64,000 nt of DNA from assembly GCA_937864195.1 (NCBI GenBank), contig CALMJG010000020.1:945-64944 (forward strand), read 5' to 3'. This document shows positions 1 to 64,000 of this stretch, one piece after another. The stretch comes from an uncultured Novosphingobium sp. (GTDB lineage: Bacteria > Pseudomonadota > Alphaproteobacteria > Sphingomonadales > Sphingomonadaceae). A program made the translations under genes and the position numbers. Under the pieces are notes generated by a model, which did no database searches, had not been told where the DNA came from, and saw only the letters and a list, made by a program, of their open reading frames with translations. Numbering within the stretch: the stretch's first letter is position 1; each line of letters begins with the position of its first letter.

Positions 1-60
1 TCACGCACCACGGGCACATGACATCGGACCAGATGTCGATGGTGAGTTTTGCGGGAGCGT

Positions 61-930
61 TCATCGGTTCAGCCACCAGTGCATCAGGTGATGGGCGATC
101 GCGTGGGGCGGCGGAGCCAGGAAGCGCCCGCTCTCGTCGCCGGCCATCGCGGCGGCCACTTCCTCGCGGGTGAACCAGTCGGCTTCCTCAAGCTCGGTGG
201 TGTCGATGGTCAATTGGTCGTCCAGAGCCTCTGCATAGCAGCCGATCATCAGGCTGGAGGGGAACGGCCAGGGCTGGCTGGCGACGTAGGACACCGGCCC
301 GACCCGAACCCCAGCCTCTTCATGCACTTCGCGCGCCACGGCTTCCTCGATGCTCTCGCCGGGCTCCACGAAGCCCGCGAGCGCGGAAAAGCGGCGCGGC
401 GGAAAGCGCGGCTGGCGGCCCAGCAACAGGCGGCCACCGTGTTCCACCAGCATGATCGTCACCGGATCGACGCGCGGGAAATGCTCGCCCCCGCAGCCTT
501 CGCAGCTGCGCTGCCAGCCGCCCTTGGCAAGGTGGGTATGGTTGCCGCAGCGCGCGCAGAAGCGGTGCCGGGCGTGCCAGTCAACCAGGCTGCGCGCCCC
601 GCCATAGGTTGCCAGTTCTTCCGGAGAGAGCGCGGCCATCGCCGCCCAGACACGGGGATTGGCGGGCGCGACCGAGCCCTGCAGCTTGGTCTGCACCTCG
701 GCAAAGCAGCCGCGCCCGTCCGCCAGCCCCAGGAACACCAGTTCGCTACCCGGATCGGCATCGGCCAGCGTGCCCCATTCCAGCATTCCGTCGGGCGAGA
801 TCACCGGGTCCAGCCCGTCCAGCCTGAGCAGGCGCGCGCGCCAGTCCATCAGGCCTTCCAGCGCCTGGGGGTCGGTACGGATATGGTCGGCCCGGTCGAG
901 ATGCGATCCGGCAAAGGCTATCTTTATCAC
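61..930 (-). CDS. nudC: NADH pyrophosphatase (Nudix hydrolase with zinc ribbon)
   Basis: 289-aa ORF. It has a C-x2-C...C-x2-C zinc ribbon (FCARCGNHTHLAKGGWQRSCEGCGGEHFPR) followed by a Nudix box (GFVEPGESIEEAVAREVHEEAGV) and the NudC-type SQPWPFPSS motif. Its start overlaps the upstream gene's stop. Confidence 0.85.
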   Translation of the reverse strand: MIKIAFAGSHLDRADHIRTDPQALEGLMDWRARLLRLDGLDPVISPDGMLEWGTLADADPGSELVFLGLADGRGCFAEVQTKLQGSVAPANPRVWAAMAALSPEELATYGGARSLVDWHARHRFCARCGNHTHLAKGGWQRSCEGCGGEHFPRVDPVTIMLVEHGGRLLLGRQPRFPPRRFSALAGFVEPGESIEEAVAREVHEEAGVRVGPVSYVASQPWPFPSSLMIGCYAEALDDQLTIDTTELEEADWFTREEVAAAMAGDESGRFLAPPPHAIAHHLMHWWLNR

Positions 931-2234
931 TTGCTTCCCTGCATCCGCACGGCAAGATCAGCCCCCACCGCCAGCGGAAATTCCCTGAGCACCGGCAGGC
1001 GGTCCTGCGGCATATATTGCACGAACAGGCCGGAGCGCAGCTTCAGCCGGGTCTGGGCATAGCCCACCGTCCCCGCTGCGCCGGACCAGCCGTAGAGTCC
1101 CTCTTCCTTGCCCTTGCCCGAAATCCCGCCCGCGCCGAAGCCGTTTCCTTCGACCCAGGTGCCTTTCAGGCTGGCGCCTTCGGGCAAAAGGTCCGAGGTG
1201 CCGAGCCGTACCGCCGCCTCGCTCATCACCCGTCGGCCATCCGCCACGCCGCCGTTCACGATCATCGCCAGGAAGCGGTCGTAGTCCGCCGGACTGGTGA
1301 CCAGCCCTGCCCCGCCGAACGCGAAGGGGATCGGGTCCTGGTAAATCGACTGGCCCGGACGGTCGATCGCGATCGGCCTGCGCCCCGCCAGCAGGTAATT
1401 GGTCGTCAGGCGCGGGCTGGCCGAGCCGGGGACATGGAAATAGCTGGAATTCATCCCCAGCGGTCCGAACACCCGCTCGGCCACGAACTGTTCAAAGCTG
1501 GTGCCCGCGATCCGCCCGATGACGATCCCCAGCACGTCGAGGCTCATCGAATAGGACCAGCGCGCGCCCGGCTCCGCCACCAGCGGGACCAGCGCGGCGC
1601 GGCGCAGGAACTCGTCCGGCCCGGGGGTGGGCACGCCATCGTTGATCCCCGGCAGGCGGCGTTTCGAGATGATCCCGGGATTGACGCCCAGCCGCTTGAG
1701 TTCCTCCCCCACCTTGTTGCGCCCGACCACCGCATAGCCCAGGCCCGAGGTGTGGGTGAGCAGGTGGCGGATCGTGATCAGGCTTTGCGCCGGACGCGCG
1801 GCCAGGCTCTTCGCCGGATCGATCGCGACCTGCATCTTCGCGAATTCCGGCGCGAAATCGGCGAGTGGCTGGTCAAGCCCCAGCTTGCCCTCGTCGATCA
1901 GCATCATCGCCGCCATGCCGGTGATCGGCTTGGTCATCGAATAGGCGCGGTAGAGACTCTGCGCGCTGCCCGGATCGCGGTCGTCAAAGCCTTCCATGCC
2001 CCGCGCGATGAAGCCGGGAGCCTTGTCTGCCCAGCCCAGCGCGGCCACCATGCCAGCAACCTTGCGCGACTTGACGTAGCGTTCGACCAGCGCGGTCACG
2101 GCGGGCCATTCACCTTCGATCCCCGTGCCCTGAGCGAAGGCCCTGCCGCCCAGCAGCGAGCCCGCGCCAAGCAGCGCCGCTCCGCGCAGCATGGTGCGGC
2201 GGGACAGCGCGTAGTGATCTGGAATCGTGTTCAT
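927..2234 (-). CDS. Serine hydrolase / beta-lactamase-family protein with Tat signal peptide
   Basis: S-x-x-K motif (YSMTKPITG). The twin-arginine leader is SRRTMLRGAALLGAGSLLGGRAFA. I trimmed the start to ATG 2234, which forms an ATGA overlap with the mutY stop; the ORF track extends to 2315. Confidence 0.8.
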   Translation of the reverse strand: MNTIPDHYALSRRTMLRGAALLGAGSLLGGRAFAQGTGIEGEWPAVTALVERYVKSRKVAGMVAALGWADKAPGFIARGMEGFDDRDPGSAQSLYRAYSMTKPITGMAAMMLIDEGKLGLDQPLADFAPEFAKMQVAIDPAKSLAARPAQSLITIRHLLTHTSGLGYAVVGRNKVGEELKRLGVNPGIISKRRLPGINDGVPTPGPDEFLRRAALVPLVAEPGARWSYSMSLDVLGIVIGRIAGTSFEQFVAERVFGPLGMNSSYFHVPGSASPRLTTNYLLAGRRPIAIDRPGQSIYQDPIPFAFGGAGLVTSPADYDRFLAMIVNGGVADGRRVMSEAAVRLGTSDLLPEGASLKGTWVEGNGFGAGGISGKGKEEGLYGWSGAAGTVGYAQTRLKLRSGLFVQYMPQDRLPVLREFPLAVGADLAVRMQGSK

Positions 2235-3274
2235 GCCTCTCCCCGGACGCGCGCTGCAGCCTTGGCGAACAGCGTCGGCAGCCCCGCCGCCTCGATCCGC
2301 TCCACCGGCCACCATTCGCCGTGTTCCGGGCCAAGCCTAGCCCAATCGCTTCCCGAATAAAGCATCAATTGCAGATCGAGATGGAAGTGGGTGAAAGTGT
2401 GGCGCACCGATCCGCCCGCCTGCCACGCGCCCTCCAGCGGCGGCGGCGCGCCCCCGTCGGCGCGAGCGTTCCAGCCATCGTCGGGCAGCGCGCGCATGCC
2501 GCCCAGCATGCCCTTGTCCGGACGCGTGACCAGCCAGACCGCGCCGTCCCGCTCGATCCAGAAGGCGCGGCCCTTGCGTTCAGGCTTGGGCTTCTTCGCG
2601 GGCTTGACCGGGAAACGCTCCGCACCCGCCACGCGGCCCTTGCAGCCTTGCGCCAGCGGGCAGAGCAGGCAGCGGGGGCTGCGCGCCGTGCAGACCGTCG
2701 CGCCAAGGTCCATCATTGCCTGAGCAAAGTCGCCGGGGCGATCCGGCGGGGTGAATTCCGCCACGCGCTGGCGAATGCGGGGACGCGCCTGGGGGAGCGG
2801 TTCATCCAGAGCCTCCAGCCGCGTGACCACCCGCTCGACATTGGCGTCGACCACCGCCGCGCGGCGCCCGAAGGCAATCGCGGCAACGGCGGCGGCGGTA
2901 TAGGCTCCCAACCCCGGCAGGGCGCGCAAGGCTTCCTCGGTATCGGGAAACACTCCGCCCCGCTGCGCCACCGCGCGGGCGCAGGCGATCAGGTTGCGGG
3001 CGCGGCTGTAATAGCCCAGCCCCGCCCATGCGGCCATGACCTCCGCCTCGTCCGCTGCGGCCAGCGCGAGGACATCGGGCCAGCGCTGGGTGAACTTCAG
3101 GAAATAGGGGATGACGGCGGCCACCGTGGTCTGCTGCAACATCACTTCCGACAGCCACACCCGGTAGGGATCGGGCGGCGGCGATCCCGGCGGGCTGCGC
3201 CACGGCAGGGCGCGGGCGTGCTGGTCGTACCAAGCGAGCAGTCTGGCGGGAATCGTCTGCGCGCTGGCGTCCAT
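2231..3274 (-). CDS. mutY: A/G-specific adenine DNA glycosylase
   Basis: 347 aa. N-terminus LLAWYDQHARALPWR; HhH-GPD region; 4Fe-4S cysteine cluster CTARSPRCLLCPLAQGC; C-terminal MutT-like domain. Confidence 0.9.
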   Translation of the reverse strand: MDASAQTIPARLLAWYDQHARALPWRSPPGSPPPDPYRVWLSEVMLQQTTVAAVIPYFLKFTQRWPDVLALAAADEAEVMAAWAGLGYYSRARNLIACARAVAQRGGVFPDTEEALRALPGLGAYTAAAVAAIAFGRRAAVVDANVERVVTRLEALDEPLPQARPRIRQRVAEFTPPDRPGDFAQAMMDLGATVCTARSPRCLLCPLAQGCKGRVAGAERFPVKPAKKPKPERKGRAFWIERDGAVWLVTRPDKGMLGGMRALPDDGWNARADGGAPPPLEGAWQAGGSVRHTFTHFHLDLQLMLYSGSDWARLGPEHGEWWPVERIEAAGLPTLFAKAAARVRGEA

Positions 3275-3303
3275 GCCGCCGCTATGGCATTGCCAGCGGC
3301 CTG

Positions 3304-3840
3304 ATGGAACGGGATGAAGGCAAACGCGCGAAACCCAAGGCCCCGCGCCGCTATGAACGGCCGCGCGGCGGCGCCCCGCGCACGATTTCCGAACTGATGC
3401 CCGAGATTGGCCGCACCGCGTTTCGCAAGTTCGGCTTCATCCAGTCCAGCGTGGTCACCCGCTGGCCGGAAATCGTCGGCGTGGCCCATGCCCGGGTCTG
3501 CGCGCCCGAAGCGATCCGCTTTCCGCCGGGCGAAAAGACCGACGGAATCCTCGATCTGGTCGTCGTCCCCGCCCATGCGCCGATGATCCAGCACCTGGTG
3601 CCCGAGATCGTGGAGCGGGTGAACCGCTTCTTCGGCTACAAGGCGGTGGCGCGGGTCAAGCTGCGGCAAGGCGCGGTTAAGCCGCCGCTTGCCACACGTC
3701 CCGCCGCAGCCCCGCCTTCGCTGCGGCCGATCCCGGTCGAACTGGGCGATTCGCTGCGCGACATTGGCGATCCGGAACTGCGCACCGTGCTGGAATCGCT
3801 GGCGCGCAGCCTGGGCGAGAACGAACAGGGGGACAAGTGA
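3304..3840 (+). CDS. DUF721-family protein
   Basis: 178 aa, divergent from mutY. The motif ...TRWPEIVG... and the position between mutY and dsbA/smc recall the conserved alphaproteobacterial arrangement. The family call is from memory of that domain. Confidence 0.55.
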   Translation: MERDEGKRAKPKAPRRYERPRGGAPRTISELMPEIGRTAFRKFGFIQSSVVTRWPEIVGVAHARVCAPEAIRFPPGEKTDGILDLVVVPAHAPMIQHLVPEIVERVNRFFGYKAVARVKLRQGAVKPPLATRPAAAPPSLRPIPVELGDSLRDIGDPELRTVLESLARSLGENEQGDK

Positions 3841-4517
3841 AGGCCGTTTCCACTATCCGCGCAGGCCTGCTTGCCGCCGCTGCGCTGCTGACCACCGGCG
3901 CCGCTTCGGGCGGCTGGAACCAGACCGTCGCCGAGACAGCCAGCGGCACCCATGTGCTGGGCAACCCGGCGGCCAAGGTCAAGCTCACCACCTTCGTCAG
4001 CTACACCTGCCCGCACTGCGCCCAGTTCGAGACCGAGGCCGAGGCGCCTTTGCGGCTGAGCTATGTCGCCCCCGGCAAACTGTCGATCGAGGTGCGCCAC
4101 GTCGTGCGCGATCCGGTGGACCTGACCGCAGCCATGCTGACGAACTGCGGGGCGAAGGAGAAGTTCTTCCTCAACCACGCCGCCTTCATGCGCGGCCAGT
4201 CGCGCTGGATCGCGCCGATGGGCGCGGCCAGCGCCGCCCAGCAGCAACGCTGGCGCAATCCCGACATCGGCCAGCGCAACCGGGCGATCGCCAGCGATTT
4301 CGGGTTCTACGCGATCATGGCCTCGCGCGGCTACGATCGCCCCAGCGTCGACAAGTGCCTGACCGACAAGGCGATGGAAGCCCGGCTGATGAAGCAGAGC
4401 CAGGAGGCGGTGGCCCTGGGCGTCAGGTCCACGCCGGGCTTCGCGATCAATGGCACGGTGCTGGTCGGCACCAATGAATGGGCCCTGCTGCGCCCGCAAC
4501 TCGACGCGCGCTTCTGA
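3837..4517 (+). CDS. DsbA-family thiol:disulfide oxidoreductase, paralog 1 (signal peptide)
   Basis: 226 aa with a GTG start in a GTGA overlap with the upstream stop. Signal peptide, CPHC active site, and the shared motif LGNPAAKVKLTTFVSYTCPHCAQF. Confidence 0.75.
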   Translation: MKAVSTIRAGLLAAAALLTTGAASGGWNQTVAETASGTHVLGNPAAKVKLTTFVSYTCPHCAQFETEAEAPLRLSYVAPGKLSIEVRHVVRDPVDLTAAMLTNCGAKEKFFLNHAAFMRGQSRWIAPMGAASAAQQQRWRNPDIGQRNRAIASDFGFYAIMASRGYDRPSVDKCLTDKAMEARLMKQSQEAVALGVRSTPGFAINGTVLVGTNEWALLRPQLDARF

Positions 4518-4536
4518 GCGGGCTAGAACCGCCGTG

Positions 4537-5247
4537 ATGACCCGCTTCACCCTTGCCTTCGCTCTTGCCGCTCTGGTCGCGGCACATCCGGCTGTCGCCG
4601 CGCCGAAGAAGCCCGTGCCCGCCGCCGCGCCGACGCCGGCGCCCGCCCAGCCCGTGATCCGCACCGCCGAGGGCGGCTATCTGCTGGGCAACCCCCAGGC
4701 GCCGATCAAGGTGGTGGAATTCGTCAGCTACACTTGCCCGCACTGCGCGCATTTCCATTCCGAATCCGCCGCGCCATTGCAGGCAAAGTACATTGCCCCG
4801 GCCCACGTCTCGGTGGAAGTGCGCCCGTTCCTGCGCAACGCGATCGACGTTACCGCCACCCTGCTCACCACCTGCGGGCCGGCGTCCAGGTTCCACGGCA
4901 ACCATGCGCTGGTCCTGCAGCGCCAGTCCGAATGGCTGCATTCGCCCAGCGCGACAGAGCTCAAGCGCTGGCAGCACCCCGATTTCGCCACGCGCACCCG
5001 CAACATGGCGCACGATCTGGGGCTTTACGCGCTGATGCAGACGCGCGGCTACAAACCGGCCGAGCTGGACCGCTGCCTGTCCGACCGCGCCGCGGCCGAA
5101 CGGCTGGCCGACCAGACCGAGGCCGCGACCGACAAGATCGGTGTGCGCGGCACCCCCAGCTTCACGATCAACGGCACGCTGCAGAATTTCTATGACTGGC
5201 CGAACCTGCGCGCGGCGCTCGATGCGCTGACGCAGGGCTTCAGCTGA
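4537..5247 (+). CDS. DsbA-family thiol:disulfide oxidoreductase, paralog 2 (signal peptide)
   Basis: Start trimmed to ATG 4537 (MTRFTLAFALAALVAAHPAVA). CPHC active site within LGNPQAPIKVVEFVSYTCPHCAHF. Confidence 0.75.
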   Translation: MTRFTLAFALAALVAAHPAVAAPKKPVPAAAPTPAPAQPVIRTAEGGYLLGNPQAPIKVVEFVSYTCPHCAHFHSESAAPLQAKYIAPAHVSVEVRPFLRNAIDVTATLLTTCGPASRFHGNHALVLQRQSEWLHSPSATELKRWQHPDFATRTRNMAHDLGLYALMQTRGYKPAELDRCLSDRAAAERLADQTEAATDKIGVRGTPSFTINGTLQNFYDWPNLRAALDALTQGFS

Positions 5248-5320
5248 TTTGGCTCCGCTTTTTTCCGCGCCGGCCGGGTGGCCGGCTTTCATGATCAACC
5301 ACGCCGGGAAACCTGAAACC

Positions 5321-6082
5321 ATGACTGCCCATCGCTTCTCCCGCCTCGCATTCGCCGCCGCCCTTGCTCCGCTGGTGCTGGGCCTGGCCGCCTGCAACAA
5401 CAAGGGCGAGGACGCCCCCGCCGGCCTCTCCGGCCAGCCGATCGCCAAGATCGCCCCGCCCGCAGGCAAGGCCTGGTCGGACGTGGTGACGATCACCCCG
5501 GAACTCGGCTACCGGATGGGCAACCCCGAGGCGCCGATCAAGGTGGTCGAATATGCCTCGCTCACCTGCCCGCACTGCGCCGAATTCTCGCACGAGGCGA
5601 CTGCCGAACTGCGCGACCAGTTCGTCGCCAGCGGCCGGGTCAGCTATGAGATGCGCAACATGATCCGCGACGGGCTGGACCTCTACCTGACCCAGCTGAC
5701 CCGCTGCGGCGCGCCCGAAGGCTATTTCGCGCTGACCGACCAGACCTTCGCCAACCAGGCCGCCTTCTTCAAGACCGCGCAGGACGCCGGCAAGGCCGCG
5801 CAGGAAGCCGCCTTCTCGCAGCCGCCCGAAAAGCGCGGGCTCGCCATCGCCAACCTGGCCGGCATGACCGACTTCTTCGCCGCGCGCGGCATTTCGAAGG
5901 AACAGGCCGCCGCCTGCCTGGCCGATACCGCCAAGGCCACCACCCTCGCCAACGCCTCGACCGAACAGGGCGAGAAGTACAAGATCGAGGGCACGCCGAC
6001 CTTCATCATCAATGGCGCCAAGCTTGACGCGAACACCTGGCCGCTGGTCAAGGCGGAGCTCGAAAAGCTCGGAGCGCGCTGA
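5321..6082 (+). CDS. DsbA-family thiol:disulfide oxidoreductase, paralog 3 (probable lipoprotein)
   Basis: Start trimmed to ATG 5321. Lipobox LGLAAC. CPHC active site within MGNPEAPIKVVEYASLTCPHCAEF. Confidence 0.75.
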   Translation: MTAHRFSRLAFAAALAPLVLGLAACNNKGEDAPAGLSGQPIAKIAPPAGKAWSDVVTITPELGYRMGNPEAPIKVVEYASLTCPHCAEFSHEATAELRDQFVASGRVSYEMRNMIRDGLDLYLTQLTRCGAPEGYFALTDQTFANQAAFFKTAQDAGKAAQEAAFSQPPEKRGLAIANLAGMTDFFAARGISKEQAAACLADTAKATTLANASTEQGEKYKIEGTPTFIINGAKLDANTWPLVKAELEKLGAR

Positions 6083-6120
6083 CCCGGCAGTAGCCGGGGG
6101 GAAAGGGGGCAGGCACGACA

Positions 6121-9100
6121 ATGCGCATCAAGCGGCTCAAGCTCAGCGGCTTCAAAAGCTTCGTCGAGCCTGCCGAACTGCGCATCGAACCCGGCCTTAC
6201 CGGGGTTGTCGGCCCCAACGGCTGCGGCAAGTCCAACCTGCTGGAGGCGATCCGCTGGGTCATGGGCGAAAGCTCGGCCAAGTCGATGCGCGGCGGGGGC
6301 ATGGAAGACGTGATCTTCGCCGGCACCGCGCAGCGCGCGCCGCGCGACTTCGCGGAAGTCGTGCTCCACGCCGATACGGGTGACGGCGAGAACGAACTGG
6401 AAGTGGTGCGCCGGATCGAGCGCGGCGCGGGCAGCGCCTACCGCGTCAATGGCCGCGACGTGCGGGCCAAGGACGTGGCGCTGGTCTTTGCCGATGCGGC
6501 GACCGGCGCCCACTCCCCCGCGCTGGTCAGCCAGGGCCGGATCGCCGCCGTCATCGCCGCCAAGCCCGCCGAGCGGCGGATGATGCTGGAGGAAGCGGCA
6601 GGGATCGCCGGGCTCCACGTCCGCCGCAAGGATGCCGAGCAGAAGCTGCGCGCCACCGAGGCCAATCTCGCCCGGCTCGAAGACCTGATGGGCCAGCTCG
6701 ACCAGCAGATCGGATCCTTGCGCCGCCAGGCCCGCGCGGCGGAACGCTACAAGGCGCTGAGCGAGCGCATCCGCCTGGCCGAAGCGCGGCTCGTCTTCGC
6801 CCGCTGGCGCGATGCCGCGAAGGCCGCCGAGGCCGCCCGGGCCGAAGCGCAGGGGGCCGAAGCGCGCGTTGCAGAAACCCAGGCCGCGATGAAGGCCGCG
6901 CAGAACGCCCAGCACGCGAGCGCGCAGGCTCTTGCCGCGGCACGCGACGAGCTGGCCGACCGGCGCGACGATGCCACGGCTCACGGCCACCGCATGGCCC
7001 AGCTGACCAGCCAGCTTGAAGCGGCGGAACAGCGCCTGAAAGACCTCGACCGCCAGCGCCAGCGGCTCGAAGAGGACCAGCAGGAAGCCGACCGCCTGAC
7101 CCGCGACGCCGCCGATGCCCTCGCCCGGCTGGAGCGTGATCTGACAAGCGGCGAGGACGCCCTGCGGGCCGACGAAGCACGCCGACCCGCCGTTGCCGCC
7201 GCGCTTGACGATGCCGACCGCAGCCTGCGCGCCGCCGAACTGGCGCTGGCCAAGGCGACCGCCGACCAGGCCGGGGTCGAGGCCGAATGGCGCGTGGCCG
7301 ACGCCGCGCTGACCGCCGCGCAGCAGCGCCTTGTCCGCCTCGATGGCGAAGTACGGCGGCAGGACGACCTGCGCGCCGCGCTCTCGCGCGAAGGCGATCC
7401 CGATGCCGCGCTGGCCGAGGCCCACCAGCGGCGCGCCGCCGCCGAAACGAAAGTGGCCGAAGCCCGCGCCGCGCTGGAGGCGCAGCAGGCCCGGCGGAGC
7501 GAGCTTCAGGCCGCGCGCGATGCTGCCTCCTCCGCGCTGGCCGAGGCCCGCGCCGAACTCTCGGGCGTGGAGCGCGAACACACCGCCCTGCTGCGCGACC
7601 GTGAAGCGCGCGCCAGGCAAGCCAGCGCCAAGCATGGCCTGCCGGTGGCGCTCGACCGGGTGCGCGCCGCGCCGGGCTATGAACGCGCGCTCGCCGCCGT
7701 GCTGGGCCGCGATGCGAAAGCGCCGCTGGGCGCGGCGCCCGACGATGGCGACGGGCGGTTCTGGACCGGGGCACAGGCCCCCGCGCCGGTCGCGGACAGC
7801 CTTGCGGCCCATGTCAGCGAATGCCCACAGGAACTCGCCCCGCGCCTCGCGCTGGTCCACGTGGCCGAGCAGGACGATGGCCGCGCGCTCGCTCCCGGCG
7901 AATGGCTGGTGACGCTGACGGGCCGCCTGCGCCGCTGGGACGGCTTCGTCGCGCGCGGCGAAGGCGCGGCGGAAGCGGCGCGGCTGGAGGCGGACAACCG
8001 CTTTGCCGCATTGGAGGCCGAACTACCCCCACTACGCGCCGAGCTTGCCTTTGCCGAGGCCCAGGCCAAGTCCGTTCAGGACGAACTGGCCGCAATCCAG
8101 ACCGGCGCGATTGCCGCCGAACGCGCACTGGCTGCCGCCGCCGAGGCCGAACGCGCCGCCCTGCGCGCTGTCGATCAGGCCGAAGCTGCCAAGGCGCGGC
8201 TCGAAACCCGCCGCGCCGAACTCGCCGCCGCCGCCACCGACCTTGCCGAACAGCGCGCCGGGGCAGAGGCCGAACGCGCCGCCGCAGAGGAACGCCGCGC
8301 CGCCCTGCCCGATCCCGCCGCTGGCCGCGCCCAGCTGGCCGCCGCACAGGCCCGCCACGATGGCGCGCGCTCCGCGCTCCAGGCCGCCACCGCCGCACTT
8401 GCCGCGCACGACCAGGCAATCGCCGTCGCGCGCGAACGGACCAATGCCCAGCGCGCCGACATCCGGTCTTGGCAGGCCCGCGCCGGGGATGCCGCAGGCC
8501 GCCTCGCGCAGATGACGCGCCGCTTCGAGGAGATCGAAGAGGAACGCGGCGTCGTCGCCGCCAAGCCCGCCGGACTGATGCGCGAGATCGAGGACGGCGA
8601 GGCCGTGCGCACCCGCCTCGCCGCCGAACTGGCCGCCGCCGAAACCCGCGTCGGCGAAACCGCCGAAGCCGCGCGCCGCGCCGAACAGGCCTTCGCGGCT
8701 GCCAACGAGGCGCTCGCCTCCGCGCGCGAGGCCCGCGCCGGCGCTGCCGCCCGCGCCGAGAACGAGGAGGCCCGCCGCGCCGAGATGGCGGGCATTTCCG
8801 GTGAACGCTTCCAGTGCCCGCCGCCGCTGCTACCCCAGCGCTTCGACTTCGCCTCAGCCGAAGTCGGCCCCGCTCCGCAGGAAAGCGCCGAGCACGACAA
8901 GCTGATCGCCGACCGCGAGCGGATCGGCCCGGTCAACCTCGTCGCCGCCGACGAACTGGCCGAAGCCGAAGCGCGCCACGGCACGTCGCTGGCCGAACAG
9001 GCCGAACTGACCGAAGCCGTGCACCGCCTGCGCGGCTCGATCGGCAATCTCAACCGCGAGGGGCGTGAACGGCTGCGCGCCGCCTTCGAGGCCGTGGACC

Positions 9101-9549
9101 AGCATTTCCGCCGCCTGTTCACTCGCCTGTTCGAGGGCGGGCAGGCCCACCTCGCGCTGGTCGACAGCGACGATCCGCTGGAGGCAGGGCTTGAAATCTA
9201 TGCCCAGCCGCCCGGCAAGCGGCTGCAATCGCTCACCCTGCTGTCCGGCGGGGAACAGGCGCTGACCGCCGTCGCGCTGATCTTTGCGCTGTTCCTCACC
9301 AACCCCGCGCCGATCTGCGTGCTGGACGAGGTCGACGCGCCGCTCGACGATGCGAATATCGAGCGGTTCTGCGACCTGCTCGACGCGATGGTCGGGGAAA
9401 CCGATACCCGCTACCTGATCGTCACCCACAATGCGGTGACGATGAGCCGGATGCACCGCCTGTTCGGCGTGACCATGGTCGAGCGCGGGGTCAGCCGCCT
9501 GGTCAGCGTCGACCTGCAAGCCGCCGAACAACTGCTCGCGGCGGAATAG
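6121..9549 (+). CDS. smc: Chromosome segregation protein SMC
   Basis: 1142 aa. N-terminal Walker A (GPNGCGKSNLLEAIRW), long Ala/Glu/Arg coiled coils, C-terminal signature LSGGEQALTAVALIFA and Walker B VLDEVDAPLD. Confidence 0.92.
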   Translation: MRIKRLKLSGFKSFVEPAELRIEPGLTGVVGPNGCGKSNLLEAIRWVMGESSAKSMRGGGMEDVIFAGTAQRAPRDFAEVVLHADTGDGENELEVVRRIERGAGSAYRVNGRDVRAKDVALVFADAATGAHSPALVSQGRIAAVIAAKPAERRMMLEEAAGIAGLHVRRKDAEQKLRATEANLARLEDLMGQLDQQIGSLRRQARAAERYKALSERIRLAEARLVFARWRDAAKAAEAARAEAQGAEARVAETQAAMKAAQNAQHASAQALAAARDELADRRDDATAHGHRMAQLTSQLEAAEQRLKDLDRQRQRLEEDQQEADRLTRDAADALARLERDLTSGEDALRADEARRPAVAAALDDADRSLRAAELALAKATADQAGVEAEWRVADAALTAAQQRLVRLDGEVRRQDDLRAALSREGDPDAALAEAHQRRAAAETKVAEARAALEAQQARRSELQAARDAASSALAEARAELSGVEREHTALLRDREARARQASAKHGLPVALDRVRAAPGYERALAAVLGRDAKAPLGAAPDDGDGRFWTGAQAPAPVADSLAAHVSECPQELAPRLALVHVAEQDDGRALAPGEWLVTLTGRLRRWDGFVARGEGAAEAARLEADNRFAALEAELPPLRAELAFAEAQAKSVQDELAAIQTGAIAAERALAAAAEAERAALRAVDQAEAAKARLETRRAELAAAATDLAEQRAGAEAERAAAEERRAALPDPAAGRAQLAAAQARHDGARSALQAATAALAAHDQAIAVARERTNAQRADIRSWQARAGDAAGRLAQMTRRFEEIEEERGVVAAKPAGLMREIEDGEAVRTRLAAELAAAETRVGETAEAARRAEQAFAAANEALASAREARAGAAARAENEEARRAEMAGISGERFQCPPPLLPQRFDFASAEVGPAPQESAEHDKLIADRERIGPVNLVAADELAEAEARHGTSLAEQAELTEAVHRLRGSIGNLNREGRERLRAAFEAVDQHFRRLFTRLFEGGQAHLALVDSDDPLEAGLEIYAQPPGKRLQSLTLLSGGEQALTAVALIFALFLTNPAPICVLDEVDAPLDDANIERFCDLLDAMVGETDTRYLIVTHNAVTMSRMHRLFGVTMVERGVSRLVSVDLQAAEQLLAAE

Positions 9550-9990
9550 CTATTCCAGCACGAACCTGGGCCCGGTGCCGCCCGCGCCCGCCCGGTCATC
9601 CTTGTTGTAGAGCCGGCAGCGTTCCAGGCTGAGGCAGCCGCAGCCGATGCATTCGTCCAGCTTGCTGCGGGTGCGGGTCAGCAGCTGGATCTTCGCGTCG
9701 ATCGACTTGCGCATCGAACGGCTGATCTTCTGCCAGTCGTTGACTGTCGGCGTGCGGCCCTGCGGAAGCTTTGACAGTTCCACCTCGATCTCGGCCAGGC
9801 CCAGCCCCAATTGCTGCGCGATCAGGATGAAGCTCAGCCGCCGGATGTCGCTGCGCAGGAACCGGCGCTGGTTGCCCATGGTCCGGAAGGCCTGGATCAG
9901 GCGCTTGTCCTCATAGAAGCGGATGGCCGATACCGCGAGGCCGGTGCGCCGGGCAAGCTCGCCAATCGGTAACAGGTCGTTGCGGTCCAT
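9550..9990 (-). CDS. soxR: Redox-sensitive MerR-family transcriptional activator SoxR
   Basis: MerR HTH (IGELARRTGLAVSAIRFYE) and the diagnostic SoxR [2Fe-2S] motif CIGCGCLSLERC. Start trimmed to ATG 9990; the ORF-track start at 10008 is a TTG. Confidence 0.85.
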   Translation of the reverse strand: MDRNDLLPIGELARRTGLAVSAIRFYEDKRLIQAFRTMGNQRRFLRSDIRRLSFILIAQQLGLGLAEIEVELSKLPQGRTPTVNDWQKISRSMRKSIDAKIQLLTRTRSKLDECIGCGCLSLERCRLYNKDDRAGAGGTGPRFVLE

Positions 9991-10014
9991 CGCCCCACCT
10001 TTGCGCAATACTAC

Positions 10015-10045
10015 TTGATCTCAAGTTAACTTGAGGTTGCACAAT
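10015..10045 (+). promoter_or_regulatory. SoxR box inside a long-spacer MerR-type promoter for the VOC/NAT genes
   Basis: TTGATC (10015-10020), 19-bp spacer, CACAAT (10040-10045). The spacer contains the perfect 16-bp palindrome CTCAAGTTAACTTGAG (10020-10035). TCTCAAGTTAACTTGAGG matches 17 of 18 positions of the E. coli soxS operator CCTCAAGTTAACTTGAGG as I recall it. Confidence 0.7.
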
Positions 10046-10100
10046 GATAAAGCGATTTGATTCGTATAAGGCGTAGCTGACGGGAAAAAGGACATTTCCT

Positions 10101-10475
10101 ATGCCGAACGGCTATCTGGAACACGCCAACATCACGGTCAGCGATCCGGAGCGCTCTGCCGCACTGTTCCAGAAGCTGTGCGGTTGGCATGAGCGCTGGC
10201 GCGGCCCGGCGCTGAACAACGGGCGGACGATCCATGTCGGCACTGACCGCGATTACCTCGCCATCTACACCCGCGACGATCTGCCGCCGCGTCCGTTTGT
10301 CAAGGGCGTTCCGCTCAACCACATCGGGCTGGTGGTGGACGACCTCGTCGAAGCCGAACGGCTGGTCGTCGAGGCGGGGTTGGTTCCGTTCAACCATGCG
10401 GACTACGAACCCGGGCGCCGTTTCTACTTCTTCGACTGGGACGGCATCGAATTCGAGGTAGTGAGCTATGATTGA
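10101..10475 (+). CDS. VOC / glyoxalase-bleomycin-resistance-fold protein
   Basis: 124 aa. N-terminal LEHANITVSDPERSAALF and second half LNHIGLVVDDL...EFEVV are typical of paired beta-alpha-beta-beta-beta VOC modules. It is the first gene after the SoxR box. Confidence 0.65.
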   Translation: MPNGYLEHANITVSDPERSAALFQKLCGWHERWRGPALNNGRTIHVGTDRDYLAIYTRDDLPPRPFVKGVPLNHIGLVVDDLVEAERLVVEAGLVPFNHADYEPGRRFYFFDWDGIEFEVVSYD

Positions 10476-11298
10476 ACCCCTGCCCCCGGCCGAACTGGAA
10501 GCCTATTTTGAACGGATCGGCCATTCCGGTCCGCGCGATGCCGACCTGCCGACTCTGACCGCGCTGCACCGCGCCCATGTGCTGACGATTCCGTTCGAGA
10601 ATCTCGACGTCCAGTTCGGCCGCTCGCTCTCCACCGATGGCCGGGCAGCCTTCGCCAAGCTGGTGGAGGCCCGGCGCGGCGGCTGGTGTTATGAACAGAA
10701 CGGCCTGTTCGCCCGCGCGCTGGCCGCGCTGGGCTTTCCGGTCACCCGCCTGAGCGGCGGCGTGATGCGCGCCCTGCGCGGCGAGGAGGCGATGGGCACG
10801 CACCTGTGCCTCAGGGTCAGCGCCGAGGGGCGGGACTATCTCACCGATGTAGGCTTCGGTTCGACCCAGCTTGAACCGGTGCCGCTGGAGGACCACGACT
10901 GGGACCAGGCGCCGATGGCCGGCCGCGTTCAGCGCACCGATGACGGCCTGTGGCAGTTCGCGATTGTCAGCGGGCCGATGCCGCTGTCCTATGACTTCCA
11001 CGCCGAACCCGCCGACGAGGCGCTGCTGGCGCGGCTGTGCGACTGGCAGGCCCGCGATCCTGAATCGCTCTTCGTCCAGAACCTGGTGGTCCAGCAGCGG
11101 CTGCCGGACGGCCACCTGATGCTGCGCGGCAAGGTGCTGACCGAGACCGGGCCGCACGGATCGAGCGACCGCGAGCTGACTTCGGCCGAGGAACTGGTCG
11201 ACCTGCTGCGCACCCGCTTCGCACTCGACGTGCCGGAGGCCGCGAGCCTGTGGCCGGCGGTCGAGGTGCGTCACGCCGCGCTATTCGACGCCGCGTGA
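10468..11298 (+). CDS. Arylamine N-acetyltransferase
   Basis: 276 aa. NAT N-terminus (YFERIGHSG...TLTALHRAHVLTIPFENLDV) and catalytic Cys context RRGGWCYEQNGLF. Overlaps the VOC gene by 8 nt. Confidence 0.8.
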   Translation: MIEPLPPAELEAYFERIGHSGPRDADLPTLTALHRAHVLTIPFENLDVQFGRSLSTDGRAAFAKLVEARRGGWCYEQNGLFARALAALGFPVTRLSGGVMRALRGEEAMGTHLCLRVSAEGRDYLTDVGFGSTQLEPVPLEDHDWDQAPMAGRVQRTDDGLWQFAIVSGPMPLSYDFHAEPADEALLARLCDWQARDPESLFVQNLVVQQRLPDGHLMLRGKVLTETGPHGSSDRELTSAEELVDLLRTRFALDVPEAASLWPAVEVRHAALFDAA

Positions 11299-11314
11299 GC
11301 GTCTGGGCACAGGA

Positions 11315-11944
11315 TCACAGGAGCGCCCGCTGAACGGGCCCCCCGCCTCCACCCGCCCAGCGTTCGTCCGTCCGCTCGACCGTAATCGCGTCCTCCCAGG
11401 TCCGGCACAGCGCCAGCGCCTCGCGCGGATCGCCTTCCAGCCAGAGCTGCTGCGCGGCGTGGCTGAGGATCAACGGCATCCGGTCATGCACCTGCGCCAT
11501 CTGCGGGTGCCCATCGACCATGACCACGGTGTAGACGTCGCCCCATTCCGCGCTTGGCCGCCACAGCCCGGCCACTGCGAAGACCTCCTCGTCCGGCAGG
11601 CCGTACCAGGTGCGGGTCATCCGCCCCTTCTCGCCCTCCGCCTCGGCCCACTGGCTGATGGGGACAAGGCAGCGGCGCTGCGCGAAACTGTCGCGCCAGA
11701 AGGGGGTCAGCAGCTTGTCCTCGCGCGCGTTGGTGACGGGCCTGGGCTTCAGCGGCTGGCCCTGCCTGCCCTTCAGCACCAGCGGGAAGCCCCAGGTCAT
11801 CGCCCGCGCGCGGCCCTGCGCCACCACCAGCCCGGGATAGCCGGGATAAACCTCCTGCGCGTAGTTGGCCGAAAGGTCCGCCACCACCTCGAACAGCTTC
11901 GCAACCTCCGCGGTGCCCTTGGTCATGCGGTAGAGGTTGCACAT
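11315..11944 (-). CDS. SOS response-associated peptidase (SRAP / YedK family)
   Basis: 209 aa beginning MCNLYRM, with the catalytic Cys2 typical of SRAP abasic-site-crosslinking proteins. Confidence 0.8.
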   Translation of the reverse strand: MCNLYRMTKGTAEVAKLFEVVADLSANYAQEVYPGYPGLVVAQGRARAMTWGFPLVLKGRQGQPLKPRPVTNAREDKLLTPFWRDSFAQRRCLVPISQWAEAEGEKGRMTRTWYGLPDEEVFAVAGLWRPSAEWGDVYTVVMVDGHPQMAQVHDRMPLILSHAAQQLWLEGDPREALALCRTWEDAITVERTDERWAGGGGGPVQRALL

Positions 11945-11947
11945 GGC

Positions 11948-12397
11948 TCAGCGCTCTCTTGCGCAGCCTTCAAGGGCGGCGTCGTCCCCCCAGGTGAAGG
12001 TGGCCTTGTAGGGATAGACGGTATCGCTCATCCCGTCGCTGCACTGGCCCGCGCGGATCGTCAGGCCGATGGGCCTGCCCTGCATCTGGCCTGCATAGAG
12101 CAGCCCGCCGTCTCCATGCTTGCCCACGGCGGTGATCTGCGCCTCGATCAGGATGGGGCTCGGCTGTTCGGGGCTGGTGTAGGACAGCCGCTGTCCCGCG
12201 ATCTCGAACGACCAGAACGGTTCGGTGCCGAGTGCCTGCATCCGCCGGGGCTGTGCGCTGGGCGTGGGGGTCGAGGTCGCGGGTGAGGGACTTGCGGAGG
12301 GGCTGCGCTGGGGCTCCGGGCTAGCTGGCGCGGCTGGCTGCTCCGCCGGCTTGCACGCCACCAACGCCAACAGCGCGAGGACCGCAGCCTTACGCAT
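11948..12397 (-). CDS. Putative lipoprotein, unknown function (GTEPFWSF motif)
   Basis: Start trimmed to ATG 12397 (MRKAAVLALLALVACKP, lipobox LVAC), overlapping the ubiA stop by 8 nt. Pro/Ser/Ala-rich linker followed by a ~90-aa domain. The family is not securely recognised. Confidence 0.5.
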   Translation of the reverse strand: MRKAAVLALLALVACKPAEQPAAPASPEPQRSPSASPSPATSTPTPSAQPRRMQALGTEPFWSFEIAGQRLSYTSPEQPSPILIEAQITAVGKHGDGGLLYAGQMQGRPIGLTIRAGQCSDGMSDTVYPYKATFTWGDDAALEGCARER

Positions 12398-13298
12398 TGC
12401 CCACCACCCAGCAGGCCAGCGCCACCAGCAGACCGGCCATGCGGTTGGAACGGAACCGGGCGAGCGCATTGTCGCCATCGTCCGCCCGCAGTGTCAGTGC
12501 CTGCCAGCCAAGGTGCAGCGCGGCGGGCAGCAGCGCCAGCAGCGCCAGCCAGTCGGGCCGCAGCAGCCAGAATGCCGCGCCCCAGGCCAGCACGGCCAGT
12601 GCGTAAAACCCCGCCACCCCTGAGCGCACGTGCCGTCCCAGCGTGAGCGCCGAGGATCCGACGCCGACCAGCGCGTCGTCCTCGCGGTCCTGGCAGGCGT
12701 AGATCGTGTCATAGCCCACGCACCAGGCCCAGGCCCCGGCATAGAGCAGGCCCATCACTTCCAGCCGCCCGCTCGTCAGTGCGATCCACCCCACCGGCGC
12801 CCCCCAGGTGAAGACGAGGCCCAGCCAGGCCTGCGGGAACGGGGTAAAGCGCTTCATGAACGGATAGGCGGCGACCAGCGCGAGGCTGCCCAGCGCGACC
12901 AGCTGCGCCTCGATCCGCAATTGCAGCAGGACGACCAGCCCGACCAGGCACAGCGCGGCCAGCCATGCCCAGGCCGCGCGCTTGCTCACCCGTCCGCTGG
13001 CCACGGGCCGGCTGGCGGTGCGCGCCACTTTCACGTCGATGTCGGCATCGACGATGTCGTTGTAGACACAGCCCGCCCCGCGCATCGCGATCGAGCCCAG
13101 CAGCAACCAGCCCAGCAGCGCCCATTCCCCTTGCCCGCCCGCCAGCAGCACGCCCCAGGCGCAGGGCCAGAACAGCAGCCACCAGCCGATCGGCCGGTCG
13201 AACCGCGCCAATTGCGCAAAGTCCCGCAGGCGCGGCGGGAGCATGGCGACCAGCCCCCTGTGCTGGCTGTCGGGCACCACGGCGGAAGGGCCGTTCAT
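12390..13298 (-). CDS. ubiA: 4-hydroxybenzoate polyprenyltransferase
   Basis: 302 aa polytopic membrane protein. UbiA motifs RFDRPIGWWLL and NDIVDADID. An alternative start exists at Met19 (13244). Confidence 0.85.
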   Translation of the reverse strand: MNGPSAVVPDSQHRGLVAMLPPRLRDFAQLARFDRPIGWWLLFWPCAWGVLLAGGQGEWALLGWLLLGSIAMRGAGCVYNDIVDADIDVKVARTASRPVASGRVSKRAAWAWLAALCLVGLVVLLQLRIEAQLVALGSLALVAAYPFMKRFTPFPQAWLGLVFTWGAPVGWIALTSGRLEVMGLLYAGAWAWCVGYDTIYACQDREDDALVGVGSSALTLGRHVRSGVAGFYALAVLAWGAAFWLLRPDWLALLALLPAALHLGWQALTLRADDGDNALARFRSNRMAGLLVALACWVVGNA

Positions 13299-13536
13299 TC
13301 AGGAAACTCCGGCACAGCGTGAACGGGTGGACAGACTGGACAGAGCCCTGAAGCAGCGAACGCCGTGGGCACAGCGGCGGTCCGCAAGGGCGCCGGGGCG
13401 GGAAGACAGGGGAACGACCATGGCCGCAACCATGCCACATTCCCCGCCGGTAGGACAGTGCCAGAGCCTGCCGACCGCCCCCGGATCAAGCCAGTCCGCG
13501 CCGGTAACGGGCCGGAGCCCAGGCGGGAGATGGAGC

Positions 13537-13553
13537 GGGGCCGCTCAGGCCCC
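13537..13553 (-). terminator. GC hairpin just downstream of the thiolase-like gene (weak terminator candidate)
   Basis: GGGGCC-gctca-GGCCCC begins 6 nt after the stop at 13559. There is no U-tract, so this is only a candidate. Confidence 0.25.
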
Positions 13554-13558
13554 ACCCC

Positions 13559-15079
13559 TCACACGAACCAGAACGCGTTGACCCCGTTCTCGCCGCTTTC
13601 CAGCCGCACCTTGCGGCCCGTGACCAGCCCCTTGCGCAGCTCTGCACAGGTCGCGGGATCGGTGCTGTTGGCCATGGCCCGCGCGCCGTTCATGCGGGCG
13701 ACGAGGGTGGCCGTCTCGCCGTGCTTGCCGGGCTGGATGGTGAAGCTTTCCACCTCGCCCTCGCCGCTCGGCGCGTCGATCACCTCGACCACCGGCTTGA
13801 CCTTGGCGAGGCTCTGCCAGCGGCTTTCCGACCAGTCCGCGGGCGCGGTGGAATAGACGCCGGCGGCGTACTTGCTCATGATCCCGCCATTCGCGCCCAC
13901 CAGCGCGCGGGTGCCGGGATGAGCCCGGCAACGCGCCACCGCCTCGGCAATGCCGTGGGCGGAATAGTTGTTCCCCGCTCCGCCGAAGAACGGCAGCCCG
14001 CCGGTCAGCGTCCAGCCGCGCGGATCGTCGCGTTCCAGGCCGAAGGCGTCGAGCAGGTTGAACACCGGAATCGCGAAGCACGAATAGAGATCGGTGTGGG
14101 TGATCCCCGCCCAGTCCGTCCCCGCAATATCAAGCGCGGTGGAAATCGCCGCGACCGCCGCCGGGCTGCGCTCCATCGATTCGCGGGTCAGCATCGAAGG
14201 CTCGGCGCAGTCGGCCACGCCGTGGATGTGGACCCAGCGATCCTCCGGCACGCCGAGGCGCCGGGCTTCGCCCGCGCTGGCGAGCAGCACCGCCCCGCCC
14301 TGATTGACCTGATCGCGCGCCACGACCAGCCGGCCATAGGGCTCGGCCACCAGCCGGTTGCGTTCGGTAAGCGTCGCGAGTTCGACCACGCTGCGCTCGC
14401 TCGGCGCGGCAGCGTGGGGGTTGGCGGCGGCGACGCGGGTGAAGGGTGCGAACAGCCGGGCGATCTCGCCGCGATAATCATCAAGGCTAAGGCCCAGCCG
14501 CTCGCGCCGGACGTTCTCGGCAATGGCATAGCCCGCAATCGGCGCGCCGACGCCGTGGAGCACGGAGGTCTTGTCGACCATCCCGTCATAGCCGGTGCCG
14601 CGATCCTCGATCGTCCCGGCGTGGGTTTCGGACCAGTCGCGCGTTTCGCCCCGTCCCAGGATCGCGCGCATGGTCGAGATCGCCTCGGCCCCGACCACAG
14701 CGGCCATTTTCGAACGGCCCGCCGCGATTTCGGCGGCCAGTTCGCCCACCAGCTTCTGCGGCCCCTGCCCGCCGACGATGTCGAGAATCGCGCGGGTTGG
14801 ATTGGCCCCGACCCGGCTGGCGATCGCGCGCGGCACGTTGTCGGCATGGCCGAACGGCGCGGAATAGCGGGTTGCCGAAATTTCGAACTGGCGGATCGCC
14901 GCCAGCGTATCGAGCGCGGGCGCGAGCGGCTGGCTCGCACCGGCATCGGCGATTGCAGCCGCCAGTGCGGCCCCGGCCAGGTCCATGTGGCTGCGTTCGG
15001 CATAGCCCGGCTCGCCTACGCGTTCCGAGAACTGGCCGACCCCGATGACGACAGGGGTGTTGTCCGCCACGCCGCTCAC
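13559..15079 (-). CDS. Thiolase-fold protein with C-terminal ~100-aa extension (annotated type: acetyl-CoA acetyltransferase-like)
   Basis: 506 aa. It has thiolase-like N- and C-terminal halves (...GGLPFFGGAGNNYSAHGIAE...). By eye the usual nucleophilic Cys position reads VGGQGPQ. The C-terminal tail resembles an OB-fold/DUF35-type domain (VVEVIDAPSGEGEVESFTIQPGKHGETATLVARMNG). Its start overlaps the upstream SDR gene's stop by 4 nt. Confidence 0.65.
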   Translation of the reverse strand: MSGVADNTPVVIGVGQFSERVGEPGYAERSHMDLAGAALAAAIADAGASQPLAPALDTLAAIRQFEISATRYSAPFGHADNVPRAIASRVGANPTRAILDIVGGQGPQKLVGELAAEIAAGRSKMAAVVGAEAISTMRAILGRGETRDWSETHAGTIEDRGTGYDGMVDKTSVLHGVGAPIAGYAIAENVRRERLGLSLDDYRGEIARLFAPFTRVAAANPHAAAPSERSVVELATLTERNRLVAEPYGRLVVARDQVNQGGAVLLASAGEARRLGVPEDRWVHIHGVADCAEPSMLTRESMERSPAAVAAISTALDIAGTDWAGITHTDLYSCFAIPVFNLLDAFGLERDDPRGWTLTGGLPFFGGAGNNYSAHGIAEAVARCRAHPGTRALVGANGGIMSKYAAGVYSTAPADWSESRWQSLAKVKPVVEVIDAPSGEGEVESFTIQPGKHGETATLVARMNGARAMANSTDPATCAELRKGLVTGRKVRLESGENGVNAFWFV

Positions 15080-15864
15080 AGCACTTGCCCGTCGTCAACG
15101 GTGAGCGTCGCGCCCGTCACGTGGAGCGAAGCGTCCGAGCACAGGAACAGCAGCGGCGCATCGAGCGCCTCGATCGGGCACATCCGCTTGCGGTGGAAGG
15201 CCGCGATCTGGCGCTGGCCGCCTTCGGTCTGGAACCAGTCCCCGGCGATCTCGGTCTGGATGTAACCGGGCTGGATGGTGTTGACGTTGATCCCCTGGCG
15301 CACCCATTCGCGGGCGAACTGGCGGCCCAGATGGGCCACCCCGGCCTTGCTGGCGGCATAGGCGGCATCGCCCTGCCCGGTCAGCTCCGCCGTGATCGAA
15401 CCGATCAGCACGATCCGCCCGCGCCCGCTGTCGCGGAAACCGGCGGCGATCATCCGCCGCGCCCCTTCGCGCGCAGTCAGGTAGACGCCGGTGAAATTCG
15501 TGGCGACCACGCCCGCAAGTTGGGCTGCGGTCACGTCGGTCGAGCGGCCGTCCTCGGAAATGCCGGCATTGGCGATCACCGTGTCAACCGTGCCGAAGCG
15601 CGCTTCTGCCACGTCAAAGGCCGCAATCAGCGAGGCCTCATCCGTCACGTCCATCGCCACCGCCAGCGCATTCTCTTCCCCAAGTTCGGCCACCAGCGCC
15701 GCCAGCCGGTCGGTGCGCCGCGCGCCCAGCACCACCCGCGCGCCTTCCGCCACCAGCAGCCGCGCGAAGTGCGCGCCGAAGCCCGATGATGCTCCCGTAA
15801 TCAGGGCGATCCGCCCCTGCATGCCAATCTGCATCCGCCAGTTCCCTTGTTGATTGCTTTGCAT
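15076..15864 (-). CDS. Short-chain dehydrogenase/reductase (SDR)
   Basis: TGASSGFG cofactor motif and YAASKAG catalytic motif. Alternative starts at 15834 and 15822. Confidence 0.8.
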   Translation of the reverse strand: MQSNQQGNWRMQIGMQGRIALITGASSGFGAHFARLLVAEGARVVLGARRTDRLAALVAELGEENALAVAMDVTDEASLIAAFDVAEARFGTVDTVIANAGISEDGRSTDVTAAQLAGVVATNFTGVYLTAREGARRMIAAGFRDSGRGRIVLIGSITAELTGQGDAAYAASKAGVAHLGRQFAREWVRQGINVNTIQPGYIQTEIAGDWFQTEGGQRQIAAFHRKRMCPIEALDAPLLFLCSDASLHVTGATLTVDDGQVL

Positions 15865-15918
15865 CAGGCAAAACCCTGCCCCGGCGTGGCGGTCAACCCC
15901 TTACTCGTGACAATTCCG

Positions 15919-15984
15919 GCCCTCGCCCGTCGCATTCGTTGCCCTCGCTCCTTGCGTTCTTGGCCCTCGCTCCTCGCCTTCTTG
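15919..15984. repeat. Three tandem 22-bp direct repeats in the SDR/ligA divergent promoter region
   Basis: A: GCCCTCGCCCGTCGCATTCGTT. B: GCCCTCGCTCCTTGCGTTCTTG. C: GCCCTCGCTCCTCGCCTTCTTG. B and C match at 20/22, A and B at 16/22. The copies are head to tail with no spacer. Confidence 0.8.
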
Positions 15985-15999
15985 GTATGCGCCGCATAC
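15985..15999. promoter_or_regulatory. Perfect 15-bp palindrome (candidate operator) directly following the 22-bp repeats
   Basis: GTATGCG-C-CGCATAC. It also fits the T-N11-A pattern. It lies about 80 bp upstream of the ligA ATG. Confidence 0.4.
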
Positions 16000-16079
16000 G
16001 ATTTTGCGCGGATTTGATCCCGGTCAAGGCAGTGCGGCGCGGCTTTCGGGAAAAGGGGGCACCAGCACAGGAGAGGCCG

Positions 16080-16457
16080 ATGGCCAGCGCAGCGAAGCCC
16101 ATACCGGGCACTCACATCTTCGATGGCGACGCTGCGCAGAAGGGCTATGCCCTTAACGCCATGTGCTTTTCCTTCAACCACGCCCGCAACCGCGACGAGT
16201 TCGTGCGGGACGAGGACGGTTACTGCGACCGGTTCGGCCTGACGGACGAACAGCGCGCGGCGGTCAGGGCGCGCAGCGTGCTGCAGATGATCGCGGCGGG
16301 CGGTAACGTCTATTACCTCGCCAAGCTCGCAGGGATTCTGGGCCTCAACGTCCAGGATCTGGGCGCCCAGCAGACCGGCATGAGCGTCGAGGCCTTCCGC
16401 CAGATGCTGCTCGACACGGCCGGCACTCCCAAGGCGCTGGAGGCGATCCATGGCTGA
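16080..16457 (+). CDS. ligA: Extradiol ring-cleavage dioxygenase, LigA-type small (alpha) subunit
   Basis: Start trimmed to ATG 16080 with RBS AGGAGAGG upstream. It has the LigA-domain sequence KGYALNAMCFSFNHARNRDEFVRDEDGYCDRFGLTDEQRAAV...GGNVYYLAKL. Confidence 0.8.
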   Translation: MASAAKPIPGTHIFDGDAAQKGYALNAMCFSFNHARNRDEFVRDEDGYCDRFGLTDEQRAAVRARSVLQMIAAGGNVYYLAKLAGILGLNVQDLGAQQTGMSVEAFRQMLLDTAGTPKALEAIHG

Positions 16458-17337
16458 GGTTCTTGGCGGCGTCTTCACCAGCCACGTCCCGGCGATCGGC
16501 GGGGCGATCCAGCGCGGCGCGGAAAACGAGCCCTACTGGAAGCCGTTCTTCGATGCCTGGCCGCCGGTGCGGCAATGGCTGGAGGAACAGGCGCCGGACG
16601 TGGTCGTGCTGTTCTACAACGATCACGGGCTGAACTTCTTCCTCGACACAATGCCGACCTTCGCGGTCGGCGCGGCGGATACCTACACCAACGACGACGA
16701 AGGCTGGGGCCTCCACCCCTTCCCGATTCCCGCCGGCCATGCGGCGCTCAGCTGGGCGATCATCGAAAAGCTGGTGGAAGAGGAATTCGACGTGACCACC
16801 TGCCAGCAGATGCTGGTCGATCACGCCGCCAGCATCCCGCTCGCGCTGTGCTGGCCGGGGCGCGAGGCGCCGGTGAGGATCGTGCCGATCACCATCAACA
16901 CCGTCCAGCACCCGCTGCCGAGCGCCAAGCGCTGCTTGGCGCTGGGCCGCGCGGTGGCCAAGGCGCTGGCCGAATGGCCGGGCGATGAAAAGATCGTCGT
17001 CATGGGCACGGGCGGCCTGTCGCACCAGCTTGATGGCGAGCGCGCCGGGTTCATGAACCCCGAATACGACAAGTTCTGCATGGACAATCTCGGCCCCGAT
17101 CCGGACGCGCTGACGCGCCATTCGGTCCACGAGATGGTCGAACTGGCGGGCACTCAGGGGGTGGAGATCCTCAACTGGATCGCCGCGCGCGGCGCCATGG
17201 GCGCACACGTCAGCGAAGTGTCGCGAACCTATCATATCCCGATTTCGAACACCGCTGCGGCGGTGATGGTCTACGAGACCGCCGAGGCAACCGCCTCTGG
17301 CGCGGCAAGCACGGAGAAAACCCCGGCACTCGCCTAG
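16450..17337 (+). CDS. ligB: Extradiol ring-cleavage dioxygenase, LigB-type catalytic (beta) subunit (protocatechuate 4,5-dioxygenase-like)
   Basis: 295 aa, class III extradiol dioxygenase (GGVFTSHVPAIG..., VVLFYNDHG, GTGGLSHQL). Overlaps ligA by 8 nt. Substrate is not determinable from the sequence. Confidence 0.8.
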   Translation: MAEVLGGVFTSHVPAIGGAIQRGAENEPYWKPFFDAWPPVRQWLEEQAPDVVVLFYNDHGLNFFLDTMPTFAVGAADTYTNDDEGWGLHPFPIPAGHAALSWAIIEKLVEEEFDVTTCQQMLVDHAASIPLALCWPGREAPVRIVPITINTVQHPLPSAKRCLALGRAVAKALAEWPGDEKIVVMGTGGLSHQLDGERAGFMNPEYDKFCMDNLGPDPDALTRHSVHEMVELAGTQGVEILNWIAARGAMGAHVSEVSRTYHIPISNTAAAVMVYETAEATASGAASTEKTPALA

Positions 17338-17363
17338 ACCACCGCACAAGTTCTCCCCACCTG

Positions 17364-17398
17364 GAGCGGCCCTCTTCGTGACGGCCGCTCTCTTTTTG
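17364..17398 (+). terminator. Rho-independent terminator after ligB
   Basis: GAGCGGCC (17364-17371), 11-nt loop, GGCCGCTC (17383-17390), followed by TCTTTTTG. Confidence 0.7.
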
Positions 17399-17501
17399 CG
17401 TGCCGTTCAGGGCCACAATAGCGATCTGCGAACGATCTGCAAGAAGGGTGCGAGCAAGCGCTCGACACGAACGGACGGTGGAACGGAATTGGAAGAGCGG
17501 C

Positions 17502-18818
17502 TCAGACCGCCGAGGAGAAGCGCCGCACCGAATCCTGCCGATAGGGATCGAACAGCGCCGCAATGGTCCGGGCATAGGGCCGCCCGTCCGGCTGGATCGC
17601 CAGCCGCACGCCGTCGAAATCGGCCAGGCCGCGCTGGGTGAAGGGCGCGATCCGGCCGGCCACTTCGCGGGCCAGGTCGGCATCGATCCGGGCCTCGCCA
17701 TGGCACAGCAACTGGGTGATCACCTCGCCCCGGCGGCGGTCGTCGGCGCTGCGGGCAATGCCGCCCACGGCCGGGAGGATATCCTGCGACAACAGCATCC
17801 GGTAGCGTCCGGCGTTCTTCTCATTCTGTACCAGCAGCTCGGGGAAGCAGCTGATCGCCGAGGCGCCCAGCCCGATCAGCGACTGCGCCGCATCGTCGGT
17901 GAAGCCCTGGAAATTGCGGTGCAGACGCTTTTCGGCCAGCGCCTTGGCCATCGGATCGCCCGGCAGCGCGAAGTGATCGAAGCCGATCGCCACATAGCCC
18001 GCAGAGGTCAGCAGCCGATAGCCGAACTCGGCCATGGCGAAGCGCTCGACCTGATCGGGCAGGCGGCTGGCATCGATCCGGCGCTGGCGCGGCAGCATGT
18101 GCGGCACATGGGCATAGCCGAACAGGGCAATGCGGTCCGCGCCCAGCTCCACCGCGCGGTGCAGCGTCGCTTCCAGCTTGCCGAGATCCTGCCCCGGCAG
18201 GCCGTACATCAGGTCATAGTTGAGCGAGGTCACCCCCGCCTCGCGCAGCAACTGGGTGCCGCGCACGATGTCGCTGTCGGGCTGGATCCGGCCGATCGCG
18301 GCCTGAAGCTCGGGATCGAAGGTCTGCACGCCCATGCTGGCATTGGTCACCCCGATGCAGCCGAGCACCTGCGCCCAGGCGGCGGTCAGGCCGCGCGGGT
18401 CCAGTTCGATCGACCAGACCGGCTCATCCAGCGGCATGTGCAGCGTCAGGGCATCGACCAGCCGCACGAAATCGGTGGGAGAGATCGCGTTGGGGCTGCC
18501 CCCGCCGAACGCGACCCGGCGCACCGCCACGCTGCTGTCCAACCGAGTGCCGGTGATCGCGATGTCACGGTGGAGCGAATCGAGGTAGCCCGCCAGGCGC
18601 TGCGAACGGTTGGCCGCCCCGGTATTGCAGCCGCAGTACCAGCAGATCTGCTCGCAGAAGGGGATATGAACATACAGCGAAACGTCGCCGCGCGCGGCGC
18701 GCAGCGCGGCATCGGCCTGGGCAGGGCCCACAGCGCTGCCGAACTCGGCGGCGGTCGGAAAGCTCGTGTACCGGGGAACCGGAGTTTCGAGCAGTTCAGG
18801 GTAATAGGTCCACATCAC
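17502..18818 (-). CDS. hemN: Oxygen-independent coproporphyrinogen III oxidase (radical SAM)
   Basis: 438 aa. N-terminus RYTSFPTAAEF and radical-SAM cluster motif CEQICWYCGC. Confidence 0.9.
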   Translation of the reverse strand: MMWTYYPELLETPVPRYTSFPTAAEFGSAVGPAQADAALRAARGDVSLYVHIPFCEQICWYCGCNTGAANRSQRLAGYLDSLHRDIAITGTRLDSSVAVRRVAFGGGSPNAISPTDFVRLVDALTLHMPLDEPVWSIELDPRGLTAAWAQVLGCIGVTNASMGVQTFDPELQAAIGRIQPDSDIVRGTQLLREAGVTSLNYDLMYGLPGQDLGKLEATLHRAVELGADRIALFGYAHVPHMLPRQRRIDASRLPDQVERFAMAEFGYRLLTSAGYVAIGFDHFALPGDPMAKALAEKRLHRNFQGFTDDAAQSLIGLGASAISCFPELLVQNEKNAGRYRMLLSQDILPAVGGIARSADDRRRGEVITQLLCHGEARIDADLAREVAGRIAPFTQRGLADFDGVRLAIQPDGRPYARTIAALFDPYRQDSVRRFSSAV

Positions 18819-18840
18819 ACAGGCAGCTTAACCGAGCCGA

Positions 18841-19098
18841 TCAGGGCAGTTCATTGCTATCGCGCAAATTGTCGCCATTGCGTTTGCGCGAGGAACCCGA
18901 ATGGCAGCCTTTGACGCAGCACGTGCCGGTGCCCTGGCCGGGAGCCGAATCCCCCCCCACCGGCACGGTCATCATGTGGACCTGCCCGTCGCCGGTGCAG
19001 ACCGGCACCAGGATCGAGGCACCGGCGGCAGGCGCCGCGATGTTGAGCGCGGCGGGCACCAGCGCGACCATGCCGAAGTGCAGCAGTTCGGCCTTCAT
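18841..19098 (-). CDS. Small hydrophobic-N-terminus protein rich in Cys/His/Met, unknown function
   Basis: 85 aa. The ATG forms an ATGA overlap with the ccoS stop. High third-position GC over most of its length. Motifs VCTGDGQVHMM and TCCVKGCH. Confidence 0.5.
   Translation of the reverse strand: MKAELLHFGMVALVPAALNIAAPAAGASILVPVCTGDGQVHMMTVPVGGDSAPGQGTGTCCVKGCHSGSSRKRNGDNLRDSNELP
18854..18867 (-). promoter_or_regulatory. Candidate FixK/FNR-type box upstream of hemN (inside the 3' end of the 85-aa ORF)
   Basis: Plus strand TTGCTATCGCGCAA; the transcribed minus strand reads TTGCGCGATAGCAA. This fits TTG-N8-CAA. The centre is about 42 bp upstream of the hemN ATG. It deviates from the TTGAT-N4-ATCAA core. 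Confidence 0.3.
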
Positions 19099-19262
19099 GC
19101 GCCAGAATCCACTTCTTCGTCCTCTTCGTCGTCGATCAGTATCCGGGCGGCGGCACCATCGAGATCCTCGAACTGCCCGCGCTTCAGCGCCCAGAAGAAG
19201 GCGGCGAGGCCCAGCAGCCCCATGCCGAGCGCGACCGGGATCAGAACTGCCAGCCCGGTCAT
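19095..19262 (-). CDS. ccoS: cbb3 oxidase maturation protein CcoS/FixS
   Basis: Not in the ORF track (55 aa); translated by hand as MTGLAVLIPVALGMGLLGLAAFFWALKRGQFEDLDGAAARILIDDEEDEEVDSGA. The FWALKRGQFEDLDGAA motif is typical of CcoS. ATGA overlap with the ccoI stop. Confidence 0.85.
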   Translation of the reverse strand: MTGLAVLIPVALGMGLLGLAAFFWALKRGQFEDLDGAAARILIDDEEDEEVDSGA

Positions 19263-21394
19263 GCGCTGGCCCTCACCAGCCGCAGCGAATTGGCAATGAC
19301 GATCAGCGAGCTGGTCGACATGGCCACCGCCGCGATCAGCGGGGTGACAAAGCCCGCCATGGCCAGCGGCACGGCCAGCACGTTGTAGCCGATCGCCAGC
19401 ACGAAGTTTTCCTTCACCACCCGCATGGTCCGCCGCGCGGCGGTGAGCGCGCGGGGAAGCGCATCGAGCGAATCGCCCAGGAACACCAGGTCCGCCGCCT
19501 GGCGGCCGACGTCGCTGGCCGTGCCGGGGGCGATCGAGGCGTTGGCGGCCGACAGCGCCGGGCCATCATTGAGCCCGTCGCCCGCCATCAGCACCTTGTG
19601 GCCCTGGGCCTGGAGCGCGGCAATCGCGGCCTGCTTGTCCGCCGGGCTGGCAGCGGCCTGGCCTTCAAGGCCGGTCTGGCGCGCGGCTTCGGCAACGGCG
19701 GCGGGATTGTCGCCCGACAGGATCGAGGCCTTGACGCCCAGCTTCTCCAGCTTGCGCAGCGCGGCTTCGGCATCGGGGCGCAGGCGGTCGGCAAAGGGGA
19801 TCAGCCAGGCCGGCTGGCCCGCAATGCTGAGCGCGGTGGCAATCCCGCTGGCGGCTTCGGGACGCTGGAGCGCCACGGCCCTGCCCTGCCACATGGCGCG
19901 CAGGCCCTGCCCGCTTTCCTCCTCGACCGATTCGAGCGCGGCGGGCTTTACCCCGCGCGCGGCCAGCGCTTCGACCAGCGCGCGCGACAGCGGATGGCGG
20001 CTGTGCGAGGCGAGTCCCAGCGCGACCGAGGCCGCATCGGGTGTCAGCGCATCCAGCACGGCGGGATCGGGCAAAGGGCGGCCCATGGTGAGCGTGCCGG
20101 TCTTGTCGAGCAGTGCGCGGTCGATCGTCGCCATGCGTTCCAGCGCGCTGCCGTCCTTCACCATCACCCCGCGCTTCATCAGCGCGCCGCAGGCGACGAC
20201 CTGCGCCACCGGCACGGCCAGGCCGAGCGCGCAGGGGCAGGTGATGATCAGCACGGCGATGGCGTAGACCAGCGACTGGTGCCAGCCCGCACCGGCGATC
20301 ATCCAGCCCGCGAAAGTCAGCGCCGCGAGCGAATGGACGGCCGGCGCATAGAGCCGCGAAGCGCGGTCCGCGATCCGGACATAGGCCGAGCGGACCTGGC
20401 CCGAGGCTTCCATCAGCCGCGCGATTTCCGCCAGCGTGGTGCCCTGCCCGGCGGCGGTCACCCGCACGTCGACCGGTCCATCGAGATTGAGCGTGCCAGC
20501 CAGCACCGCATCCCCGGTGGCCGCCGGGACCGGCGCGCTCTCGCCCGTCAGCAGCGACTGGTCGAACCGGCTGGCGCCGGTCACGATCTCGCCGTCGGCA
20601 GCCAGACGTTCCCCTGCGGCGACGCGCATGGTCATGCCGGGGACAAGATCCTGCGCGGCGAGCCAATCCAGGCCGCCGCCCGGCGCAAGCACCATCGCGC
20701 CGGGAGCCGCCTGGCGCAGCAGGGCATCGACCCCGGCGCGGGCGCGGTCGCGCATTGCCGCATCGAGCGCGCGTCCGGCGAGCAGGAACAGCAGCAGCAT
20801 CAGGGTGCCATCGAACCAGGCGTCGGCGCCGTGGGTCGCGGTTTCGTACAGGCTGAGCCCGGTGGCCAAGGTTACGCCGATCGAGATCGGCACGTCCATG
20901 TTGGTGGTGCCGCGCCTGAGCGCACCCCAGGCCGATTTGAAGAACGGCATCCCGGAATAGATGATCGCGGGCACGCCGATCCCGGCCGAAAGCCAGTGGA
21001 ACAGCGCCTTGGTCGCGCCTTCCGCACCCGACCAGATGCTGACCGACAGCAGCATGACGTTCATGCAGGCAAAGCCGGCGACGGCCACCGGCGCCAGCAG
21101 CGGCTTGACCGCCGAGGGAGCCTCTGCCGCAGTATCGCCGCGCGGCTGGCTGGCAAAGCCTACGCTCGTCAGCGCATCCATCAGCTGCGGCATGGTGACG
21201 GCGGGATCGTGCGCCACGCGAACCTGGCGCGCGGTCAGGTTGACCCGCGCCTCGCTCACGCCCGCAACGGCGTGGAGCGAACGTTCGACCTTGGCCATGC
21301 AGCCCGCGCAGTGCATCCCCGGCACGACCAGTACGGTCGTGACCGGATCGGCCCCTGCTTCGCCGTGGGCCAGTGCGGCCGCCGGGGGTGTCAC
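19259..21394 (-). CDS. ccoI: Copper-translocating P1B-type ATPase CcoI/FixI
   Basis: 711 aa. N-terminal GMHCAGC metal-binding motif, CPC transmembrane motif (ITCPCALG), DKTGTLT phosphorylation site, GDGLNDGPAL. GTG start. Confidence 0.9.
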   Translation of the reverse strand: MTPPAAALAHGEAGADPVTTVLVVPGMHCAGCMAKVERSLHAVAGVSEARVNLTARQVRVAHDPAVTMPQLMDALTSVGFASQPRGDTAAEAPSAVKPLLAPVAVAGFACMNVMLLSVSIWSGAEGATKALFHWLSAGIGVPAIIYSGMPFFKSAWGALRRGTTNMDVPISIGVTLATGLSLYETATHGADAWFDGTLMLLLFLLAGRALDAAMRDRARAGVDALLRQAAPGAMVLAPGGGLDWLAAQDLVPGMTMRVAAGERLAADGEIVTGASRFDQSLLTGESAPVPAATGDAVLAGTLNLDGPVDVRVTAAGQGTTLAEIARLMEASGQVRSAYVRIADRASRLYAPAVHSLAALTFAGWMIAGAGWHQSLVYAIAVLIITCPCALGLAVPVAQVVACGALMKRGVMVKDGSALERMATIDRALLDKTGTLTMGRPLPDPAVLDALTPDAASVALGLASHSRHPLSRALVEALAARGVKPAALESVEEESGQGLRAMWQGRAVALQRPEAASGIATALSIAGQPAWLIPFADRLRPDAEAALRKLEKLGVKASILSGDNPAAVAEAARQTGLEGQAAASPADKQAAIAALQAQGHKVLMAGDGLNDGPALSAANASIAPGTASDVGRQAADLVFLGDSLDALPRALTAARRTMRVVKENFVLAIGYNVLAVPLAMAGFVTPLIAAVAMSTSSLIVIANSLRLVRASA

Positions 21395-21855
21395 AGGACC
21401 TCCTGCTCCGTCCGCCAGCGCTGCGCTCCGGCAGTCGCCTCGATCCGCAGCCGCCAGCGTCCCGCCGGCAGCGCCTGCTGCGAAACGAAGCGGCCATCGG
21501 CCTGGCGCTGGAAGCGCAGGAGCTGGTCGGGCAGGCGGCCCAGCGGGTGGCGGGCATCGGCGGAAAGGATCACGCCCTCGCCCGGCGCGCCGGTCAGGCG
21601 AACCGCCAGCCGGCCGTCCTTCAGCCGCTGCGCCTCGGCATTCCAGCCCAGCGCCTTTTCACGCTCGGCCTCGTCCAGCCAGGTGTTGAAGTGCTGGCTG
21701 GCGACATAGGAATTTTCGACCACCACCCCGCCGAAGGTGGAGATCGCAAACCGGGCCATCAGCAGATTGACCGCGATCACCACGGCGAAGAACGCCACCA
21801 TGATCATCGCGATGTGCCGGCCGGTGAAGGGTCCGGTGGTGAAGGCCTTCATCAT
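21391..21855 (-). CDS. ccoH: CcoH/FixH assembly protein
   Basis: 154 aa. N-terminal FTGRHIAMIMVAFFAVVIAVNLLMA is typical of FixH. Overlapping stop/start codons on both sides. Confidence 0.8.
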   Translation of the reverse strand: MMKAFTTGPFTGRHIAMIMVAFFAVVIAVNLLMARFAISTFGGVVVENSYVASQHFNTWLDEAEREKALGWNAEAQRLKDGRLAVRLTGAPGEGVILSADARHPLGRLPDQLLRFQRQADGRFVSQQALPAGRWRLRIEATAGAQRWRTEQEVL

Positions 21856-23300
21856 TCTTCTCCGGGCGCGTCAAAGCGCACATCGTTGGTGTCCCCGCCG
21901 CCCTCGGCATCGATTGCCCGCAGGACGAAAGTGAAGCTGGTAGGCTCGGTGCCCGGCGGCGCGACGACGTAGATCCGCTGCGGGCGGGTCTGGTCGGCAT
22001 CGACGCTGAACTTCAGGCTGCGCGCCGCTTCGCTGCGCGGCATCTCGTCGGACCACATCACGCCGTGCTTCAGCCCGTCCAGCGTGACTTCCATCACGCG
22101 CGGGCGGTTTTCCATGTTGCGCAGCTTGATGGTGTAGTCGTTGCGGATCTCGCCGCTGGGCTGCACGGTATAGGGCGGGTTGCGGTCCTTCTGGACGGTC
22201 AGGTCGATATGCTTGCGGGTGCCCAGCGCGAACAGCAGCGCCAGGCCGATCGCCGACCAGACGCCGACGTAGATCAGCGTGCGGGTGTGGAACAGCGCAC
22301 GGGTGACCGGCCGGGCATGGCCGCCTTCGCGCTCGATCTTGCAATCGTCCAGCGTGGCATAGTCGATCAGGCCGCGCGGGCGGCCGATCTGGGCCATCAC
22401 GCTGTCGCAGGCATCGATGCACAGCGCGCAGGTGATGCAGCGGATGTCCGGCCCGTTCCGGATGTCGTAGCCCGTGGGACAGACGTTGACGCACTGGTTG
22501 CAGTCGACGCAGTCGCCTACCCCGCCGGGGTTCTTCTCGGCCTTCTTGACGCTGCCGCGCGGTTCGCCGCGCCAGTCCTTGTAGGTGACGATCAGCGACT
22601 TTTCATCGAGCATGGCCGTCTGGATGCGCGGCCAGGGGCACATGTAGACGCAGACCTGCTCGCGCATGAAACCGCCCAGCAGGAAGGTCGTGGCGGTCAG
22701 CACGCCGACCGTGGCATAGGCCACGCCCGCCGCATCGCCGCTCCAGAACTCGCGGGTCAGGGTCGGCGCGTCGGCGAAGTACATGATCCACGCGCCGCCG
22801 GTCCAGAAGCTGATGACCAGGTAGATGGTCCACTTCACCCCGCGCTTGATGATCTTCTGCGGGCCCCAGGGCGCGGCTTCAAGGCGCAACTGGGCGTTGC
22901 GATCACCATCGACCAGGCGGTCGACGTGCTGGAACAGGTCGGTCCAGACCGTCTGCGGGCAGGCATAGCCGCACCAGGCCCGCCCGACCGCGCTGGTGAT
23001 CACGAACAGGCCGATGCCCGCCATGATCAGCATCCCCGCCACGAAATAGAATTCGTGGGGCCAAATCTCGATTCCGAACATGTAGAACCGGCGGTGGGCC
23101 ATATCGACCAGCACTGCCTGGTTCGGCGCATAGGGGCCGCGATCCCAGCGGATCCACGGGGTGATGTAATACACCCCGAGGGTCAGGATCATCACCAGCC
23201 ACTTGAAGCGGCGGAAGCGGCCGTCCACCGCTTTGGGAAAGACGGCCTTGCGCTTCTCGTACAGGCCGGTGTCGGCCTGCTTGGGATCAGGGTTGAGCAT
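21852..23300 (-). CDS. ccoG: CcoG/FixG polyferredoxin-like membrane protein
   Basis: LYEKRKAVFPKAVDGRFRRFKW N-terminus and two ferredoxin Cys clusters (CVDCNQCVNVCP, CITCALCIDAC). Start set at ATG 23300; the ORF-track start 23372 is also possible. Confidence 0.85.
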   Translation of the reverse strand: MLNPDPKQADTGLYEKRKAVFPKAVDGRFRRFKWLVMILTLGVYYITPWIRWDRGPYAPNQAVLVDMAHRRFYMFGIEIWPHEFYFVAGMLIMAGIGLFVITSAVGRAWCGYACPQTVWTDLFQHVDRLVDGDRNAQLRLEAAPWGPQKIIKRGVKWTIYLVISFWTGGAWIMYFADAPTLTREFWSGDAAGVAYATVGVLTATTFLLGGFMREQVCVYMCPWPRIQTAMLDEKSLIVTYKDWRGEPRGSVKKAEKNPGGVGDCVDCNQCVNVCPTGYDIRNGPDIRCITCALCIDACDSVMAQIGRPRGLIDYATLDDCKIEREGGHARPVTRALFHTRTLIYVGVWSAIGLALLFALGTRKHIDLTVQKDRNPPYTVQPSGEIRNDYTIKLRNMENRPRVMEVTLDGLKHGVMWSDEMPRSEAARSLKFSVDADQTRPQRIYVVAPPGTEPTSFTFVLRAIDAEGGGDTNDVRFDAPGEE

Positions 23301-24210
23301 TTCCAGTACCATTCGCAGGAGGATTCGTCGCAGCTTCCGTGAAGTCTTCGCCGCCCCCCAGCGAGTGAACATAGACTGCCAGCATCTTGATCGTGGCAGG
23401 ATCGAGCTTGCCCGACCAGCCCGGCATTACGCCGGCGTGCGCCTTGGTGACGCTGGCCACGACCTGCGCCCGGTCACCGCCGTAGAGCCAGACCTGGTCG
23501 GTCAGGTTCGGCGCGCCGAACTGGCGCAGGCCCTTGCCGTCAGGCCCGTGGCAGGCCACGCAATTGGCCGTGAACAGCGCCGCGCCCGCCGCATTGGCCG
23601 GCCCCTTGCCCGACAGCGAAAGCACGTGGCTGACAACGTCGTTGACCTGCGCGCCGGTCAGGATGCCGTCCTTGCCGAAGCTGGGCATCATGCTGGTGCG
23701 GGTGTCGGCGTGATCGGGCGAGCGGATGCCGTTCACCAGGGTCAGTTCGATGTCCTTCACCGTGCCGCCCCACAGCCAGTCGGTGTCGGTCAGGTTGGGA
23801 TAGCCGTTGCCGGGCATGCTCTTGCCGCCCGAACCGTGGCACTGCGCGCAGTTCTGCTTGAACGCCGCCGCGCCGCCGGCCTTGGCCTGGGCGAGCAGCT
23901 TGGGATCGTTGGCGATCTGTTCGACCGGAGTGGCCGCGATCGCATCCAGCACCGGCTTGCGCGCGGCTTCGGCAGCACTGGTTTCCGCCGCCAGCTGGCC
24001 GCGGCTCGACCAGCCGAACAGACCTTCGCTGGCCTTGCTGCCCATCGGGATCGCGGGATAGACCACCACGTAGCCGATCGAGAATGCGATGCACAGCCAG
24101 AAGGAGATCACCCACCAGCGCGGCAGCGGGTTGTTGAGTTCCTCGATGCCGTCCCATTCATGACCGACAGTCTCGATGCCGGTCGGCTCGTCAATGCGCT
24201 TATTCGACAT
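23287..24210 (-). CDS. ccoP: cbb3-type cytochrome c oxidase subunit P (dihaem c)
   Basis: Two CxxCH motifs (CAQCHG, CVACHG). Start set at ATG 24210; the ORF-track start 24219 is a GTG. Confidence 0.9.
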   Translation of the reverse strand: MSNKRIDEPTGIETVGHEWDGIEELNNPLPRWWVISFWLCIAFSIGYVVVYPAIPMGSKASEGLFGWSSRGQLAAETSAAEAARKPVLDAIAATPVEQIANDPKLLAQAKAGGAAAFKQNCAQCHGSGGKSMPGNGYPNLTDTDWLWGGTVKDIELTLVNGIRSPDHADTRTSMMPSFGKDGILTGAQVNDVVSHVLSLSGKGPANAAGAALFTANCVACHGPDGKGLRQFGAPNLTDQVWLYGGDRAQVVASVTKAHAGVMPGWSGKLDPATIKMLAVYVHSLGGGEDFTEAATNPPANGTGNAQP

Positions 24211-24373
24211 TGTCGTCACCTTTAAAGATCATGTTCGCGGCCGCTTCGTTGTCTTCCTTCGCGCCCGGCCGGAAAGGCCAGAGCGCGAAGAGCAGGAAGA
24301 TCACGACCATCGCGGCCAGCCCCCAGCTGTCGGCAAAGTGCCGCAGCGCGTCGTAGGTCGAATGGACGCTCAC
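24200..24373 (-). CDS. ccoQ: cbb3-type cytochrome c oxidase subunit Q
   Basis: Not in the ORF track (57 aa); translated by hand as [61 protein letters not shown] start in a GTGA overlap with the ccoO stop. Overlaps the ccoP start by 11 nt. Confidence 0.75.
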
Positions 24374-25134
24374 CGGCCCTTTTCCTTGGCCAGCGCCTCC
24401 TGCGCGGCAGGCGCGTTGACGTCGACCATGGTGCCCAGCACCTGGAGATAGGCGACCAGGGCGTCCATCTCGGTCAGGCGGTCCGGGTTGCCGTCGAAGT
24501 CGCGGACCTGCGCCTTGGGATAGCGCTTGATCAGGTCGGCGGTGTCGGCATTCGGATCGGCCTGGGCCTTGAGGTCCTCGTTCGCCTTTTCGAGGTCTTC
24601 CTTCGTATAGGGCACGCCGACGCGGTAGAGCGCCAGCAGGTCGGCCTTCATGTCGCCGGCGTTCAGGTCATTCTTGGCCAGGAACGCATAGGGCGGCATG
24701 ACGGATTCAGGCACCACGGCGCGCGGATCCTTGAGGTGCTGGACGTGCCATTCGTCGGAATACTTCTTGCCGACGCGGGCCAGGTCCGGCCCGGTGCGCT
24801 TGGAGCCCCACTGGAACGGATGGTCGTACATCGATTCCGCCGCCAGGCTGTAGTGGCCATAGCGCTCGACCTCGTCGCGGAACGGACGGATCATCTGGCT
24901 GTGGCAGACATAGCAGCCTTCGCGGATGTAGATGTCCCGCCCGGCCTGCTCCAGCGGGGTGTAGGGCCGCACGCCGTCCACCTTCTCGATCGTGTTGTCG
25001 ATCCAGAACAGCGGCGCGATCTCGACGATGCCGCCCACGGTCACGGCAAGGAAAGCGAACACGCCCAGCAGGGCCACGTTCTTTTCCAGCTTCTTGTGCC
25101 GGCCCCAGGGTTCCTTCTTGGTAGTCTCGGTCAT
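24370..25134 (-). CDS. ccoO: cbb3-type cytochrome c oxidase subunit O (monohaem c)
   Basis: 254 aa. CYVCHS haem-binding motif and typical FixO sequence. Confidence 0.9.
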
Positions 25135-25147
25135 TTCGAATTACCCC

Positions 25148-26818
25148 TTATTCGGCAGGCGTGGCGACCAGCGGACGGTCGACAGCGGGGTCATAGGCGG
25201 CCTGGCGCATCGGCGGTTCGACGCGCAGGCGTCCGGCGATCGTCTGCCACACGTTGTAGGCCATGATCGCACCACCGGTGAGGTACAGGACCCCGCCAAA
25301 GGCACGCAGCACGTACATCGGGAACAGCGCGGCGACGGTTTCGGCAAAGCTGTTCACCAGGTAGCCGTCGGCGCCGTATTCACGCCACATCAGGCCCTGC
25401 ATGATCCCCGCCACCCACATCGAGGAGGCGTAGAACACGATGCCCAGCGTCGCGAGCCAGAAGTGCCAGTTGATCATGCGCAGCGAATACATCCGCTCGC
25501 GGCCCCACAGGCGCGGCGCCAGGAAGTAGATCGCCGAGAAGGTGATCATCCCGTTCCAGCCCAGCGCGCCCGAATGAACGTGGCCGATGGTCCAGTCGGT
25601 ATAGTGCGACAGCGAGTTGACCGACTTGATCGACATCATCGGGCCTTCGAAGGTCGACATGCCGTAGAAGGCGATCGACATCACCATCATGCGGATCACC
25701 GGATCGGTGCGGACCTTGTCCCAGGCGCCGTTCAGCGTCATCAGGCCGTTGATCATGCCGCCCCAGCTGGGCATCCACAGCATGACCGAGAAGACCATGC
25801 CCAGCGTCTGCGCCCAGTCCGGCAGCGCGGTGTAGTGCAGATGGTGCGGGCCCGCCCAGATGTAGAGGAAGATCAGGCCCCAGAAGTGCACGATCGACAG
25901 CCGGTAGCTGTAGATCGGGCGTTCGACCTGCTTGGGCACGAAGTAGTACATCATCGCCAGGAAGCCGGCGGTCAGGAAGAAGCCCACGGCGTTGTGGCCG
26001 TACCACCACTGCACCAGCGCGCCCTGCACGCCTGCCCACAGCGGATAGCTCTTCGAACCGAAGATGCTGACCGGCAGGTTCACGTTGTTCACCAGGTGCA
26101 GCATGGCCACGGTGATGATGAACGACAGGAAGAACCAGTTCGCCACGTAGATGTGGGGTTCGGTGCGCTTCATGATCGTGCCGACGAAGACGGCCAGGTA
26201 GGCCACCCAGACCAGGGTCAGCCACAGGTCGACGTACCATTCCGGCTCGGCATATTCCTTGCTCTGGGTAATGCCCAGGACATAGCCCGTCGCGGCCAGC
26301 ACGATGAACAGCTGGTAACCCCAGAACACGAACTTCGCGAGGCCGGGCAGCGCGAGGCGCGCGCGGCAGGTGCGCTGGACGATGTAGAACGAGGTCGAAA
26401 TCAGCGCCGTGCCACCGAAGGCGAAGATCACCGCCGAGGTATGCAGCGGCCGCAGTCGCCCGAAGGTGGTCCATTCCAGCCCCAGGTTGAGCACCGGGAA
26501 GGCCAGCTGGAGAGCGATCACCAACCCGACCAGGAAGCCGACGACTCCCCAGAAAGTGGTGAGAATGACGCCGAACCTGATCAGGTCGTCATCATATTTG
26601 CCCTGATCGGCAACCACCCCGAAGACGGAAGCCGTCTTGTAGTTGGTGTTGCGCAGCGAAAGCCCCAGGCCGACAAGTGCGGCCAGGGCGAAGATCGCCA
26701 TGTGGATCGCGAAACCGCTGTCTGCGGCATTCGCGAACATCACGATAGCGACTAATAGGGCGACCAGCCAAAGGCCGGCGCGGGCGACTACGGATTCCAC
26801 GGGTCCCTTCCCCCTCAT
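25148..26818 (-). CDS. ccoN: cbb3-type cytochrome c oxidase subunit N (catalytic)
   Basis: 556 aa polytopic haem-copper oxidase subunit (…[19 protein letters not shown]…, …[10 protein letters not shown]…). Confidence 0.92.
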
Positions 26819-26885
26819 GCAAGGAATGAAATGTTAAGCCTGAATTCGACCCTTGGCCCTTTCGGCGCGCCATTGCAATGCAACA

Positions 26886-26899
26886 TTGATTGGGATCAA
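26886..26899 (-). promoter_or_regulatory. Consensus FNR/FixK anaerobox upstream of ccoN
   Basis: TTGATTGGGATCAA is a perfect TTGAT-N4-ATCAA. The centre is about 74 bp upstream of the ccoN ATG. Confidence 0.75.
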
Positions 26900-26942
26900 A
26901 TTGCCGGGGTCGGTCAGGAAAATGGCGAAAAACAGCGATAAA

Positions 26943-26956
26943 TTGCGCGGGATCAA
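26943..26956 (+). promoter_or_regulatory. Second FNR/FixK-like box, positioned for ompW
   Basis: TTGCGCGGGATCAA has a perfect right half-site and a TTGCG left half. The centre is about 100 bp upstream of the ompW ATG. Confidence 0.5.
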
Positions 26957-27050
26957 TGTTTGCACCTGCGGCATCGGCGCATTGGACGATGAGCGTTGCA
27001 AGCAATAGCCAGGTCGCACGGGGCGGCCATTGCGGCGCGGATGAGGGAAT

Positions 27051-27725
27051 ATGAAAAAGCTGACGATCGCTGCGGCGCTGGCCGCTGCCACGATGCTCGC
27101 GAATCCGGCCTATGCCGGCAACGCGGAAGGCAAGTTCCAGGTCAAGGTCCTGGCCACCGGCGTGCTGCCGGACGGCAAGATCGACAAGATCAACATCAAC
27201 GCCGTCGGCCTGCCCGCGACCTCGCAGACCAAGGCGAACGACAATGTCGTCCCCACGCTCGCGGTTGAATATTTCGCCACGCCGAACGTGTCGATCGAGA
27301 CGATCTGCTGCTTCACCCAGCACCATGTGACCGGCACCGCCGGGATTGCCGGCGCTGACGTGGCCCAGCACGTCCTGATCCTGCCCGCCACCGTCACGCT
27401 GAAGTATCACCTCAACGCCGGACCCATCAAGCCGTACGTCGGCGTTGGCCCCAGCGTGTTCTTCTACTTCGACGAAAAGCCGGGTGCGACCGCCAAGGCC
27501 CTTGGCGCCACTTCGCTGAAGATGGACAACAAGCTGGGCGTCGCGCTTCAGGCCGGTGTCGACGTGCCGATCAACGATGGCGGCATGGGCATCTCGCTGG
27601 ATGCGAAGAAGTATTTCATGAAGACCACCACCCACTTCTACACCGCTGCGGGCGTCGAAGCGCTTTCGACCACCCACAAGCTTGATCCGTGGGTCATTTC
27701 GGGCGGTGTCTACGTCCGCTTCTGA
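27051..27725 (+). CDS. ompW: OmpW-family outer membrane protein
   Basis: 224 aa. Signal peptide ending AYA, alternating beta-strand pattern, C-terminal ...GGVYVRF. Confidence 0.85.
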   Translation: MKKLTIAAALAAATMLANPAYAGNAEGKFQVKVLATGVLPDGKIDKININAVGLPATSQTKANDNVVPTLAVEYFATPNVSIETICCFTQHHVTGTAGIAGADVAQHVLILPATVTLKYHLNAGPIKPYVGVGPSVFFYFDEKPGATAKALGATSLKMDNKLGVALQAGVDVPINDGGMGISLDAKKYFMKTTTHFYTAAGVEALSTTHKLDPWVISGGVYVRF

Positions 27726-27748
27726 TCCGGGTGAAGGCCGGGGCCGGT

Positions 27749-28447
27749 TCAACCTGCCTCGGCCGCCAGCCCTTCGCGGTCGAGGATCACCACCTCGCGC
27801 CGGGAAGGCAGGTCGATCAGGCCATCGGCCTTGAGCCGGGTGAACTGGCGGCTGACGGTTTCGATCGTCAGCCCCAGCACGTCCGCCACCTGCTGGCGCG
27901 AAAACGGCAGGGCAAAGTGGCGCAGCGGCATATCGGGTGCTTCGACGCAGCCGGGCTGGACCAGCCGCTCCGACATTTCGAGCAGGAAGCTCGACACCTT
28001 TTCCCCGGCCGACTTGCGGCCGAGCAGCAGCATCCAGCGGCGCGTCCGGTCCAGTTCGGCCAGAGTGCGCTGAAGCAGCTTGTGTTCAAGGCTGGGGTGT
28101 TCGCGGGCGAAGGCGTCAAAGTCCTTGCGGCTGAACACGCAGACCTTGGCTTCGGTAAGGGCGGTGACGCCGTGGCCGCTGGTCGCGCCAAACGGGCGGC
28201 CAATGAAATCCGAGGGATAGACCACGCCGACGATCTGCTCGCGCCCGTCCTCGGTTCCGGTGGAAAGCTTGAGCACGCCGTCGATGACATTGGCGACGAG
28301 GACCGAATCTTCCCCTTCCCACATCAGCGATTCGCCGGGCGCCAGCGTGCGGCGACGCCCGATATTGTTGAGCGTCTTCAGCTCTTCCCCGTCGAGGGAG
28401 GAACAGATCGCGCGGTTGCGCACGACGCAGGTATCGCAGGCGAGCAT
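27749..28447 (-). CDS. fnrL: Crp/Fnr-family oxygen-responsive regulator (FnrL-type)
   Basis: 232 aa. N-terminal Cys cluster C-x2-C-x7-C (MLACDTCVVRNRAICS) plus a central Cys (KVCVF). cNMP-like domain and C-terminal HTH (RQQVADVLGLTIETVSRQFTRL). Confidence 0.85.
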   Translation of the reverse strand: MLACDTCVVRNRAICSSLDGEELKTLNNIGRRRTLAPGESLMWEGEDSVLVANVIDGVLKLSTGTEDGREQIVGVVYPSDFIGRPFGATSGHGVTALTEAKVCVFSRKDFDAFAREHPSLEHKLLQRTLAELDRTRRWMLLLGRKSAGEKVSSFLLEMSERLVQPGCVEAPDMPLRHFALPFSRQQVADVLGLTIETVSRQFTRLKADGLIDLPSRREVVILDREGLAAEAG

Positions 28448-28506
28448 GGGACACGCCTATGCCGCGCGGCGGGCTTTCGTGCAAGCGGTTCGCACCACGG
28501 TCCGTC

Positions 28507-29250
28507 TCACGGCACTTCCGCGATCCCGGCCAGGGCGCTGCGCAGCCGGTCCAGCGCCTGGGCCTTGAGCTGGTGCACGCGCGGCACCGAAACGGCCAGG
28601 GTTTCCGCGATTTCGGAAAGATTTAGCTCTTCCACGAAGTAGAGCTGGACGATCAGTTGCAGTCGCTCCGGCAGGGCCGCGATGGCGGCGGCAACCTGGC
28701 CGCGCATTTCCTCGCTGGCCAGCAACTCCAGGCTGTCGGGGCGTTCGTCGGCGAAGGCCATGTCGCTATCGGAATAGGCCTCGTCGAGCGAGTCGAAGCG
28801 CAGCGCCGCGCTGCTGCTCTGCCAGCCGGCAAGCTCGCGGGCCGGGATGCCCAGCGCGGCGGCCAGCTCCGCCGGGCAGGCCTCGCGCCCCAGTTCCAGA
28901 CGCAGCGCGGCTTGCGCGTCGCGCAGCTGGCGGCGGCGTTCCACCCCCCCGCGCGACAGCGGCACCGCGCGGCGGATCAGATCGACCATCGCTCCGCGCA
29001 CACGCAGTTTGGCATAGGCGGCAAAGCCGTCTTCGCCGGGGCCGGCATGGCGCTGGGCGGCCTCGGTCAGGGCGACCATCCCGGCCTGCATCAGGTCTTC
29101 CAGCTCGATTCCGGGCCGCCCGCCGCCGTGGACGTGCCAGGCGAGGCGCCGGACCATGGGGACAAAGCGGCGGATGCGTTCCGCAGCATCGCTGCGATAG
29201 GCGCCGGCAACCTTGCGGGCATGGGTGAAACTGCGGTGATCCTGCTTCAT
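28507..29250 (-). CDS. fliA: Flagellar RNA polymerase sigma factor (sigma-28)
   Basis: 247 aa. Sigma-70 regions 2-4 of FliA type (…LMQAGMVALTEAAQR…, …LNLSEIAETLAVSVPRVHQLKAQAL…). ATGA overlap with the flhA stop. Confidence 0.85.
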   Translation of the reverse strand: MKQDHRSFTHARKVAGAYRSDAAERIRRFVPMVRRLAWHVHGGGRPGIELEDLMQAGMVALTEAAQRHAGPGEDGFAAYAKLRVRGAMVDLIRRAVPLSRGGVERRRQLRDAQAALRLELGREACPAELAAALGIPARELAGWQSSSAALRFDSLDEAYSDSDMAFADERPDSLELLASEEMRGQVAAAIAALPERLQLIVQLYFVEELNLSEIAETLAVSVPRVHQLKAQALDRLRSALAGIAEVP

Positions 29251-31346
29251 GCTGCAAGACTTTCAGGCTCGGGAAGGGAAGGAAGCGGCGGGGGCGCACC
29301 GATGACCGAGATCACCTCGATCGGCTGCGACACCGGCAGTTCGGCGATCGACAGGACCAGCACCGATGGCGCGCGCAGCTTCAGCAGCGCGGCGAGCGTT
29401 CGGCGCGCGCGCGGCTGGACCACCAGCGCCAGCGGCGGCGCATGGGCTCCGCGCTGGGCAACCAGGGCGGCGATATGCTCGCCGATCGAGCGGGCGAGTT
29501 CCGGCTCGACCACGGGCTGGCCGGTCGCGGGATCGGTCAGCCCCTGGACGATCGCGGCTTCCAGCTGCGCATCCAGCGTCAGCACCGGCAGGCGCTCGCC
29601 GGGGGCGCAGATGCGGCCCACCAGCAGGGCGCCCAGTTCCGCGCGCAGCATTTCGACCAGGCGCTCGTGATCCTGGGTCTGCTGGACCGCAAGGCTGAGC
29701 GCGGACAGGATCGGCAGCGGGTGGCCGATGGGAATCCCGTCCTCCAGCAAGGCGCGCAGCAGCCGGGTCAGCGCGGCGAGCGACAGCGGGTGCGGATAGA
29801 CCGTCTCGACCAGGCCCGAGGCGTGTTCCTTGACCGCGTCGAGGATCGCGCGGACCTCGTCCGGGCCAAGCAGGGCCTGCGGGCGTTCGCCCAGCAGCTG
29901 GTTGAGCTGGGTGGCGATCACCGTGCTGGCGTCCACGGTAAGGAAACCCTCGGCAATCGCGTGGTCGCGCTGCGCCGGATCGATCCACAGCGCCGGGCAG
30001 CCGAAGCTGGGATCGATCCCGGGATCGCCGGTCAGCTTGTGATCCTCGCGCACTTCGCCCGCGTCGATCGCCAGTATCCGGTCGGGGCGGATCATGCCCC
30101 CGCCCAGCGGCACGCCGCCCAGCAGGATGCGGTAGTCGTTGGGGGCGATATCGAAGGAATCGCGCACCCGGAACTGCGGCAGGACAAAGCCGAAGCCCTG
30201 GCTGAGCTGCTTGCGCACGCCGGTAACGCGCGCCACCAGCGGCGAGCCGCGCCGTTCATCCACCAGGTGGACCAGGCCATAGCCCAGCTCGATGGTGACA
30301 AGCGTGTGGTCCGACACGTCGGCCAGCACGACCCGGCCCGGATCGGCGGGTTCCTGCACCTCCTCCACCGTGACCGGCGGGCGCGCGGCGCGTTTGGACA
30401 GCGCGTGCCATAGCCAGAAGGCCAGCCCTGCGGCGGGCAGGAAGATGGTCTGCGGCATGGCCGGGATCACGCCGATCGCGGTCAGGATCACCGCCACCGG
30501 CAACCAGGTGCCGGGATTGGCGAGCTGGCCGCCGATCTGCCCGGCAAGGTCGCGGCTGTCGGACACGCGGGTGACGATCACCGCCGCCGCGATCGACAGC
30601 AGCAGCGATGGCACCTGCGCGACCAGCGCATCGCCCACGGCCAGGGTGATGTACTTTTCCGCCGCCTCGCCCGCCGACAGGCCGTGGCTGATCATGCCCA
30701 GGCAGAAGCCGGCGATGATGTTGACCCCCAGGATCAGCAGCGCGGCGATGGCATCGCCCTTCACGAACTTGCTGGCGCCGTCCATCGAGCCATAGAAATC
30801 GGCCTCGGTCGCCACTTCGCGGCGGCGCGCCTTGGCTTCGTCGGCGGTGAGCAGGCCTGCGGCAAGATCGGCGTCGATCGCCATCTGCTTGCCCGGCAAG
30901 GCGTCGAGCGTGAAGCGCGCCGAGACTTCCGACACGCGCCCCGCGCCCTTGGTGACCACCACCATGTTGATGATCATCAGGATCATGAACACGAACAGGC
31001 CGACCGCGAAATTGCCCCCCACCAGGAAGGCGCCGAACGCCTCGATCACGTGGCCCGCCGCCGCCCCGCCCTCGTGCCCGCTGACCAGCACGACGCGGGT
31101 CGAGGCGACGTTGAGCGCCAGGCGCAGCAGCGTGGCGAACAGCAGGACCGAAGGGAAGGCGCTGAAATCCAGCGGCTTTTCCGCGTTCATCGCCGCCATC
31201 AGGATCGCTACCGACAGCGCGATGTTGAGCACGAAGAACACGTCGAGCAGCAGCGCCGGGGTCGGCACGATCATCAGGCAGATGAGCGTCAGGATGCCGA
31301 AGGGCAGCGCGAGCGCGGCGGGCTTTACCCCGCTCAGCAGGGTCAC
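29247..31346 (-). CDS. flhA: Flagellar export apparatus protein FlhA
   Basis: 699 aa. Typical FlhA TM region and FHIPEP motifs (…VVTKGAGRVSEVSARFTLDALPGKQMAIDADL…). GTG start in a GTGA overlap with the upstream gene. Confidence 0.95.
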   Translation of the reverse strand: MTLLSGVKPAALALPFGILTLICLMIVPTPALLLDVFFVLNIALSVAILMAAMNAEKPLDFSAFPSVLLFATLLRLALNVASTRVVLVSGHEGGAAAGHVIEAFGAFLVGGNFAVGLFVFMILMIINMVVVTKGAGRVSEVSARFTLDALPGKQMAIDADLAAGLLTADEAKARRREVATEADFYGSMDGASKFVKGDAIAALLILGVNIIAGFCLGMISHGLSAGEAAEKYITLAVGDALVAQVPSLLLSIAAAVIVTRVSDSRDLAGQIGGQLANPGTWLPVAVILTAIGVIPAMPQTIFLPAAGLAFWLWHALSKRAARPPVTVEEVQEPADPGRVVLADVSDHTLVTIELGYGLVHLVDERRGSPLVARVTGVRKQLSQGFGFVLPQFRVRDSFDIAPNDYRILLGGVPLGGGMIRPDRILAIDAGEVREDHKLTGDPGIDPSFGCPALWIDPAQRDHAIAEGFLTVDASTVIATQLNQLLGERPQALLGPDEVRAILDAVKEHASGLVETVYPHPLSLAALTRLLRALLEDGIPIGHPLPILSALSLAVQQTQDHERLVEMLRAELGALLVGRICAPGERLPVLTLDAQLEAAIVQGLTDPATGQPVVEPELARSIGEHIAALVAQRGAHAPPLALVVQPRARRTLAALLKLRAPSVLVLSIAELPVSQPIEVISVIGAPPPLPSLPEPESLAA

Positions 31347-32200
31347 AGCCCGAACGCCCGCAGCTGCCCATAGGCCGCGCGGACGCGGTCAGGCATGGCA
31401 TCGCCCGCCCCGAAGGTCGCGGCGAGGGTTTCGGCCATCGACGGGCGCGGGGCTGGCGGCGCGGCAGCGGCTGGGGGGGAGGTGCTCCAGGCCGGCGGCG
31501 GGGTCCAGGCGGGGGCTTGCCAGCCGCCTGCCCCGGCCAGCGCGGGGGCCGGGGCGGCTCCGGTCGCCTCCATCGCGCCGGCCATCTTGCCGCGCATCAG
31601 GTCCATCACGGCGCCGACCGAACGCGGCGCGCCGCCCGGGCCATAGAAGATCGCCCGGTTGGCCGAAGCCGCGCGGGGCAGCAGCGCTGCGGCGCTTTGC
31701 GCGGGATCGGCGGCCAGCGCGGAGAGGAACCGCCCTGCCCCCTCGGCCCCCAGGAAATGGGCCATGTACAGCTCGGCCGCATCGGGTTCGCGCCCCAGCA
31801 CGCCTTTCAGCGCCGCGCCGTTATCGGCAGCCAGTTCGGCGGCCATCCGCGCGGAAAGTTCGGGATCGTGGCGCATCGCCAGCAACTGCTGGCGCAGCGC
31901 CGGATCGGCCACCCGGCCATCGTCGATCGCGGCCTCGGCCCAGGGCAGGCCATGCTCGGCGCCGTGGGCATCCAGGGTGGATAGCCAGGTGCCCTTGGTG
32001 AACTGGTACAGCCCCGCCGCGCTCGACGTGCCGGCGCGGGCCGAGGGGTTGAGGCCGGATTCGATCCGGGCCTGGGCCAGCAGATAGCCGAAATCGACTC
32101 CCGTGGCATTGGCGGCGCGGGAAATCGCGCCCCGCACATCAGGACGCGCGGCACCGGCGGCTGCGGCAGAGGGGACGACAATGGTTCCAGGCTGGCTCAA
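31343..32200 (-). CDS. Flagellum-associated lytic transglycosylase (SLT domain) with Pro/Ala-rich C-terminus
   Basis: 285 aa. SLT catalytic region FGYLLAQARIESGLNPSARAGTSSAAGLYQFTKGTW. The apparent start codon is TTG (32200), with GGGAG 9 nt upstream. First gene of the slt-flhA-fliA unit. Confidence 0.75.
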   Translation of the reverse strand: MSQPGTIVVPSAAAAGAARPDVRGAISRAANATGVDFGYLLAQARIESGLNPSARAGTSSAAGLYQFTKGTWLSTLDAHGAEHGLPWAEAAIDDGRVADPALRQQLLAMRHDPELSARMAAELAADNGAALKGVLGREPDAAELYMAHFLGAEGAGRFLSALAADPAQSAAALLPRAASANRAIFYGPGGAPRSVGAVMDLMRGKMAGAMEATGAAPAPALAGAGGWQAPAWTPPPAWSTSPPAAAAPPAPRPSMAETLAATFGAGDAMPDRVRAAYGQLRAFGL

Positions 32201-32238
32201 GCCAAACTCCCGATGCGGTTGAACATCGGAAGGGTTTC

Positions 32239-32254
32239 AGCAAGGGCCGTGCCA
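32239..32254 (-). promoter_or_regulatory. Sigma-54 (-24/-12) promoter for slt-flhA-fliA
   Basis: The minus strand reads TGGCACGGCCCTTGCT (GG-N10-GC with full TGGCAC-N5-TTGC consensus), about 40 bp upstream of the TTG start. Confidence 0.7.
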
Positions 32255-32265
32255 ATCCGCTCCGG

Positions 32266-32625
32266 TCAGGGGCGCTGGCTGGCCCAGGCATAGGCCGGGC
32301 GGCTGGCTGCTCCGGCCCGGTAAAGCGCCGGACTGCCGGTCAGCGCATCCAGCCGCGCCGCGACATTGGCGGCGATCAGGTTGCGAACCTGCCGGTTTAC
32401 CTCGTTCAAGCGGCGCGCGGCATCGAGCAGCCCGCGGCATTCCTCGTCGATCGAATCGCCCTCGATCAGGTGGGCCGACTGGTCGAGCGTGCCGCACAGC
32501 GCGTGCTTGTCGTGCGCGCAGCCCATGATCGCATCCAGGTCCAGCCCGGCAAGCGCCTGCCGCTCGGCCTGCAGGACGGCAATCATCTGCCGCAGGTTCT
32601 CGCGCATGGTGGCAGGTACGCTCAT
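32266..32625 (-). CDS. flgN: FlgN-like flagellar export chaperone
   Basis: 119 aa helical protein (LRQMIAVLQAERQALAGLDLDAI…) immediately after flgM with overlapping codons. The position matches the flgAMN order. Confidence 0.55.
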   Translation of the reverse strand: MSVPATMRENLRQMIAVLQAERQALAGLDLDAIMGCAHDKHALCGTLDQSAHLIEGDSIDEECRGLLDAARRLNEVNRQVRNLIAANVAARLDALTGSPALYRAGAASRPAYAWASQRP

Positions 32626-32933
32626 TTGCCGCTCCTCAGAAGATAGCCCGCCGCGATCATCGCGTCGGCAACACGCATCGGGATGACCGGGTAATTGCCG
32701 GATTCGATCGCCTTGCGGATCGTCGCGACCCGTTCGGCATCAACTGGCGGCTGGCCGGGATCGAGCACCTCGCTGCGCGCCACGGTTGCGGATGCAGATG
32801 CAGGCGCGGGGCCGGACGCGGCGGCAGTAGCGGCGGCGGGGGCAGCCTCGGCGCTGCCGGTCATGCGCCGGTCTACCGCGCCAGGCGCGCGAGCCGCCTG
32901 CGGACCCTGGGGGCCGAAATCGATGGGTGGCAT
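32622..32933 (-). CDS. flgM: Anti-sigma-28 factor FlgM
   Basis: 103 aa, disordered Ala/Pro-rich N-half. C-terminal FlgM motif VDAERVATIRKAIESGNYPVIPMRVADAMI. Confidence 0.8.
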   Translation of the reverse strand: MPPIDFGPQGPQAARAPGAVDRRMTGSAEAAPAAATAAASGPAPASASATVARSEVLDPGQPPVDAERVATIRKAIESGNYPVIPMRVADAMIAAGYLLRSGK

Positions 32934-32963
32934 GGTGCCGCTCCTGATTGCTTCTCACATCCC

Positions 32964-32990
32964 AGAACGGCAGGTGCCGCCCGCCTTTAA
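32964..32990 (-). promoter_or_regulatory. Sigma-28-type promoter for flgM-flgN
   Basis: The minus strand reads TTAA-aggcgggcggcacct-GCCGTTCT (TTAA-N15-GCCGTTCT; compare enteric TAAA-N15-GCCGATAA). The -10 element ends 30 nt before the ATG, and RBS AGGAG lies in between. Confidence 0.6.
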
Positions 32991-33014
32991 GGGGCGGCGG
33001 CAAGTGTCTGCCGC

Positions 33015-33518
33015 CTACGGCAGGTCAATGCCGACCAGGCCCGGACGCAGCACGCGCCCGCGCAGCACCTGCGCACCCTGGCCTGCTCCGCGCACCTTGA
33101 TCCAGGCGCCCTCGGCCCCGGATTCAAGTGCTTCGCCGCCCTGCGAGACGGTAAAGCCCTGGCCCGTCACCGCGATCGTCACCGCATCGCCGCGCGACAC
33201 CAGCGGGGCGGCGGCCGCGTCGCGCGCAGTGCCTGCCAGTGGCACGTAGATCCGCCAGCCGGGCGCGGAGGGGCAGCGTACCTCGACCATGTCCTGCCGG
33301 GAACCATACCAGCCGAGCGCCAGCGGCGCGGCGCAGGCCGCCAGCCGCAGCCGCCGATCTACCGGCTGGGCCGCGCCCCCGGTCCCTCCCGCCCCGACAC
33401 CGGCAAAGGCGGCGACCGCACGGTCGATCGCGGCCAGGTCGGCCAGCGGCTGGGCGGCTGCGGGTGCGGCTGCGGGTGCGGCGACCAGCGCCAGCGGACT
33501 AAGATAGCGAAACATCAT
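33015..33518 (-). CDS. flgA: Flagellar P-ring assembly chaperone FlgA
   Basis: 167 aa. Signal peptide and C-terminal SAF/FlgA motif (GDAVTIAVTGQGFTVSQGGEALESGAEGAWIKVRGAGQGAQVLRGRV). Confidence 0.8.
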   Translation of the reverse strand: MMFRYLSPLALVAAPAAAPAAAQPLADLAAIDRAVAAFAGVGAGGTGGAAQPVDRRLRLAACAAPLALGWYGSRQDMVEVRCPSAPGWRIYVPLAGTARDAAAAPLVSRGDAVTIAVTGQGFTVSQGGEALESGAEGAWIKVRGAGQGAQVLRGRVLRPGLVGIDLP

Positions 33519-33937
33519 GGTTGCGGCTCCTGCGGATTGCCGGACTGGTTCAGCAAGGGCCGTGCCAGCGCCGGGTCTTGATCAAAGGTCAGCGCGGCAT
33601 AGGGCTGGCCCGCCCGCTGCGGCTCGATCAGCACCCGCGCGGGGCGCCCCGCCCCCGCCGCGAGCGTCAGCGCGGCCTGCGCCGAAGGCTGGGGCGCAAT
33701 GATGGTCAGGCGCTGGCGCGGATCGCTGCCCTGCCCGTCCAGCCAGGCGCGCAGCGCGGCGGGATCGGTGCCGCGCCACACCGCCACCGGATCGCCCAGC
33801 GCGGGCAGTGCGGCTTTCAGCGGCGGCGCAGCTGGCGGCGCTGGCGCATCGCCCACCGCCGCAGCGCTGATCATGAACAGGACCATCGAAAGGTCGGCCA
33901 TCAGGGTCTGCCAGCCGCTGCCGATCCGCGCGTTCAC
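33515..33937 (-). CDS. MotB-N-terminal-like single-pass membrane protein lacking an OmpA-like domain
   Basis: 140 aa. GTG start in a GTGA overlap with the upstream MotA-like gene. GWQTLMADLSMVLFMISAAAV parallels the canonical MotB segment AWKVAYADFVTAMMAFF, including the Asp. The remainder is an Ala/Pro/Gln-rich region with no recognisable peptidoglycan-binding motif. Confidence 0.55.
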   Translation of the reverse strand: MNARIGSGWQTLMADLSMVLFMISAAAVGDAPAPPAAPPLKAALPALGDPVAVWRGTDPAALRAWLDGQGSDPRQRLTIIAPQPSAQAALTLAAGAGRPARVLIEPQRAGQPYAALTFDQDPALARPLLNQSGNPQEPQP

Positions 33938-34593
33938 GCGGCGGCCTGCACGGGCGCGCTTTCGCCGCGGCGCGGCATCGACGGGGCAAGCTGGGCCGCC
34001 AGCCAGTCGATCACCGCCTGCCGCTCGGCCTCCTCGGCCTGGGCAGCACGCTCGACGATCCGGGCCAGCGGCGCGAGGACCAGGTTGGAGAGCAGCAGGC
34101 CGTAGAGCGTCGTCACCACCGCCATGGCGATGGCCCCGGCCATCCCGGCGCGCATGGTCCCGTCCATCGGCATCTGGCTGAGCGAGATAAGCGTGCCGGC
34201 AAGGCCAAACACCGGCGCCAGTTCCGCAGCCTGCGCCAGCGTTCGCACCGCGCGCTCGCTTTGCGCCAGGCGGCGGGCGCGGTGCGCGGTGTGGCGCTCA
34301 AGCAGCGCCTCAAGCGAGCGAGCGCCGATCAGCGCATCGGTCACTTCGGCAAATTCGCGGTCGTCGAAATGGTGCGGCTGGACGCGCAGCAGGCCGTCCT
34401 GGCGGATCTCCTGCACCTGCAAGGCCAGTTCCGCGCGGGTCGCGGCGGCATCGAAGCGCCGCTGGCCGAGCTGCCAGAGCTTGGCGAGGGTCAGGCGGCA
34501 GTCCCCAAGGCCCGCACGCAGCAGCGTGGCCAGCGCGGTTCCGCCCAGCACGATAGCCGCCGAGGGCCCATCGATCAGGATCGCGAAGTTCAT
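33934..34593 (-). CDS. MotA/TolQ/ExbB-family proton-channel protein (3-TM type)
   Basis: Start trimmed to ATG 34593, with RBS GAAGGAGC upstream. 219 aa. PSAAIVLGGTALATLL aligns with TM2 of the canonical MotA in this window. The C-terminal helix pair is LAPVFGLAGTLISL / AIAMAVVTTLYGLLLSNLVLAPL. Confidence 0.7.
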   Translation of the reverse strand: MNFAILIDGPSAAIVLGGTALATLLRAGLGDCRLTLAKLWQLGQRRFDAAATRAELALQVQEIRQDGLLRVQPHHFDDREFAEVTDALIGARSLEALLERHTAHRARRLAQSERAVRTLAQAAELAPVFGLAGTLISLSQMPMDGTMRAGMAGAIAMAVVTTLYGLLLSNLVLAPLARIVERAAQAEEAERQAVIDWLAAQLAPSMPRRGESAPVQAAA

Positions 34594-34618
34594 GGGACGA
34601 AAGCTCCTTCGCCCCTCT

Positions 34619-34645
34619 CGAACGGCAGGGCGCGGCGGCAATTCA
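34619..34645 (-). promoter_or_regulatory. Sigma-28-like promoter for the MotA-like/MotB-like(-flgA) unit
   Basis: The minus strand reads TGAA-ttgccgccgcgccct-GCCGTTCG. Spacing is the same as in the flgM, fliC and fliD motifs, with one mismatch in each element. It ends 25 nt before the ATG. Confidence 0.45.
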
Positions 34646-34730
34646 CCCCTTGGCGCAACTTTGCCGGAACGCGGCAGGATCTTGCCGGCAGGCACGGCGC
34701 AAAGGCCCGGAAACGCCCGCTTTCGGCACT

Positions 34731-34746
34731 TGGCACGGCGCTTGCT
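34731..34746 (+). promoter_or_regulatory. Sigma-54 (-24/-12) promoter for the flgB operon
   Basis: TGGCACGGCGCTTGCT is a perfect TGGCAC-N5-TTGC, 34 nt upstream of the flgB ATG. It differs at one position from the slt promoter. Confidence 0.75.
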
Positions 34747-34779
34747 GTGAAGGGCGCAGGATTATCAGGAGCATCGGCC

Positions 34780-35127
34780 ATGGCCAGCACACTGTTCGGA
34801 ATTCACGGCGCCGCCCTGGAACTGCGTTCGCAGCGCATGGGGATGATCGCCGGCAATATCGCCAATGCCGCAACGCCGGGCTACAAGGCGCGCGACCTGG
34901 ATTTCGCTGCCGCGCTGAAGGCGCGGATGGGCGGCGCGGATGCCGACGCGGCGGTCGGCGGCGCGACCCGCTACCGCGTGCCGGTGATGCCCAGCATGGA
35001 TGGCAACACGGTGGAGATGGCCACCGAGCAGACCGCCTTTGCCGAAAACGCCGTCGGCTATCAGGCGACGCTCAGCTTCCTGCGCGGGCGGATCGACACC
35101 CTGACCCGCGCGCTGAAGGGCGACTGA
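34780..35127 (+). CDS. flgB: Flagellar basal-body rod protein FlgB
   Basis: Start trimmed to ATG 34780 (RBS CAGGAG). IAGNIANAATPGYKARD rod-protein N-terminal motif. Confidence 0.9.
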   Translation: MASTLFGIHGAALELRSQRMGMIAGNIANAATPGYKARDLDFAAALKARMGGADADAAVGGATRYRVPVMPSMDGNTVEMATEQTAFAENAVGYQATLSFLRGRIDTLTRALKGD

Positions 35128-35129
35128 CC

Positions 35130-35537
35130 ATGGCCCAGCCGCCCCTGACCATGTTCGACATGGCCCGCCGCGCGATGTCCGCCCAGCTGGTGCGGATGAA
35201 CGCGGCCTCGTCCAACCTCGCCAACGCGGGGTCGGTCGCGGGCAGCGAGCAGGCCGCCTATCGCCCGATCCGCGCGGTCTTTGCCGAGCAGCTCGATACG
35301 GCAAGCGGCCTGTCGACCGTGCGGGTCGACGCCGTGGTCCGCAGCGATGCCGCGCCGATCCGGCAGCACGATCCCGATCACCCCCTGGCCGATGCCGAGG
35401 GCATGGTCTGGACCGCCCCGGTCGATGAAAACGCCGAGATGGTCGAGATGCTCGATGCCTCGCGCCAGTACCAGAACCTGGTCGAGGCGCTGTCTACCGC
35501 CAAGCAACTGATGCTCGAAACGATGAGGATGAAATGA
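35130..35537 (+). CDS. flgC: Flagellar basal-body rod protein FlgC
   Basis: Start trimmed to ATG 35130. Motifs ASSNLANAGS… and C-terminal EMVEMLDASRQYQNLVEALSTAKQLMLETMRM. Confidence 0.9.
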   Translation: MAQPPLTMFDMARRAMSAQLVRMNAASSNLANAGSVAGSEQAAYRPIRAVFAEQLDTASGLSTVRVDAVVRSDAAPIRQHDPDHPLADAEGMVWTAPVDENAEMVEMLDASRQYQNLVEALSTAKQLMLETMRMK

Positions 35538-35854
35538 CCGTCACTTCCGTAACTTCCGCAGGGCAGGCATGGTCCGGCCCCGCCGCCGCCAAAACAGCAC
35601 TCGGCCAGACCGACTTCATCCGCCTGATGACCGAGCAGATGAAGATGCAGGACCCGATGGACCCGGTCGATAACAAGGAGATGGTCGCCCAGATGGCGCA
35701 GTTCTCCTCGCTCGCCGGGATCGAGGGCATCAATTCGACGCTGAAGGGCATTGCCGCCCAGCTCGACCAGGTGATGGCCGCCCAGACCGCCGCCGCACCC
35801 GCCCCTGCCGCCGCATCCACCTCCGATCCCGCCGCCAATCCCGCAACCGCCTGA
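35534..35854 (+). CDS. flgD: Flagellar hook capping/scaffold protein FlgD, N-terminal-domain-only form
   Basis: 106 aa. FlgD N-domain sequence LGQTDFIRLMTEQMKMQDPMDPVDNKEMVAQMAQFSSLAGI, then an Ala/Pro-rich tail. There is no room for the C-terminal Tudor/Ig-like domains. Confidence 0.8.
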   Translation: MTVTSVTSAGQAWSGPAAAKTALGQTDFIRLMTEQMKMQDPMDPVDNKEMVAQMAQFSSLAGIEGINSTLKGIAAQLDQVMAAQTAAAPAPAAASTSDPAANPATA

Positions 35855-35868
35855 CCCAGGAGAACCCC

Positions 35869-36684
35869 ATGTCCTTCTACACTTCGCTGAACGGGCTGAA
35901 GAACGCCCAGACCGAGCTTTCGGTGATCTCCAACAACCTTGCCAATGCGGAAAGCACCGGTTTCAAGAAAAGCCGCGTCAACTTTGCCGATATCGTCTCG
36001 GGCACGGCCTCGACCAATCCGCGCATGACCAAGGGGATCGGTTCGACCGTCCAGTCGATCGACCAGGACTTTGCGCTCGGCCCGATCCAGCAGACGGGAT
36101 CGGCGCTGGACCTGGCGATCAACGGCGAAGGCTTCTTCGCCAAGGTCAGCCCGGTTTCGGGCAAGACCTTCTACACCCGCAACGGCAACTTCTCGATGGA
36201 GGGCGCGGGCTATATCGCGGATTCCACCGGCAACCGGCTGCAGGTCCTGCCGGTCAATGCCGCGGGCGCGGTCATTCCCAACGCCCCGCCGGTCGATGCC
36301 CAGGTGCCGCTGACCAATGCGGCGGGTTCGGAATTCCTCAACGCCACGATCCAGCCGGACGGCTCGCTCTACGCCGCCTATGCGGATGGCAGCACGCAGG
36401 TGGTCGGCAAGGTCGCGCTGGCCAGCTTCGTCGCGCCGGGGGGGCTGCTCCAGGTCGGTGCGCAGAACTGGCAGGCGACCGGCATTTCCGGCGCTGCCAC
36501 CTATGGCGAGCCGGGCGCATCGCGGTTTGGCACGCTGCTGTCGGGCAACCTGGAACAGTCCAACGTCGACATTGCCGAGGAAATGGTCGGGCTGATCACT
36601 GCCCAGCGCTATTTCCAGGCCAATGCCAAGGCGATCGATACCGCGACCCAGCTGTCGCAGACGATCATCAACCTGCGCAGCTGA
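35869..36684 (+). CDS. flgE: Flagellar hook protein FlgE (unusually short)
   Basis: 271 aa. N-terminus MSFYTSLNGLKNAQTELSVISNNLANAESTGFK. C-terminus LEQSNVDIAEEMVGLITAQRYFQANAKAIDTATQLSQTIINLR. It sits at the flgE position between flgD and flgF. Confidence 0.8.
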   Translation: MSFYTSLNGLKNAQTELSVISNNLANAESTGFKKSRVNFADIVSGTASTNPRMTKGIGSTVQSIDQDFALGPIQQTGSALDLAINGEGFFAKVSPVSGKTFYTRNGNFSMEGAGYIADSTGNRLQVLPVNAAGAVIPNAPPVDAQVPLTNAAGSEFLNATIQPDGSLYAAYADGSTQVVGKVALASFVAPGGLLQVGAQNWQATGISGAATYGEPGASRFGTLLSGNLEQSNVDIAEEMVGLITAQRYFQANAKAIDTATQLSQTIINLRS

Positions 36685-36690
36685 TAGGCC

Positions 36691-37434
36691 ATGGACCGGC
36701 TGATCTGGACGGCGGTTTCCGGCATGTCGGCCTCGATGGCCCGGCAGCGGGTGATCGCCAGCAACATGGCCAACGCCCAGACCATCGGCTTTCGCGCCGA
36801 AGTCATGCAGTTCACGCCGATGACGCTGAAAGGCCCCAGCCTGGAAGCGCGCGCGCTGAGCGACGCGGCGGTGCGCGGCGCGTCGATGGCGGTGGGGGCG
36901 ATGATCCCCACCGGCCGCGCGCTCGATGTCGCGGCGCAGGGCGCGGCGATGCTGGCCGTCCAGGCCGCCGATGGCGGCGAGGCCTATACCCGGCGGGGCG
37001 ATCTGGCCGTCTCTCCCAACGGGCTGCTCGTGAATGGCGAGGGCGCGCCGGTGCTTGGCGAGGACGGCCCGATTGCCGTGCCGCCCGGCAGCGACGCCTC
37101 CATCGCCGAGGACGGGGCCGTGCTGCTGCGCGACCGCGCCAACCCGGAAGCCCCGCCGCAGCGGATCGGCCAGCTCAAGCTCGCCTCGCCGCAGGGCAGC
37201 CGGATCGAAAAGGGCCTCGACGGGCTGTTCCGCGTGGTCGGCGGCGGCGCCCTGCCCACCGATGCGGCGGCCCGCCTGCTGACCGGCACGCTGGAACAAT
37301 CCAACGTGAAGCCCACCGAAGTGCTGGTCGAGATGGTCGAGGCCCAGCGCCTCTTCGACATGCGCACCAAGCTGGTCGCGACCGCCAAGGAAATCGACGA
37401 AGGCGGCGCCAGCCTGATGCGGATCAACGGATAA
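36691..37434 (+). CDS. flgF: Flagellar basal-body rod protein FlgF
   Basis: 247 aa. Rod motifs NMANAQTIGFRA… and C-terminal LEQSNVKPTEVLVEMVEAQRLFDMRTKL. Confidence 0.85.
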   Translation: MDRLIWTAVSGMSASMARQRVIASNMANAQTIGFRAEVMQFTPMTLKGPSLEARALSDAAVRGASMAVGAMIPTGRALDVAAQGAAMLAVQAADGGEAYTRRGDLAVSPNGLLVNGEGAPVLGEDGPIAVPPGSDASIAEDGAVLLRDRANPEAPPQRIGQLKLASPQGSRIEKGLDGLFRVVGGGALPTDAAARLLTGTLEQSNVKPTEVLVEMVEAQRLFDMRTKLVATAKEIDEGGASLMRING

Positions 37435-37448
37435 AGGACTGAAAGACG

Positions 37449-38237
37449 ATGCCCAGTTCCGCCCTTCACGTCGCCCGCACGGGCCTCGAAGCGCAGGACG
37501 CGCGGATGCGCGTGATCGCCAATAACCTCGCCAATATCGGCACCACCGGCTTCAAGCGCGACCGCGCCAATTTCGCGACGCTCGCCTATCAGGACGCGCG
37601 GGTGGCGGGCCAGCAAAGCTCGAACGAGACGGCCTATGCCACGGGCGTGAACCTGGGGACCGGGGTGTCGATCCAGTCGACCACTTCGATCACCACGCAG
37701 GGCACGCTCAATCCCACCGGCAACGCGCTGGACATGGCGCTCGACGGCGATGGCTATTTCCAGGTGCAGCTGCCCGGCGGGCGGCTGGGCTATACCCGCG
37801 CGGGCAATTTTACCCGTTCCGCCGAGGGCCAGCTGGTCACCGCGCAGGGCTATGCCGTCCAGCCGCCGATCACCATTCCCGAAGGGGCGAGCGGAGTGAC
37901 TGTCGGCCCGGACGGCACCGTTTCCGTCACCGTGGCGGGCAGCACGGCGCCGACCGAGCTGGGCCAGATCACCGTCGCCAGCTTCGCCAATCCGGCGGGT
38001 CTGCAGGCGCTGGGCGACAACTACCTGTCCGAAACCGCCGCCAGCGGCGCCGCGCAGCTGGGTGCGCCGGGCGATGGCGGGCGCGGCAACCTGCGCCAGG
38101 GGATGCTGGAGGCCTCCAACGTCAACGTGGTCGAGGAACTGGTCGACATGATCGAATGCCAGCGCGCCTACGAGATCAATTCCAAGATGATCAGCGCCGT
38201 CGACGAGATGCTGCGCAACGCGAACCAGACCCTGTGA
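37449..38237 (+). CDS. flgG: Flagellar distal rod protein FlgG
   Basis: 262 aa. ALHVARTGLEAQDARMRVIANNLANIGTTGFKRDRA and C-terminal LEASNVNVVEELVDMIECQRAYEINSKMI. Confidence 0.9.
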   Translation: MPSSALHVARTGLEAQDARMRVIANNLANIGTTGFKRDRANFATLAYQDARVAGQQSSNETAYATGVNLGTGVSIQSTTSITTQGTLNPTGNALDMALDGDGYFQVQLPGGRLGYTRAGNFTRSAEGQLVTAQGYAVQPPITIPEGASGVTVGPDGTVSVTVAGSTAPTELGQITVASFANPAGLQALGDNYLSETAASGAAQLGAPGDGGRGNLRQGMLEASNVNVVEELVDMIECQRAYEINSKMISAVDEMLRNANQTL

Positions 38238-38248
38238 GGAAGCCTACG

Positions 38249-38950
38249 ATGCCGCAGGCCATCGCCAGTGAACGCCCCTCCCGCTTTCGGGAGGGGAGTC
38301 TATGGGCAGCGGCGCTTTGCGCGCTGGCTTTGTCCACGCCCGCCCTCGCCAAGAAGCCCAAGCCCGGCTTCGAACCCGCCTTGCCCGCGCCGCCGCCGCC
38401 AGCCCCGCGCGCGGCGGACGGGGCGATCTTCAACGTCTCGGCCGGCTACGCCCCGCTTTACACCGGGCACCGCGCCCGCGCGGTGGGCGATCCGGTGACG
38501 ATCCTGCTGGTCGAGAACTTCACCACGTCCAAGTCCTCTGGCAGCAAGACCGAGCGCGGCGGCGGAGCCTCGATCACCCCGCCCACCGCCGGGCCGCTGG
38601 GCTTCCTCAATCCCGACGCCCTTAAAGCCAGCAGCCAGTCGTCGTTCAAGGGACAGGGCAATGCCACCCAGACCAGCACCCTGTCGGGCGAAGTCTCGGT
38701 GACGATTGCCGAAGTGCGGCCAAACGGGACCGCCCTGCTACGCGGAGAAAAACGCTTGCTGCTGAGCCAGGGCCAGGAATGGATCCAGTTTTCCGGGATC
38801 GTGCGCCTGGCCGACCTCGATTCGGACAGCCGCGTGGCCTCGACCCGGGTCGCAGACGCGCGGATCGAATATGCCGGCAACGGCTCGATCGCGCGCGCCG
38901 GGCGGGAAGGCTGGCTGTCCAAATTCTTCAACATCGTCAGTCCGTTCTGA
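38249..38950 (+). CDS. flgH: Flagellar L-ring protein FlgH
   Basis: Start trimmed to ATG 38249. Core motifs AVGDPVTILLVENF… and …RIEYAGNGSI…. Confidence 0.9.
   Translation: MPQAIASERPSRFREGSLWAAALCALALSTPALAKKPKPGFEPALPAPPPPAPRAADGAIFNVSAGYAPLYTGHRARAVGDPVTILLVENFTTSKSSGSKTERGGGASITPPTAGPLGFLNPDALKASSQSSFKGQGNATQTSTLSGEVSVTIAEVRPNGTALLRGEKRLLLSQGQEWIQFSGIVRLADLDSDSRVASTRVADARIEYAGNGSIARAGREGWLSKFFNIVSPF
38275..38296 (+). repeat. CCCTCCC/GGGAGGG-class hairpin inside the flgH 5' coding region
   Basis: CCCCTCCCG-cttt-CGGGAGGGG, a 9-bp perfect stem, 27-48 nt after the ATG. Confidence 0.8.
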
Positions 38951-38957
38951 GGAGATC

Positions 38958-40115
38958 ATGATGTTGAATTCGATGCTGCAAGCCATCGCCCCCTTTCTCC
39001 CATCCCGCTTGCGGGAGGGGAGAAGGTTGGCAGCGGCGCTGTGCGCGCTGGCGGTCGCTCTGGCACCCGCAGTTGTCCATGCCGAACGCGTGCGCGATCT
39101 TGGCACGTTCCAGGGCGTGCGCACCAACCAGCTGACCGGCTACGGCCTGGTCGTCGGGCTGAATGGCACGGGCGATGACAGCCTTGAATACGTCACCCAG
39201 GCGATGCGCGGCGTTTCGGGCCGGGTCGGAGTGCAATTGCCGCCCGGCGTCAATCCTGCCCTCAAGAACGCCGCCGCCGTGATCGTCACGGCCGACCTGC
39301 CCGCCTTCGCCAAGCCGGGGCAGCGGATCGACGTGACCGTATCGGCGCTGGGCAAGGCCAAGTCCCTGCGCGGCGGGGCGCTGATCATGACCCCGCTCTA
39401 CGGCGCGGACGGGCAGATCTATGCGATGAGCCAGGGCAACCTGGCGGTCGGCGGCCTCGGCATTTCCGGCGCGGACGGATCGAAGCTGACGGTCAATATC
39501 CCGACCGTTGGCCGGATCGCGGACGGCGCCAGCGTGGAGCGCGCGGTCGCCACCGGGTTCGACAGCGCAGACCTGCTGCGCTGGAACCTGTTCCAGTCCG
39601 ATTTCCTGACCGCCACCCGCGTGCGCGACGCGATCAACCGGCGCTGGCCCGGCACCGCGAGTGTCGAGGACGGCGTTACCCTGGCCCTGCGCCTCCCCGC
39701 CGAGACCGATGCGCGCGCGGCGATGATCGCAGGGATCGAGATGCTGGACGTGACCCCGGCGGAAACCGCCGCTCGGGTGATCGTCAACAGCCGCACCGGC
39801 ACCGTGGTGATCAACAGCGCGGTGCGGCTCTATCCGGCGGCGATCAGCCACGGCAAGCTGACCGTGCGGGTCGATGAAAGCCCCAAGGTGGTCCAGCCCG
39901 GGCCGCTCAGCCGGGGCCAGACCCAGGTCCAGCAGGACAGCACCCTGTCCGCCGAGGAAGCCGGGGATTCGGTGGTCCACTTCAAGCCCGGCGCCTCGCT
40001 CGCCCGGCTGGTCGATGCGCTCAACCTGCTGGGCACCAGCCCGTCCGATCTGGTCGCGATCCTTGAGGCGCTGAAACAGGCCGGGGCACTGAAAGCGGAA
40101 ATGGTGGTGATATGA
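38958..40115 (+). CDS. flgI: Flagellar P-ring protein FlgI
   Basis: Start set at the first of three close in-frame ATGs (38958/38961/38973), after RBS GAGGAG. Signal peptide ending VVHA, followed by ERVRDLGTFQGVRTNQLTGYGLVVGLNGTGD. Confidence 0.9.
   Translation: MMLNSMLQAIAPFLPSRLREGRRLAAALCALAVALAPAVVHAERVRDLGTFQGVRTNQLTGYGLVVGLNGTGDDSLEYVTQAMRGVSGRVGVQLPPGVNPALKNAAAVIVTADLPAFAKPGQRIDVTVSALGKAKSLRGGALIMTPLYGADGQIYAMSQGNLAVGGLGISGADGSKLTVNIPTVGRIADGASVERAVATGFDSADLLRWNLFQSDFLTATRVRDAINRRWPGTASVEDGVTLALRLPAETDARAAMIAGIEMLDVTPAETAARVIVNSRTGTVVINSAVRLYPAAISHGKLTVRVDESPKVVQPGPLSRGQTQVQQDSTLSAEEAGDSVVHFKPGASLARLVDALNLLGTSPSDLVAILEALKQAGALKAEMVVI
38997..39022 (+). repeat. CCCTCCC/GGGAGGG-class hairpin inside the flgI 5' coding region
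   Basis: CTCCCATCCCGC-tt-GCGGGAGGGGAG, a 12-bp stem with one mismatch. Its position is equivalent to the flgH hairpin. Confidence 0.75.
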
Positions 40116-40417
40116 CGCTGTCCCTCACTCACGCCGCTACCGCGCCAGCCGCCCCGCCATCGCCCGAGCGCCAGAAGCTGGCGCAGGCCGCAAGGCAGTT
40201 CGAGGCGATCTTCGTGCGCCAGATGCTCAGCAGCGCGCGCAAGGCCGATTTCGGCGGCGATGTGCTGGGCGGCCAGGGCCTCGACACCTTCCGCACCATG
40301 CAGGACGAACGCTTTGCCGACATCGCCGCCGAAACCGGGGCGTTCGGCATGGCAAGGATGATCGAACTGCAACTTGCCACGCAAGTTGCCCCGCCGTCCC
40401 GTTCGGGCCGGGAGTGA
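40112..40417 (+). CDS. flgJ: Rod-binding protein (FlgJ N-terminal domain only, no muramidase domain)
   Basis: 101 aa. Rod-binding motif AARQFEAIFVRQMLSSARKADFGGD…DTFRTMQDERFADIAAETGAFGMARMI. ATGA overlap with the flgI stop. Confidence 0.8.
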   Translation: MTLSLTHAATAPAAPPSPERQKLAQAARQFEAIFVRQMLSSARKADFGGDVLGGQGLDTFRTMQDERFADIAAETGAFGMARMIELQLATQVAPPSRSGRE

Positions 40418-40423
40418 TAACTG

Positions 40424-41761
40424 ATGGCCTCCGATCTTTTCACCATCGGCTCCAGCGGGATCAGGGCGGCGCGCGCCGCGCTGGACATTACCGCGCAGAA
40501 CATCGCCAATGCCTCGACCGAGGGCTATGTCCGCCGCTCGGTGGAGCTGTCGGAGCTGTCCACCGCTGGCGGCTACAACCGCATCAGCGACATTTCGCTG
40601 TCGGGCGTGCGGGTTGACGGGATCGCCCGCAATGCCGACGCGTTCCGCCAGGGCGAGGTTCGCCGCACCGGCAGCGATGCCGCGCGCGCCGGGGCCGAAC
40701 TTGCGGGGCTGGAAAGCGCCGGGACCGCGCTGGAACAGTCGAAGCTCTACCCCGCCCTGACCGGCTTCGAAGCCTCGCTCCAGCGGCTGGCCAGCGATCC
40801 GGTTGACCCCGCGCTGCGCGCCGCCGTGCTGGAGGACGCGCGCACCCTGACCCGCACTTTCGCCATTGCCGCGCAGGGGCTGGACGAGGCCGCCAATGGC
40901 CTGCGTTTCGAAGCGCAGGACGGCACCGCGCAGGTCAATCTGCTCGCGGGGGAACTGGCCCGCACCAACGTCCAGTTGATCCGCACCCGCCCCGGAACCA
41001 GCGACCAGGCGACCCTGCTCGACCAGCGCGACAGCCTGCTGGATCGCCTGTCCGAATTCACCGGTGTTTCCGCCACTTTCAATGCCAACCAGACGGTCGA
41101 GGTGCGCCTGGGCGGCAGTGCCGGACCGCTGCTGGTCAGCGGCGCCAACACCGCCAGCTTCGCCATGACCACGGCCGCAGACGGCACGATCGGCTTCACG
41201 CTGGACGGCAATCCGGTGGCGCTGCCCGCCGGATCGCTGGCCGGAAAGGCCCAGGCGCTGGTCAGCCTGCGCGATACCCGGACCAGCCTGGATGGCCTGG
41301 CCGATGCCCTGATCTCGGCCGCGAACGGCGCGCAGGCCAATGGCACTGCGCTGGACGGCACGCCCGGCCCGCCGCTGTTTTCCGGCAGTGGCGCGGCGGG
41401 CATCACCGTGGCGCTCTCCTCCGGCAGCGCCATCGCCACGGCTCCGGCGGGAGCGCCTGCGGGGAGCCGCGACATCGCGGGCCTCAATGCGCTGCGCGGC
41501 GCGCTGGATAGCGCCGACATTGCGGGCGGCACCAGCGGCCTGATCTTTTCCGTATCCAGCGCCGCCGCCGGGCGACGAGTCACCTCCGACGCACTCGATG
41601 CCATTGCCGGTTCGGCCCGGATCGCGCTCGAAGCCCGCTCCGGGGTCGATCTGGAGCAGGAGGCGGTCAACCTCGTGCGCTTCCAGCAGGCGTTCCAGGC
41701 GAGCGGGCGGGCGATACAGGTTGCCTCCGACGTGTTCGACACCCTGCTGGCCCTGAAGTGA
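40424..41761 (+). CDS. flgK: Flagellar hook-associated protein 1 FlgK
   Basis: 445 aa. N-terminus LFTIGSSGIRAARAALDITAQNIANASTEGYVRR. C-terminus VDLEQEAVNLVRFQQAFQASGRAIQVASDVFDTLL. Confidence 0.85.
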   Translation: MASDLFTIGSSGIRAARAALDITAQNIANASTEGYVRRSVELSELSTAGGYNRISDISLSGVRVDGIARNADAFRQGEVRRTGSDAARAGAELAGLESAGTALEQSKLYPALTGFEASLQRLASDPVDPALRAAVLEDARTLTRTFAIAAQGLDEAANGLRFEAQDGTAQVNLLAGELARTNVQLIRTRPGTSDQATLLDQRDSLLDRLSEFTGVSATFNANQTVEVRLGGSAGPLLVSGANTASFAMTTAADGTIGFTLDGNPVALPAGSLAGKAQALVSLRDTRTSLDGLADALISAANGAQANGTALDGTPGPPLFSGSGAAGITVALSSGSAIATAPAGAPAGSRDIAGLNALRGALDSADIAGGTSGLIFSVSSAAAGRRVTSDALDAIAGSARIALEARSGVDLEQEAVNLVRFQQAFQASGRAIQVASDVFDTLLALK

Positions 41762-41789
41762 GCGCAGAAGTGAGCAAGGAGACCTGGCC

Positions 41790-42704
41790 GTGACCACGAT
41801 CAGCACCAGCGCCTTCTACGAACGCTCGACCCGCGCCATCGCGGACCTGCGCGCGCAGGCCGGGGCGCTGCAGACGGCGATCGGCACCGGGAACCGGCTG
41901 GCCCGCTCCTCCGACGATCCGGTCGCCGCCGCGCAGCTGCGCCGCATGGCCCGGGCCGAAGCCTTCGCGGCGGTCGACAAGGGTGCCGCCTCGCGCGCCA
42001 GCACCGACCTGACGCTGGCTGACAATGCCCTGTCCGAATTCGCGGGCCAGATCACCCGCGCACGGGAACTGGCGGTCCAGGCGGCCAACGGCACGCTCAG
42101 CGCCGCGCAGCGCGGCGCCATCGGCACGGAGATCAGGCAGATCGGGGCCGAATTGCTGAGCCTTGCCAATGCCCGCGACAGTGCCGGCCATGCGCTGTTC
42201 GGCGGCAATGGCCCCGGCAGCGCCTATACCGTCGATGCAGCCGGCAATCCGGTCTATGCCGGCACCGCCAGCGCGGGCGAACTGCCGCTGGGGGACGGAC
42301 TGAACGTGACGCGCGGCGTGACGGGGCCGGAATTCCTGAACTTCTCCGCCTCCGGCGGGCCGACCACCCTGTTTGCCGCGATCAAGGGGCTGGCCGATGC
42401 CTTGCAGGGCGCCGCCGCCGATCCCGCGCAGGCCGCGCGCGCTGCGCTGGGCACGCTCGATGCCGGGCTGGAGGCCGTCACCACCACGCAGACCGTGGTC
42501 GGCACGCGCCTCGTCTGGATCGATCTGGCGTCCGAACGCCGCACCGAGGCGGGCGAACTGCGCGCCGAGCAGCAGGCCGAGGTCGGCGGCGCGGATCTGG
42601 CGGAGACGATGACCCGCCTGCAACAGACCATGACCGTGCTCGAAGCCAGCCAGGCCAGCTTTGCCCGGCTTTCCAGCCTTACCTTGTTCGACCTTCTGCG
42701 CTGA
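41790..42704 (+). CDS. flgL: Flagellar hook-associated protein 3 FlgL
   Basis: 304 aa with a GTG start. Flagellin-like N and C termini (…DLAETMTRLQQTMTVLEASQASFARLSSLTLFDLL). Confidence 0.8.
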   Translation: MTTISTSAFYERSTRAIADLRAQAGALQTAIGTGNRLARSSDDPVAAAQLRRMARAEAFAAVDKGAASRASTDLTLADNALSEFAGQITRARELAVQAANGTLSAAQRGAIGTEIRQIGAELLSLANARDSAGHALFGGNGPGSAYTVDAAGNPVYAGTASAGELPLGDGLNVTRGVTGPEFLNFSASGGPTTLFAAIKGLADALQGAAADPAQAARAALGTLDAGLEAVTTTQTVVGTRLVWIDLASERRTEAGELRAEQQAEVGGADLAETMTRLQQTMTVLEASQASFARLSSLTLFDLLR

Positions 42705-42749
42705 CCGGCGCGGCCACGTTTCCTTGAATTTCAACCGGGGGTTATTGCC

Positions 42750-43613
42750 ATGTACGCCGTGATCGGCATCGTCATCCTGCTCGTCATGGTGTTCGGCGGC
42801 TTCGCGCTTACCGGAGGGGCGCTCGGCCCGGTGATGCACGCCATCCCGCACGAAATGCTGATCATCGGCGGCGCCGCTGTCGGCGCGCTGGTGACGGGCA
42901 ATTCGCTCCACGGGCTGAAGGCGCTGGGCGGCGCCCTGGGGAAGGTGTTCAAGGGCCCGCGCCACACCAGGCAGGACCACATCGACGTGATCGTGCTGAC
43001 CACCAAGCTGATGAAGTTGCTGCGCGCCGAAGGGCCGGTGGCGCTGGAAAGCCACGTTACCGACCCCGCCGCTTCCGCGATCTTCGCCGAATTCCCGCGC
43101 CTGCTGGCCAACAAGGAACTGATCGCGCTGATCAGCGACACGCTGACGCTGATCGTGGTTTCTTCCGGCACGCTGGAAGTCAACGCGGTGGAAGACGTGA
43201 TGGACAATGCGATGAAGACGCACTTCCATGAAATGCACGAACCGCAGCACAACCTGCAGAACCTGGCCGACGCCCTGCCCGCGCTGGGCATCGTCGCGGC
43301 GGTGCTGGGGGTGGTCAAGACCATGGGTTCGATCGACAAGCCTCCTTCGGTGCTGGGCGGGATGATCGGATCGGCGCTGGTCGGCACCTTCATGGGGGTG
43401 CTGCTGGCCTATGGCATCGTCGCGCCGATCGCAGGGCGGCTGAAGCAGGTGCTGGACGCGGACGAGCAGATCTTTCACGCGGTAAAGCAGGTGATCATCG
43501 CCTCGCTTCACGGCTGGCCCCAGCCGCTGGTGGTGGAAAGTGCGCGCTCTGGCCTGGGCCACGATTTCCGCCCCGGCCTGTCCGAACTGCTTGATAGCCT
43601 GCGGGGGCGCTAG
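42750..43613 (+). CDS. motA: Flagellar stator protein MotA (canonical, 4-TM)
   Basis: 287 aa. Two N-terminal TM helices, a cytoplasmic loop, and the C-terminal channel helices (…ALPALGIVAAVLGVV…GSALVGTFMGVLLAYGIVAPI…). Confidence 0.9.
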   Translation: MYAVIGIVILLVMVFGGFALTGGALGPVMHAIPHEMLIIGGAAVGALVTGNSLHGLKALGGALGKVFKGPRHTRQDHIDVIVLTTKLMKLLRAEGPVALESHVTDPAASAIFAEFPRLLANKELIALISDTLTLIVVSSGTLEVNAVEDVMDNAMKTHFHEMHEPQHNLQNLADALPALGIVAAVLGVVKTMGSIDKPPSVLGGMIGSALVGTFMGVLLAYGIVAPIAGRLKQVLDADEQIFHAVKQVIIASLHGWPQPLVVESARSGLGHDFRPGLSELLDSLRGR

Positions 43614-43616
43614 GCC

Positions 43617-44462
43617 ATGGCCGCCAAGCCGAAACCGGGCACCAAGGCCGAGCCGCCGCGCCCGATCATCGTCAAGAAGATCACCGTGGTCGAAGGCGGC
43701 CACCACGGCGGCGCGTGGAAGGTTGCCTATGCGGACTTCGTCACCGCGATGATGGCCTTCTTCCTGCTGCTGTGGCTGCTGGGGGCGACCAGCGAAAAGC
43801 AGCGCAAGGGCCTGGCCGACTATTTCACCCCCACCCTGGTCAAGCTGAAGCAGGAAAGCGCCGGTTCCAACGGGATGCTGGGCGGATCGTCGATCACCGA
43901 TGCCGACAATTACCCCAACCGCGCCGGGCAGACCGGCAACAAGGCGCTGACCATTCCGCTGGATACCACCGGCGGAGCGAAGGAAGGCGCGGAACGAGCG
44001 AGGCGCGTCCAGGCGATGCAGCAGCGGCTGGAAAAGAAGCTGGAGCAGAACCAGCGGATCGCGCGGCTGGCCCGGCAGGTGCGGATGGTCGACACCGCGC
44101 AGGGCATCCGCATCGATCTGGTCGACGATGCCGACTTCTCGATGTTCCAGCTTGGCACCACGGTGCTGACGGGTGACGCAGCCGAATTGCTGAAAGTGCT
44201 GAGTCAGGTCGTGAGCGGCGAACCGGGCGAGCTGACCATTCGCGGCCATACCGATGCCCTGCCGTGGAAGGGCGGGCTGGGCGCCAACAACTGGTCGCTG
44301 TCCGCCGGACGGGCCGAAGCGACACGCCAGGCCCTGCTGCGCGAAGGGATCGCCGAGGACCGCTTTCGCCGGATCGAGGGCGTGGCCGACCGCGAACCGC
44401 TAGTCCAGAACAACCCGCAAGACCCGCGCAACCGCCGCATCTCGATCCTGTTGCTGCGCTGA
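43617..44462 (+). CDS. motB: Flagellar stator protein MotB (canonical, OmpA-like C-terminus)
   Basis: 281 aa. GAWKVAYADFVTAMMAFFLLLWLL plug/TM with Asp. C-terminal OmpA-like region (…IRGHTDALPW…NWSLSAGRAEATRQAL…NRRISILLL). Confidence 0.9.
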   Translation: MAAKPKPGTKAEPPRPIIVKKITVVEGGHHGGAWKVAYADFVTAMMAFFLLLWLLGATSEKQRKGLADYFTPTLVKLKQESAGSNGMLGGSSITDADNYPNRAGQTGNKALTIPLDTTGGAKEGAERARRVQAMQQRLEKKLEQNQRIARLARQVRMVDTAQGIRIDLVDDADFSMFQLGTTVLTGDAAELLKVLSQVVSGEPGELTIRGHTDALPWKGGLGANNWSLSAGRAEATRQALLREGIAEDRFRRIEGVADREPLVQNNPQDPRNRRISILLLR

Positions 44463-44477
44463 GGGGATGATGCGAGG

Positions 44478-45173
44478 ATGGCGGCCATGCACATCGCCTT
44501 CCTGCTGTTCCCCGGCGTCACCCAGCTGGACCTGACCGGCCCCGCCCAGTTCCTTTCGCGCCTGCCGGAGGCGAAGGTCGATCTCGTCTGGGACAATCGC
44601 GATCCGGTGCCGACCGACGCGGGCTTTTCGATCCTGCCCACCGCGACCTTTGCCGAAGTGCCCCGCGCGGACCTGCTGTGTGTGCCGGGCGGCCTGGGCA
44701 TCGCCGGGGTGATCGACCATGCCCCCGCGCTCGATTGGGTGCGGCAGGTGGGCACGCAAGCGCAGTGGGTAACCAGCGTCTGCACCGGCGCGCTGGTGCT
44801 GGGCGCGGCGGGACTGCTGCGCGGCTACAAGGCGACCACCCACTGGGCCTGGCATGACATGCTCCCCCTGTTCGGAGCCGAGCCGGTCGCCGCGCGCCAT
44901 GTGATCGACCGCAACCGCGCGACGGGCGGCGGAGTGACGGCGGGCATAGACTTTGCGCTGGCCCTGATGGCGCGGATCGCCGGGGAGCCACACGCCCGCG
45001 CGGTGCAGTTGGCGCTGGAATACGATCCCGCCCCGCCCTTCGATGCCGGCAGCCCGGCCAAGGCGGGCGAGGCGCTGGTCGGCGTCTATGCCGAGCGCGC
45101 CAACCGGCTGGCCCCCACCCGCAAGGCCGACCTGATCGCCTCGGCGCGGCGACTGGGCTTTGCGACTGATTGA
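44478..45173 (+). CDS. DJ-1/PfpI-family protein
   Basis: 231 aa. Nucleophile-elbow Cys context WVTSVCTGALVLGAAGLL and GGGVTAGIDFAL. An alternative start exists at 44487. Confidence 0.75.
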   Translation: MAAMHIAFLLFPGVTQLDLTGPAQFLSRLPEAKVDLVWDNRDPVPTDAGFSILPTATFAEVPRADLLCVPGGLGIAGVIDHAPALDWVRQVGTQAQWVTSVCTGALVLGAAGLLRGYKATTHWAWHDMLPLFGAEPVAARHVIDRNRATGGGVTAGIDFALALMARIAGEPHARAVQLALEYDPAPPFDAGSPAKAGEALVGVYAERANRLAPTRKADLIASARRLGFATD

Positions 45174-45223
45174 AGCCGTGCCACTGTCCCCACCGATAAC
45201 ACCGGGAGGGAAATGCCGAACAC

Positions 45224-46384
45224 ATGAGTACCAAGCACTACACCCTGTGGGGCACGCCGCATTCGCTCTACACCGGCAAGGCGCGTTCCTACCTGATCAA
45301 GAAGCGGGTGCCGTTCGTCGAGCTGCTGGCTGGCGACCCGCGCTTTTTGGGCGAAGTCGTGCCCAAGGTCGGCCACATGGTGATCCCGGTGGTGGAAACG
45401 CCCGAGGGCGACCTGATCCAGGATTGCACCGCGATCATCGACCACTGCGAGGCGCGCTTTCCCGAAGGTCCGGCGATGGAACCGGCAGGCGGGGTGCAGC
45501 ACGTCGTCTCGCTGATCCTCGATGCCTTCGGCTCCAACTATTTCATGCCGCTGGCGATGCATTACCGCTGGTCCTACCGGGCACAGCAGGACGCCTTCCT
45601 GCGCGCCGAGTTCGCGCGGGCGATCCCGACATCATTGCCCTACGAAAACCGGCTGGCCGCCGCCGAAATGCTGATGGGCAAGTTCAACGGCTTCCTGCCC
45701 GGGCTGGGCGTCACGCCGGAAGTGATCCCGGCGATGGAGGACAGCTACAAGGAACTGCTGGGCCTGCTCGAAGCGCACTTCCGCACCCATCCCTACCTGA
45801 TGGGCGGGCGGCCCGGTCTGGCCGACTTCGGGATGATCGCCCCGCTCTATGCCCACCTCGCCCGCGATCCGGTGCCGGGCTTTCTGATGCGCACCACCGC
45901 CCCCAATGTCGCGCGCTGGACCGAGCGGATGAACGTGGCCGAAATCGCCGACAGCGACTACGCCGACACCAGCACCAGCTATCCGGCGAACGATGCGATC
46001 CCCGAAACGCTGGAGGCGCTGCTGGCCGCCGTCTTCGCCCACTGGGGACCGGGCCTGCTGGAAGACGCCGCGCAGTTCGGCCGCTGGCTGGACGGGCTGG
46101 ACGATCCCGCCCCCGGCACGCTGGTGTCGCACGATGGCAGCCGCTCGGTCCATCCGCACGTCGGGCGGATAGACTATGCCTGGCGCGGCGTGACCATGCG
46201 GCGCGGCAGCCACCCGCACTCGCTGTGGCACTTCGCCCGCGCGCAGGCGGCGGCGGCGGCGCTGGAGGGCGAGGCCCGGGCGCGGCTCGATGCGCTGCTG
46301 GAGCGCACCGGCGGCGCGGCGGTCATGGCGATCAGCACCGCGCGTCCGATCCTGCGGCAGAACAACGTGCTGGTGCTGGGGTAG
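45224..46384 (+). CDS. Glutathione S-transferase-family protein (long form)
   Basis: 386 aa. The N-terminal thioredoxin-like GST_N fold is suggested by YTLWGTPHSLYTGKARSYLIKKRVPF…VIPVVETPEGDLIQD. The C-terminal half is not recognised. Confidence 0.55.
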   Translation: MSTKHYTLWGTPHSLYTGKARSYLIKKRVPFVELLAGDPRFLGEVVPKVGHMVIPVVETPEGDLIQDCTAIIDHCEARFPEGPAMEPAGGVQHVVSLILDAFGSNYFMPLAMHYRWSYRAQQDAFLRAEFARAIPTSLPYENRLAAAEMLMGKFNGFLPGLGVTPEVIPAMEDSYKELLGLLEAHFRTHPYLMGGRPGLADFGMIAPLYAHLARDPVPGFLMRTTAPNVARWTERMNVAEIADSDYADTSTSYPANDAIPETLEALLAAVFAHWGPGLLEDAAQFGRWLDGLDDPAPGTLVSHDGSRSVHPHVGRIDYAWRGVTMRRGSHPHSLWHFARAQAAAAALEGEARARLDALLERTGGAAVMAISTARPILRQNNVLVLG

Positions 46385-46411
46385 CGCTGCCCGTATCCAG
46401 CTCCGCGCAAG

Positions 46412-46479
46412 CCGTTCGTGTCGAGCGTAGTCGAGACATGCAAGCGCTGACGTGTCTCGACTACGCTCGACACGAACGG
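46412..46479. repeat. Long perfect inverted repeat (27-bp arms, 14-nt loop), copy 1 of a repeat family
   Basis: CCGTTCGTGTCGAGCGTAGTCGAGACA…TGTCTCGACTACGCTCGACACGAACGG. It lies between the convergent GST-like and glpK genes and probably also acts as a bidirectional terminator-like hairpin. Confidence 0.9.
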
Positions 46480-46516
46480 AGGTGGTTTGGCGGAGTGAAG
46501 CCCAGGTTGGCGCCCC

Positions 46517-47998
46517 CTACTCCACCCAGTCCATCGCCCGCGTCACCGCCTTGTTCCACCGGGCGTAAAGCGCCGCGCGCTGGTCCTCGGCCATGCCGGG
46601 ATGCCAGCGCCGATCCTCGCCCCAGTTGTCGCGGATGTCCTCGGTCGAGGCCCAATAGCCGACCGCGAGGCCGGCGGCATAGGCGGCGCCCAGCGCGGTG
46701 GTCTCAATCACCCGGGGGCGGACCACCGGCACGCCCAGGATGTCGGCCTGGAACTGCATCAGCAATTCGTTGACCACCATGCCGCCATCGGTCCTGAGTT
46801 CGGTGATGGCAACGCCCGAATCCCGCGCCATCGCGTCCAGCACCTCGCGCGTCTGGAAGGCGGTCGCTTCCAGCGCGGCGCGCGCCAGATGGCCCTTGCC
46901 GGCAAAGCGGGTCAGCCCCGCGATCACCCCGCGCGCGTTGCTCTGCCAGTGCGGCGCATAGAGGCCGGAGAAGGCGGGCACGAAATAGACGTCGCCGTTA
47001 TCGGGCACGCTGGCCGCCAGTTCCTCGATCTCGGCGGCATTGGCGATCAGGCCCAGGTTGTCGCGCAGCCACTGGACCAGCGCCCCGGCGATCGAGATCG
47101 AGCCTTCCAGCGCATAGACCGCCGGCGCCTCGCCCAGCTTGTAGCCCAGCGTGGTGAGCAGGCCCGAGGTGGACGCGAAGGGCTTTTCCCCGGTGTTCAT
47201 CAGCATGAAGCAGCCGGTGCCATAGGTGTTCTTGGCCTCGCCGGGGGCAAGGCAGGCCTGACCGAACAGCGCCGCCTGCTGGTCGCCCAGGATCCCCGCC
47301 AGCGGCACGCCCTCCAGCACGCCCCGGCAGGTGCCGTAGACCTCGCTCGACGAGCGGATCTGCGGCAGGCAGGCACGCGGAATGTCCAGCAGGGCCAGGA
47401 TCTCCGCGTCCCAATCCAGCGTTTCAAGGTCCATCAGCTGGGTGCGCGAGGCATTGGTGACATCGGTGATGTGCAGGCCCGTCAGGTTCCAGGCCAGCCA
47501 GGTGTCGATCGTGCCGAACAGCAGCTCGCCGACCTCGGCCCGCGCGCGCGCTCCCGGCACCTCGTCCAGCAGCCAGCGCAGCTTGAGGCCGGAAAAATAG
47601 GTGGCGAGCGGCAGCCCTGTGCGCGCGCGCAGCCGGTCCTGCCCGCCATCGGCCGCCAGCGCCTGAACCAGCGCGTCGGTGCGGGTATCCATCCAGACCA
47701 GCGCGTTGTGCACCGGCTGGCCGGTGGCTCGGTCCCACAGTAGCGTCGTTTCGCGCTGGTTGGTGATCCCAACGGCAGCAAGGTCGCTGGCCGCCAGCCC
47801 CGCCCTGGCGAGCGCGCCCGCAATCACCGTCTGCGTGTTGGCCCAGATTTCCGCCGCGTCATGTTCGACCCAGCCGGGGCGCGGCATGATCTGCCGGTGC
47901 TCCATCTGCTCGGCCGCCACGATGGTCCCCGCATGGTCGAACACGATGAACCGGGTGCTGGTCGTCCCCTGGTCGATCGCGCCGATATAGCCTGCCAT
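46517..47998 (-). CDS. glpK: Glycerol kinase
   Basis: 493 aa. N-terminus [18 protein letters not shown] and full-length FGGY kinase similarity. Confidence 0.95.
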
Positions 47999-48070
47999 TC
48001 CTGCTCCCCTTGTCCTTTCGCGCCAGTGCTATTGCAGCGCCGCGACCTGGGCAAGCGGACACGCGCAAGG

Positions 48071-48098
48071 GCCCGGCGGATCGGGGGAGCCGCCGGGC
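48071..48098 (-). terminator. GC hairpin downstream of fliC (terminator candidate)
   Basis: GCCCGGCGG-10 nt-CCGCCGGGC, a 9-bp stem about 40 nt after the fliC stop. No U-tract. Confidence 0.35.
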
Positions 48099-48138
48099 CA
48101 TGCCCGCGGGGGGCAGGCAATCTGCTTGCTGACGGTCC

Positions 48139-48966
48139 TTAACGGAGCAGCGACAGCACGTTCTGCTGGCTCTGGTTGGCCTGGGCGATCATCGCGGTCG
48201 AGGCCTGGCTGAGGATCTGCGCCTTGGCCATCGCGGTGGTTTCCGAAGAATAGTCGGTATCCTCGATCCGGCTGCGCGCGTCCGACAGGTTGGTCGAATT
48301 GCTGGTCAGGTTGTTGACCACCGTTTCAAGCCGGTTCTGCCCCGCACCCAGCGCGGCGCGGGCCGAATTGATGCTGTCAAGCTCGCCGTCGATCGTCCCC
48401 AGCAGGGCGTTGGCGGCGGTCGCGGTCGAAACGTCATAGGATCCGGCGGCGCCGCCCGATGCCGCCAGGGTCGTCAGGTCGGCCATCGCCAGGCCCACCG
48501 TATCGCTGCCGTCGGCGCCGGTCTGGACCGTCACGGTCGCGGTCGAGCCATCGAAAAGTTCGACGCCGTTGAACTTGGTGTTGGTGATGACCTGGTCCAT
48601 CTGCGCGGTCAGTTCATCCACTTCGGTCTGCATATAGGCGCGGTCGGTGGCGTCCTGATAGGTGCCCGAAGCCGACTGGACCCCCAGTTCGCGCACCCGC
48701 TGGAGCATGTTGGTAACTTCGTTGAGCGCGCCTTCGGCGGTCTGGGCAAGCGCGATGCCATCGTTGGAATTGCGGATCGCCTGGTTCATGCCGCGCACCT
48801 GCGCCGTCATCGAAGTGGCGATGGCGAGGCCGGCGGCATCGTCCTTGGCGCTGTTGATGCGCTTGCCGGTCGACAGGCGCTCCATCGCCGAGCCCAGCGC
48901 CTTGGCGGCGGAGTTCGAGGCATTCGACGCCTTGATCGCGGAAATGTTGGTGTTGATAACAGCCAT
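48139..48966 (-). CDS. fliC: Flagellin (short, D0/D1-only type)
   Basis: Start trimmed to ATG 48966 ([18 protein letters not shown]…). 275 aa. C-terminus [34 protein letters not shown]. Confidence 0.9.
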
Positions 48967-49034
48967 GAGTGACTCCCGTGGATAGTCCCGAAACGCAAGC
49001 CGTGTCGGACCATCCGGCGCGGCTGCCATGGCCA

Positions 49035-49061
49035 AGAGCGGCAGGAACGCGGGGAAATTAA
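49035..49061 (-). promoter_or_regulatory. Sigma-28-type promoter candidate for fliC
   Basis: The minus strand reads TTAA-tttccccgcgttcct-GCCGCTCT. Architecture and flanks (CCCTTAA…CCTGCCG) are the same as in the flgM promoter. The -10 element ends about 68 nt upstream of the ATG, giving a leader of roughly 60 nt. Confidence 0.45.
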
Positions 49062-49186
49062 GGGCAGCCCCAGTTTGCCCGCCCGCCCCCTGCGACGATC
49101 CGCAGGCCCCTGTTCCATAAGGATTTCCACGTGGCCTTAAATTACCGGAGCGTTTGACGTTCTGCGCGCATTACCCCTCCATCGAG

Positions 49187-50463
<1,277 letters not shown>

Positions 50464-50467
<4 letters not shown>

Positions 50468-50826
50468 GCGGCATCGGCGGCATCGGCGCGGGCGGCGGGA
50501 TCAACCAGATCCTCGCCATGCGCCAGCAGATCCTCGACCGTTCCCAGCTGCTCCAGCAGGTCCACACCGCCAGCACCCAGGAAACCGCGCCCGCGCAAGG
50601 GGCCGGATCGGGCTTCACCGATGCGCTGAAGAATGCGCTGGACGGGGTCAGCGAGGTCCAGAAGAAGTCCGAAACGCTGAGCGCCGGTTACGAGCGCGGC
50701 GAAGTGACCGATATCGCCCAGGTCATGCTGGCGCGGCAGGAATCGGGCATCGCCTTCGAGGCGACCCTGCAGGTCAGGAACCGGCTGCTGTCGGCCTACC
50801 AGGACATCATGCGGATGGGGGTCTGA
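50464..50826 (+). CDS. fliE: Flagellar hook-basal body complex protein FliE
   Basis: 120 aa. SGFTDALKNALDGVSEVQKKSETLSAGYERGEVTDIAQVMLARQESGIAFEATLQVRNRLLSAYQDIMRM. Confidence 0.85.
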
Positions 50827-50829
50827 TAG

Positions 50830-52449
50830 ATGAGCGAACTGGTTCCCACCGCCGTGCCCGCAGGCAGCGGCGCCCCGCTGATGCCGCTGACGCCGGCCAA
50901 TGCGCTGGAGCGGCTGCGCGGCATTTCCCGGCAGCCCGCCGCGCGCAAGGCGCTGCCGTGGTTCCTGGGCCTCTCCGCGCTGGGCGGCCTGGCGCTGACC
51001 TGGGCGCTGCTTTCGCCCTCGCCGCAGCGCGTGCTCTATTCCGAACTGGGCGACAGCGAACGCGCCTCGGTCGTGACCAGTCTCGACAAGGCGGGGATCG
51101 CCTACGAGATCGACAACCAGACCGGCGCGCTTAGCGTGGCCGAGAGCGAATTTCACCGGGCGCGGATGCTGGTCGCCTCGGACGGGGCACTGGCCAGCCC
51201 CGATGCCCCCGCCTCGCTCGACAGTCTGCCGCTGGGCGCCAGCCGCACGCTGGAAGGCGAACGCCTGCGCGCCGCGCGCGAGCACGAGCTGACCCTGACC
51301 ATCGGAGAGATCGAAGGCGTTGAATCCGTCCGCGTCCATCTGGCGGAGGCCAGCAAATCGGTGTTCGTGCGCGAGGATTCGCCCCCCACCGCCTCGGTCA
51401 TGGTCCGCATGGCGCGCGGGCGGCAGCTGGCCGACAGCCAGGTCGCCGCGATCGTCAACCTGGTCGCCGGATCGGTGCCGGGAATGTCGCCCGATGCGGT
51501 GCGGGTCGCCGACCAGCATGGCCGCCTGCTCTCGCAAAAGGGCGGGCAGGACGCCGACCACCTGGAACTGCAGGGGCGGATGGAAGACAAGCTGCGCACC
51601 CAGCTTGACCAGTTGCTCACCCCGATGCTGGGCGCGGGCAATTTCACCAGCGAGATCCAGGTCGAACTGGACCAGAGCGAAGTGACCACCGCGCGCGAAA
51701 GCTACGACAAGGAAGGCGTGCTGCGCAGCGAAAGCCAGGCGGCCTCGCAAAGCGCAGGGACTGGCCCCGCCGTGGGCGTCCCCGGCGTGCTGGCCAATAC
51801 CCCGCCCCCCGCCACTACCGCGCAGGCCGGACCGCCGCAGGGCACGCCGGGCGCCGGAGCGCCGCTCCAGAACGGCGAATCCAGCGCGACCCGCACTTAC
51901 GAACTGGGCCGCGAGGTGGCCGTCGCCAACAGCAAGCCGGGCGCGGTCAAGCGCCTCTCGGTCGCCGTGGCGATCAGCCAGTCGGCCGTGAAGCAGAACG
52001 GCAAGCCCGCGGATATCGAGGCGATCAAGGCCCTGGTCAGCGCCGCTACCGGCGCCAATCCCCAGCGCGGCGATCAGGTGCAGGTGATGGTCCGCCCGTT
52101 CGAGCCGGCTGCGGACACGGCCTTGCCGTTCTACGAGGCGCCGTGGTTCGCCACCCTTGCCCGCTCGGTCGTGGCGCTGCTGGCGGTGCTGCTGGTCCTG
52201 CTGCTGGGCGTGCGCCCGCTGCTGAAGACACTGCGCAAAAATCCTCCGCCCGCGCCCGAAGCCAGCGCCGCAGAGGCCGCCGCGCCCGGAGAAGACGGTC
52301 CGGCAGGCGATCCCACCCCCGCCGCCACCGATGCCGATCTTCTGGGCCGCCAGGTCAGCCTGGCCCAGCGGATCGTCGAGGAAAAGCCTGATGACGCCCT
52401 GCTGGCCCTGCGCCGGATGCTGGCCCAGCCGCAGGAAGGAGCCGCCTGA
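50830..52449 (+). CDS. fliF: Flagellar MS-ring protein FliF
   Basis: 539 aa. Typical N-terminal TM, YscJ/FliF domain (LYSELGDSERASVVTSLDKAGIAYEID) and C-terminal TM. Confidence 0.9.
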   Translation: MSELVPTAVPAGSGAPLMPLTPANALERLRGISRQPAARKALPWFLGLSALGGLALTWALLSPSPQRVLYSELGDSERASVVTSLDKAGIAYEIDNQTGALSVAESEFHRARMLVASDGALASPDAPASLDSLPLGASRTLEGERLRAAREHELTLTIGEIEGVESVRVHLAEASKSVFVREDSPPTASVMVRMARGRQLADSQVAAIVNLVAGSVPGMSPDAVRVADQHGRLLSQKGGQDADHLELQGRMEDKLRTQLDQLLTPMLGAGNFTSEIQVELDQSEVTTARESYDKEGVLRSESQAASQSAGTGPAVGVPGVLANTPPPATTAQAGPPQGTPGAGAPLQNGESSATRTYELGREVAVANSKPGAVKRLSVAVAISQSAVKQNGKPADIEAIKALVSAATGANPQRGDQVQVMVRPFEPAADTALPFYEAPWFATLARSVVALLAVLLVLLLGVRPLLKTLRKNPPPAPEASAAEAAAPGEDGPAGDPTPAATDADLLGRQVSLAQRIVEEKPDDALLALRRMLAQPQEGAA

Positions 52450-53480
52450 TGACCGATGCCGCCACGCTTCCGCCGCCGCCCGCGCTGGACGATGCCGCCC
52501 GCGCGGCGGTGATGGTCATGCTGCTCGACGAGGCTCAGGCCGCGACGATCCTTGCCCGGCTCGAACCGCAGGAACTCCAGCTGCTGGGCGAGAAGATGTG
52601 CCTGCTGGGCGAGATCGGCCCGGACCTCATCACCGAGGCGATCGGCGGCTTCGTCAAGAGCGCGGAACGCCAGGGGATCGCCGAGGGCAACCGTCCGGCC
52701 CAGTTCCGCTCGCTGATCACCAGCGCGCTTGGCGAAGTGAAGGCCGACAGCCTGATGCAGCGCATCCTGCCGATGGGCGAAGAGCGCGGCCCGGCGATCG
52801 AGCTCGCCCGCTGGCTCACCCCGCAGGCGCTGATCCCGCTGGTCAGGGACGAACACCCCCAGGCGCTGGCCGTGCTGCTGGTCCAGCTGGAACCCGAAGT
52901 CGCCGCGCAGGTGCTCCATGCCCTGCCCGCCTCTGTCCAGCCGCAGGTGATGCACCGCGTCGCCACGCTCGGCCCGGTCCCGGCCGAGGCGATTGCCATG
53001 CTGGAGGAGCTGCTGGAACGGCGGATCGCCGCCAGCCACGGCCAGGCCACGCTTACCATGGGCGGGGCGCGCGGCGCGGCCGAGATCATCAACAACGCCG
53101 GCAAGGCCGCCGAAAAGCGGATCATGCCGGAGCTGACCCGGATCGACAAGACGCTGGCCCGCGAGATCGAGAACGAGATGTTCAAGTTCGAACACCTCTT
53201 CGCGCTCGATCCGCAGGCGATGGGCTCGCTGCTGCGCGAAGTCGAAAGCGACATGCTGATCAATGCCTTGAAGGGCATTGCCGATGTCCAGCGCGAGGTG
53301 TTCTTCCGCGCCATGTCAAGCCGCGCGGCGGAGGGCGTGAAGGACGAGATCGCCGCGCGCGGACGGCTCAAGCTGGCCGAAGTGATCGAGGCCCAGAAGG
53401 CCATCGTCGCCGCCGCGCGCCGCCTCGCCGCGGAAGGAGTGATCGCGTTCGGCGCGGGCGGGGACGACGAATATGTCTAG
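52449..53480 (+). CDS. fliG: Flagellar motor switch protein FliG
   Basis: 343 aa. …MFKFEHLFALDPQAMGSLLREV…LINALKGIADVQREVFFRAMSSRAAEGVKDEI…. Confidence 0.9.
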   Translation: MTDAATLPPPPALDDAARAAVMVMLLDEAQAATILARLEPQELQLLGEKMCLLGEIGPDLITEAIGGFVKSAERQGIAEGNRPAQFRSLITSALGEVKADSLMQRILPMGEERGPAIELARWLTPQALIPLVRDEHPQALAVLLVQLEPEVAAQVLHALPASVQPQVMHRVATLGPVPAEAIAMLEELLERRIAASHGQATLTMGGARGAAEIINNAGKAAEKRIMPELTRIDKTLAREIENEMFKFEHLFALDPQAMGSLLREVESDMLINALKGIADVQREVFFRAMSSRAAEGVKDEIAARGRLKLAEVIEAQKAIVAAARRLAAEGVIAFGAGGDDEYV

Positions 53481-54057
53481 CCTGCCGCTCCGCGCCTTTG
53501 CCCCCAGCAGCGGCTTTGCCAGCGATCCGCGCTTCTCCGCCGCACCAGAGCCGCCGCCGCCCGAACCGGAACCGCAGGCCGAAGCGCCCGATCCGGTCGC
53601 GCTGGCCTGGGCCGAGGGCCATGACGCGGGCCGCGCCGAAGCGCTGGCGGAATCCGAGGCCCGCATGGCCGAGGACGAGGCCGCGCGCGGGCAGATCGAA
53701 CTGTCGCTCGCGCGGCTCGATGCGGAGCTGGCCGAGCAGCTGCGCCAGAAGCTTTACGCCACGGTCGCGGCGCTGTGCGAGGCGGCGATTGCCCCCCTGG
53801 CGCTCGATCCGGCGGCGCTGGCCGCGCGGGTGGAACGCGCCGCCGCGATGCTGGCGCGGGCGGACGACGAACGGCTGCTGCGGCTCCACCCCGACGACCT
53901 GGCACTGGTCGCCGCGCGCTTGCCCGAGGGGCTGGAGGCCCTGCCCGACCCCGCGCTCGAACGCGGGGCGCTGCGGATCGAAAGCACGGCGGGCGGGGTT
54001 GAGGATGGCCCTTCGCACTGGCGGCGCGCGATTGCCGAGGCGCTGGCGGGATGCTGA
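53473..54057 (+). CDS. fliH: Flagellar export ATPase regulator FliH (short)
   Basis: 194 aa. Position between fliG and fliI with overlapping codons. Glu/Ala-rich helical centre and FliH-like C-terminal region. Confidence 0.65.
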   Translation: MSSLPLRAFAPSSGFASDPRFSAAPEPPPPEPEPQAEAPDPVALAWAEGHDAGRAEALAESEARMAEDEAARGQIELSLARLDAELAEQLRQKLYATVAALCEAAIAPLALDPAALAARVERAAAMLARADDERLLRLHPDDLALVAARLPEGLEALPDPALERGALRIESTAGGVEDGPSHWRRAIAEALAGC

Positions 54058-55382
54058 ACCTGCTTGCCCCCCTGCTCGATGATCTGGCCAAGGCGCGGAT
54101 CGACCTGTCCCCCGGCCGCTACGGCCTGCTTACCGCCTGCGACGGCGGGCTGCTGGAAGTGTCGGGCCTGTCCGCACCGGTCGGCGCGCTGTGCAAGGTC
54201 GGCCATGGCCGCGAGGCAGACCTGACCGCCGAAGTGATCGGCTTTCGCAATGGCCGCACGCTGATGATGCTGCTGGGCGATACGGTAATGCTGCGCCCCG
54301 GCGCGCGGGTGCGGGTGCAGGGCCACCCCGGCATGCTGCCGGTGGGCGAGCAGTTCCTGGGCCGCGCGGTCGATGGCGAGGGGCTGCCGATCGACGGCCT
54401 CGGCCCGCTCCACGCGCGCCAGTTCTGGCCGGCGGGCGGCAGGCGCACCGGCGCGCTCGATCGCAGCCCGGTCCGCGCGCCCTTCGATGTCGGGGTGCGG
54501 GCGCTCAATGCCCTCACCACCTTCGGGGTCGGACAGCGCATCGGGATCATGGCGGGATCGGGCGTGGGCAAGTCGGTCCTGCTCGACATGATCGCCACCG
54601 GGGCCGAGGCCGATGTGGTCGTCGTCGGCCTGATCGGCGAGCGCGCGCGCGAGGTTTCGGACTTTGTCGAGCGCCACATGGCGGGATCGAAGCGCGCCCA
54701 TACCGCCGTGGTCGCGGTGCCCGCCGACCATGCCCCCAACCTGCGCCTGCGCGGCGCGATGCTGGCAACCAGCCTTGCCGAACAGTTCCGCGCCGAGGGG
54801 CGGCAGGTGCTGCTGATAATGGACAGCCTGACCCGCGTGGCCCACGCCGCGCGCGAGATTGCCCTGCTGCTGGGCGAACCTGGCGCGGCCCGCGGCTATC
54901 CCCCGTCCGCCCTTGCCACGATCACCAAGCTCGTCGAGCGCGCGGGCAATTCGGCGGCCAGCGGCGGATCGATCACCGGCGTCTACACCGTGCTGGCCGA
55001 CGGCGACAACCAGGACGATCCGGTGGTCGACACGGCCCGCTCGATCCTTGACGGGCACGTCGTGCTGAGCCGCGACCTCGCCCAGCGCGGGCAGTATCCG
55101 GCGATCGACATCGCCGCCTCGCTGAGCCGCGTGATGGCCGATGTCGCGGGTGCGCAGCACAATGCGCTGGCACGGGAATTTCGTGCAATGATAGCGAGTT
55201 ACGAGGCGAACCGCGACCTCGTTCTGATGGGTGCCTACCGCCCCGGGGCAGACCCCGTGCTCGACCGAGCGATTGCCATGCACGACCAATTGGTCCGCTT
55301 CCTGTCCCAGCCCGCGCGCTCGGCCGTGCCGCTGGGCGAAAGCGTGGCCGCGCTTGCCGCGCTGATCGGCCATGCTGGCTGA
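54051..55382 (+). CDS. fliI: Flagellum-specific ATPase FliI
   Basis: 443 aa. Walker A GSGVGKS and Walker B LLIMDSLTR. F1/T3SS ATPase similarity throughout. Confidence 0.95.
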   Translation: MLNLLAPLLDDLAKARIDLSPGRYGLLTACDGGLLEVSGLSAPVGALCKVGHGREADLTAEVIGFRNGRTLMMLLGDTVMLRPGARVRVQGHPGMLPVGEQFLGRAVDGEGLPIDGLGPLHARQFWPAGGRRTGALDRSPVRAPFDVGVRALNALTTFGVGQRIGIMAGSGVGKSVLLDMIATGAEADVVVVGLIGERAREVSDFVERHMAGSKRAHTAVVAVPADHAPNLRLRGAMLATSLAEQFRAEGRQVLLIMDSLTRVAHAAREIALLLGEPGAARGYPPSALATITKLVERAGNSAASGGSITGVYTVLADGDNQDDPVVDTARSILDGHVVLSRDLAQRGQYPAIDIAASLSRVMADVAGAQHNALAREFRAMIASYEANRDLVLMGAYRPGADPVLDRAIAMHDQLVRFLSQPARSAVPLGESVAALAALIGHAG

Positions 55383-55797
55383 CGCCGCGCGGCTGCGCCG
55401 CCTGCACCGACTGGAAAAGGTCCGCGCCATCGCCAGGCAGACCGCCGCGCGCGAAGCCGCCGAGGCCGAGGGCACGCTGGCCCAGCTGCGCGCGCTGGCA
55501 GAGCGCACCGCGCAAATGGCCGAAGGCTACCGCGCCAAGGCCGGCCCCGCGCTCGCCCAGGACCTGCGGCAGATGGACAGTTTCGCGGCGGGCCTGCGCG
55601 GCATATCCCATACCACTTCCGGCGATGCCGACCGCGCCCGCTCCTTCGCTGACCGCAAGCAGCAGGCGCTTGCCCAGGCCGAGCGCGCCCGCTCCGCCGT
55701 GGCGGAACGCGCCGAGGCCGAGGCGCGGGCCATCGCCCTGCGCCGCCAGCAACTGGCACTTGGGGCAAGACGGTCAGTTGGCACGGGTCTTGAATAG
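55372..55797 (+). CDS. fliJ: FliJ-like coiled-coil export protein
   Basis: 141 aa, Ala/Arg/Glu-rich helical protein immediately after fliI with an 11-nt overlap. The call is mainly positional. Confidence 0.5.
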   Translation: MLADAARLRRLHRLEKVRAIARQTAAREAAEAEGTLAQLRALAERTAQMAEGYRAKAGPALAQDLRQMDSFAAGLRGISHTTSGDADRARSFADRKQQALAQAERARSAVAERAEAEARAIALRRQQLALGARRSVGTGLE

Positions 55798-55832
55798 TTA
55801 ACGGGGAACCCTGGCCGCAAGGACCCCTGCCG

Positions 55833-57365
55833 ATGAACCCGATGTCCGCCTCTGCCCTGCTCCCCCTGCTCCCCGGCACTGCCGAGGCTGGCCCGCAGGC
55901 GCAGGTGGAGGGGCTGGAAGGCGCGGATTTCGGGGCCTTGCTGGCCGATTTCGCGGCGGCGCCCGCCCTCCCTGCCCTCCCCGGCGCCCGTCCCGCCCCG
56001 ATGGCTGCCTCCGCGCCCGCGCAGCCTGCGGCGGCCGGTCCGGCCCATGCCGTGGCGGCCGAATTGCCGCCCCCCGGCAAGATCTTGCCGCTTGGCCTGC
56101 CGGTTAGCGGCACAGCCGTGCCCGCTGCCGCTCCGCAAGTTCGGCCTGCCGGGAGTGCGGCTGTCGCACCGGAGGCCGCAGCGCCCCTGCTCCAGCCCCA
56201 CCTGCCCCGGGGTGCAGCCATCGTCCTTCCTGCCGCAAAGGCCGTCCTCGCCGCCACCACGGAAGCAGCCGCCGAGCCTGCGCCCGAACCGGCGGCCCGG
56301 GCTGCGCCTGCCGTCCCGACATCCGCCCCGCGCCTGACCGCAGTCCTGCCGCGCCGCGCCCCCGCCGCGCAGGATGCACCGGAAGCGCAGCCAGAACGCG
56401 GCACTGAGCCGGAGCCGGAAACTACGCCCACCGATCCCGCGCCCGAAGCAATCGCCGTGCCCGCCCCGCAACTGCCGCTCCTCGCCCTGACGGTGCAGGC
56501 AAGCGAACCTGCACCGCTGCCGGTGGAGGCAAGGTCCGCCCTGCTCCCCAGCCCCAACCCCAGTCCCCGGTCGCAGGGCGCAGGCATGGCCGCGCCGCAG
56601 GACGCCAAGGCATCCGCCATGCCTGCCCCGGCTCTCGCACCCGCAGCCGCCCTCACCCCGGCCGCGCTTCGCACCTCCGTCGCGGTGATGATCGAACCGG
56701 CACCGATCGCGGCGCCCGCGCCTGCCGCTGCACCGAGCCTGCCGGCAACCATGCCCGCGCCCCTTGCGGCCCAGGCGCTCCGCCAGCCGGAGGCCGCGAG
56801 CACGACCGACGCCGCTACGCCTGCGCCGCAGGCTTCCCCGTCCGCGCCCGAGGCGCTGGCAGCACCCATCTTCGCCAGCGATCCGCAGGTGCAGCCGCAA
56901 CAGGCCCAGCCCGCTTCCGCCAGCGCGGCGATCGAACCGCGCGATTTCACTGCGCTGCTCGACCGCCTGGTCGCCGCGCGCGAGGCGATGCGCGGCGAGC
57001 AGAGCCGCGTCACCATGGCCCTGCCGCACGCCGAATTCGGCCAGGTCCGGATCGACTTCCGGCAGGACGAGCGCGGCCTCAGCGTCTCGCTCGCCAGCAG
57101 CGACCCGGCCTTCGCCCGCGCCGCCAGCGCGGCCCTGCCCATCGCCCAGACCGCGCCGACAGCTGAAACCGGTACGCGGCAAGGCAGCGAAGGCCAGCCG
57201 CGCGCCCAGGCCGAGGCCCAGGGCCAGGGCAGCGGCGCGGCCGGATCGCGCGGCGGCAATGCGGGCGGCCAGCATGAGCGCGAAGGCGCCCGCCAGCCCT
57301 TCGCGGCCCAGCGCGAGGCACGCCGCAGCGCCGACACAAGCAGCCAGCAAGGCATTTTCGCGTGA
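55833..57365 (+). CDS. fliK: Flagellar hook-length control protein FliK (Pro/Ala-rich ruler)
   Basis: 510 aa, extremely Pro/Ala-rich. C-terminal FliK domain-like segment RVTMALPHAEFGQVRIDFRQDERGLSVSLASSDPAFARAA. Confidence 0.7.
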   Translation: MNPMSASALLPLLPGTAEAGPQAQVEGLEGADFGALLADFAAAPALPALPGARPAPMAASAPAQPAAAGPAHAVAAELPPPGKILPLGLPVSGTAVPAAAPQVRPAGSAAVAPEAAAPLLQPHLPRGAAIVLPAAKAVLAATTEAAAEPAPEPAARAAPAVPTSAPRLTAVLPRRAPAAQDAPEAQPERGTEPEPETTPTDPAPEAIAVPAPQLPLLALTVQASEPAPLPVEARSALLPSPNPSPRSQGAGMAAPQDAKASAMPAPALAPAAALTPAALRTSVAVMIEPAPIAAPAPAAAPSLPATMPAPLAAQALRQPEAASTTDAATPAPQASPSAPEALAAPIFASDPQVQPQQAQPASASAAIEPRDFTALLDRLVAAREAMRGEQSRVTMALPHAEFGQVRIDFRQDERGLSVSLASSDPAFARAASAALPIAQTAPTAETGTRQGSEGQPRAQAEAQGQGSGAAGSRGGNAGGQHEREGARQPFAAQREARRSADTSSQQGIFA

Positions 57366-57396
57366 TTTTCCAGTCTCTTTCCCGGGGTATTGAAGA

Positions 57397-57984
57397 ATGA
57401 GTGACAAGCAGGACAAGGACGCCAAACCCGCCAAGGGCAAGGGCATGCTGGTCAAGGCCGTGCTGGGCGTCGTGCTGGTCGCGGCGGGCGGCGGCGGCAC
57501 TTTCGCCCTGGTCCAGTCCGGCGTGGTCGGCGGCGGCAAGGAACACGTCAGGGAAGACAACCAGCCCAAGCTGGTCCGCAAGGGCGAGGAAGACCCCTTT
57601 GCCCCCAAGGCGGAGGGCAAGGAAGGCGAGGCCCCCGCCGACATCGACGGCGAAGGCGGCAGCGAATTCCGCACCAGCTATTACAATTTCACCGAGGACT
57701 TCACCTCGAACCTGAAGAACTCCAGCGCGCTGGTGCAGATCTCGATCGCCTGCTCGACCCGCCGCGATGGCCGCGTGCTGATGTGGGTCAGGAAGCACGA
57801 GCTGGCGATCCGCAGCGAAATCCTGGTCGTGCTGGCCGACACCCCGGAAGAGGACGCCTTCACGCCCGAGGGCAAGGAGCGCCTGCAAAAGCGCCTGGCC
57901 GGGGCGATCAACAAGGTCCTGACCCAAACCGAAGGCTTCGGCGGGGTCGACGCGGTCTATTTCAAGAGCTTCCTGGTCCAGTGA
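57397..57984 (+). CDS. fliL: Flagellar basal body-associated protein FliL
   Basis: 195 aa. Single TM, then YYNFTEDFTSNLKNSSALVQISIA…VYFKSFLVQ. Confidence 0.8.
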   Translation: MSDKQDKDAKPAKGKGMLVKAVLGVVLVAAGGGGTFALVQSGVVGGGKEHVREDNQPKLVRKGEEDPFAPKAEGKEGEAPADIDGEGGSEFRTSYYNFTEDFTSNLKNSSALVQISIACSTRRDGRVLMWVRKHELAIRSEILVVLADTPEEDAFTPEGKERLQKRLAGAINKVLTQTEGFGGVDAVYFKSFLVQ

Positions 57985-58871
57985 AGCCGGTCCGCGAATT
58001 CCTGGCCGAACGGGCCGCCGCGCAGCACTGCGCGCAGCTGGTCCAGCGCGGCCCTTCCCCGGCCGAGCTGTTGCCGATGCTGACCCGCGCGGGCGAGCGG
58101 CTGGCCCGGCTGCTGGGCGGCGCGCTCGCGCCGCTGATGGGCCCCGCCACTGCGGAACTTCAGGCCGCCCCGGCCGAACGGACGACGATCGAGGACCTGA
58201 CCGGCCAGATCGCCCCGCTGGCGGCCAACAGCCTGCTGCGGCTGGGCCACCCGGACGCGCCACTGCTGCTTTCGATCGATGCCGGAGCGGTGCTGCGGAT
58301 GGTCGACCGTGCCTTTGGCGGCAAGGGCGAGATCCCTGCGGATATGCCTGCCAGCTTCCCGCTGTCTGCCCAGTTGCTGATCGCCCGGCTGGAGGGTCTG
58401 GTTGCCGCGCAGATCGCCGCCGTGCTGAACTGCGCCGCGCCGCCTGAGCCGGTGCGCCGCGATGGCTCGCTGGCCGCGCTTGAACCCTTTGCCCCCGGCA
58501 CTGCCCTGGCCGCCCTGAACATCGAGGTATTCAAGGGCCTGCGCGCGCCGTGGAAGCTCACCATCGCCCTGCCGCTGTCGGCCCTGCCCGCGCTGCTGGG
58601 CCATGGCGATCCGAGGCCCGCCGCCCCGCGCGAGGCCCGCCCCGCCGATCCCGCCGCCGCCCCCTTTGCCGACCTGCCGCTGCCGCTCACCGCGCTGCTG
58701 GTCGATATGAAAGTGCCGCTGGCCACCGTTTCCCGGCTGGAGCCCGGCATGGTCCTGCCGGTCGCCGTGGCCCGCGCCGTGCCGATCCACGCGGGCGCCG
58801 CCGTCATCGCCCACGGCACCGTCGGCGCGCAGGACGACCGCGTCGCCGTCAAGCTCACCCACATCGCCTGA
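57981..58871 (+). CDS. fliM: Flagellar motor switch protein FliM (short, no recognisable CheY-P-binding N-terminus)
   Basis: Start set at GTG 57981 (GTGA overlap with the fliL stop). Middle-domain-like LLLSIDAGAVLRMVDRAFGG and C-terminal SpoA-like LEPGMVLPVAV…. Position between fliL and fliN. Confidence 0.7.
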   Translation: MKPVREFLAERAAAQHCAQLVQRGPSPAELLPMLTRAGERLARLLGGALAPLMGPATAELQAAPAERTTIEDLTGQIAPLAANSLLRLGHPDAPLLLSIDAGAVLRMVDRAFGGKGEIPADMPASFPLSAQLLIARLEGLVAAQIAAVLNCAAPPEPVRRDGSLAALEPFAPGTALAALNIEVFKGLRAPWKLTIALPLSALPALLGHGDPRPAAPREARPADPAAAPFADLPLPLTALLVDMKVPLATVSRLEPGMVLPVAVARAVPIHAGAAVIAHGTVGAQDDRVAVKLTHIA

Positions 58872-58885
58872 AGGAACCCTGCCCC

Positions 58886-59152
58886 ATGACACTCCACACC
58901 CGCGGTTTCGATCTCCTGAAGGAAGTCGACGTGCGCCTGACGGTCGAACTCGGCCGCACCGACATGAAGCTCAAGGACGTGCTCGCGCTGGGCGAGGACA
59001 GCGTGGTCATGCTCGACCGGCTGACCGACGAACTGCTCGACGTGATGGTCAACGGCAAGCTGATCGCGCGCGGCGAGATCGTCGCCGAAGGCAGCCGCTT
59101 CGGCCTCAGGATCGTCGAACTGGCCGGCCAGACGAGCGAGGGAGCGGCCTGA
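58886..59152 (+). CDS. fliN: Flagellar motor switch protein FliN
   Basis: Start trimmed to ATG 58886. 88 aa SpoA domain (LLKEVDVRLTVELGRTDMKLKDVLALGEDSVVMLDRLTDELLDVMVNGKLIARGEIV). Confidence 0.85.
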   Translation: MTLHTRGFDLLKEVDVRLTVELGRTDMKLKDVLALGEDSVVMLDRLTDELLDVMVNGKLIARGEIVAEGSRFGLRIVELAGQTSEGAA

Positions 59153-59424
59153 TGGTCTGGTATGTCCTCAAGCTCGTGATCCTGCTGCCGCTGATCGCAG
59201 GCCTCGCCTGGGGCACGCTGAAAGCGGCGCAGAAGTTGCAGGCGCGGCTGGGCGGCGTGCCCGAAGGCACGGCGCGGCGCGCGCGGATCGTCGAGACGAC
59301 GATGCTGTCCCCCACGCTCAAGCTGGCGGTGATCGAGTTCCACGGCCGCGAGATCCTGGTTTCCGCCTCGCGCACGGGGCTGACCCGCCTGGCCGAGGCC
59401 CCGGCACGGGAGGCGGGCGAATGA
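59152..59424 (+). CDS. fliO: Flagellar biosynthesis protein FliO
   Basis: 90 aa. One N-terminal TM, then …RIVETTMLSPTLKLAVIEFHGREILVSAS…. Position before fliP. Confidence 0.65.
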   Translation: MVWYVLKLVILLPLIAGLAWGTLKAAQKLQARLGGVPEGTARRARIVETTMLSPTLKLAVIEFHGREILVSASRTGLTRLAEAPAREAGE

Positions 59425-60176
59425 AGCGCCTGTTTGCGGGCCTTGCCGCCCTCTCCGCCCTGCTGCTCCCCACGCTCGCCCACGCGCAGGCGGCGGTTCC
59501 GGGCGCGCTCGACCGCGCGTTTGCCAGCATGAACGGCGGCCCCGACGGCGGCCTGTCGATGTCGCTCCAGATCCTGCTGCTGATGGGGCTGCTTACGATC
59601 CTGCCGACGCTGGTGCTGATGATGACCAGCTTCACACGAATCCTGGTCGTCCTGTCGATCCTGCGCCAGGCGCTGGGTCTGCAGCAATCGCCGCCCAACC
59701 AGGTGCTGATCGGCCTTGCGCTGTTCCTGTCGCTGTTCGTCATGGCCCCCACGCTCGACAAGGTGAACGCCAATGCCATCGCCCCCTATTCAGCCGGCAC
59801 GATCAATGCCGAGCAGGCCATTGCGAACGCGGGCGGCGAATTCCACGCCTTCATGATCCGCCAGACGCGCGAGAAGGACCTCGCCATGTTCGCCGACATG
59901 GCCAAGGCGCCCAAGTTCCAGCGCGCCGCCGACGTGCCCTTCTCGATCCTGCTGCCCGCCTTCGTCACCAGCGAGCTCAAGACCGCATTCCAGATCGGCT
60001 TCATGCTGTTCCTGCCGTTCCTGATCATCGACCTGGTCGTCGCCTCGGTGCTGATGAGCCTGGGCATGATGATGATGAGCCCGACGATCGTGTCGCTGCC
60101 GTTCAAGCTGCTGCTGTTCGTGCTGGTCGATGGCTGGGCCCTGCTGATGGGCAGCCTCGCCGCGAGCTTCGGTTAG
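59421..60176 (+). CDS. fliP: Flagellar export gate protein FliP
   Basis: 251 aa. …LTILPTLVLMMTSFTRILVVLSILRQALGLQQSPPNQVLIGLALFLSLFVMAP…. Confidence 0.95.
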   Translation: MKRLFAGLAALSALLLPTLAHAQAAVPGALDRAFASMNGGPDGGLSMSLQILLLMGLLTILPTLVLMMTSFTRILVVLSILRQALGLQQSPPNQVLIGLALFLSLFVMAPTLDKVNANAIAPYSAGTINAEQAIANAGGEFHAFMIRQTREKDLAMFADMAKAPKFQRAADVPFSILLPAFVTSELKTAFQIGFMLFLPFLIIDLVVASVLMSLGMMMMSPTIVSLPFKLLLFVLVDGWALLMGSLAASFG

Positions 60177-60194
60177 CGAGCAGATGCCAACCTC

Positions 60195-60262
60195 CCGTTC
60201 GTGTCGAGCGAAGTCGAGACACGGCAGCGCAAACGTGTCTCGACTTCGCTCGACACGAACGG
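60195..60262. repeat. Long perfect inverted repeat (29-bp arms, 10-nt loop), copy 2 of the repeat family, inside the fliP-fliQ intergenic region
   Basis: CCGTTCGTGTCGAGCGAAGTCGAGACACG…CGTGTCTCGACTTCGCTCGACACGAACGG. It differs from copy 1 by a paired (compensatory) T-to-A / A-to-T change in the arms. Confidence 0.9.
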
Positions 60263-60279
60263 ACCTCGGATGAAGAACC

Positions 60280-60552
60280 ATGGATGATACCGCTTCCCTC
60301 CTCTCGCTTGCCGACCGGATGCTGTGGGTGACAGCGCTGGTCGCCACGCCGGTGCTGCTGGCCAGCCTGGCCGTCGGCCTGGTGGTCGGCGTGATCCAGG
60401 CGGCGACATCGGTGAACGAGCAGACGCTGACTTTCGTGCCCAAGCTTGCCGTCACCGCGCTGGTGCTGGTGGTGCTGGGCGCATCGATGCTGGGACTGGT
60501 GGGCGATTTCACGCAGGAAGTCTTTGCCCAGATCGCGGTGACCGGCCAATGA
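60280..60552 (+). CDS. fliQ: Flagellar export gate protein FliQ
   Basis: 90 aa, two TM helices. …GLVVGVIQAATSVNEQTLTFVPKL…. Confidence 0.9.
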   Translation: MDDTASLLSLADRMLWVTALVATPVLLASLAVGLVVGVIQAATSVNEQTLTFVPKLAVTALVLVVLGASMLGLVGDFTQEVFAQIAVTGQ

Positions 60553-61331
60553 TGCAGCTGACCTTCGGGTTCGGGGCGGTCGAGGCCGAGCTGTGGAAGC
60601 TCGTCTTCGTGATGACCCGGATCGGCGCCGCGCTGCTGGCCGCCCCGTTCTTTGGCGCGGCGGCGGTGCCGGTGCAGCTGCGCGTGGCGATCACGGGCGC
60701 GCTGTCGGTGCTGGTCTGCGCGTGGATGCCGGTCGCCGTGCCGCCCAACCTGCTCTCGCTCGCCGGGATTCTGGCGGTGGCAGGCGAAGTGCTGGTCGGC
60801 CTGGCGCTGGGCTTCGTGCTGCAACTCAGCTTCGCCGCGCCGATCATGGCGGCAGAGCAGATCGGCGGAGCCATGGGCATGAGCATCGCCTCTGCCGCCG
60901 ATCCGATCAGCGGCGCCCACTCGCCCGCGCTGGGGCAATATTTCACCGTGCTGCTGACGGTCGTGTTCCTGGGCCTTGGCGCGCACCTCACCTGGCTGCG
61001 GCTGGTGTTCGAAAGCTACTCCACCTTCCCGCCGGGCGCGGCCTGGCTCTCGCCCGGGCGGCTTGAGCTGGTTGTCTCGTTCGGAACGCAGATGTTCGTC
61101 GCCGCCGTGGCCATTGCCCTGCCGGTCACGCTGGTGCTGCTGGTGGTCCAGTTCGTCTCCGGCGTGCTGAGCCGTTCCGCACCCGCGCTCAACCTGTTCG
61201 CGCTGGGCCTGCCGGCGGGCGTGCTGGCGGGGCTGGCCGCGCTGATCGTCGCCGCGCCGCTCGCCAGCGAGCAGCTGGCCGACCTGTCGGCCGAAGCCGT
61301 CACCCACGCCGGGGAAATCATCGCGCGATGA
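60549..61331 (+). CDS. fliR: Flagellar export gate protein FliR
   Basis: Start trimmed to ATG 60549 (ATGA overlap with the fliQ stop). 260 aa polytopic protein (…LVFVMTRIGAALLAAPFFG…). Confidence 0.9.
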   Translation: MMQLTFGFGAVEAELWKLVFVMTRIGAALLAAPFFGAAAVPVQLRVAITGALSVLVCAWMPVAVPPNLLSLAGILAVAGEVLVGLALGFVLQLSFAAPIMAAEQIGGAMGMSIASAADPISGAHSPALGQYFTVLLTVVFLGLGAHLTWLRLVFESYSTFPPGAAWLSPGRLELVVSFGTQMFVAAVAIALPVTLVLLVVQFVSGVLSRSAPALNLFALGLPAGVLAGLAALIVAAPLASEQLADLSAEAVTHAGEIIAR

Positions 61332-62458
61332 GCGGCGAGAAGACCTTTGCCCCGACCGAGAAGCGCAAACGCGACGCCGCCCTGAAGGGCGACGTCCTGC
61401 GCAGCCGCGAACTCGCCACCGCCGCCGCCATGCTGGCCGGGGCGGCCTGGCTGAAGTTCGCGGGGCCGTGGCTGATGGAGGCTCTTGCCAGAGGCGCCCG
61501 CGCCGGGCTGACCTGGGACCGCGCCGCGCTGGAGGATTTCGTCCCCGGCGCGATCCTGCTGCGGCTGATGCTGGAAGTGCTGCCGCCGGTGCTGCTGCCG
61601 GCCGTCGTGGTGATGGCCGCCGTGGTTGTGGTCCAGCTTGGTCCGGCCGACGGGCGCTGGCTGGCTGCGAACCTTGCCCCAAAGCCCTCGCGCCTCAACC
61701 CCCTGTCGGGCCTCAAGCGGATGTTCGGCGCGCAAGGCTGGATCGAGGTCGGCAAGGGGATCGCCAAGGTCGGCCTGCTGGGCGCGCTCGCATGGGGCTG
61801 GGGCAAGAGCCACCTTGCCCAGCTGCTCGGCCTCGGGCGCGGCGCCTCGCTCTATGACCAGCTCGCCCACGCCTGGAACGCGCTGACCGGGCTGCTGTTC
61901 GTGCTGGCGACGGGCCTCGTCGTCATCGCCCTGATCGACTGGCCGGTGCAGTGGCTGCGCCGCTATCTGCGCCTCAGGATGAGCCAGCAGGAACTGCGCG
62001 ACGAACACAAGGAAAGCGAAGGCTCGCCCGAACGCAAGGCCGCGCAGCGCCAGCGCCAGCGCCAGTATGCCAGCGGTGCCGTGGCCAAGGCGATGCGCGA
62101 GGCGCAGTTCGTGCTCACCAACCCGCACCGCTTCGCCGTGGCCATGACCTATGATCCTGATCGCGCCGCCGCGCCGCTGGTGCTGGCCAAGGGGCGCGGC
62201 GAAAAGGCCATGGCGATGCGCGAACTGGCCGCGGAACTGGGCGTGCCGGTGCTGGAATATCCGCCGCTCGCGCGCTCGGTCTATTTCACCACGCGCGAGA
62301 ACCAGACGATCCGCGAGGAATTGTACGCCGCCGTCGCCTCGGTCCTCGCCTTCGTCCTGTCGCTGAAACGCGGCGAGCAGCGAGCAGCGCCCGTGATCGA
62401 GGTGCCGCTGGAACTGCGCTTCGACGCCGAAGGGCGGCGCGATCCGGGATCTGCGTAG
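61328..62458 (+). CDS. flhB: Flagellar export switch protein FlhB
   Basis: 376 aa. N-terminus EKTFAPTEKRKRDAALKGDVLRSREL. Cleavage-loop region reads LTNPHRFAVAM. C-terminal PPLARSVY. Confidence 0.9.
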   Translation: MSGEKTFAPTEKRKRDAALKGDVLRSRELATAAAMLAGAAWLKFAGPWLMEALARGARAGLTWDRAALEDFVPGAILLRLMLEVLPPVLLPAVVVMAAVVVVQLGPADGRWLAANLAPKPSRLNPLSGLKRMFGAQGWIEVGKGIAKVGLLGALAWGWGKSHLAQLLGLGRGASLYDQLAHAWNALTGLLFVLATGLVVIALIDWPVQWLRRYLRLRMSQQELRDEHKESEGSPERKAAQRQRQRQYASGAVAKAMREAQFVLTNPHRFAVAMTYDPDRAAAPLVLAKGRGEKAMAMRELAAELGVPVLEYPPLARSVYFTTRENQTIREELYAAVASVLAFVLSLKRGEQRAAPVIEVPLELRFDAEGRRDPGSA

Positions 62459-62473
62459 TCAACACGCCAAGAG

Positions 62474-62495
62474 CCCTCCCCCTCAAGGGGGAGGG
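62474..62495 (+). repeat. CCCTCCC/GGGAGGG-class hairpin after flhB (terminator-like)
   Basis: CCCTCCCCC-tcaa-GGGGGAGGG, a 9-bp stem starting 16 nt after the flhB stop, followed by TTGGGTGGGGGTTTT. Confidence 0.6.
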
Positions 62496-62535
62496 TTGGG
62501 TGGGGGTTTTCCCACGCCAGCGTCGAGCCCCAACC

Positions 62536-62552
62536 CCTCCCCGCCGGGGAGG
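62536..62552 (+). repeat. Second CCTCCCC/GGGGAGG hairpin in the flhB-fliD spacer
   Basis: CCTCCCC-gcc-GGGGAGG, a 7-bp stem. Confidence 0.5.
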
Positions 62553-62581
62553 CGCTAACCGGGGAAACTGCGCGAAATCCC

Positions 62582-62608
62582 TTAAGTCCGCACGCGCCGT
62601 GCCGTTCT
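62582..62608 (+). promoter_or_regulatory. Sigma-28-type promoter candidate for fliD
   Basis: TTAA-gtccgcacgcgccgt-GCCGTTCT. The -10 is identical to flgM and the spacing is the same. It ends only 7 nt before the fliD ATG. Confidence 0.45.
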
Positions 62609-62615
62609 TCCTTCC

Positions 62616-64000
62616 ATGACCACGACCAGCGCCACCAGCAGCATCGTCGCCTCGCTCGGCGGGGGCAGCGGGATCGACATGGCGGGCCTTGCCACCAGTC
62701 TGGCCGAAGCCAGCTTCGCCGCGCGCAAGGACCGGCTGACCACTCGCTCGGACACGCTGGAACGGCAGATTTCCGCCGCCTCGAACCTCAAGTCGATGAT
62801 CCTCCAGCTGGCCAGTTCGGTCGGGGACCGGGTCCGCAGCGGCGACGTTTCGACCCAGCCGAGCATCGCCAACAGCGCGGTCGCCAGCGTCAGCCGGGGC
62901 GTGGCGAGTGGCAGCGGCTCCTATTCACTGGAGGTTACCCAACTGGCCGCAGGGCAGACCCTGACCGGCCCCGCCTATGCCGCCGGCACCGCGCCGACCG
63001 GATCGGGCACGCTGACCCTGCGCTTCGGGACCATTTCGGGCAGCACCTTTGCGGAGGACACGGCCCGCAGTCCGGCGGCGATCACCATTCCCAGCGGCGC
63101 CACGCTGGCCCAGGTCGCCGGCGCGATCAATGCGGCGAACACGGGGGTCAGCGCCTATGTCGCGCAAGGAGCAGACGGCGCGCACCTGATGCTGAAAGGC
63201 AGCGAGGGATCCGCCAACGGCTTCATCCTGGAAGCCAGCGAGACCCCCGGCGAGAAAGGTCTGGCCGCCCTCGCCTGGACCCCGGCCGCCGCGCCGGAAC
63301 GCCTGAAGGCGACTGCGCAGAGCGCCGAGTTCAAGCTTGACGGGCTGGCCATGACCAGTGCCTCCAACAAGATCAGCGACCTGGTGCCGGGGCTGAGCCT
63401 GGCCCTGACCGGCACCAATGCGGGCGCGCCGACCACGATCCGGTTCAGCGAACCGACCGCCGCCGCGACCAGCTTCATGCAGGACCTCACCTCCGCGCTC
63501 AACGAACTGGCGGCAGAGCTGGGCAAGGGGGTCGATCCCCGCACCGGCGATCTCGCCCGCGACAGCGGCGCCCGCACGCTGCGCCGCACGATGTCGCAGC
63601 TGGCGGGCAGCACGATAATGCCGGGCGCCGCGCCGGGCCAGCCCGCGACGCTGGCGGACCTGGGCCTTGCCACCAACCGCGACGGCACGTTCCGGCTCGA
63701 TACCGCGCGGCTGTCCGCCACGCTCAAGGCTTCTCCCGAAGGGGTGGCGGCGATGTTCACCACCGGAATTCGCGGGGTCTATGCCTCGCTCGACCGGATC
63801 GCGCGCAGCGCCGCCTCGACGCTCGACCCCGGCTCGCTGGGCGCCTCGGTGGCGCGCTATTCCAGCCAGCAGGCGCGGATCTCGGAAGACCAGACCAGGC
63901 TGACCGAGGCGCAGGAGAAGCTGCGCTCGACCCTGACCGCGCGCTTCGCCCAGACCGACACCCGCGTCGGGGCCTCGCGCTCGACGCTCAGCTTCCTCCA
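62616..64000 (+). CDS. fliD: Flagellar filament cap protein FliD (5' partial, runs off the window)
   Basis: Not in the ORF track because there is no stop in the window. Hand translation from ATG 62616: MTTTSATSSIVASLGGGSGIDMAGLATSLAEASFAARKDRLTTRSDTLERQISAASNLKSMILQL…. The frame stays open to 64000. FliD-like N-terminus and …FKLDGLAMTSASNKISDLVPGLSLAL…. Confidence 0.8.
   Translation, partial: MTTTSATSSIVASLGGGSGIDMAGLATSLAEASFAARKDRLTTRSDTLERQISAASNLKSMILQLASSVGDRVRSGDVSTQPSIANSAVASVSRGVASGSGSYSLEVTQLAAGQTLTGPAYAAGTAPTGSGTLTLRFGTISGSTFAEDTARSPAAITIPSGATLAQVAGAINAANTGVSAYVAQGADGAHLMLKGSEGSANGFILEASETPGEKGLAALAWTPAAAPERLKATAQSAEFKLDGLAMTSASNKISDLVPGLSLALTGTNAGAPTTIRFSEPTAAATSFMQDLTSALNELAAELGKGVDPRTGDLARDSGARTLRRTMSQLAGSTIMPGAAPGQPATLADLGLATNRDGTFRLDTARLSATLKASPEGVAAMFTTGIRGVYASLDRIARSAASTLDPGSLGASVARYSSQQARISEDQTRLTEAQEKLRSTLTARFAQTDTRVGASRSTLSFL

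Follow-up and report, generated by a model that had tools for sequence, protein, structure and literature searches.

An atypical stator-family gene pair in the flagellar cluster of Novosphingobium and its possible role as an accessory motor

Two short genes, designated A3 and B3, were found between flgB and flgA in the flagellar gene cluster of an uncultured Novosphingobium sp., within a 64,000-nt stretch of DNA (GCA_937864195.1, CALMJG010000020.1:945-64944) referred to below as the window. The interpretation preferred here, with slightly less than even confidence, is that their products form an accessory, non-canonical 5:2 motor of the stator family that serves the flagellum. A first-pass annotation of the same DNA had proposed a second, atypical stator-like pair in this cluster, and the proposal is supported by the family match of A3 (PF01618), by its predicted fold and by the genomic context.

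Genes and coordinates

The features discussed are listed in Table 1. Both reading frames and their GTGA overlap were confirmed on the minus strand as annotated earlier, and A3 and B3 are translationally coupled genes; the 4-nt overlap between them is present in 60/65 loci, and a 4-nt overlap of B3 with flgA is possible in 50/63. GC3 is 0.85 in both A3 and B3, a coding-type value. ATG 34593 was accepted as the real start of A3, since all homologues are ~215-224 aa in length and the alternative extension to GTG-34695 contains the conserved GAAGGAG Shine-Dalgarno sequence and the promoter motif; the in-frame extension upstream of A3 is basic and not hydrophobic.

Table 1. Features of the A3-B3 locus and related genes in the window, on whole-window coordinates
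Feature	Position	Strand	Remarks
A3	33934..34593	-	219 aa; stator-type A subunit, MotA_ExbB family, without TM1
A3 predicted TM segments			roughly residues 9-27, 118-139 and 148-172
B3	33515..33937	-	140 aa; candidate B subunit; GTG start within the GTGA overlap with the A3 stop codon
B3 layout			cytoplasmic 1-8, TM helix 9-29, Pro/Ala linker 30-49, periplasmic domain 50-118, variable tail
B3 Asp15 codon	33893..33895	-	putative ion-carrying residue
B3 periplasmic domain	33584..33790	-	residues 50-118; beta-alpha-beta-alpha-beta-beta
flgA	33015..33518	-	P-ring chaperone, 167 aa; PF13144 (ChapFlgA), E 5e-11
flgA/B3 junction			flgA ATG overlaps the B3 stop codon (ATGA)
Shine-Dalgarno sequence of A3	34604..34610	-	GAAGGAG
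Sigma-28-type promoter-like motif	34619..34645	-	TGAA-N15-GCCGTTCG; ends 25 nt before the A3 start codon
Sigma-54-type promoter	33553..33567	-	TGGCACGGCCCTTGC, exact; lies 34 nt before the flgA start codon, within the 3' end of B3
Divergent control region	34660..34745		shared with flgB
Palindrome and half-site	~34660..34687		CGGCAA-N4-CTGCCG (family consensus TTGCCG) plus CGGCAAA half-site
flgB sigma-54 promoter	34731..34745	+	exact
FliA-like sigma factor gene	28507..29250
Canonical motA and motB	42750..44462	+	immediately following flgL; motA of E. coli type, 287 aa; motB with OmpA-like C-terminus, 281 aa

The channel subunit A3

A3 matched the Pfam family MotA_ExbB (PF01618) with E 6.5e-12. 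Among NCBIfam models the best score was to PomA (58 bits, spanning model positions 26-224 of 254), followed by MotP (48 bits), MotA (25-28 bits) and TolQ (14 bits); the equivalog cut-offs are 341, 394, 304-340 and 221, respectively, and A3 falls far below those for PomA, MotP and MotA. In a phmmer search of PDB sequences, A3 residues 4-201 aligned with PomA 27-225 (8brd/8bri, E 4e-10); all matches were to PomA and MotA, and none was to ExbB or TolQ. Identity to the MotA encoded in the window is 23% over 130 aa (E 8e-6). The earlier description of a 219-aa subunit that aligns from TM2 onward is borne out by the PomA alignment, which begins at residue 26/27.

The AlphaFold2 (AF2) model of A3 has a pLDDT of 88.7 and three TM segments, so that, together with the starting point of the alignment and the 215-224 aa length of the family, the four-TM "square fold" of MotA and PomA was not found. 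Foldseek placed the model with PomA and MotA chains (TM-score 0.70-0.79, E 1e-8 to 1e-4), the highest score of 0.79 being to PomA 8brd, as against TM-scores of 0.39-0.53 to ExbB and TolQ. In the model, the TM3-equivalent helix (residues 94-139) is continuous and unbroken, which is a trait of flagellar stators (PMC12505986). A3 is thus best described, from sequence and model, as a PomA/MotA-type stator subunit that has apparently lost TM1 and that is ExbB/TolQ-like in helix count only; the ExbB/TolQ-like layout first noted holds for the three TM helices and does not extend to sequence or fold.

Residues of the ion channel are strongly conserved. Across 72 sequences P127, G130, G133, T134, T162 and P175 are invariant, and T161 occurs in 67 (93%). 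P127 and P175 are the equivalents of PomA P151 and P199 (72/72), T134, T161 and T162 correspond to the PomA triad Thr158/185/186, and the GxxGxxxG zipper retains its first two glycines. Roles of PomA P151, T158, T185 and T186 have been described, and the Thr triad is conserved in all sodium-driven stators, with Ala in its place in proton-driven ones (PMC10374538). The window MotA has proton-type residues at the triad positions. In A3 the equivalent of PomA A190 is Leu166, the hydrophobic, proton-type state.

The torque interface of MotA/PomA consists of at least four cytoplasmic helices with charges at PomA R88, E96 and D114 (MotA R90 and E98). A3 has a strongly conserved cytoplasmic domain, modelled as a bundle of three predicted helices, in which a Pro-containing loop replaces PomA H2. 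A basic residue is found at position 64 or 65 (PomA R88/K89) in 65/72 sequences, the R88 equivalent itself being Arg in 51%; by alignment, the E96 equivalent is Glu in ~10% and the D114 equivalent acidic in ~12% of sequences, and a nearby acidic cluster (D78, E80, D/E82, E/D83 and D/E86) is conserved. The rotor-side surface therefore appears to be partly kept, and, of the three PomA charges that motility requires, two appear not to be conserved.

The partner subunit B3

B3 has a single predicted TM helix carrying an Asp. Both D15 and W9 are present in 69/69 locus-derived sequences, one distant representative having Glu in place of D15, and the Asp lies six residues after the Trp (W9-x5-D15), the spacing of W26-D32 in E. 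coli MotB. The B3 segment GSGWQTLMADLS was set by hhalign in register with HGSWKIAYADFM of MotB, in a match that was not significant. The annotated MotB-type segment with its critical Asp accordingly stands as an invariant Asp in a TM helix, and not as significant similarity to MotB.

Searches for similarity to known protein families gave no significant result. B3 had no match in Pfam, NCBIfam or PADLOC, and 28 members of the family had no Pfam match to OmpA (PF00691), MotB_plug (PF13677) or ExbD (PF02472) at E values up to 10, in agreement with the OmpA-like motif having been reported as absent. Against PDB sequences, nothing was found with a profile of full-length B3, and no MotB or PomB with a profile of its N-terminus; local HMM comparisons with E. 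coli MotB, TolR and ExbD and with the window MotB gave nothing significant. The hhalign probability was <1% against E. coli MotB and the window MotB, and 2-10% against ExbD and TolR with only 10-16 TM residues aligned. The profile searches thus placed A3 in MotA_ExbB and B3 in none of the MotB_plug, OmpA, TolR and ExbD families. Sequence-based detection of B subunits is reported to be difficult in general (PMC12505986), and the tie of B3 to MotB, ExbD or TolR is one of architecture and position, not of statistics.

No amphipathic plug helix was found after the TM helix of B3; residues 30-49 are predicted to be coil and form a variable, Pro/Ala-rich linker. The remaining ~100 aa had been characterised merely as Ala/Pro/Gln-rich, which proved incorrect for residues 50-118, a conserved domain of only ~70 aa modelled by AF2 with a pLDDT of 91-95. 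Residues P50, W65, D72, R74, T78, R101 and D119, in or at this domain, are invariant or nearly so. Foldseek of the B3 model against the PDB gave nothing significant (best E 0.03); weak neighbours included OmpA-like SiiA, H. pylori MotB-C and Pal (E 0.03-0.15), and matches to Rid/YjgF, cyanuric-acid-hydrolase and OmpA-like domains were all at noise level. The periplasmic domain is, on this sequence and model evidence, apparently a new small conserved domain with no relative detected. Given such a structured domain, the statement that B3 cannot anchor to the cell wall is not established.

At a 90% identity threshold the B3 family forms 177 clusters; the set at 50% contains 338 representatives, and, fragments and a few artefactual longer calls aside, almost all of these are 110-185 aa long. 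Three long representatives (P0321, P0325 and P0339) were considered as Rosetta-stone fusions and set aside, as they look like frameshifts or chimeric calls.

Promoters and operon structure

Promoters read by sigma-28 (FliA) carry TAAA-N15-GCCGATAA-like elements, constantly spaced, ahead of late flagellar genes, and a motif of this type is found upstream of A3. In an alignment of 71 upstream regions the consensus is CTGAA-N15/16-GC-CGT(T/C)CT, and the motif precedes A3 in 63/71 loci, compared with 0.15 in shuffles, so the promoter motif first noticed in the window is conserved. Within the window, TTAA-N15-GCCGTTCT occurs exactly before flgM and fliD, as had been annotated; fliC, to which the same motif had been assigned, is preceded by the variant TTAA-N15-GCCGCTCT. 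The composite sigma-28-type motif occurs three times in the window against 0.08 expected, and none lies in front of the canonical motA-motB.

Sigma-54-type promoters are distributed differently. None was found before A3 (0/79 loci), whereas flgB has an exact sigma-54 promoter upstream in 77/79 loci and slt has one of its own. In 38/65 loci, among them the window, the final ~110 nt of B3 contain an exact sigma-54 match; in the window this flgA site overlaps the stretch that encodes the semi-conserved "LARPL" tail of B3. Since A3 has a sigma-28-type motif, and flgB, slt and, in many loci, flgA have sigma-54 promoters of their own, the pair seems to form a distinct late unit, and is probably not simply the head of a flgA operon; of the earlier view that the pair heads the flgA strand, the gene order stands.

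The CGGCAA palindrome in the divergent control region is conserved in the 71-locus alignment. The possibility that the CGGCAA-N4-TTGCCG repeats form a sigma-54 promoter for A3 was rejected, since their GG-GC spacing lacks one base; more probably they serve an activator of the divergently oriented sigma-54 promoter of flgB.

Distribution and gene order

All 80 genome loci, mostly from Novosphingobium, show the order flgC<flgB<>A3>B3>flgA>flgM>flgN>slt>flhA as far as their contigs reach, and so do three further loci (L082, L083 and L089) and Erythrobacteraceae records; in every locus found, the pair lies between flgB and flgA. Full-length conservation extends across several Sphingomonadales genera, and no frameshifted copies of A3 or B3 were seen among complete loci, L080 excepted. 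In L080 both genes align as split pieces. The canonical motAB is kept in every A3-B3 cluster that reaches far enough. No A3-B3 pair is present in the related flagellar cluster of Sphingomonas paeninsulae, and the pair is therefore lineage-restricted and outside the core flagellar machine.

No TonB-, TolA- or ZorC/D-like genes were found among the neighbours of A3-B3, and no PADLOC defence model matched. In a plasmid collection, B3 had no match and A3 matched one Qipengyuania plasmid. RefSeq names A3 "MotA/TolQ/ExbB proton channel family protein" and B3 "hypothetical protein", and no paper on the pair was found in the literature on flagella of Sphingomonas, Novosphingobium, Erythrobacteraceae and Sphingopyxis, in keeping with its first description as outside the standard parts list. 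The pair escaped a 205-genome survey of MotAB diversity, in which the sole Sphingomonadales genome was that of Sphingomonas alpina.

Proposed function and alternatives

According to the preferred reading, A3 and B3 would assemble into an A5B2 ion-driven rotary unit, a pared-down descendant of PomA/MotP-type flagellar stators in which A3 has shed TM1 and the greater part of the periplasmic interface helix, and B3 the plug helix and the OmpA-type domain; the loss of TM1 and the loss of the plug fit together. The ion path would be intact, with the Asp of B3 and the two prolines, the glycines and Thr134/161/162 of A3, and the passage of ions by the Asp would make the A3 pentamer rotate about a dimer of B3. 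This dimer may be held by the Pro/Ala spacer and the new periplasmic domain, which could bind peptidoglycan or a component of the basal body. As the pair has neither a plug nor a plug docking site, its gating would differ from that of MotB/PomB. The unit would belong to the flagellum of Novosphingobium and Erythrobacteraceae, would be made late from the sigma-28-type promoter, like flagellin, FliD and FlgM, and would act on the finished motor, adding to or modulating the canonical MotAB, with a presumed partner on the rotor side.

Dedication to the flagellum, as seen in the constant gene order and the A3/B3 coupling, counts for an accessory motor, as do the stator-type sequence and fold of A3, the conserved channel residues, the partly kept rotor-side surface and the late-class promoter motif. 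Against it count the lack of significant similarity of B3 to MotB, PomB, ExbD or TolR, the divergence of the E96 and D114 equivalents and of H2 in A3, the absence of an OmpA-like anchor and a plug, the absence of the pair from S. paeninsulae, and the tight coupling to flgA, which could instead indicate a part in periplasmic assembly. It is possible, if doubtful, that A3-B3 represents a hitherto unrecognised class of 5:2 motor associated with the flagellum, minimal, stator-descended, with three TM helices and no plug, having a new anchoring domain in the periplasmic part of B and a sodium-type Thr triad, and with a function other than peptidoglycan-anchored torque. If so, it might for example adjust or brake rotation while docked on a basal-body ring, or link ion flow with some flagellar process in the periplasm.

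We consider it unlikely that A3B3 works instead in the manner of the Ton and Tol systems, energising a step of envelope assembly in the periplasm (the P-ring with FlgA, or rod penetration with SLT) and making no contact with the rotor. Such a role would suit the ExbBD/TolQR-like layout of a three-TM A subunit and a plug-free B subunit with a compact periplasmic domain, as well as the loss of the exact FliG-contact residues E96 and D114, and the overlap of the B3 stop with the flgA start in 50/63 loci could point to assembly in the periplasm. However, A3 is clearly nearer to stators than to ExbB/TolQ in fold and sequence and retains its conserved cytoplasmic domain, no TonB/TolA-like partner is present, and a late sigma-28-type motif on A3B3, with flgA often under its own sigma-54 promoter, is a poor fit to an early step. 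FlgA was considered as an anchored, TonB/TolA-like partner occupying the vacant TM1 site and was rejected, as the N-termini of FlgA are ordinary cleavable Sec-type signal peptides of the AxA type and not membrane anchors.

It is less probable still that A3B3 is a full alternative stator that drives the rotor by itself via FliG, possibly coupled to Na+, as MotPS and PomAB do beside MotAB elsewhere. The Thr triad, the family matches to PomA and MotP, the proton-type triad positions of the window MotA and the sigma-28-type motif all agree with this, and the enterobacterial sigma-28 regulon includes stator genes; the absence of an OmpA-like anchor, plug and TM1, the diverged torque interface, the proton-type Leu166 and the retention of canonical motAB argue against it. 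A decaying, functionless remnant of an old second stator would explain the shortening of both subunits relative to canonical stators and the S. paeninsulae cluster, but is very improbable given the conservation of channel residues, periplasmic domain, coupling and promoter across several genera and the near absence of frameshifted copies. An unrelated ExbBD/TolQR-type or anti-phage (Zorya-type) module merely adjacent to flagellar genes, as the generic database name might suggest, is hardly credible, given the fixed position between flgB and flgA, the lack of a PADLOC match, the TolQ score of 14 bits against a cut-off of 221 and the lack of TonB, TolA or ZorC/D-like neighbours.

Comparison with known systems

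Current opinion groups stators, ExbBD, TolQR, GldLM and ZorAB into a single family of 5:2 rotary motors. In this family A3-B3 would be a natural intermediate, of flagellar-stator descent yet with the three-helix, plug-free layout of the Ton/Tol type, and still hard-wired into a flagellar cluster with a late flagellar promoter. The pair thus bears on how 5:2 motors become re-purposed, and is a small test case for the need for TM1, plug and OmpA domain, for other ways of anchoring a B subunit and for a second kind of 5:2 unit in one flagellum.

With PomAB, MotPS and MotAB (the "FIT" clade, PMC12505986), A3 shares its fold, TM2-TM4 being collinear with PomA 27-225, as well as the P151/P199 equivalents, the two zipper glycines and the Thr triad; B3 shares the single TM helix with an Asp in the W-x5-D spacing of MotB, and the genes are likewise adjacent, translationally coupled and within a flagellar cluster. 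The pair differs from these stators in that A3 lacks TM1 and hence the four-helix "square fold", has a three-helix cytoplasmic bundle with a Pro loop for H2 and does not conserve the E96/D114 equivalents, and in that B3 has neither plug nor OmpA-like domain and only ~8 cytoplasmic residues.

ExbB-ExbD and TolQ-TolR (the "GIT" clade) resemble the pair in the three TM helices and outside N-terminus of A3, in the plug-free B3 with its small compact periplasmic domain, and in having the gene for a third, periplasmic protein directly downstream. Unlike theirs, the A subunit is nearer to stators in fold and sequence, with a continuous, not kinked, TM3; the B3 domain has no PF02472 match (HH probability <=10%), and the pair lacks an anchored partner of the TonB/TolA type and has a flagellar context.

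SiiAB of Salmonella SPI-4 is similarly a diverged MotAB-like pair, an accessory energiser of a larger envelope machine, and the peptidoglycan-binding domain of SiiA came up among the weak Foldseek matches to B3 (E 0.03); however, SiiA has a recognisable OmpA-like domain and no sequence relation to B3, and its locus is one for an adhesin and its T1SS. A model for the anchoring proposed for the B3 domain is offered by the MotX/MotY T-ring of Vibrio and by MotC/MotE/MotK (Sinorhizobium, Cereibacter Fla2; PMC10954123), lineage-specific periplasmic proteins that hold or activate stator B subunits, so that peptidoglycan is not their sole support. Those are separate soluble proteins acting on an OmpA-bearing MotB or PomB, whereas here the B subunit itself is novel.

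Gene pair and flagellar cluster

The window encodes one complete flagellar cluster (flgA-L, canonical motAB, fliC, fliD, fliE-I, fliL, fliP, fliQ, flhA, flhB), together with a FliA-like sigma factor and a sigma-54 activator. The two minus-strand ORFs with a GTGA overlap reported in the first-pass annotation were confirmed, both having coding-type composition; their products are called A3 (a MotA_ExbB-family protein) and B3 (its partner). A start of A3 at GTG 34695 was rejected, as the 34 extra residues were basic, not hydrophobic, and the extension took in both the promoter motif and the Shine-Dalgarno site, which are conserved; the A3 relatives listed, almost all of 215-224 aa, also argue against the longer reading. 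The window belongs to a Novosphingobium-type genome, the closest database proteins being 99% identical and bearing the name Novosphingobium.

Coordinates of features in the window (nt) and in the A3 and B3 proteins (residues)
Feature	Position	Strand	Remarks
A3 ORF	33934..34593	-	219 aa from ATG; GC3 0.85
B3 ORF	33515..33937	-	140 aa from GTG; GC3 0.85
Canonical motA	42750..43613	+
Sigma-54-type promoter before flgB	34731..34745	+	exact in 77/79 related loci
Sigma-54-type promoter before slt-flhA-fliA	32240..32254	-	exact in 68/70 related loci
Sigma-54-type promoter in B3 3' end, 34 nt before flgA	33553..33567	-	exact in 38/65 related loci
Sigma-28-type motif upstream of flgM	32965..32990
Sigma-28-type motif upstream of fliC	49036..49061
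Sigma-28-type motif upstream of fliD	62582..62607
Palindrome and half-site	~34660-34687
Sigma-54 activator gene	49154..50467
Non-flagellar genes between motB and fliC	44478-47998
SLT-domain lytic transglycosylase gene	31343-32200	-
101-aa protein at FlgJ position	40112-40417	+
Region adjoining fliA	19259-28447
Crp/FNR-type regulator gene	27749..28447
A3 TM helix	9-27		AlphaFold model
A3 cytoplasmic helix	29-42		AlphaFold model
A3 cytoplasmic helix	49-66		AlphaFold model
A3 cytoplasmic helix	79-91		AlphaFold model
A3 continuous helix, TM segment included	94-139		AlphaFold model
A3 TM and cytoplasmic helix	148-205		AlphaFold model
A3 P127 (PomA P151)	127		100% of 72 A3 sequences
A3 G130, G133 (first two zipper glycines of PomA)	130, 133		100% of 72 A3 sequences
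A3 T134 (PomA T158)	134		100% of 72 A3 sequences
A3 T161 (PomA T185)	161		93% of 72 A3 sequences
A3 T162 (PomA T186)	162		100% of 72 A3 sequences
A3 P175 (PomA P199)	175		100% of 72 A3 sequences
B3 TM helix	9-29		AlphaFold model
B3 unstructured, variable Pro/Ala linker	30-49		AlphaFold model
B3 compact beta-alpha-beta-alpha-beta-beta domain	50-118		AlphaFold model, pLDDT 91-95

Three non-flagellar genes (DJ-1/PfpI protein, GST-like protein, FGGY sugar kinase) break the cluster between motB and fliC. The transglycosylase gene is flanked by flgN and flhA, and all that is encoded at the FlgJ position is a 101-aa protein; its positional equivalent is annotated 'rod-binding protein' in the related loci L083, L089 and L090. 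The split arrangement matches FlgJ plus SltF in Cereibacter sphaeroides. Directly adjoining fliA are a Crp/FNR-type regulator, a gene for OmpW and a cluster for cbb3 oxidase and its maturation (ccoN/O/P-like, FixG, FixH, P-type ATPase).

Distribution of the pair

The B3 profile was used to collect 80 genome loci, mostly from Novosphingobium, with Caenibius, Croceibacterium, one MAG labelled Acetobacteraceae and one Sphingomonas palustris. Wherever the contig reached, all had the order flgC<flgB< >A3>B3>flgA>flgM>flgN>slt>flhA. This order was also found in distant members (Alteripontixanthobacter maritimus and one metagenome contig) and on a 270-kb Qipengyuania citrea plasmid, on which canonical motAB follow flgL. 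The pair lay between flgB and flgA in the 80 loci wherever the contig reached, in the distant members and on the plasmid. RefSeq names on the plasmid are generic ('MotA/TolQ/ExbB proton channel family protein' for A3, 'hypothetical protein' for B3), as are those of further named members in Croceicoccus and Croceibacterium (all 'hypothetical protein'), and a literature search found no paper describing the pair; by these annotations and searches, A3-B3 is neither a named nor a characterised component.

A related cluster on a Sphingomonas paeninsulae chromid, with a FlgB 64% identical to that of the window, has neither A3 nor B3, and about 310-370 nt separate flgA from flgB there. Rather than a core part of this flagellar system, the pair is therefore an accessory that is lineage-specific.

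The S. paeninsulae cluster (L090, NZ_CP032828.1) is on an 850-kb secondary replicon, and the Q. citrea plasmid plas1 (L089, NZ_CP098495.1; 18 kb around the match inspected) carries the flagellar cluster, in large part or entirely, with A3-B3; transfer of this flagellar system from one replicon or genome to another is possible. In L027, from an uncultured Novosphingobium MAG, a canonical motB homologue (75% identity; 5581-6378, minus strand) directly follows flgC, replacing flgD-L, through rearrangement of the cluster or as an artefact of assembly.

Relationship of A3 to stator A subunits

Membership of A3 in the MotA_ExbB family was borne out by profile search (Pfam PF01618, E 6.5e-12). Its NCBIfam scores ranked PomA (58 bits) over MotP (48), MotA (25-28) and TolQ (14), all far under the equivalog cut-offs. 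Among PDB sequences only stator A subunits matched, with no match to ExbB or TolQ; residues 4-201 paired almost gaplessly with PomA 27-225, so that A3 begins at the end of the PomA TM1-TM2 loop and TM1 is absent. By Foldseek, the AlphaFold model (pLDDT 88.7) matched PomA and MotA of Clostridium, Bacillus, Aquifex, Campylobacter and Paenibacillus at TM-scores of 0.70-0.79 (E 1.5e-8 to 3e-4), versus only 0.39-0.53 (E of at least 6e-3) for ExbB/TolQ; the 'ExbB/TolQ-like layout' first proposed therefore holds for helix count only, not for fold. Judged by its sequence matches, A3 is nearer to the flagellar stators than it is to ExbB or TolQ.

Residues were scored in 72 A3 sequences through their alignment with PomA, with roles taken from PMC10374538. 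The three threonines at PomA T158/T185/T186 are reported as conserved in every sodium-driven stator (PMC10374538). A3 has this full triad (sodium type) but carries Leu166 at the PomA A190 position, a hydrophobic, proton-type state, so its coupling ion may be sodium or proton. In the canonical MotA of the window, Ala and Gly occupy the T158 and T185 positions (proton type), which gives the cluster two A subunits with differing ion-site signatures. On the rotor side, the equivalent of PomA R88 is Arg in only 51% (a basic residue occurs at position 64 or 65 in 65/72), those of E96 and D114 are acidic in only 10-12%, and a conserved Pro-containing loop stands where PomA has helix H2. A nearby acidic cluster is kept (D78, 100%; E80, 94%; positions 82, 83 and 86, about 90%), and R70, R92 and R108 are invariant. 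This mixed conservation suggests a cytoplasmic face that is strongly constrained, yet is not the canonical FliG interface.

Putative assignment of B3 as a B subunit

B3 had no Pfam, NCBIfam or PADLOC match, and MotB_plug, ExbD and OmpA gave none in any of 28 diverse members even at E 10; the view that B3 shows no OmpA-like motif was upheld. The family, though genuine, is small: 1.8 billion proteins yielded 338 representatives at 50% identity, and at 90% identity there are 177 clusters. It is conserved along its entire length, and nearly all members are of 110-185 aa, apart from fragments and some longer calls that are artefacts. The last ~100 aa, at first described only as Ala/Pro/Gln-rich, contain a compact domain modelled with high confidence. 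Invariant residues are W9, Q10, D15, L16, L20 and F21 in the helix, and P50, W65, D72, R74, T78, R101 and D119 in the domain.

The proposed MotB-type segment with a critical Asp was sustained in part: D15 is invariant and the W-x5-D spacing is that of E. coli MotB W26-D32, but HH alignment, while recovering this register, was non-significant (probability <1% for MotB). Alignments with TolR and ExbD were likewise non-significant (2-10%, a 10-16-residue TM match), as were further profile comparisons with PDB sequences and MotB/TolR/ExbD. Foldseek returned nothing below E 0.03, with OmpA-like domains at noise level only. Because these searches were non-significant, what identifies B3 as the putative B subunit is gene position, translational coupling (a 4-nt overlap with A3 in 60/65 loci) and an Asp-bearing, N-in single helix, the same basis relied on for B subunits in the 2025 survey of MotAB diversity (PMC12505986). 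Loss of the plug in B3 fits the loss of TM1 and the PI helix in A3, since the plug docks on the PI helix in PomAB (PMC10374538).

Promoters and control elements

Alignment of 71 loci gave the consensus CTGAA-N15/16-GC-CGT(T/C)CT before A3, ending 24-31 nt before the ATG and followed by GA-AGGAG. A relaxed sigma-28-type pattern was present in 63 of the 71, versus 0.15 in shuffles, in agreement with the promoter noted in the first-pass annotation; the motif also precedes flgM, fliC and fliD, as noted there, and is absent before the canonical motA of the window. Sigma-54 promoters were called as exact TGGCAC-N5-TTGC, and none preceded A3 (0/79 loci). On the promoter motifs, the simplest reading is that A3-B3 would be a late, putatively FliA-dependent unit ahead of flgA, which would be middle-class and driven by sigma-54. 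Read-through could still couple B3 to flgA, since overlap of the B3 stop codon with the flgA start is possible in 50/63 loci. Since exact sigma-54-type promoters precede flgB, flgA and slt-flhA-fliA, control of the cluster seems to follow a hierarchy of sigma-54 and sigma-28, as in Pseudomonas or Vibrio, and not the CtrA scheme. The latter is reported for several alphaproteobacteria (PMC6180460).

The C-terminal tail of B3 is variable except for a semi-conserved 'LA(R/Q)xL' motif (residues ~124-129), which is absent in short-tailed variants. Its codons coincide with the flgA sigma-54 promoter (CTG GCA CGG CCC TTG CTG), so the motif may be conserved for the sake of the DNA signal and not of the protein. 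Between flgB and A3, a palindrome CGGCAA-N4-CTGCCG (family consensus TTGCCG) and a third half-site CGGCAAA are conserved in about 70 loci. The palindrome was rejected as a sigma-54 promoter, its GG-GC spacing being one base too short; these elements probably bind the sigma-54 activator and so serve flgB, whose promoter is divergent.

Proposed function and comparison with known systems

The best-supported model, itself tentative, is that A3-B3 would be an accessory, non-canonical stator-like unit, a 5:2 ion-driven complex of stator descent acting on the finished flagellar motor. Its anchor would be the new domain of B3 together with the Pro/Ala spacer, and it would be gated other than by a MotB-type plug. 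A Ton/Tol-like periplasmic energiser would agree with the layout as well as with flgA coupling, but is unlikely given the fold of A3, the promoter class and the want of an anchored partner, the FlgA signal peptide being cleavable. Somewhat less probable again is a full, possibly Na+-driven alternative stator, which the Thr triad would fit but from which anchor, plug and TM1 are missing. A decaying remnant is contradicted by the conservation and very improbable, and an unrelated neighbour of flagellar genes, contradicted by the synteny, is hardly credible.

Within the stator / 5:2 motor family, A3-B3 is an uncharacterised branch that is lineage-specific and has a periplasmic domain of a new kind, of relevance to flagellar-motor research and to the evolution of 5:2 motors. 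No such pair is mentioned in the PMC12505986 survey, in which Sphingomonas alpina is the sole genome sampled from this order. By the criteria of that survey, A3 shares the stator fold and continuous TM3 of the flagellar clade but differs from it in lacking the four-helix square fold and probably also the 4-5-helix torque interface. B3 shares the traits of the non-flagellar clade, being plugless and having a compact non-OmpA domain.

Follow-up and report, generated by a model that had tools for sequence, protein, structure and literature searches.

The window analyzed here is a 64,000-nt stretch of DNA from an uncultured Novosphingobium sp. and contains the neighboring flagellar genes flgH and flgI, which code for the L-ring and the P-ring protein. 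The two proteins belong to unrelated Pfam families (PF02107 and PF02119), in agreement with the statement in an earlier note on this DNA that they are not homologous. Both genes carry a copy of an 82-nt repeat at their 5' ends, referred to here as the cassette (copies H and I), with a hairpin in its center. The features of the locus, and a related element found elsewhere in the window, are as follows (L numbers denote relatives):

38236–38242, plus strand: Shine-Dalgarno-like GAGGAAG of flgH, read from the sequence; overlaps the flgG stop codon (38235–38237)
38247–38328, plus strand: cassette copy H, a direct repeat made up of a 27-nt 5' flank, a 21-nt solo REP hairpin and a 3' flank
38249–38950, plus strand: flgH, L-ring protein, 233 aa (Pfam PF02107, E 1.7e-48)
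38275–38296, plus strand: hairpin H, CCCCTCCCG-CTTT-CGGGAGGGG, 9 bp; fits the family pattern
38950–38956, plus strand: Shine-Dalgarno-like AGGAGAT of flgI; overlaps the flgH stop codon and is conserved with L001
38958–40115, plus strand: flgI, P-ring protein (Pfam PF02119, E 1.3e-125)
38971–39052, plus strand: cassette copy I, a direct repeat made up of a 5' flank, a REP hairpin and a 3' flank
38997–39022, plus strand: hairpin I, CTCCCATCCCGC-TT-GCGGGAGGGGAG, a stem of twelve pairs that includes an A/G mismatch
62462–62565, plus strand: intergenic double-hairpin element after flhB; aligned with the long-form copies of L002, L013, L003, L004 and L109

The two copies lie 724 bp apart and are identical at 65 of 82 positions (79%) without gaps, including the two bases before each ATG. 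An ungapped recount of 38249–38328 against 38973–39052 gave the same 63 of 80 identities as counted by hand in the earlier note, and the encoded N-terminal peptides agree in 19 of 27 residues, as was also claimed there. The identity ends abruptly at both edges. When the 82-mer was slid along both strands of the window, the top match was the 65/82 at 38971, while the runner-up reached 42/82 and the background was 23.7 identities on average (sd 4.1). With up to three mismatches permitted in the 3' flank and up to two in the 5' flank, no third copy of either was found in the window. As a control, the flgH leader region of each of 72 related genomes was compared with the flgI leader region of the same genome, and the highest ungapped identity over 60 nt was recorded. 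These pairs had a mean of 31.1/60 (sd 2.2) and a maximum of 37, compared with 48/60 in the window and 53/60 in L002. The similarity therefore exceeds what is expected from GC-rich signal-peptide codons.

In copy H, the 5' flank, counted from the start codon at 38249, reads MPQAIASER, the hairpin PSRFREG and the 3' flank SLWAAALCALA. The corresponding parts of copy I read MLQAIAPFL, PSRLREG and RRLAAALCALA. When translated, the 27-nt 5' flank of the cassette would give M-(P/L)-(Q/K)-A-I-A-x-x-x, where the Ala-Ile codons vary only synonymously, and the 21-nt solo hairpin would be read in frame as P-S-R-x-R-E-G and thus supply the arginines of a signal-peptide n-region. The 3' flank of ∼30–33 nt would give (W/L)-A-A-A-L-C-A-L-A, most of the hydrophobic h-region, followed after the cassette by a gene-specific c-region (ALA/KK in FlgH and VHA/ER in FlgI). 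By inspection and alignment, both leaders have the layout of Sec/SPase I substrates with a charged n-region, a hydrophobic h-region and a small-x-small c-region.

The Shine-Dalgarno-like GAGGAAG of flgH is found 6 nt before its ATG. The window and L001, the nearest relative, agree through this sequence and differ in the leader beyond it. Metagenome assemblies contain an identical FlgH of 233 aa for which the gene caller used the same start, and no alternative in-frame start of flgH would preserve a signal peptide. Residues 1–34 (38249–38350) represent a predicted Sec signal peptide with cleavage at ALA/KK according to alignment with the leaders of relatives, and its end, ...RFREGS-LWAAALCALALS-TPALA/KKPKP, is in register with these by inspection and alignment. 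The predicted FlgH cleavage site (TPALA/KK) lacks the lipobox L-[AS]-[GA]-C, as there is no Cys at +1, and the single Cys of the leader (AALC-A) has Leu at -1. The FlgH proteins of Erythrobacter-type relatives have an LSAC or LAGC lipobox.

For flgI, the stretch TGAGGAGAT[C/G]ATGATG is common to the window and L001, so that both the Shine-Dalgarno sequence and the ATGATG (38958/38961) are shared, and the gene caller picked 38961 in conspecific metagenome contigs. The earlier note had let the flgI module begin at 38973. This is indeed the third in-frame ATG, but since the ATGATG shared with L001 lies at 38958/38961, flgI probably starts at one of these two positions and 38973 would be an internal Met within the cassette. 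The FlgI signal peptide is predicted to extend to 39083 with cleavage at VHA/ERVRDL. By inspection and alignment its end, ...REGRR-LAAALCALAVALAP-AVVHA/ERVRDLG, is in register with 80 relatives, in which the mature N-terminus ERVRDLG is conserved. The predicted leaders of the window are 34 residues in FlgH and 41–42 in FlgI, and those of L003 reach up to about 66. With the whole leader removed by signal peptidase, the mature ring proteins would be unaffected, and the leader may for this reason tolerate selfish DNA.

Hairpins H and I have predicted folding energies of -20.8 kcal/mol (z -3.67) and -19.8 kcal/mol (z -3.90), respectively. Hairpins had been placed at the center of both modules before, and the predicted folds are found exactly there (38275–38296 and 38997–39022), the second with one mismatch. 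Both are short GC-rich imperfect palindromes forming stable hairpins, as is typical of REP-type repeats. The family has the sphingomonad-specific consensus CCCTCCCGC-NNN-GCGGGAGGG, and the hairpin pattern gave four matches in the window (two sites, each on both strands) against 0.07 expected. Of the 85 loci compared, 11 have the same hairpin at a flgG/H, flgH/I or flgJ/K junction, and non-flagellar copies occur at Sphingopyxis and Novosphingobium sites.

The full form of the family in relatives is a double-hairpin element of ∼100 nt with terminal inverted repeats of ∼33 nt. Each arm consists of the hairpin and GGGGGAGGG/CCCTCCCC, with a spacer of ∼30–45 nt between the arms. Both cassette copies in the window contain only the solo hairpin and not this long form. 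The two intergenic hairpins reported after flhB (62474–62495 and 62536–62552) do exist and are both parts of one ∼100-nt double-hairpin element, in the order hp1 (CCCTCCCCC-TCAA-GGGGGAGGG), TTGGGTGGGGG, spacer, CCCCAACC, hp2. This element represents a subfamily related to the full-length element inside the cassettes of relatives. Within the 64-kb window, the family comprises the two cassette copies and this one related double element. Terminal inverted repeats around a short core, the hallmark of MITEs, are seen both in the long form of the relatives and in the 62462–62565 element. The central hairpin had been assigned to a dispersed class of palindromes, and this is borne out by its recurrence at several junctions between genes in relatives and by an architecture akin to that of the element after flhB: the 21-nt hairpin is a member of a Novosphingobium REP/MITE-like family.

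Several other candidate features were discarded. A second hairpin in the 3' flank folds no better than shuffled sequences (z -1.3 and +0.25). The 3' end of the cassette, GCGCGCTGGC, is complementary to GCCAGCGCGC in flgG, which we took as chance in a genome of 69% GC, and a 12-nt ARHL match between the flgI cassette of L002 and a copy at the flgJ end was likewise judged to be chance. Repeats of the LDCFA and LSLSK types, which are present in the leaders of relatives, do not occur in the 64-kb window. No intrinsic terminators or promoters were found between 37400 and 40200, and the cassette hairpins are thus not intrinsic terminators.

The distribution of the cassette was investigated with exact patterns in 185,579 species, each represented by a single genome. 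Including the two copies of the window, 11 copies are known from 8 genomes (9 copies in the 7 others). The combination of 5' flank and hairpin was found in these scans at flgH or flgI starts only, in L002, L013, L003, L109, L209 and L211, and a flgH cassette with a variant hairpin came from the first locus set (L028). No cassette outside flgH and flgI was seen in any of three pattern scans of the 185,579 species, in one of them among the matches listed. The tighter pattern required the 5' flank and both hairpin arms, while a looser 5'-flank pattern gave, among the matches listed, mostly chance hits in Actinomycetes and others, with L109 alone being both new and real. The 3'-flank 24-mer was found only in flgH and flgI of L002, in flgH of L013, and as chance matches in two unrelated GC-rich bacteria, whose signal peptides likewise contain the encoded WAAALCAL. 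A padded profile of seven cassette peptides gave zero hits at E ≤ 1 (66 candidates) among 5.8 billion proteins, and it missed the known carriers too.

The distribution is patchy. The module suggested by the earlier note to be compared among related 5' ends is present in flgH/flgI of the 8 genomes, with five of them (L013, L003, L028, L109 and L211) having it in one of the two genes only, and most relatives lack it: 135 of 162 leaders in 81 genomes are plain, and both genes of L001 are without the cassette. Conspecific contigs retain both copies, with one SNP between contigs. The hairpin copies at non-flagellar sites and at the flgJ end have flanks that are unrelated to those of the cassette. 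The 5' and 3' flanks thus lie outside the repeat element.

Two origins had been proposed as alternatives, namely absorption of a REP-like palindrome into two signal peptides and copying of a leader between the two genes. Both are retained here, though not as alternatives: the REP explains the central 21 nt only and the flanks are not part of the element, so both processes are needed. As the flank and hairpin combination was found at flgH and flgI starts only in the exact-pattern scans, a leader cassette must have passed from one of these genes to the other by copying. In our opinion, both 82-nt segments are likely to be copies of one chimeric, translated Sec-leader cassette. In such a scenario, one of the ring genes would first have acquired a palindromic element that became fixed, in frame, at its start. 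Non-allelic gene conversion or short-patch recombination would then have copied the resulting leader onto the other gene at a distance of 724 bp. Patches may afterwards have been exchanged between the two copies within genomes, and leader alleles may have been gained, lost or replaced between lineages.

Traces of such replacement are seen between close relatives. L002 and L013 share ∼95% identity over flgG–flgI, apart from the flgI leader, which has been cleanly swapped. Identity between the window and L001 is ∼90%; here, the leaders of both genes are exchanged, with break points at the SD/start and at GCTGGC, and with L001 as reference, copy I stands in place of ∼23 nt of plain flgI leader. 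Two subfamilies of the 3' flank, WAAALCAL and W-x-S-L-L/F-C-x-L, are each present in both genes. Copies H and I of L002 have 31 of 33 3'-flank positions and a GTT codon in common, and those of L209 share a derived variant of the second hairpin, CCCAT..ATGGG. The evidence for conversion within genomes is modest: the sharing in L002 and L209 and the sharp boundaries speak for it, while copies H and I of the window have no more than 79% identity and over the whole flanks orthologous H copies are as similar to each other (49–52/60) as H and I are within a genome (44–48/60). A direction from flgH to flgI was first argued from plain flgH leaders (L005, L007), which match the 3' flank codon for codon. 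It was abandoned, as in L009 and L014 the flgI leaders, also plain (MLRF..SILCALALL), resemble this flank to a similar degree.

Among the other explanations, a regulatory hairpin fares best, although we consider it unlikely. According to this explanation, the GC hairpin 27–48 nt into each ORF, in which the right arm resembles an SD and the left arm an anti-SD sequence, would be a cis-acting RNA element giving common control of translation or Sec coupling, much as the earlier note had envisaged for the two rings. The high stability of the hairpins (-20.8 and -19.8 kcal/mol), their constant distance of 27 nt from the ATG of every cassette copy, the retention of both copies in conspecific populations and the position of the right arm in flgI, at SD distance from an in-frame TTG, would all fit. 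So would the CCCAT..ATGGG variant of L209, a double change that preserves pairing. This double change is compensatory and could stem from selection on structure or equally from descent of a subfamily. It is the one such variant, whereas the hairpins of flgI in the window, flgH in L028 and flgI in L209 have uncompensated stem mismatches. The hairpin pairs with neither the SD nor the AUG in the predicted folds, and the wider contexts of 126 nt show no unusual degree of structure (z -0.97 and -0.16). Conservation and occlusion of the SD/start are thus lacking along with general compensation. All Rfam hits of 37900–39400 (E ≤ 10) were noise, most of them to models of eukaryotic miRNAs and lncRNAs, along with an element of a plant virus. 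The same hairpin is an ordinary repeat at unrelated sites. The carriers of the cassette are 8 genomes, with 135 of 162 leaders plain and the nearest relative devoid of it, and since some genomes have it in one gene only, coordinated control fits poorly. Common translational control of both rings is therefore not upheld. Most probably, the hairpin is a passenger that has no regulatory role of its own, and it may be nearly neutral. The cassette appears as an evolutionary curiosity, and a regulatory role for it is unsupported.

Somewhat less probable still is that the whole cassette, flanks included, is a mobile MITE-like unit of ∼82–170 nt with its own start codon and signal-peptide coding potential. 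Its occurrence in one gene or the other, both as a short and as a long form, with clean boundaries and a patchy phylogeny, is what such a unit would produce, as is the presence of both flank subfamilies in both genes. However, none was found outside flgH and flgI in the 185,579 species genomes (in one of three scans, among the matches listed), and the 64-kb window contains two copies only. The two flanks do not form an inverted repeat, true copies of the hairpin element at other sites are without them, and the 3' flank in flgH continues in register into leader sequence common to plain relatives.

We regard it as equally doubtful that both proteins start downstream of the repeats, which would then be 5' UTR or intercistronic repeats. 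Signal peptides of 34–42 residues, let alone about 66 in L003, are unusually long, and flgI has in-frame TTGs in the hairpin loop and just past it. The TTG at 39025, with the SD-like right arm before it, or the loop TTG could be an alternative flgI start with a workable signal peptide, in which case part of copy I could be 5' UTR. In flgH, however, the sole downstream in-frame start, a TTG at ∼38330, would leave ∼7 leader residues and no signal peptide, and both genes have a native SD and ATG upstream of the cassette. In each of the 11 cassette copies, the reading frame stays open from an upstream start, so that the host ORF runs through the element as described for RPE-like repeats. The elements within leaders are 96, 96, 108, 93 and 102 nt long, every one a multiple of 3, whereas those at the flgJ end are not (91, 103 and 103 nt). 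Judging from these reading frames, the cassette is most likely translated.

A selected function of the cassette is slightly less probable again. It would be a portable, REP-nucleated signal-peptide module, with the long n-region and the mRNA hairpin maintained by selection on both ring proteins in some Novosphingobium lineages. The hairpin or its SD-like arm would pause or pace early elongation, so that FlgH and FlgI are matched in amount at Sec, and its recurrence at these two genes would then reflect selection instead of tolerance and proximity. Finally, independent REP insertions combined with convergence of two GC-rich, Ala/Leu-rich signal peptides are very improbable: the 3'-flank 24-nt string does arise by chance with WAAALCAL in signal peptides of two unrelated GC-rich bacteria and several repeat families with no relation to one another demonstrably cluster in the leaders of the two junctions, but the control of 72 relatives (at most 37/60 against 48 here) largely refutes this, the flanks are identical at 44 of 60 positions around a hairpin with equal offset and reading frame, the shared 5' flank (MPQAIA..) is unlike a signal peptide, and seven other genomes have the same flank and hairpin combination at these two genes only.

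If the two segments are copies of one translated leader cassette, a cleavable signal peptide can be a safe harbor for selfish palindromic DNA, and PSRxREG, its translation, can even provide the basic n-region required in a signal peptide. Once formed, such a chimeric leader could be transferred as a unit between non-homologous neighbors. This would extend the RPE-type picture of selfish DNA in coding genes to export signals and represent natural signal-peptide swapping. For annotation, it implies that sphingomonad flgH and flgI starts and flgJ C-termini are easily mis-called at junctions bearing repeats. N-terminal likeness of unrelated secreted proteins in GC-rich genomes need not imply a shared function. 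Our understanding of flagellar assembly is unchanged.

The chimeric leaders share the n-h-c design and the cleavage regions of plain Novosphingobium leaders, i.e., A-x-A/ERVRDLG in FlgI and ALA/K(K)PKP in FlgH. Plain FlgI leaders have 22 residues, compared with 34 in FlgH and 41–42 in FlgI of the window, where a long n-region would contain the translated repeat. Unlike in Erythrobacter-type relatives, FlgH of the window has no lipobox Cys.

Ectopic gene conversion in bacteria is exemplified by tufA/tufB and pilE/pilS. The tracts seen here are similarly short and sharp-edged, with putatively shared derived states and close sites on one replicon. In contrast to those pairs, flgH and flgI are not paralogues and share the ∼80-nt leader alone, so the initial copy would have needed illegitimate or microhomology-guided recombination. 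After the first copy, the cassette itself may have provided the homology for later exchange.

The REPs of Enterobacteria and Pseudomonas are mobilized by RAYT transposases. Like REPs and BIMEs, the repeats of the present family are GC-rich imperfect palindromes of 20–40 nt with conserved stems and variable loops, found alone or paired in inverted orientation around a spacer, and clustered at gene junctions within operons. Their consensus is sphingomonad-specific, unlike that of the REPs of Enterobacteria and Pseudomonas, and while classical REPs are extragenic, some of them stabilizing upstream mRNA, the cassette copies lie inside coding sequence.

Selfish palindromic repeats that reside in frame in coding genes have been described as RPEs and as intragenic MITEs, e.g., intragenic ERIC (PMC10969869, citing Ogata et al., 2000). 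The cassette hairpin has no sequence relationship to RPEs. As in that account of RPEs, a short palindromic family is found inside ORFs with the frame intact, presumably translated, at sites where added peptide is tolerated and with a patchy occurrence among close relatives. RPEs are elements of 100–150 nt, whereas the window copies are 21-nt solo hairpins, and unlike what is described for RPEs, the element has here been copied together with host-derived flanks between two non-homologous neighboring genes. A further difference from RPEs is the host site, here the n-region of a cleavable signal peptide, so that the insert would never be part of the mature protein.

The shared 5' module of flgH and flgI described in the earlier note was confirmed as an observation. 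Both genes belong to a flagellar basal-body operon (flgF, flgG, flgH, flgI, flgJ, flgK), and FlgH (L-ring) and FlgI (P-ring) fall into different Pfam families and are thus unrelated, as had been claimed.

Features of the window:
from 36691, flgF
37449-38237, flgG
38249-38950, flgH
38247-38328, copy H of the cassette (in flgH)
38958/38961-40115, flgI
38971-39052, copy I of the cassette (in flgI)
40112-40417, flgJ, short (101 aa), rod-binding, matching the rod-binding domain PF10135 only
downstream of flgJ, flgK
62462-62565, double-hairpin element after flhB, built like the long-form element inside relatives' flgH/flgI leaders

A muramidase domain is absent from the window FlgJ, since PF10135 was the sole Pfam match. 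Far from the operon, three tandem paralogous segments with a C-P-H-C motif (3935-4028, 4662-4755 and 5494-5587; 71-77% identical) look like three adjacent DsbA/thioredoxin-like genes.

The gapless identity of about 63 of 80 positions was reproduced from the two ATGs (63/80) and amounts to 65/82 for 38247-38328 against 38971-39052, with abrupt loss of similarity at either edge; the N-terminal peptides are identical at 19 of 27 residues, as counted before. When the 82-mer was slid along the two strands of the 64-kb window, the next best match reached 42/82 (background 23.7, sd 4.1), and no third copy of the 3' flank (≤3 mismatches) or 5' flank (≤2 mismatches) was present there. GC-rich signal-peptide codons were considered as a source of the similarity by comparing the flgH with the flgI leader region within each of 72 related genomes. 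The best 60-nt ungapped window gave 31.1 identities on average (sd 2.2) and 37 at most, against 48 for our window. Within the 3' flank, the 24-nt core GGGCAGCGGCGCTGTGCGCGCTGG is nevertheless identical in two unrelated GC-rich bacteria, an Acidimicrobiaceae MAG (L083, 6850-6873) and an unclassified one (L084, 6107-6130), and in both it encodes WAAALCAL within what looks like a signal or transmembrane segment. Such exact matches between unrelated leaders can arise from codon bias, and because the 24-mer recurs by chance, identity over it alone is weak evidence. The same does not hold for the full unit, in which the 5' and 3' flanks enclose a hairpin at a fixed offset of 27 nt.

Both hairpins lie where they had been placed, with folding energies of -20.8 and -19.8 kcal/mol (z about -3.7 and -3.9); the 126 nt around each are not unusual in structure. 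The 21 nt at the module centre, CCCTCCCGC-NNN-CGGGAGGGG, are a dispersed repeat found at the flgG/flgH, flgH/flgI and flgJ/flgK junctions of relatives' 7-kb flagellar loci and, in Sphingopyxis and Novosphingobium, at sites outside the flagellar genes. At full length it is a ~100-nt element of two hairpins, each extending into a ~33-nt arm, the arms being mutually inverted around a variable spacer. Independent copies have flanks unrelated to one another, and the 27-nt 5' and ~33-nt 3' flanks of the module are therefore not part of the repeat. The hairpins after flhB are of the same class, as a related subfamily, but they are the ends of one ~100-nt element and not two separate hairpins. In a second-hairpin subfamily, CCCAT-NNN-ATGGG replaces CCCGC-NNN-GCGGG, a double change that keeps the pairing (L109 4929-4949, flgI copy; L209 ~4020-4040 and ~4840-4860, both cassette copies).

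The double-hairpin element is also seen at the 3' end of flgJ in three relatives (L002 4431-4527, L004 4353-4468, L005 ~4375-4476), where the FlgJ ORF runs into it and gains ~45 residues (..APLPPAGGVGGG..) before the stop; the window flgJ end (40385-40417) holds only a weak hairpin-like remnant. The flagellar region also has a second palindromic family, which has no relation to the CCCTCCC hairpin: a 69-nt near-perfect palindrome, CCGTTCGTGTCGAGCG.AGTCGAGACA...TGTCTCGACT.CGCTCGACACGAACGG, with two 90% identical copies in the window (46412-46480 and 60195-60263).

The flanks were searched for as exact patterns in three scans of 185,579 genomes, one per species. The 3'-flank 24-mer gave only L002 flgH, L002 flgI and L013 flgH, plus two chance matches. 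For the 5' flank with left arm, the real hits among the matches listed were known carriers and L109 flgI. The 5' flank with whole hairpin gave L002 (both genes), L013, L003 and L109, newly L209 flgI and L211 flgH, and three copies of the repeat whose flanks match by chance. Inspection added L209 flgH and L028 flgH, the latter with a variant hairpin. Scans and inspection together yielded 11 cassette copies in 8 genomes, window included, some short with one hairpin and some long with the full double-hairpin element, and 0/11 lay at any other gene.

Genes carrying the cassette (L numbers, loci of relatives):
flgH: window, L002, L013, L028, L209, L211
flgI: window, L002, L003, L109, L209

FlgI matches came from Novosphingobium and allied Sphingomonadaceae, the closest in the one-genome-per-species collection being L001 (92% amino-acid identity). 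The exact FlgH protein occurs on conspecific ENA metagenome contigs (L204-L207; >99.5% identical to the window) that keep both cassette copies; the sole difference within the copies, 38994 T>C in copy I (Phe to Leu), is found in two of the four contigs.

In flgH, no start other than the cassette ATG at 38249, which GAGGAAG precedes by 6 nt, would leave a signal peptide. In flgI, a native Shine-Dalgarno (SD) sequence and ATGATG precede the cassette ATG by 12-15 nt, so that the latter codes for an internal Met; initiation is also possible at in-frame TTGs within the hairpin or directly after it. The cassette is open and in frame in 11/11 copies, and in the 5' flank the only changes to the Ala-Ile codons are synonymous. 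Elements lying in leaders measure 96, 96, 108, 93 and 102 nt, each divisible by three, against 91, 103 and 103 nt for the copies at the end of flgJ. From these observations we infer that the cassette is translated. It would make up the n-region of the signal peptide and the greater part of its h-region, the repeat being read as PSRxREG and supplying the n-region arginines, and each gene's own c-region would follow (ALA↓KK in FlgH, VHA↓ERVRDLG in FlgI). Both c-regions are in register with those of relatives, and cleavage is predicted at these two sites. The window FlgH c-region (38335-38356) reads TPALA↓KKPKP, without a lipobox cysteine. Enterobacterial FlgH is a lipoprotein. Relatives differ in this c-region: some Novosphingobium have ..QACAGPKP, and Erythrobacter-type genomes (L078-L080) have the canonical LSAC or LAGC. 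The L-ring protein of the lineage may be non-lipidated.

Absorption of a REP and copying of a leader cassette had been proposed as alternative origins. Both proved right and are complementary, as the REP is the central 21 nt only and in the scans the flanks accompany the hairpin at flgH and flgI alone. L002 and L013 agree at ~95% of positions from flgG into flgI, save for a clean replacement of the flgI leader that starts at the flgH stop codon and extends to the last four codons of the signal peptide. Between the window and L001 identity is ~90%, yet both leaders differ. In flgH, identity ends just past the SD and returns at the c-region (..CCCGCCCTCGCCAAGAAG); in flgI, the SD and ATGATG start are in common, followed by TTGAATTCG and the cassette in the window and by ~23 nt of plain leader in L001, and identity returns at GCTGGC. 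In the FlgI tree most carriers share one clade, mixed with non-carriers, and L028 lies elsewhere. The 3' flank has two variants, WAAALCAL and W-x-S-L-L/F-C-x-L, each present in both genes; the flgH and flgI copies agree at 31/33 3'-flank positions in L002 and share a derived second-hairpin variant in L209. Plain leaders of flgH (L005, L007) and of flgI (L009, L014) both resemble the 3' flank, so that either gene may have been the original donor. Clean swaps, interleaved carriers and shared flank and hairpin variants argue that a cassette was copied between flgH and flgI, probably in repeated events or with conversion still going on, and that lineages have gained, lost or replaced leader alleles.

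The translational control ascribed to the hairpin is unsupported, as the cassette is patchy, stems are mismatched and folding of the window copies gave no pairing with SD or AUG. Plain leaders make up 135 of 162 in 81 genomes, five carriers have the cassette in one gene only, and both genes of L001, the nearest relative, lack it. Three cassette hairpins have uncompensated stem mismatches, and no terminator, promoter or Rfam match was found at the window flgH/flgI leader region; nothing supports a regulatory role. Some repeat occurs in 27/162 leaders, from at least three unrelated palindromic families at flgH/flgI 5' ends in the clade, and this pile-up points away from regulation, being in keeping with a site that tolerates insertions because its product is removed by cleavage.

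The reading frame of relatives' leaders also runs through two further families at the same place, FVIARSRRLRGNP..LDCFAALAMT and PLMLSLSKH..FDRLR.SG, with three or four tandem copies ahead of flgH in L006; neither is present in the 64-kb window.

Leaders with these two families:
flgH: L001, L004, L006, L010-L012, L032
flgH or flgI: L008, L009, L017, L023, L056, L066, L068, L077

In the literature we found no description of a signal-peptide repeat spread with its flanks between neighbouring genes. Rickettsia palindromic elements and other MITEs insert in frame into coding genes (PMC10969869), and by this in-frame insertion they are the closest analogue in kind. The window hairpin also behaves like REP/BIME-type repeats. 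Unlike in the known systems, the repeat sits in a signal peptide and appears to have spread, host flanks included, from one gene to a neighbour that is not its homologue.
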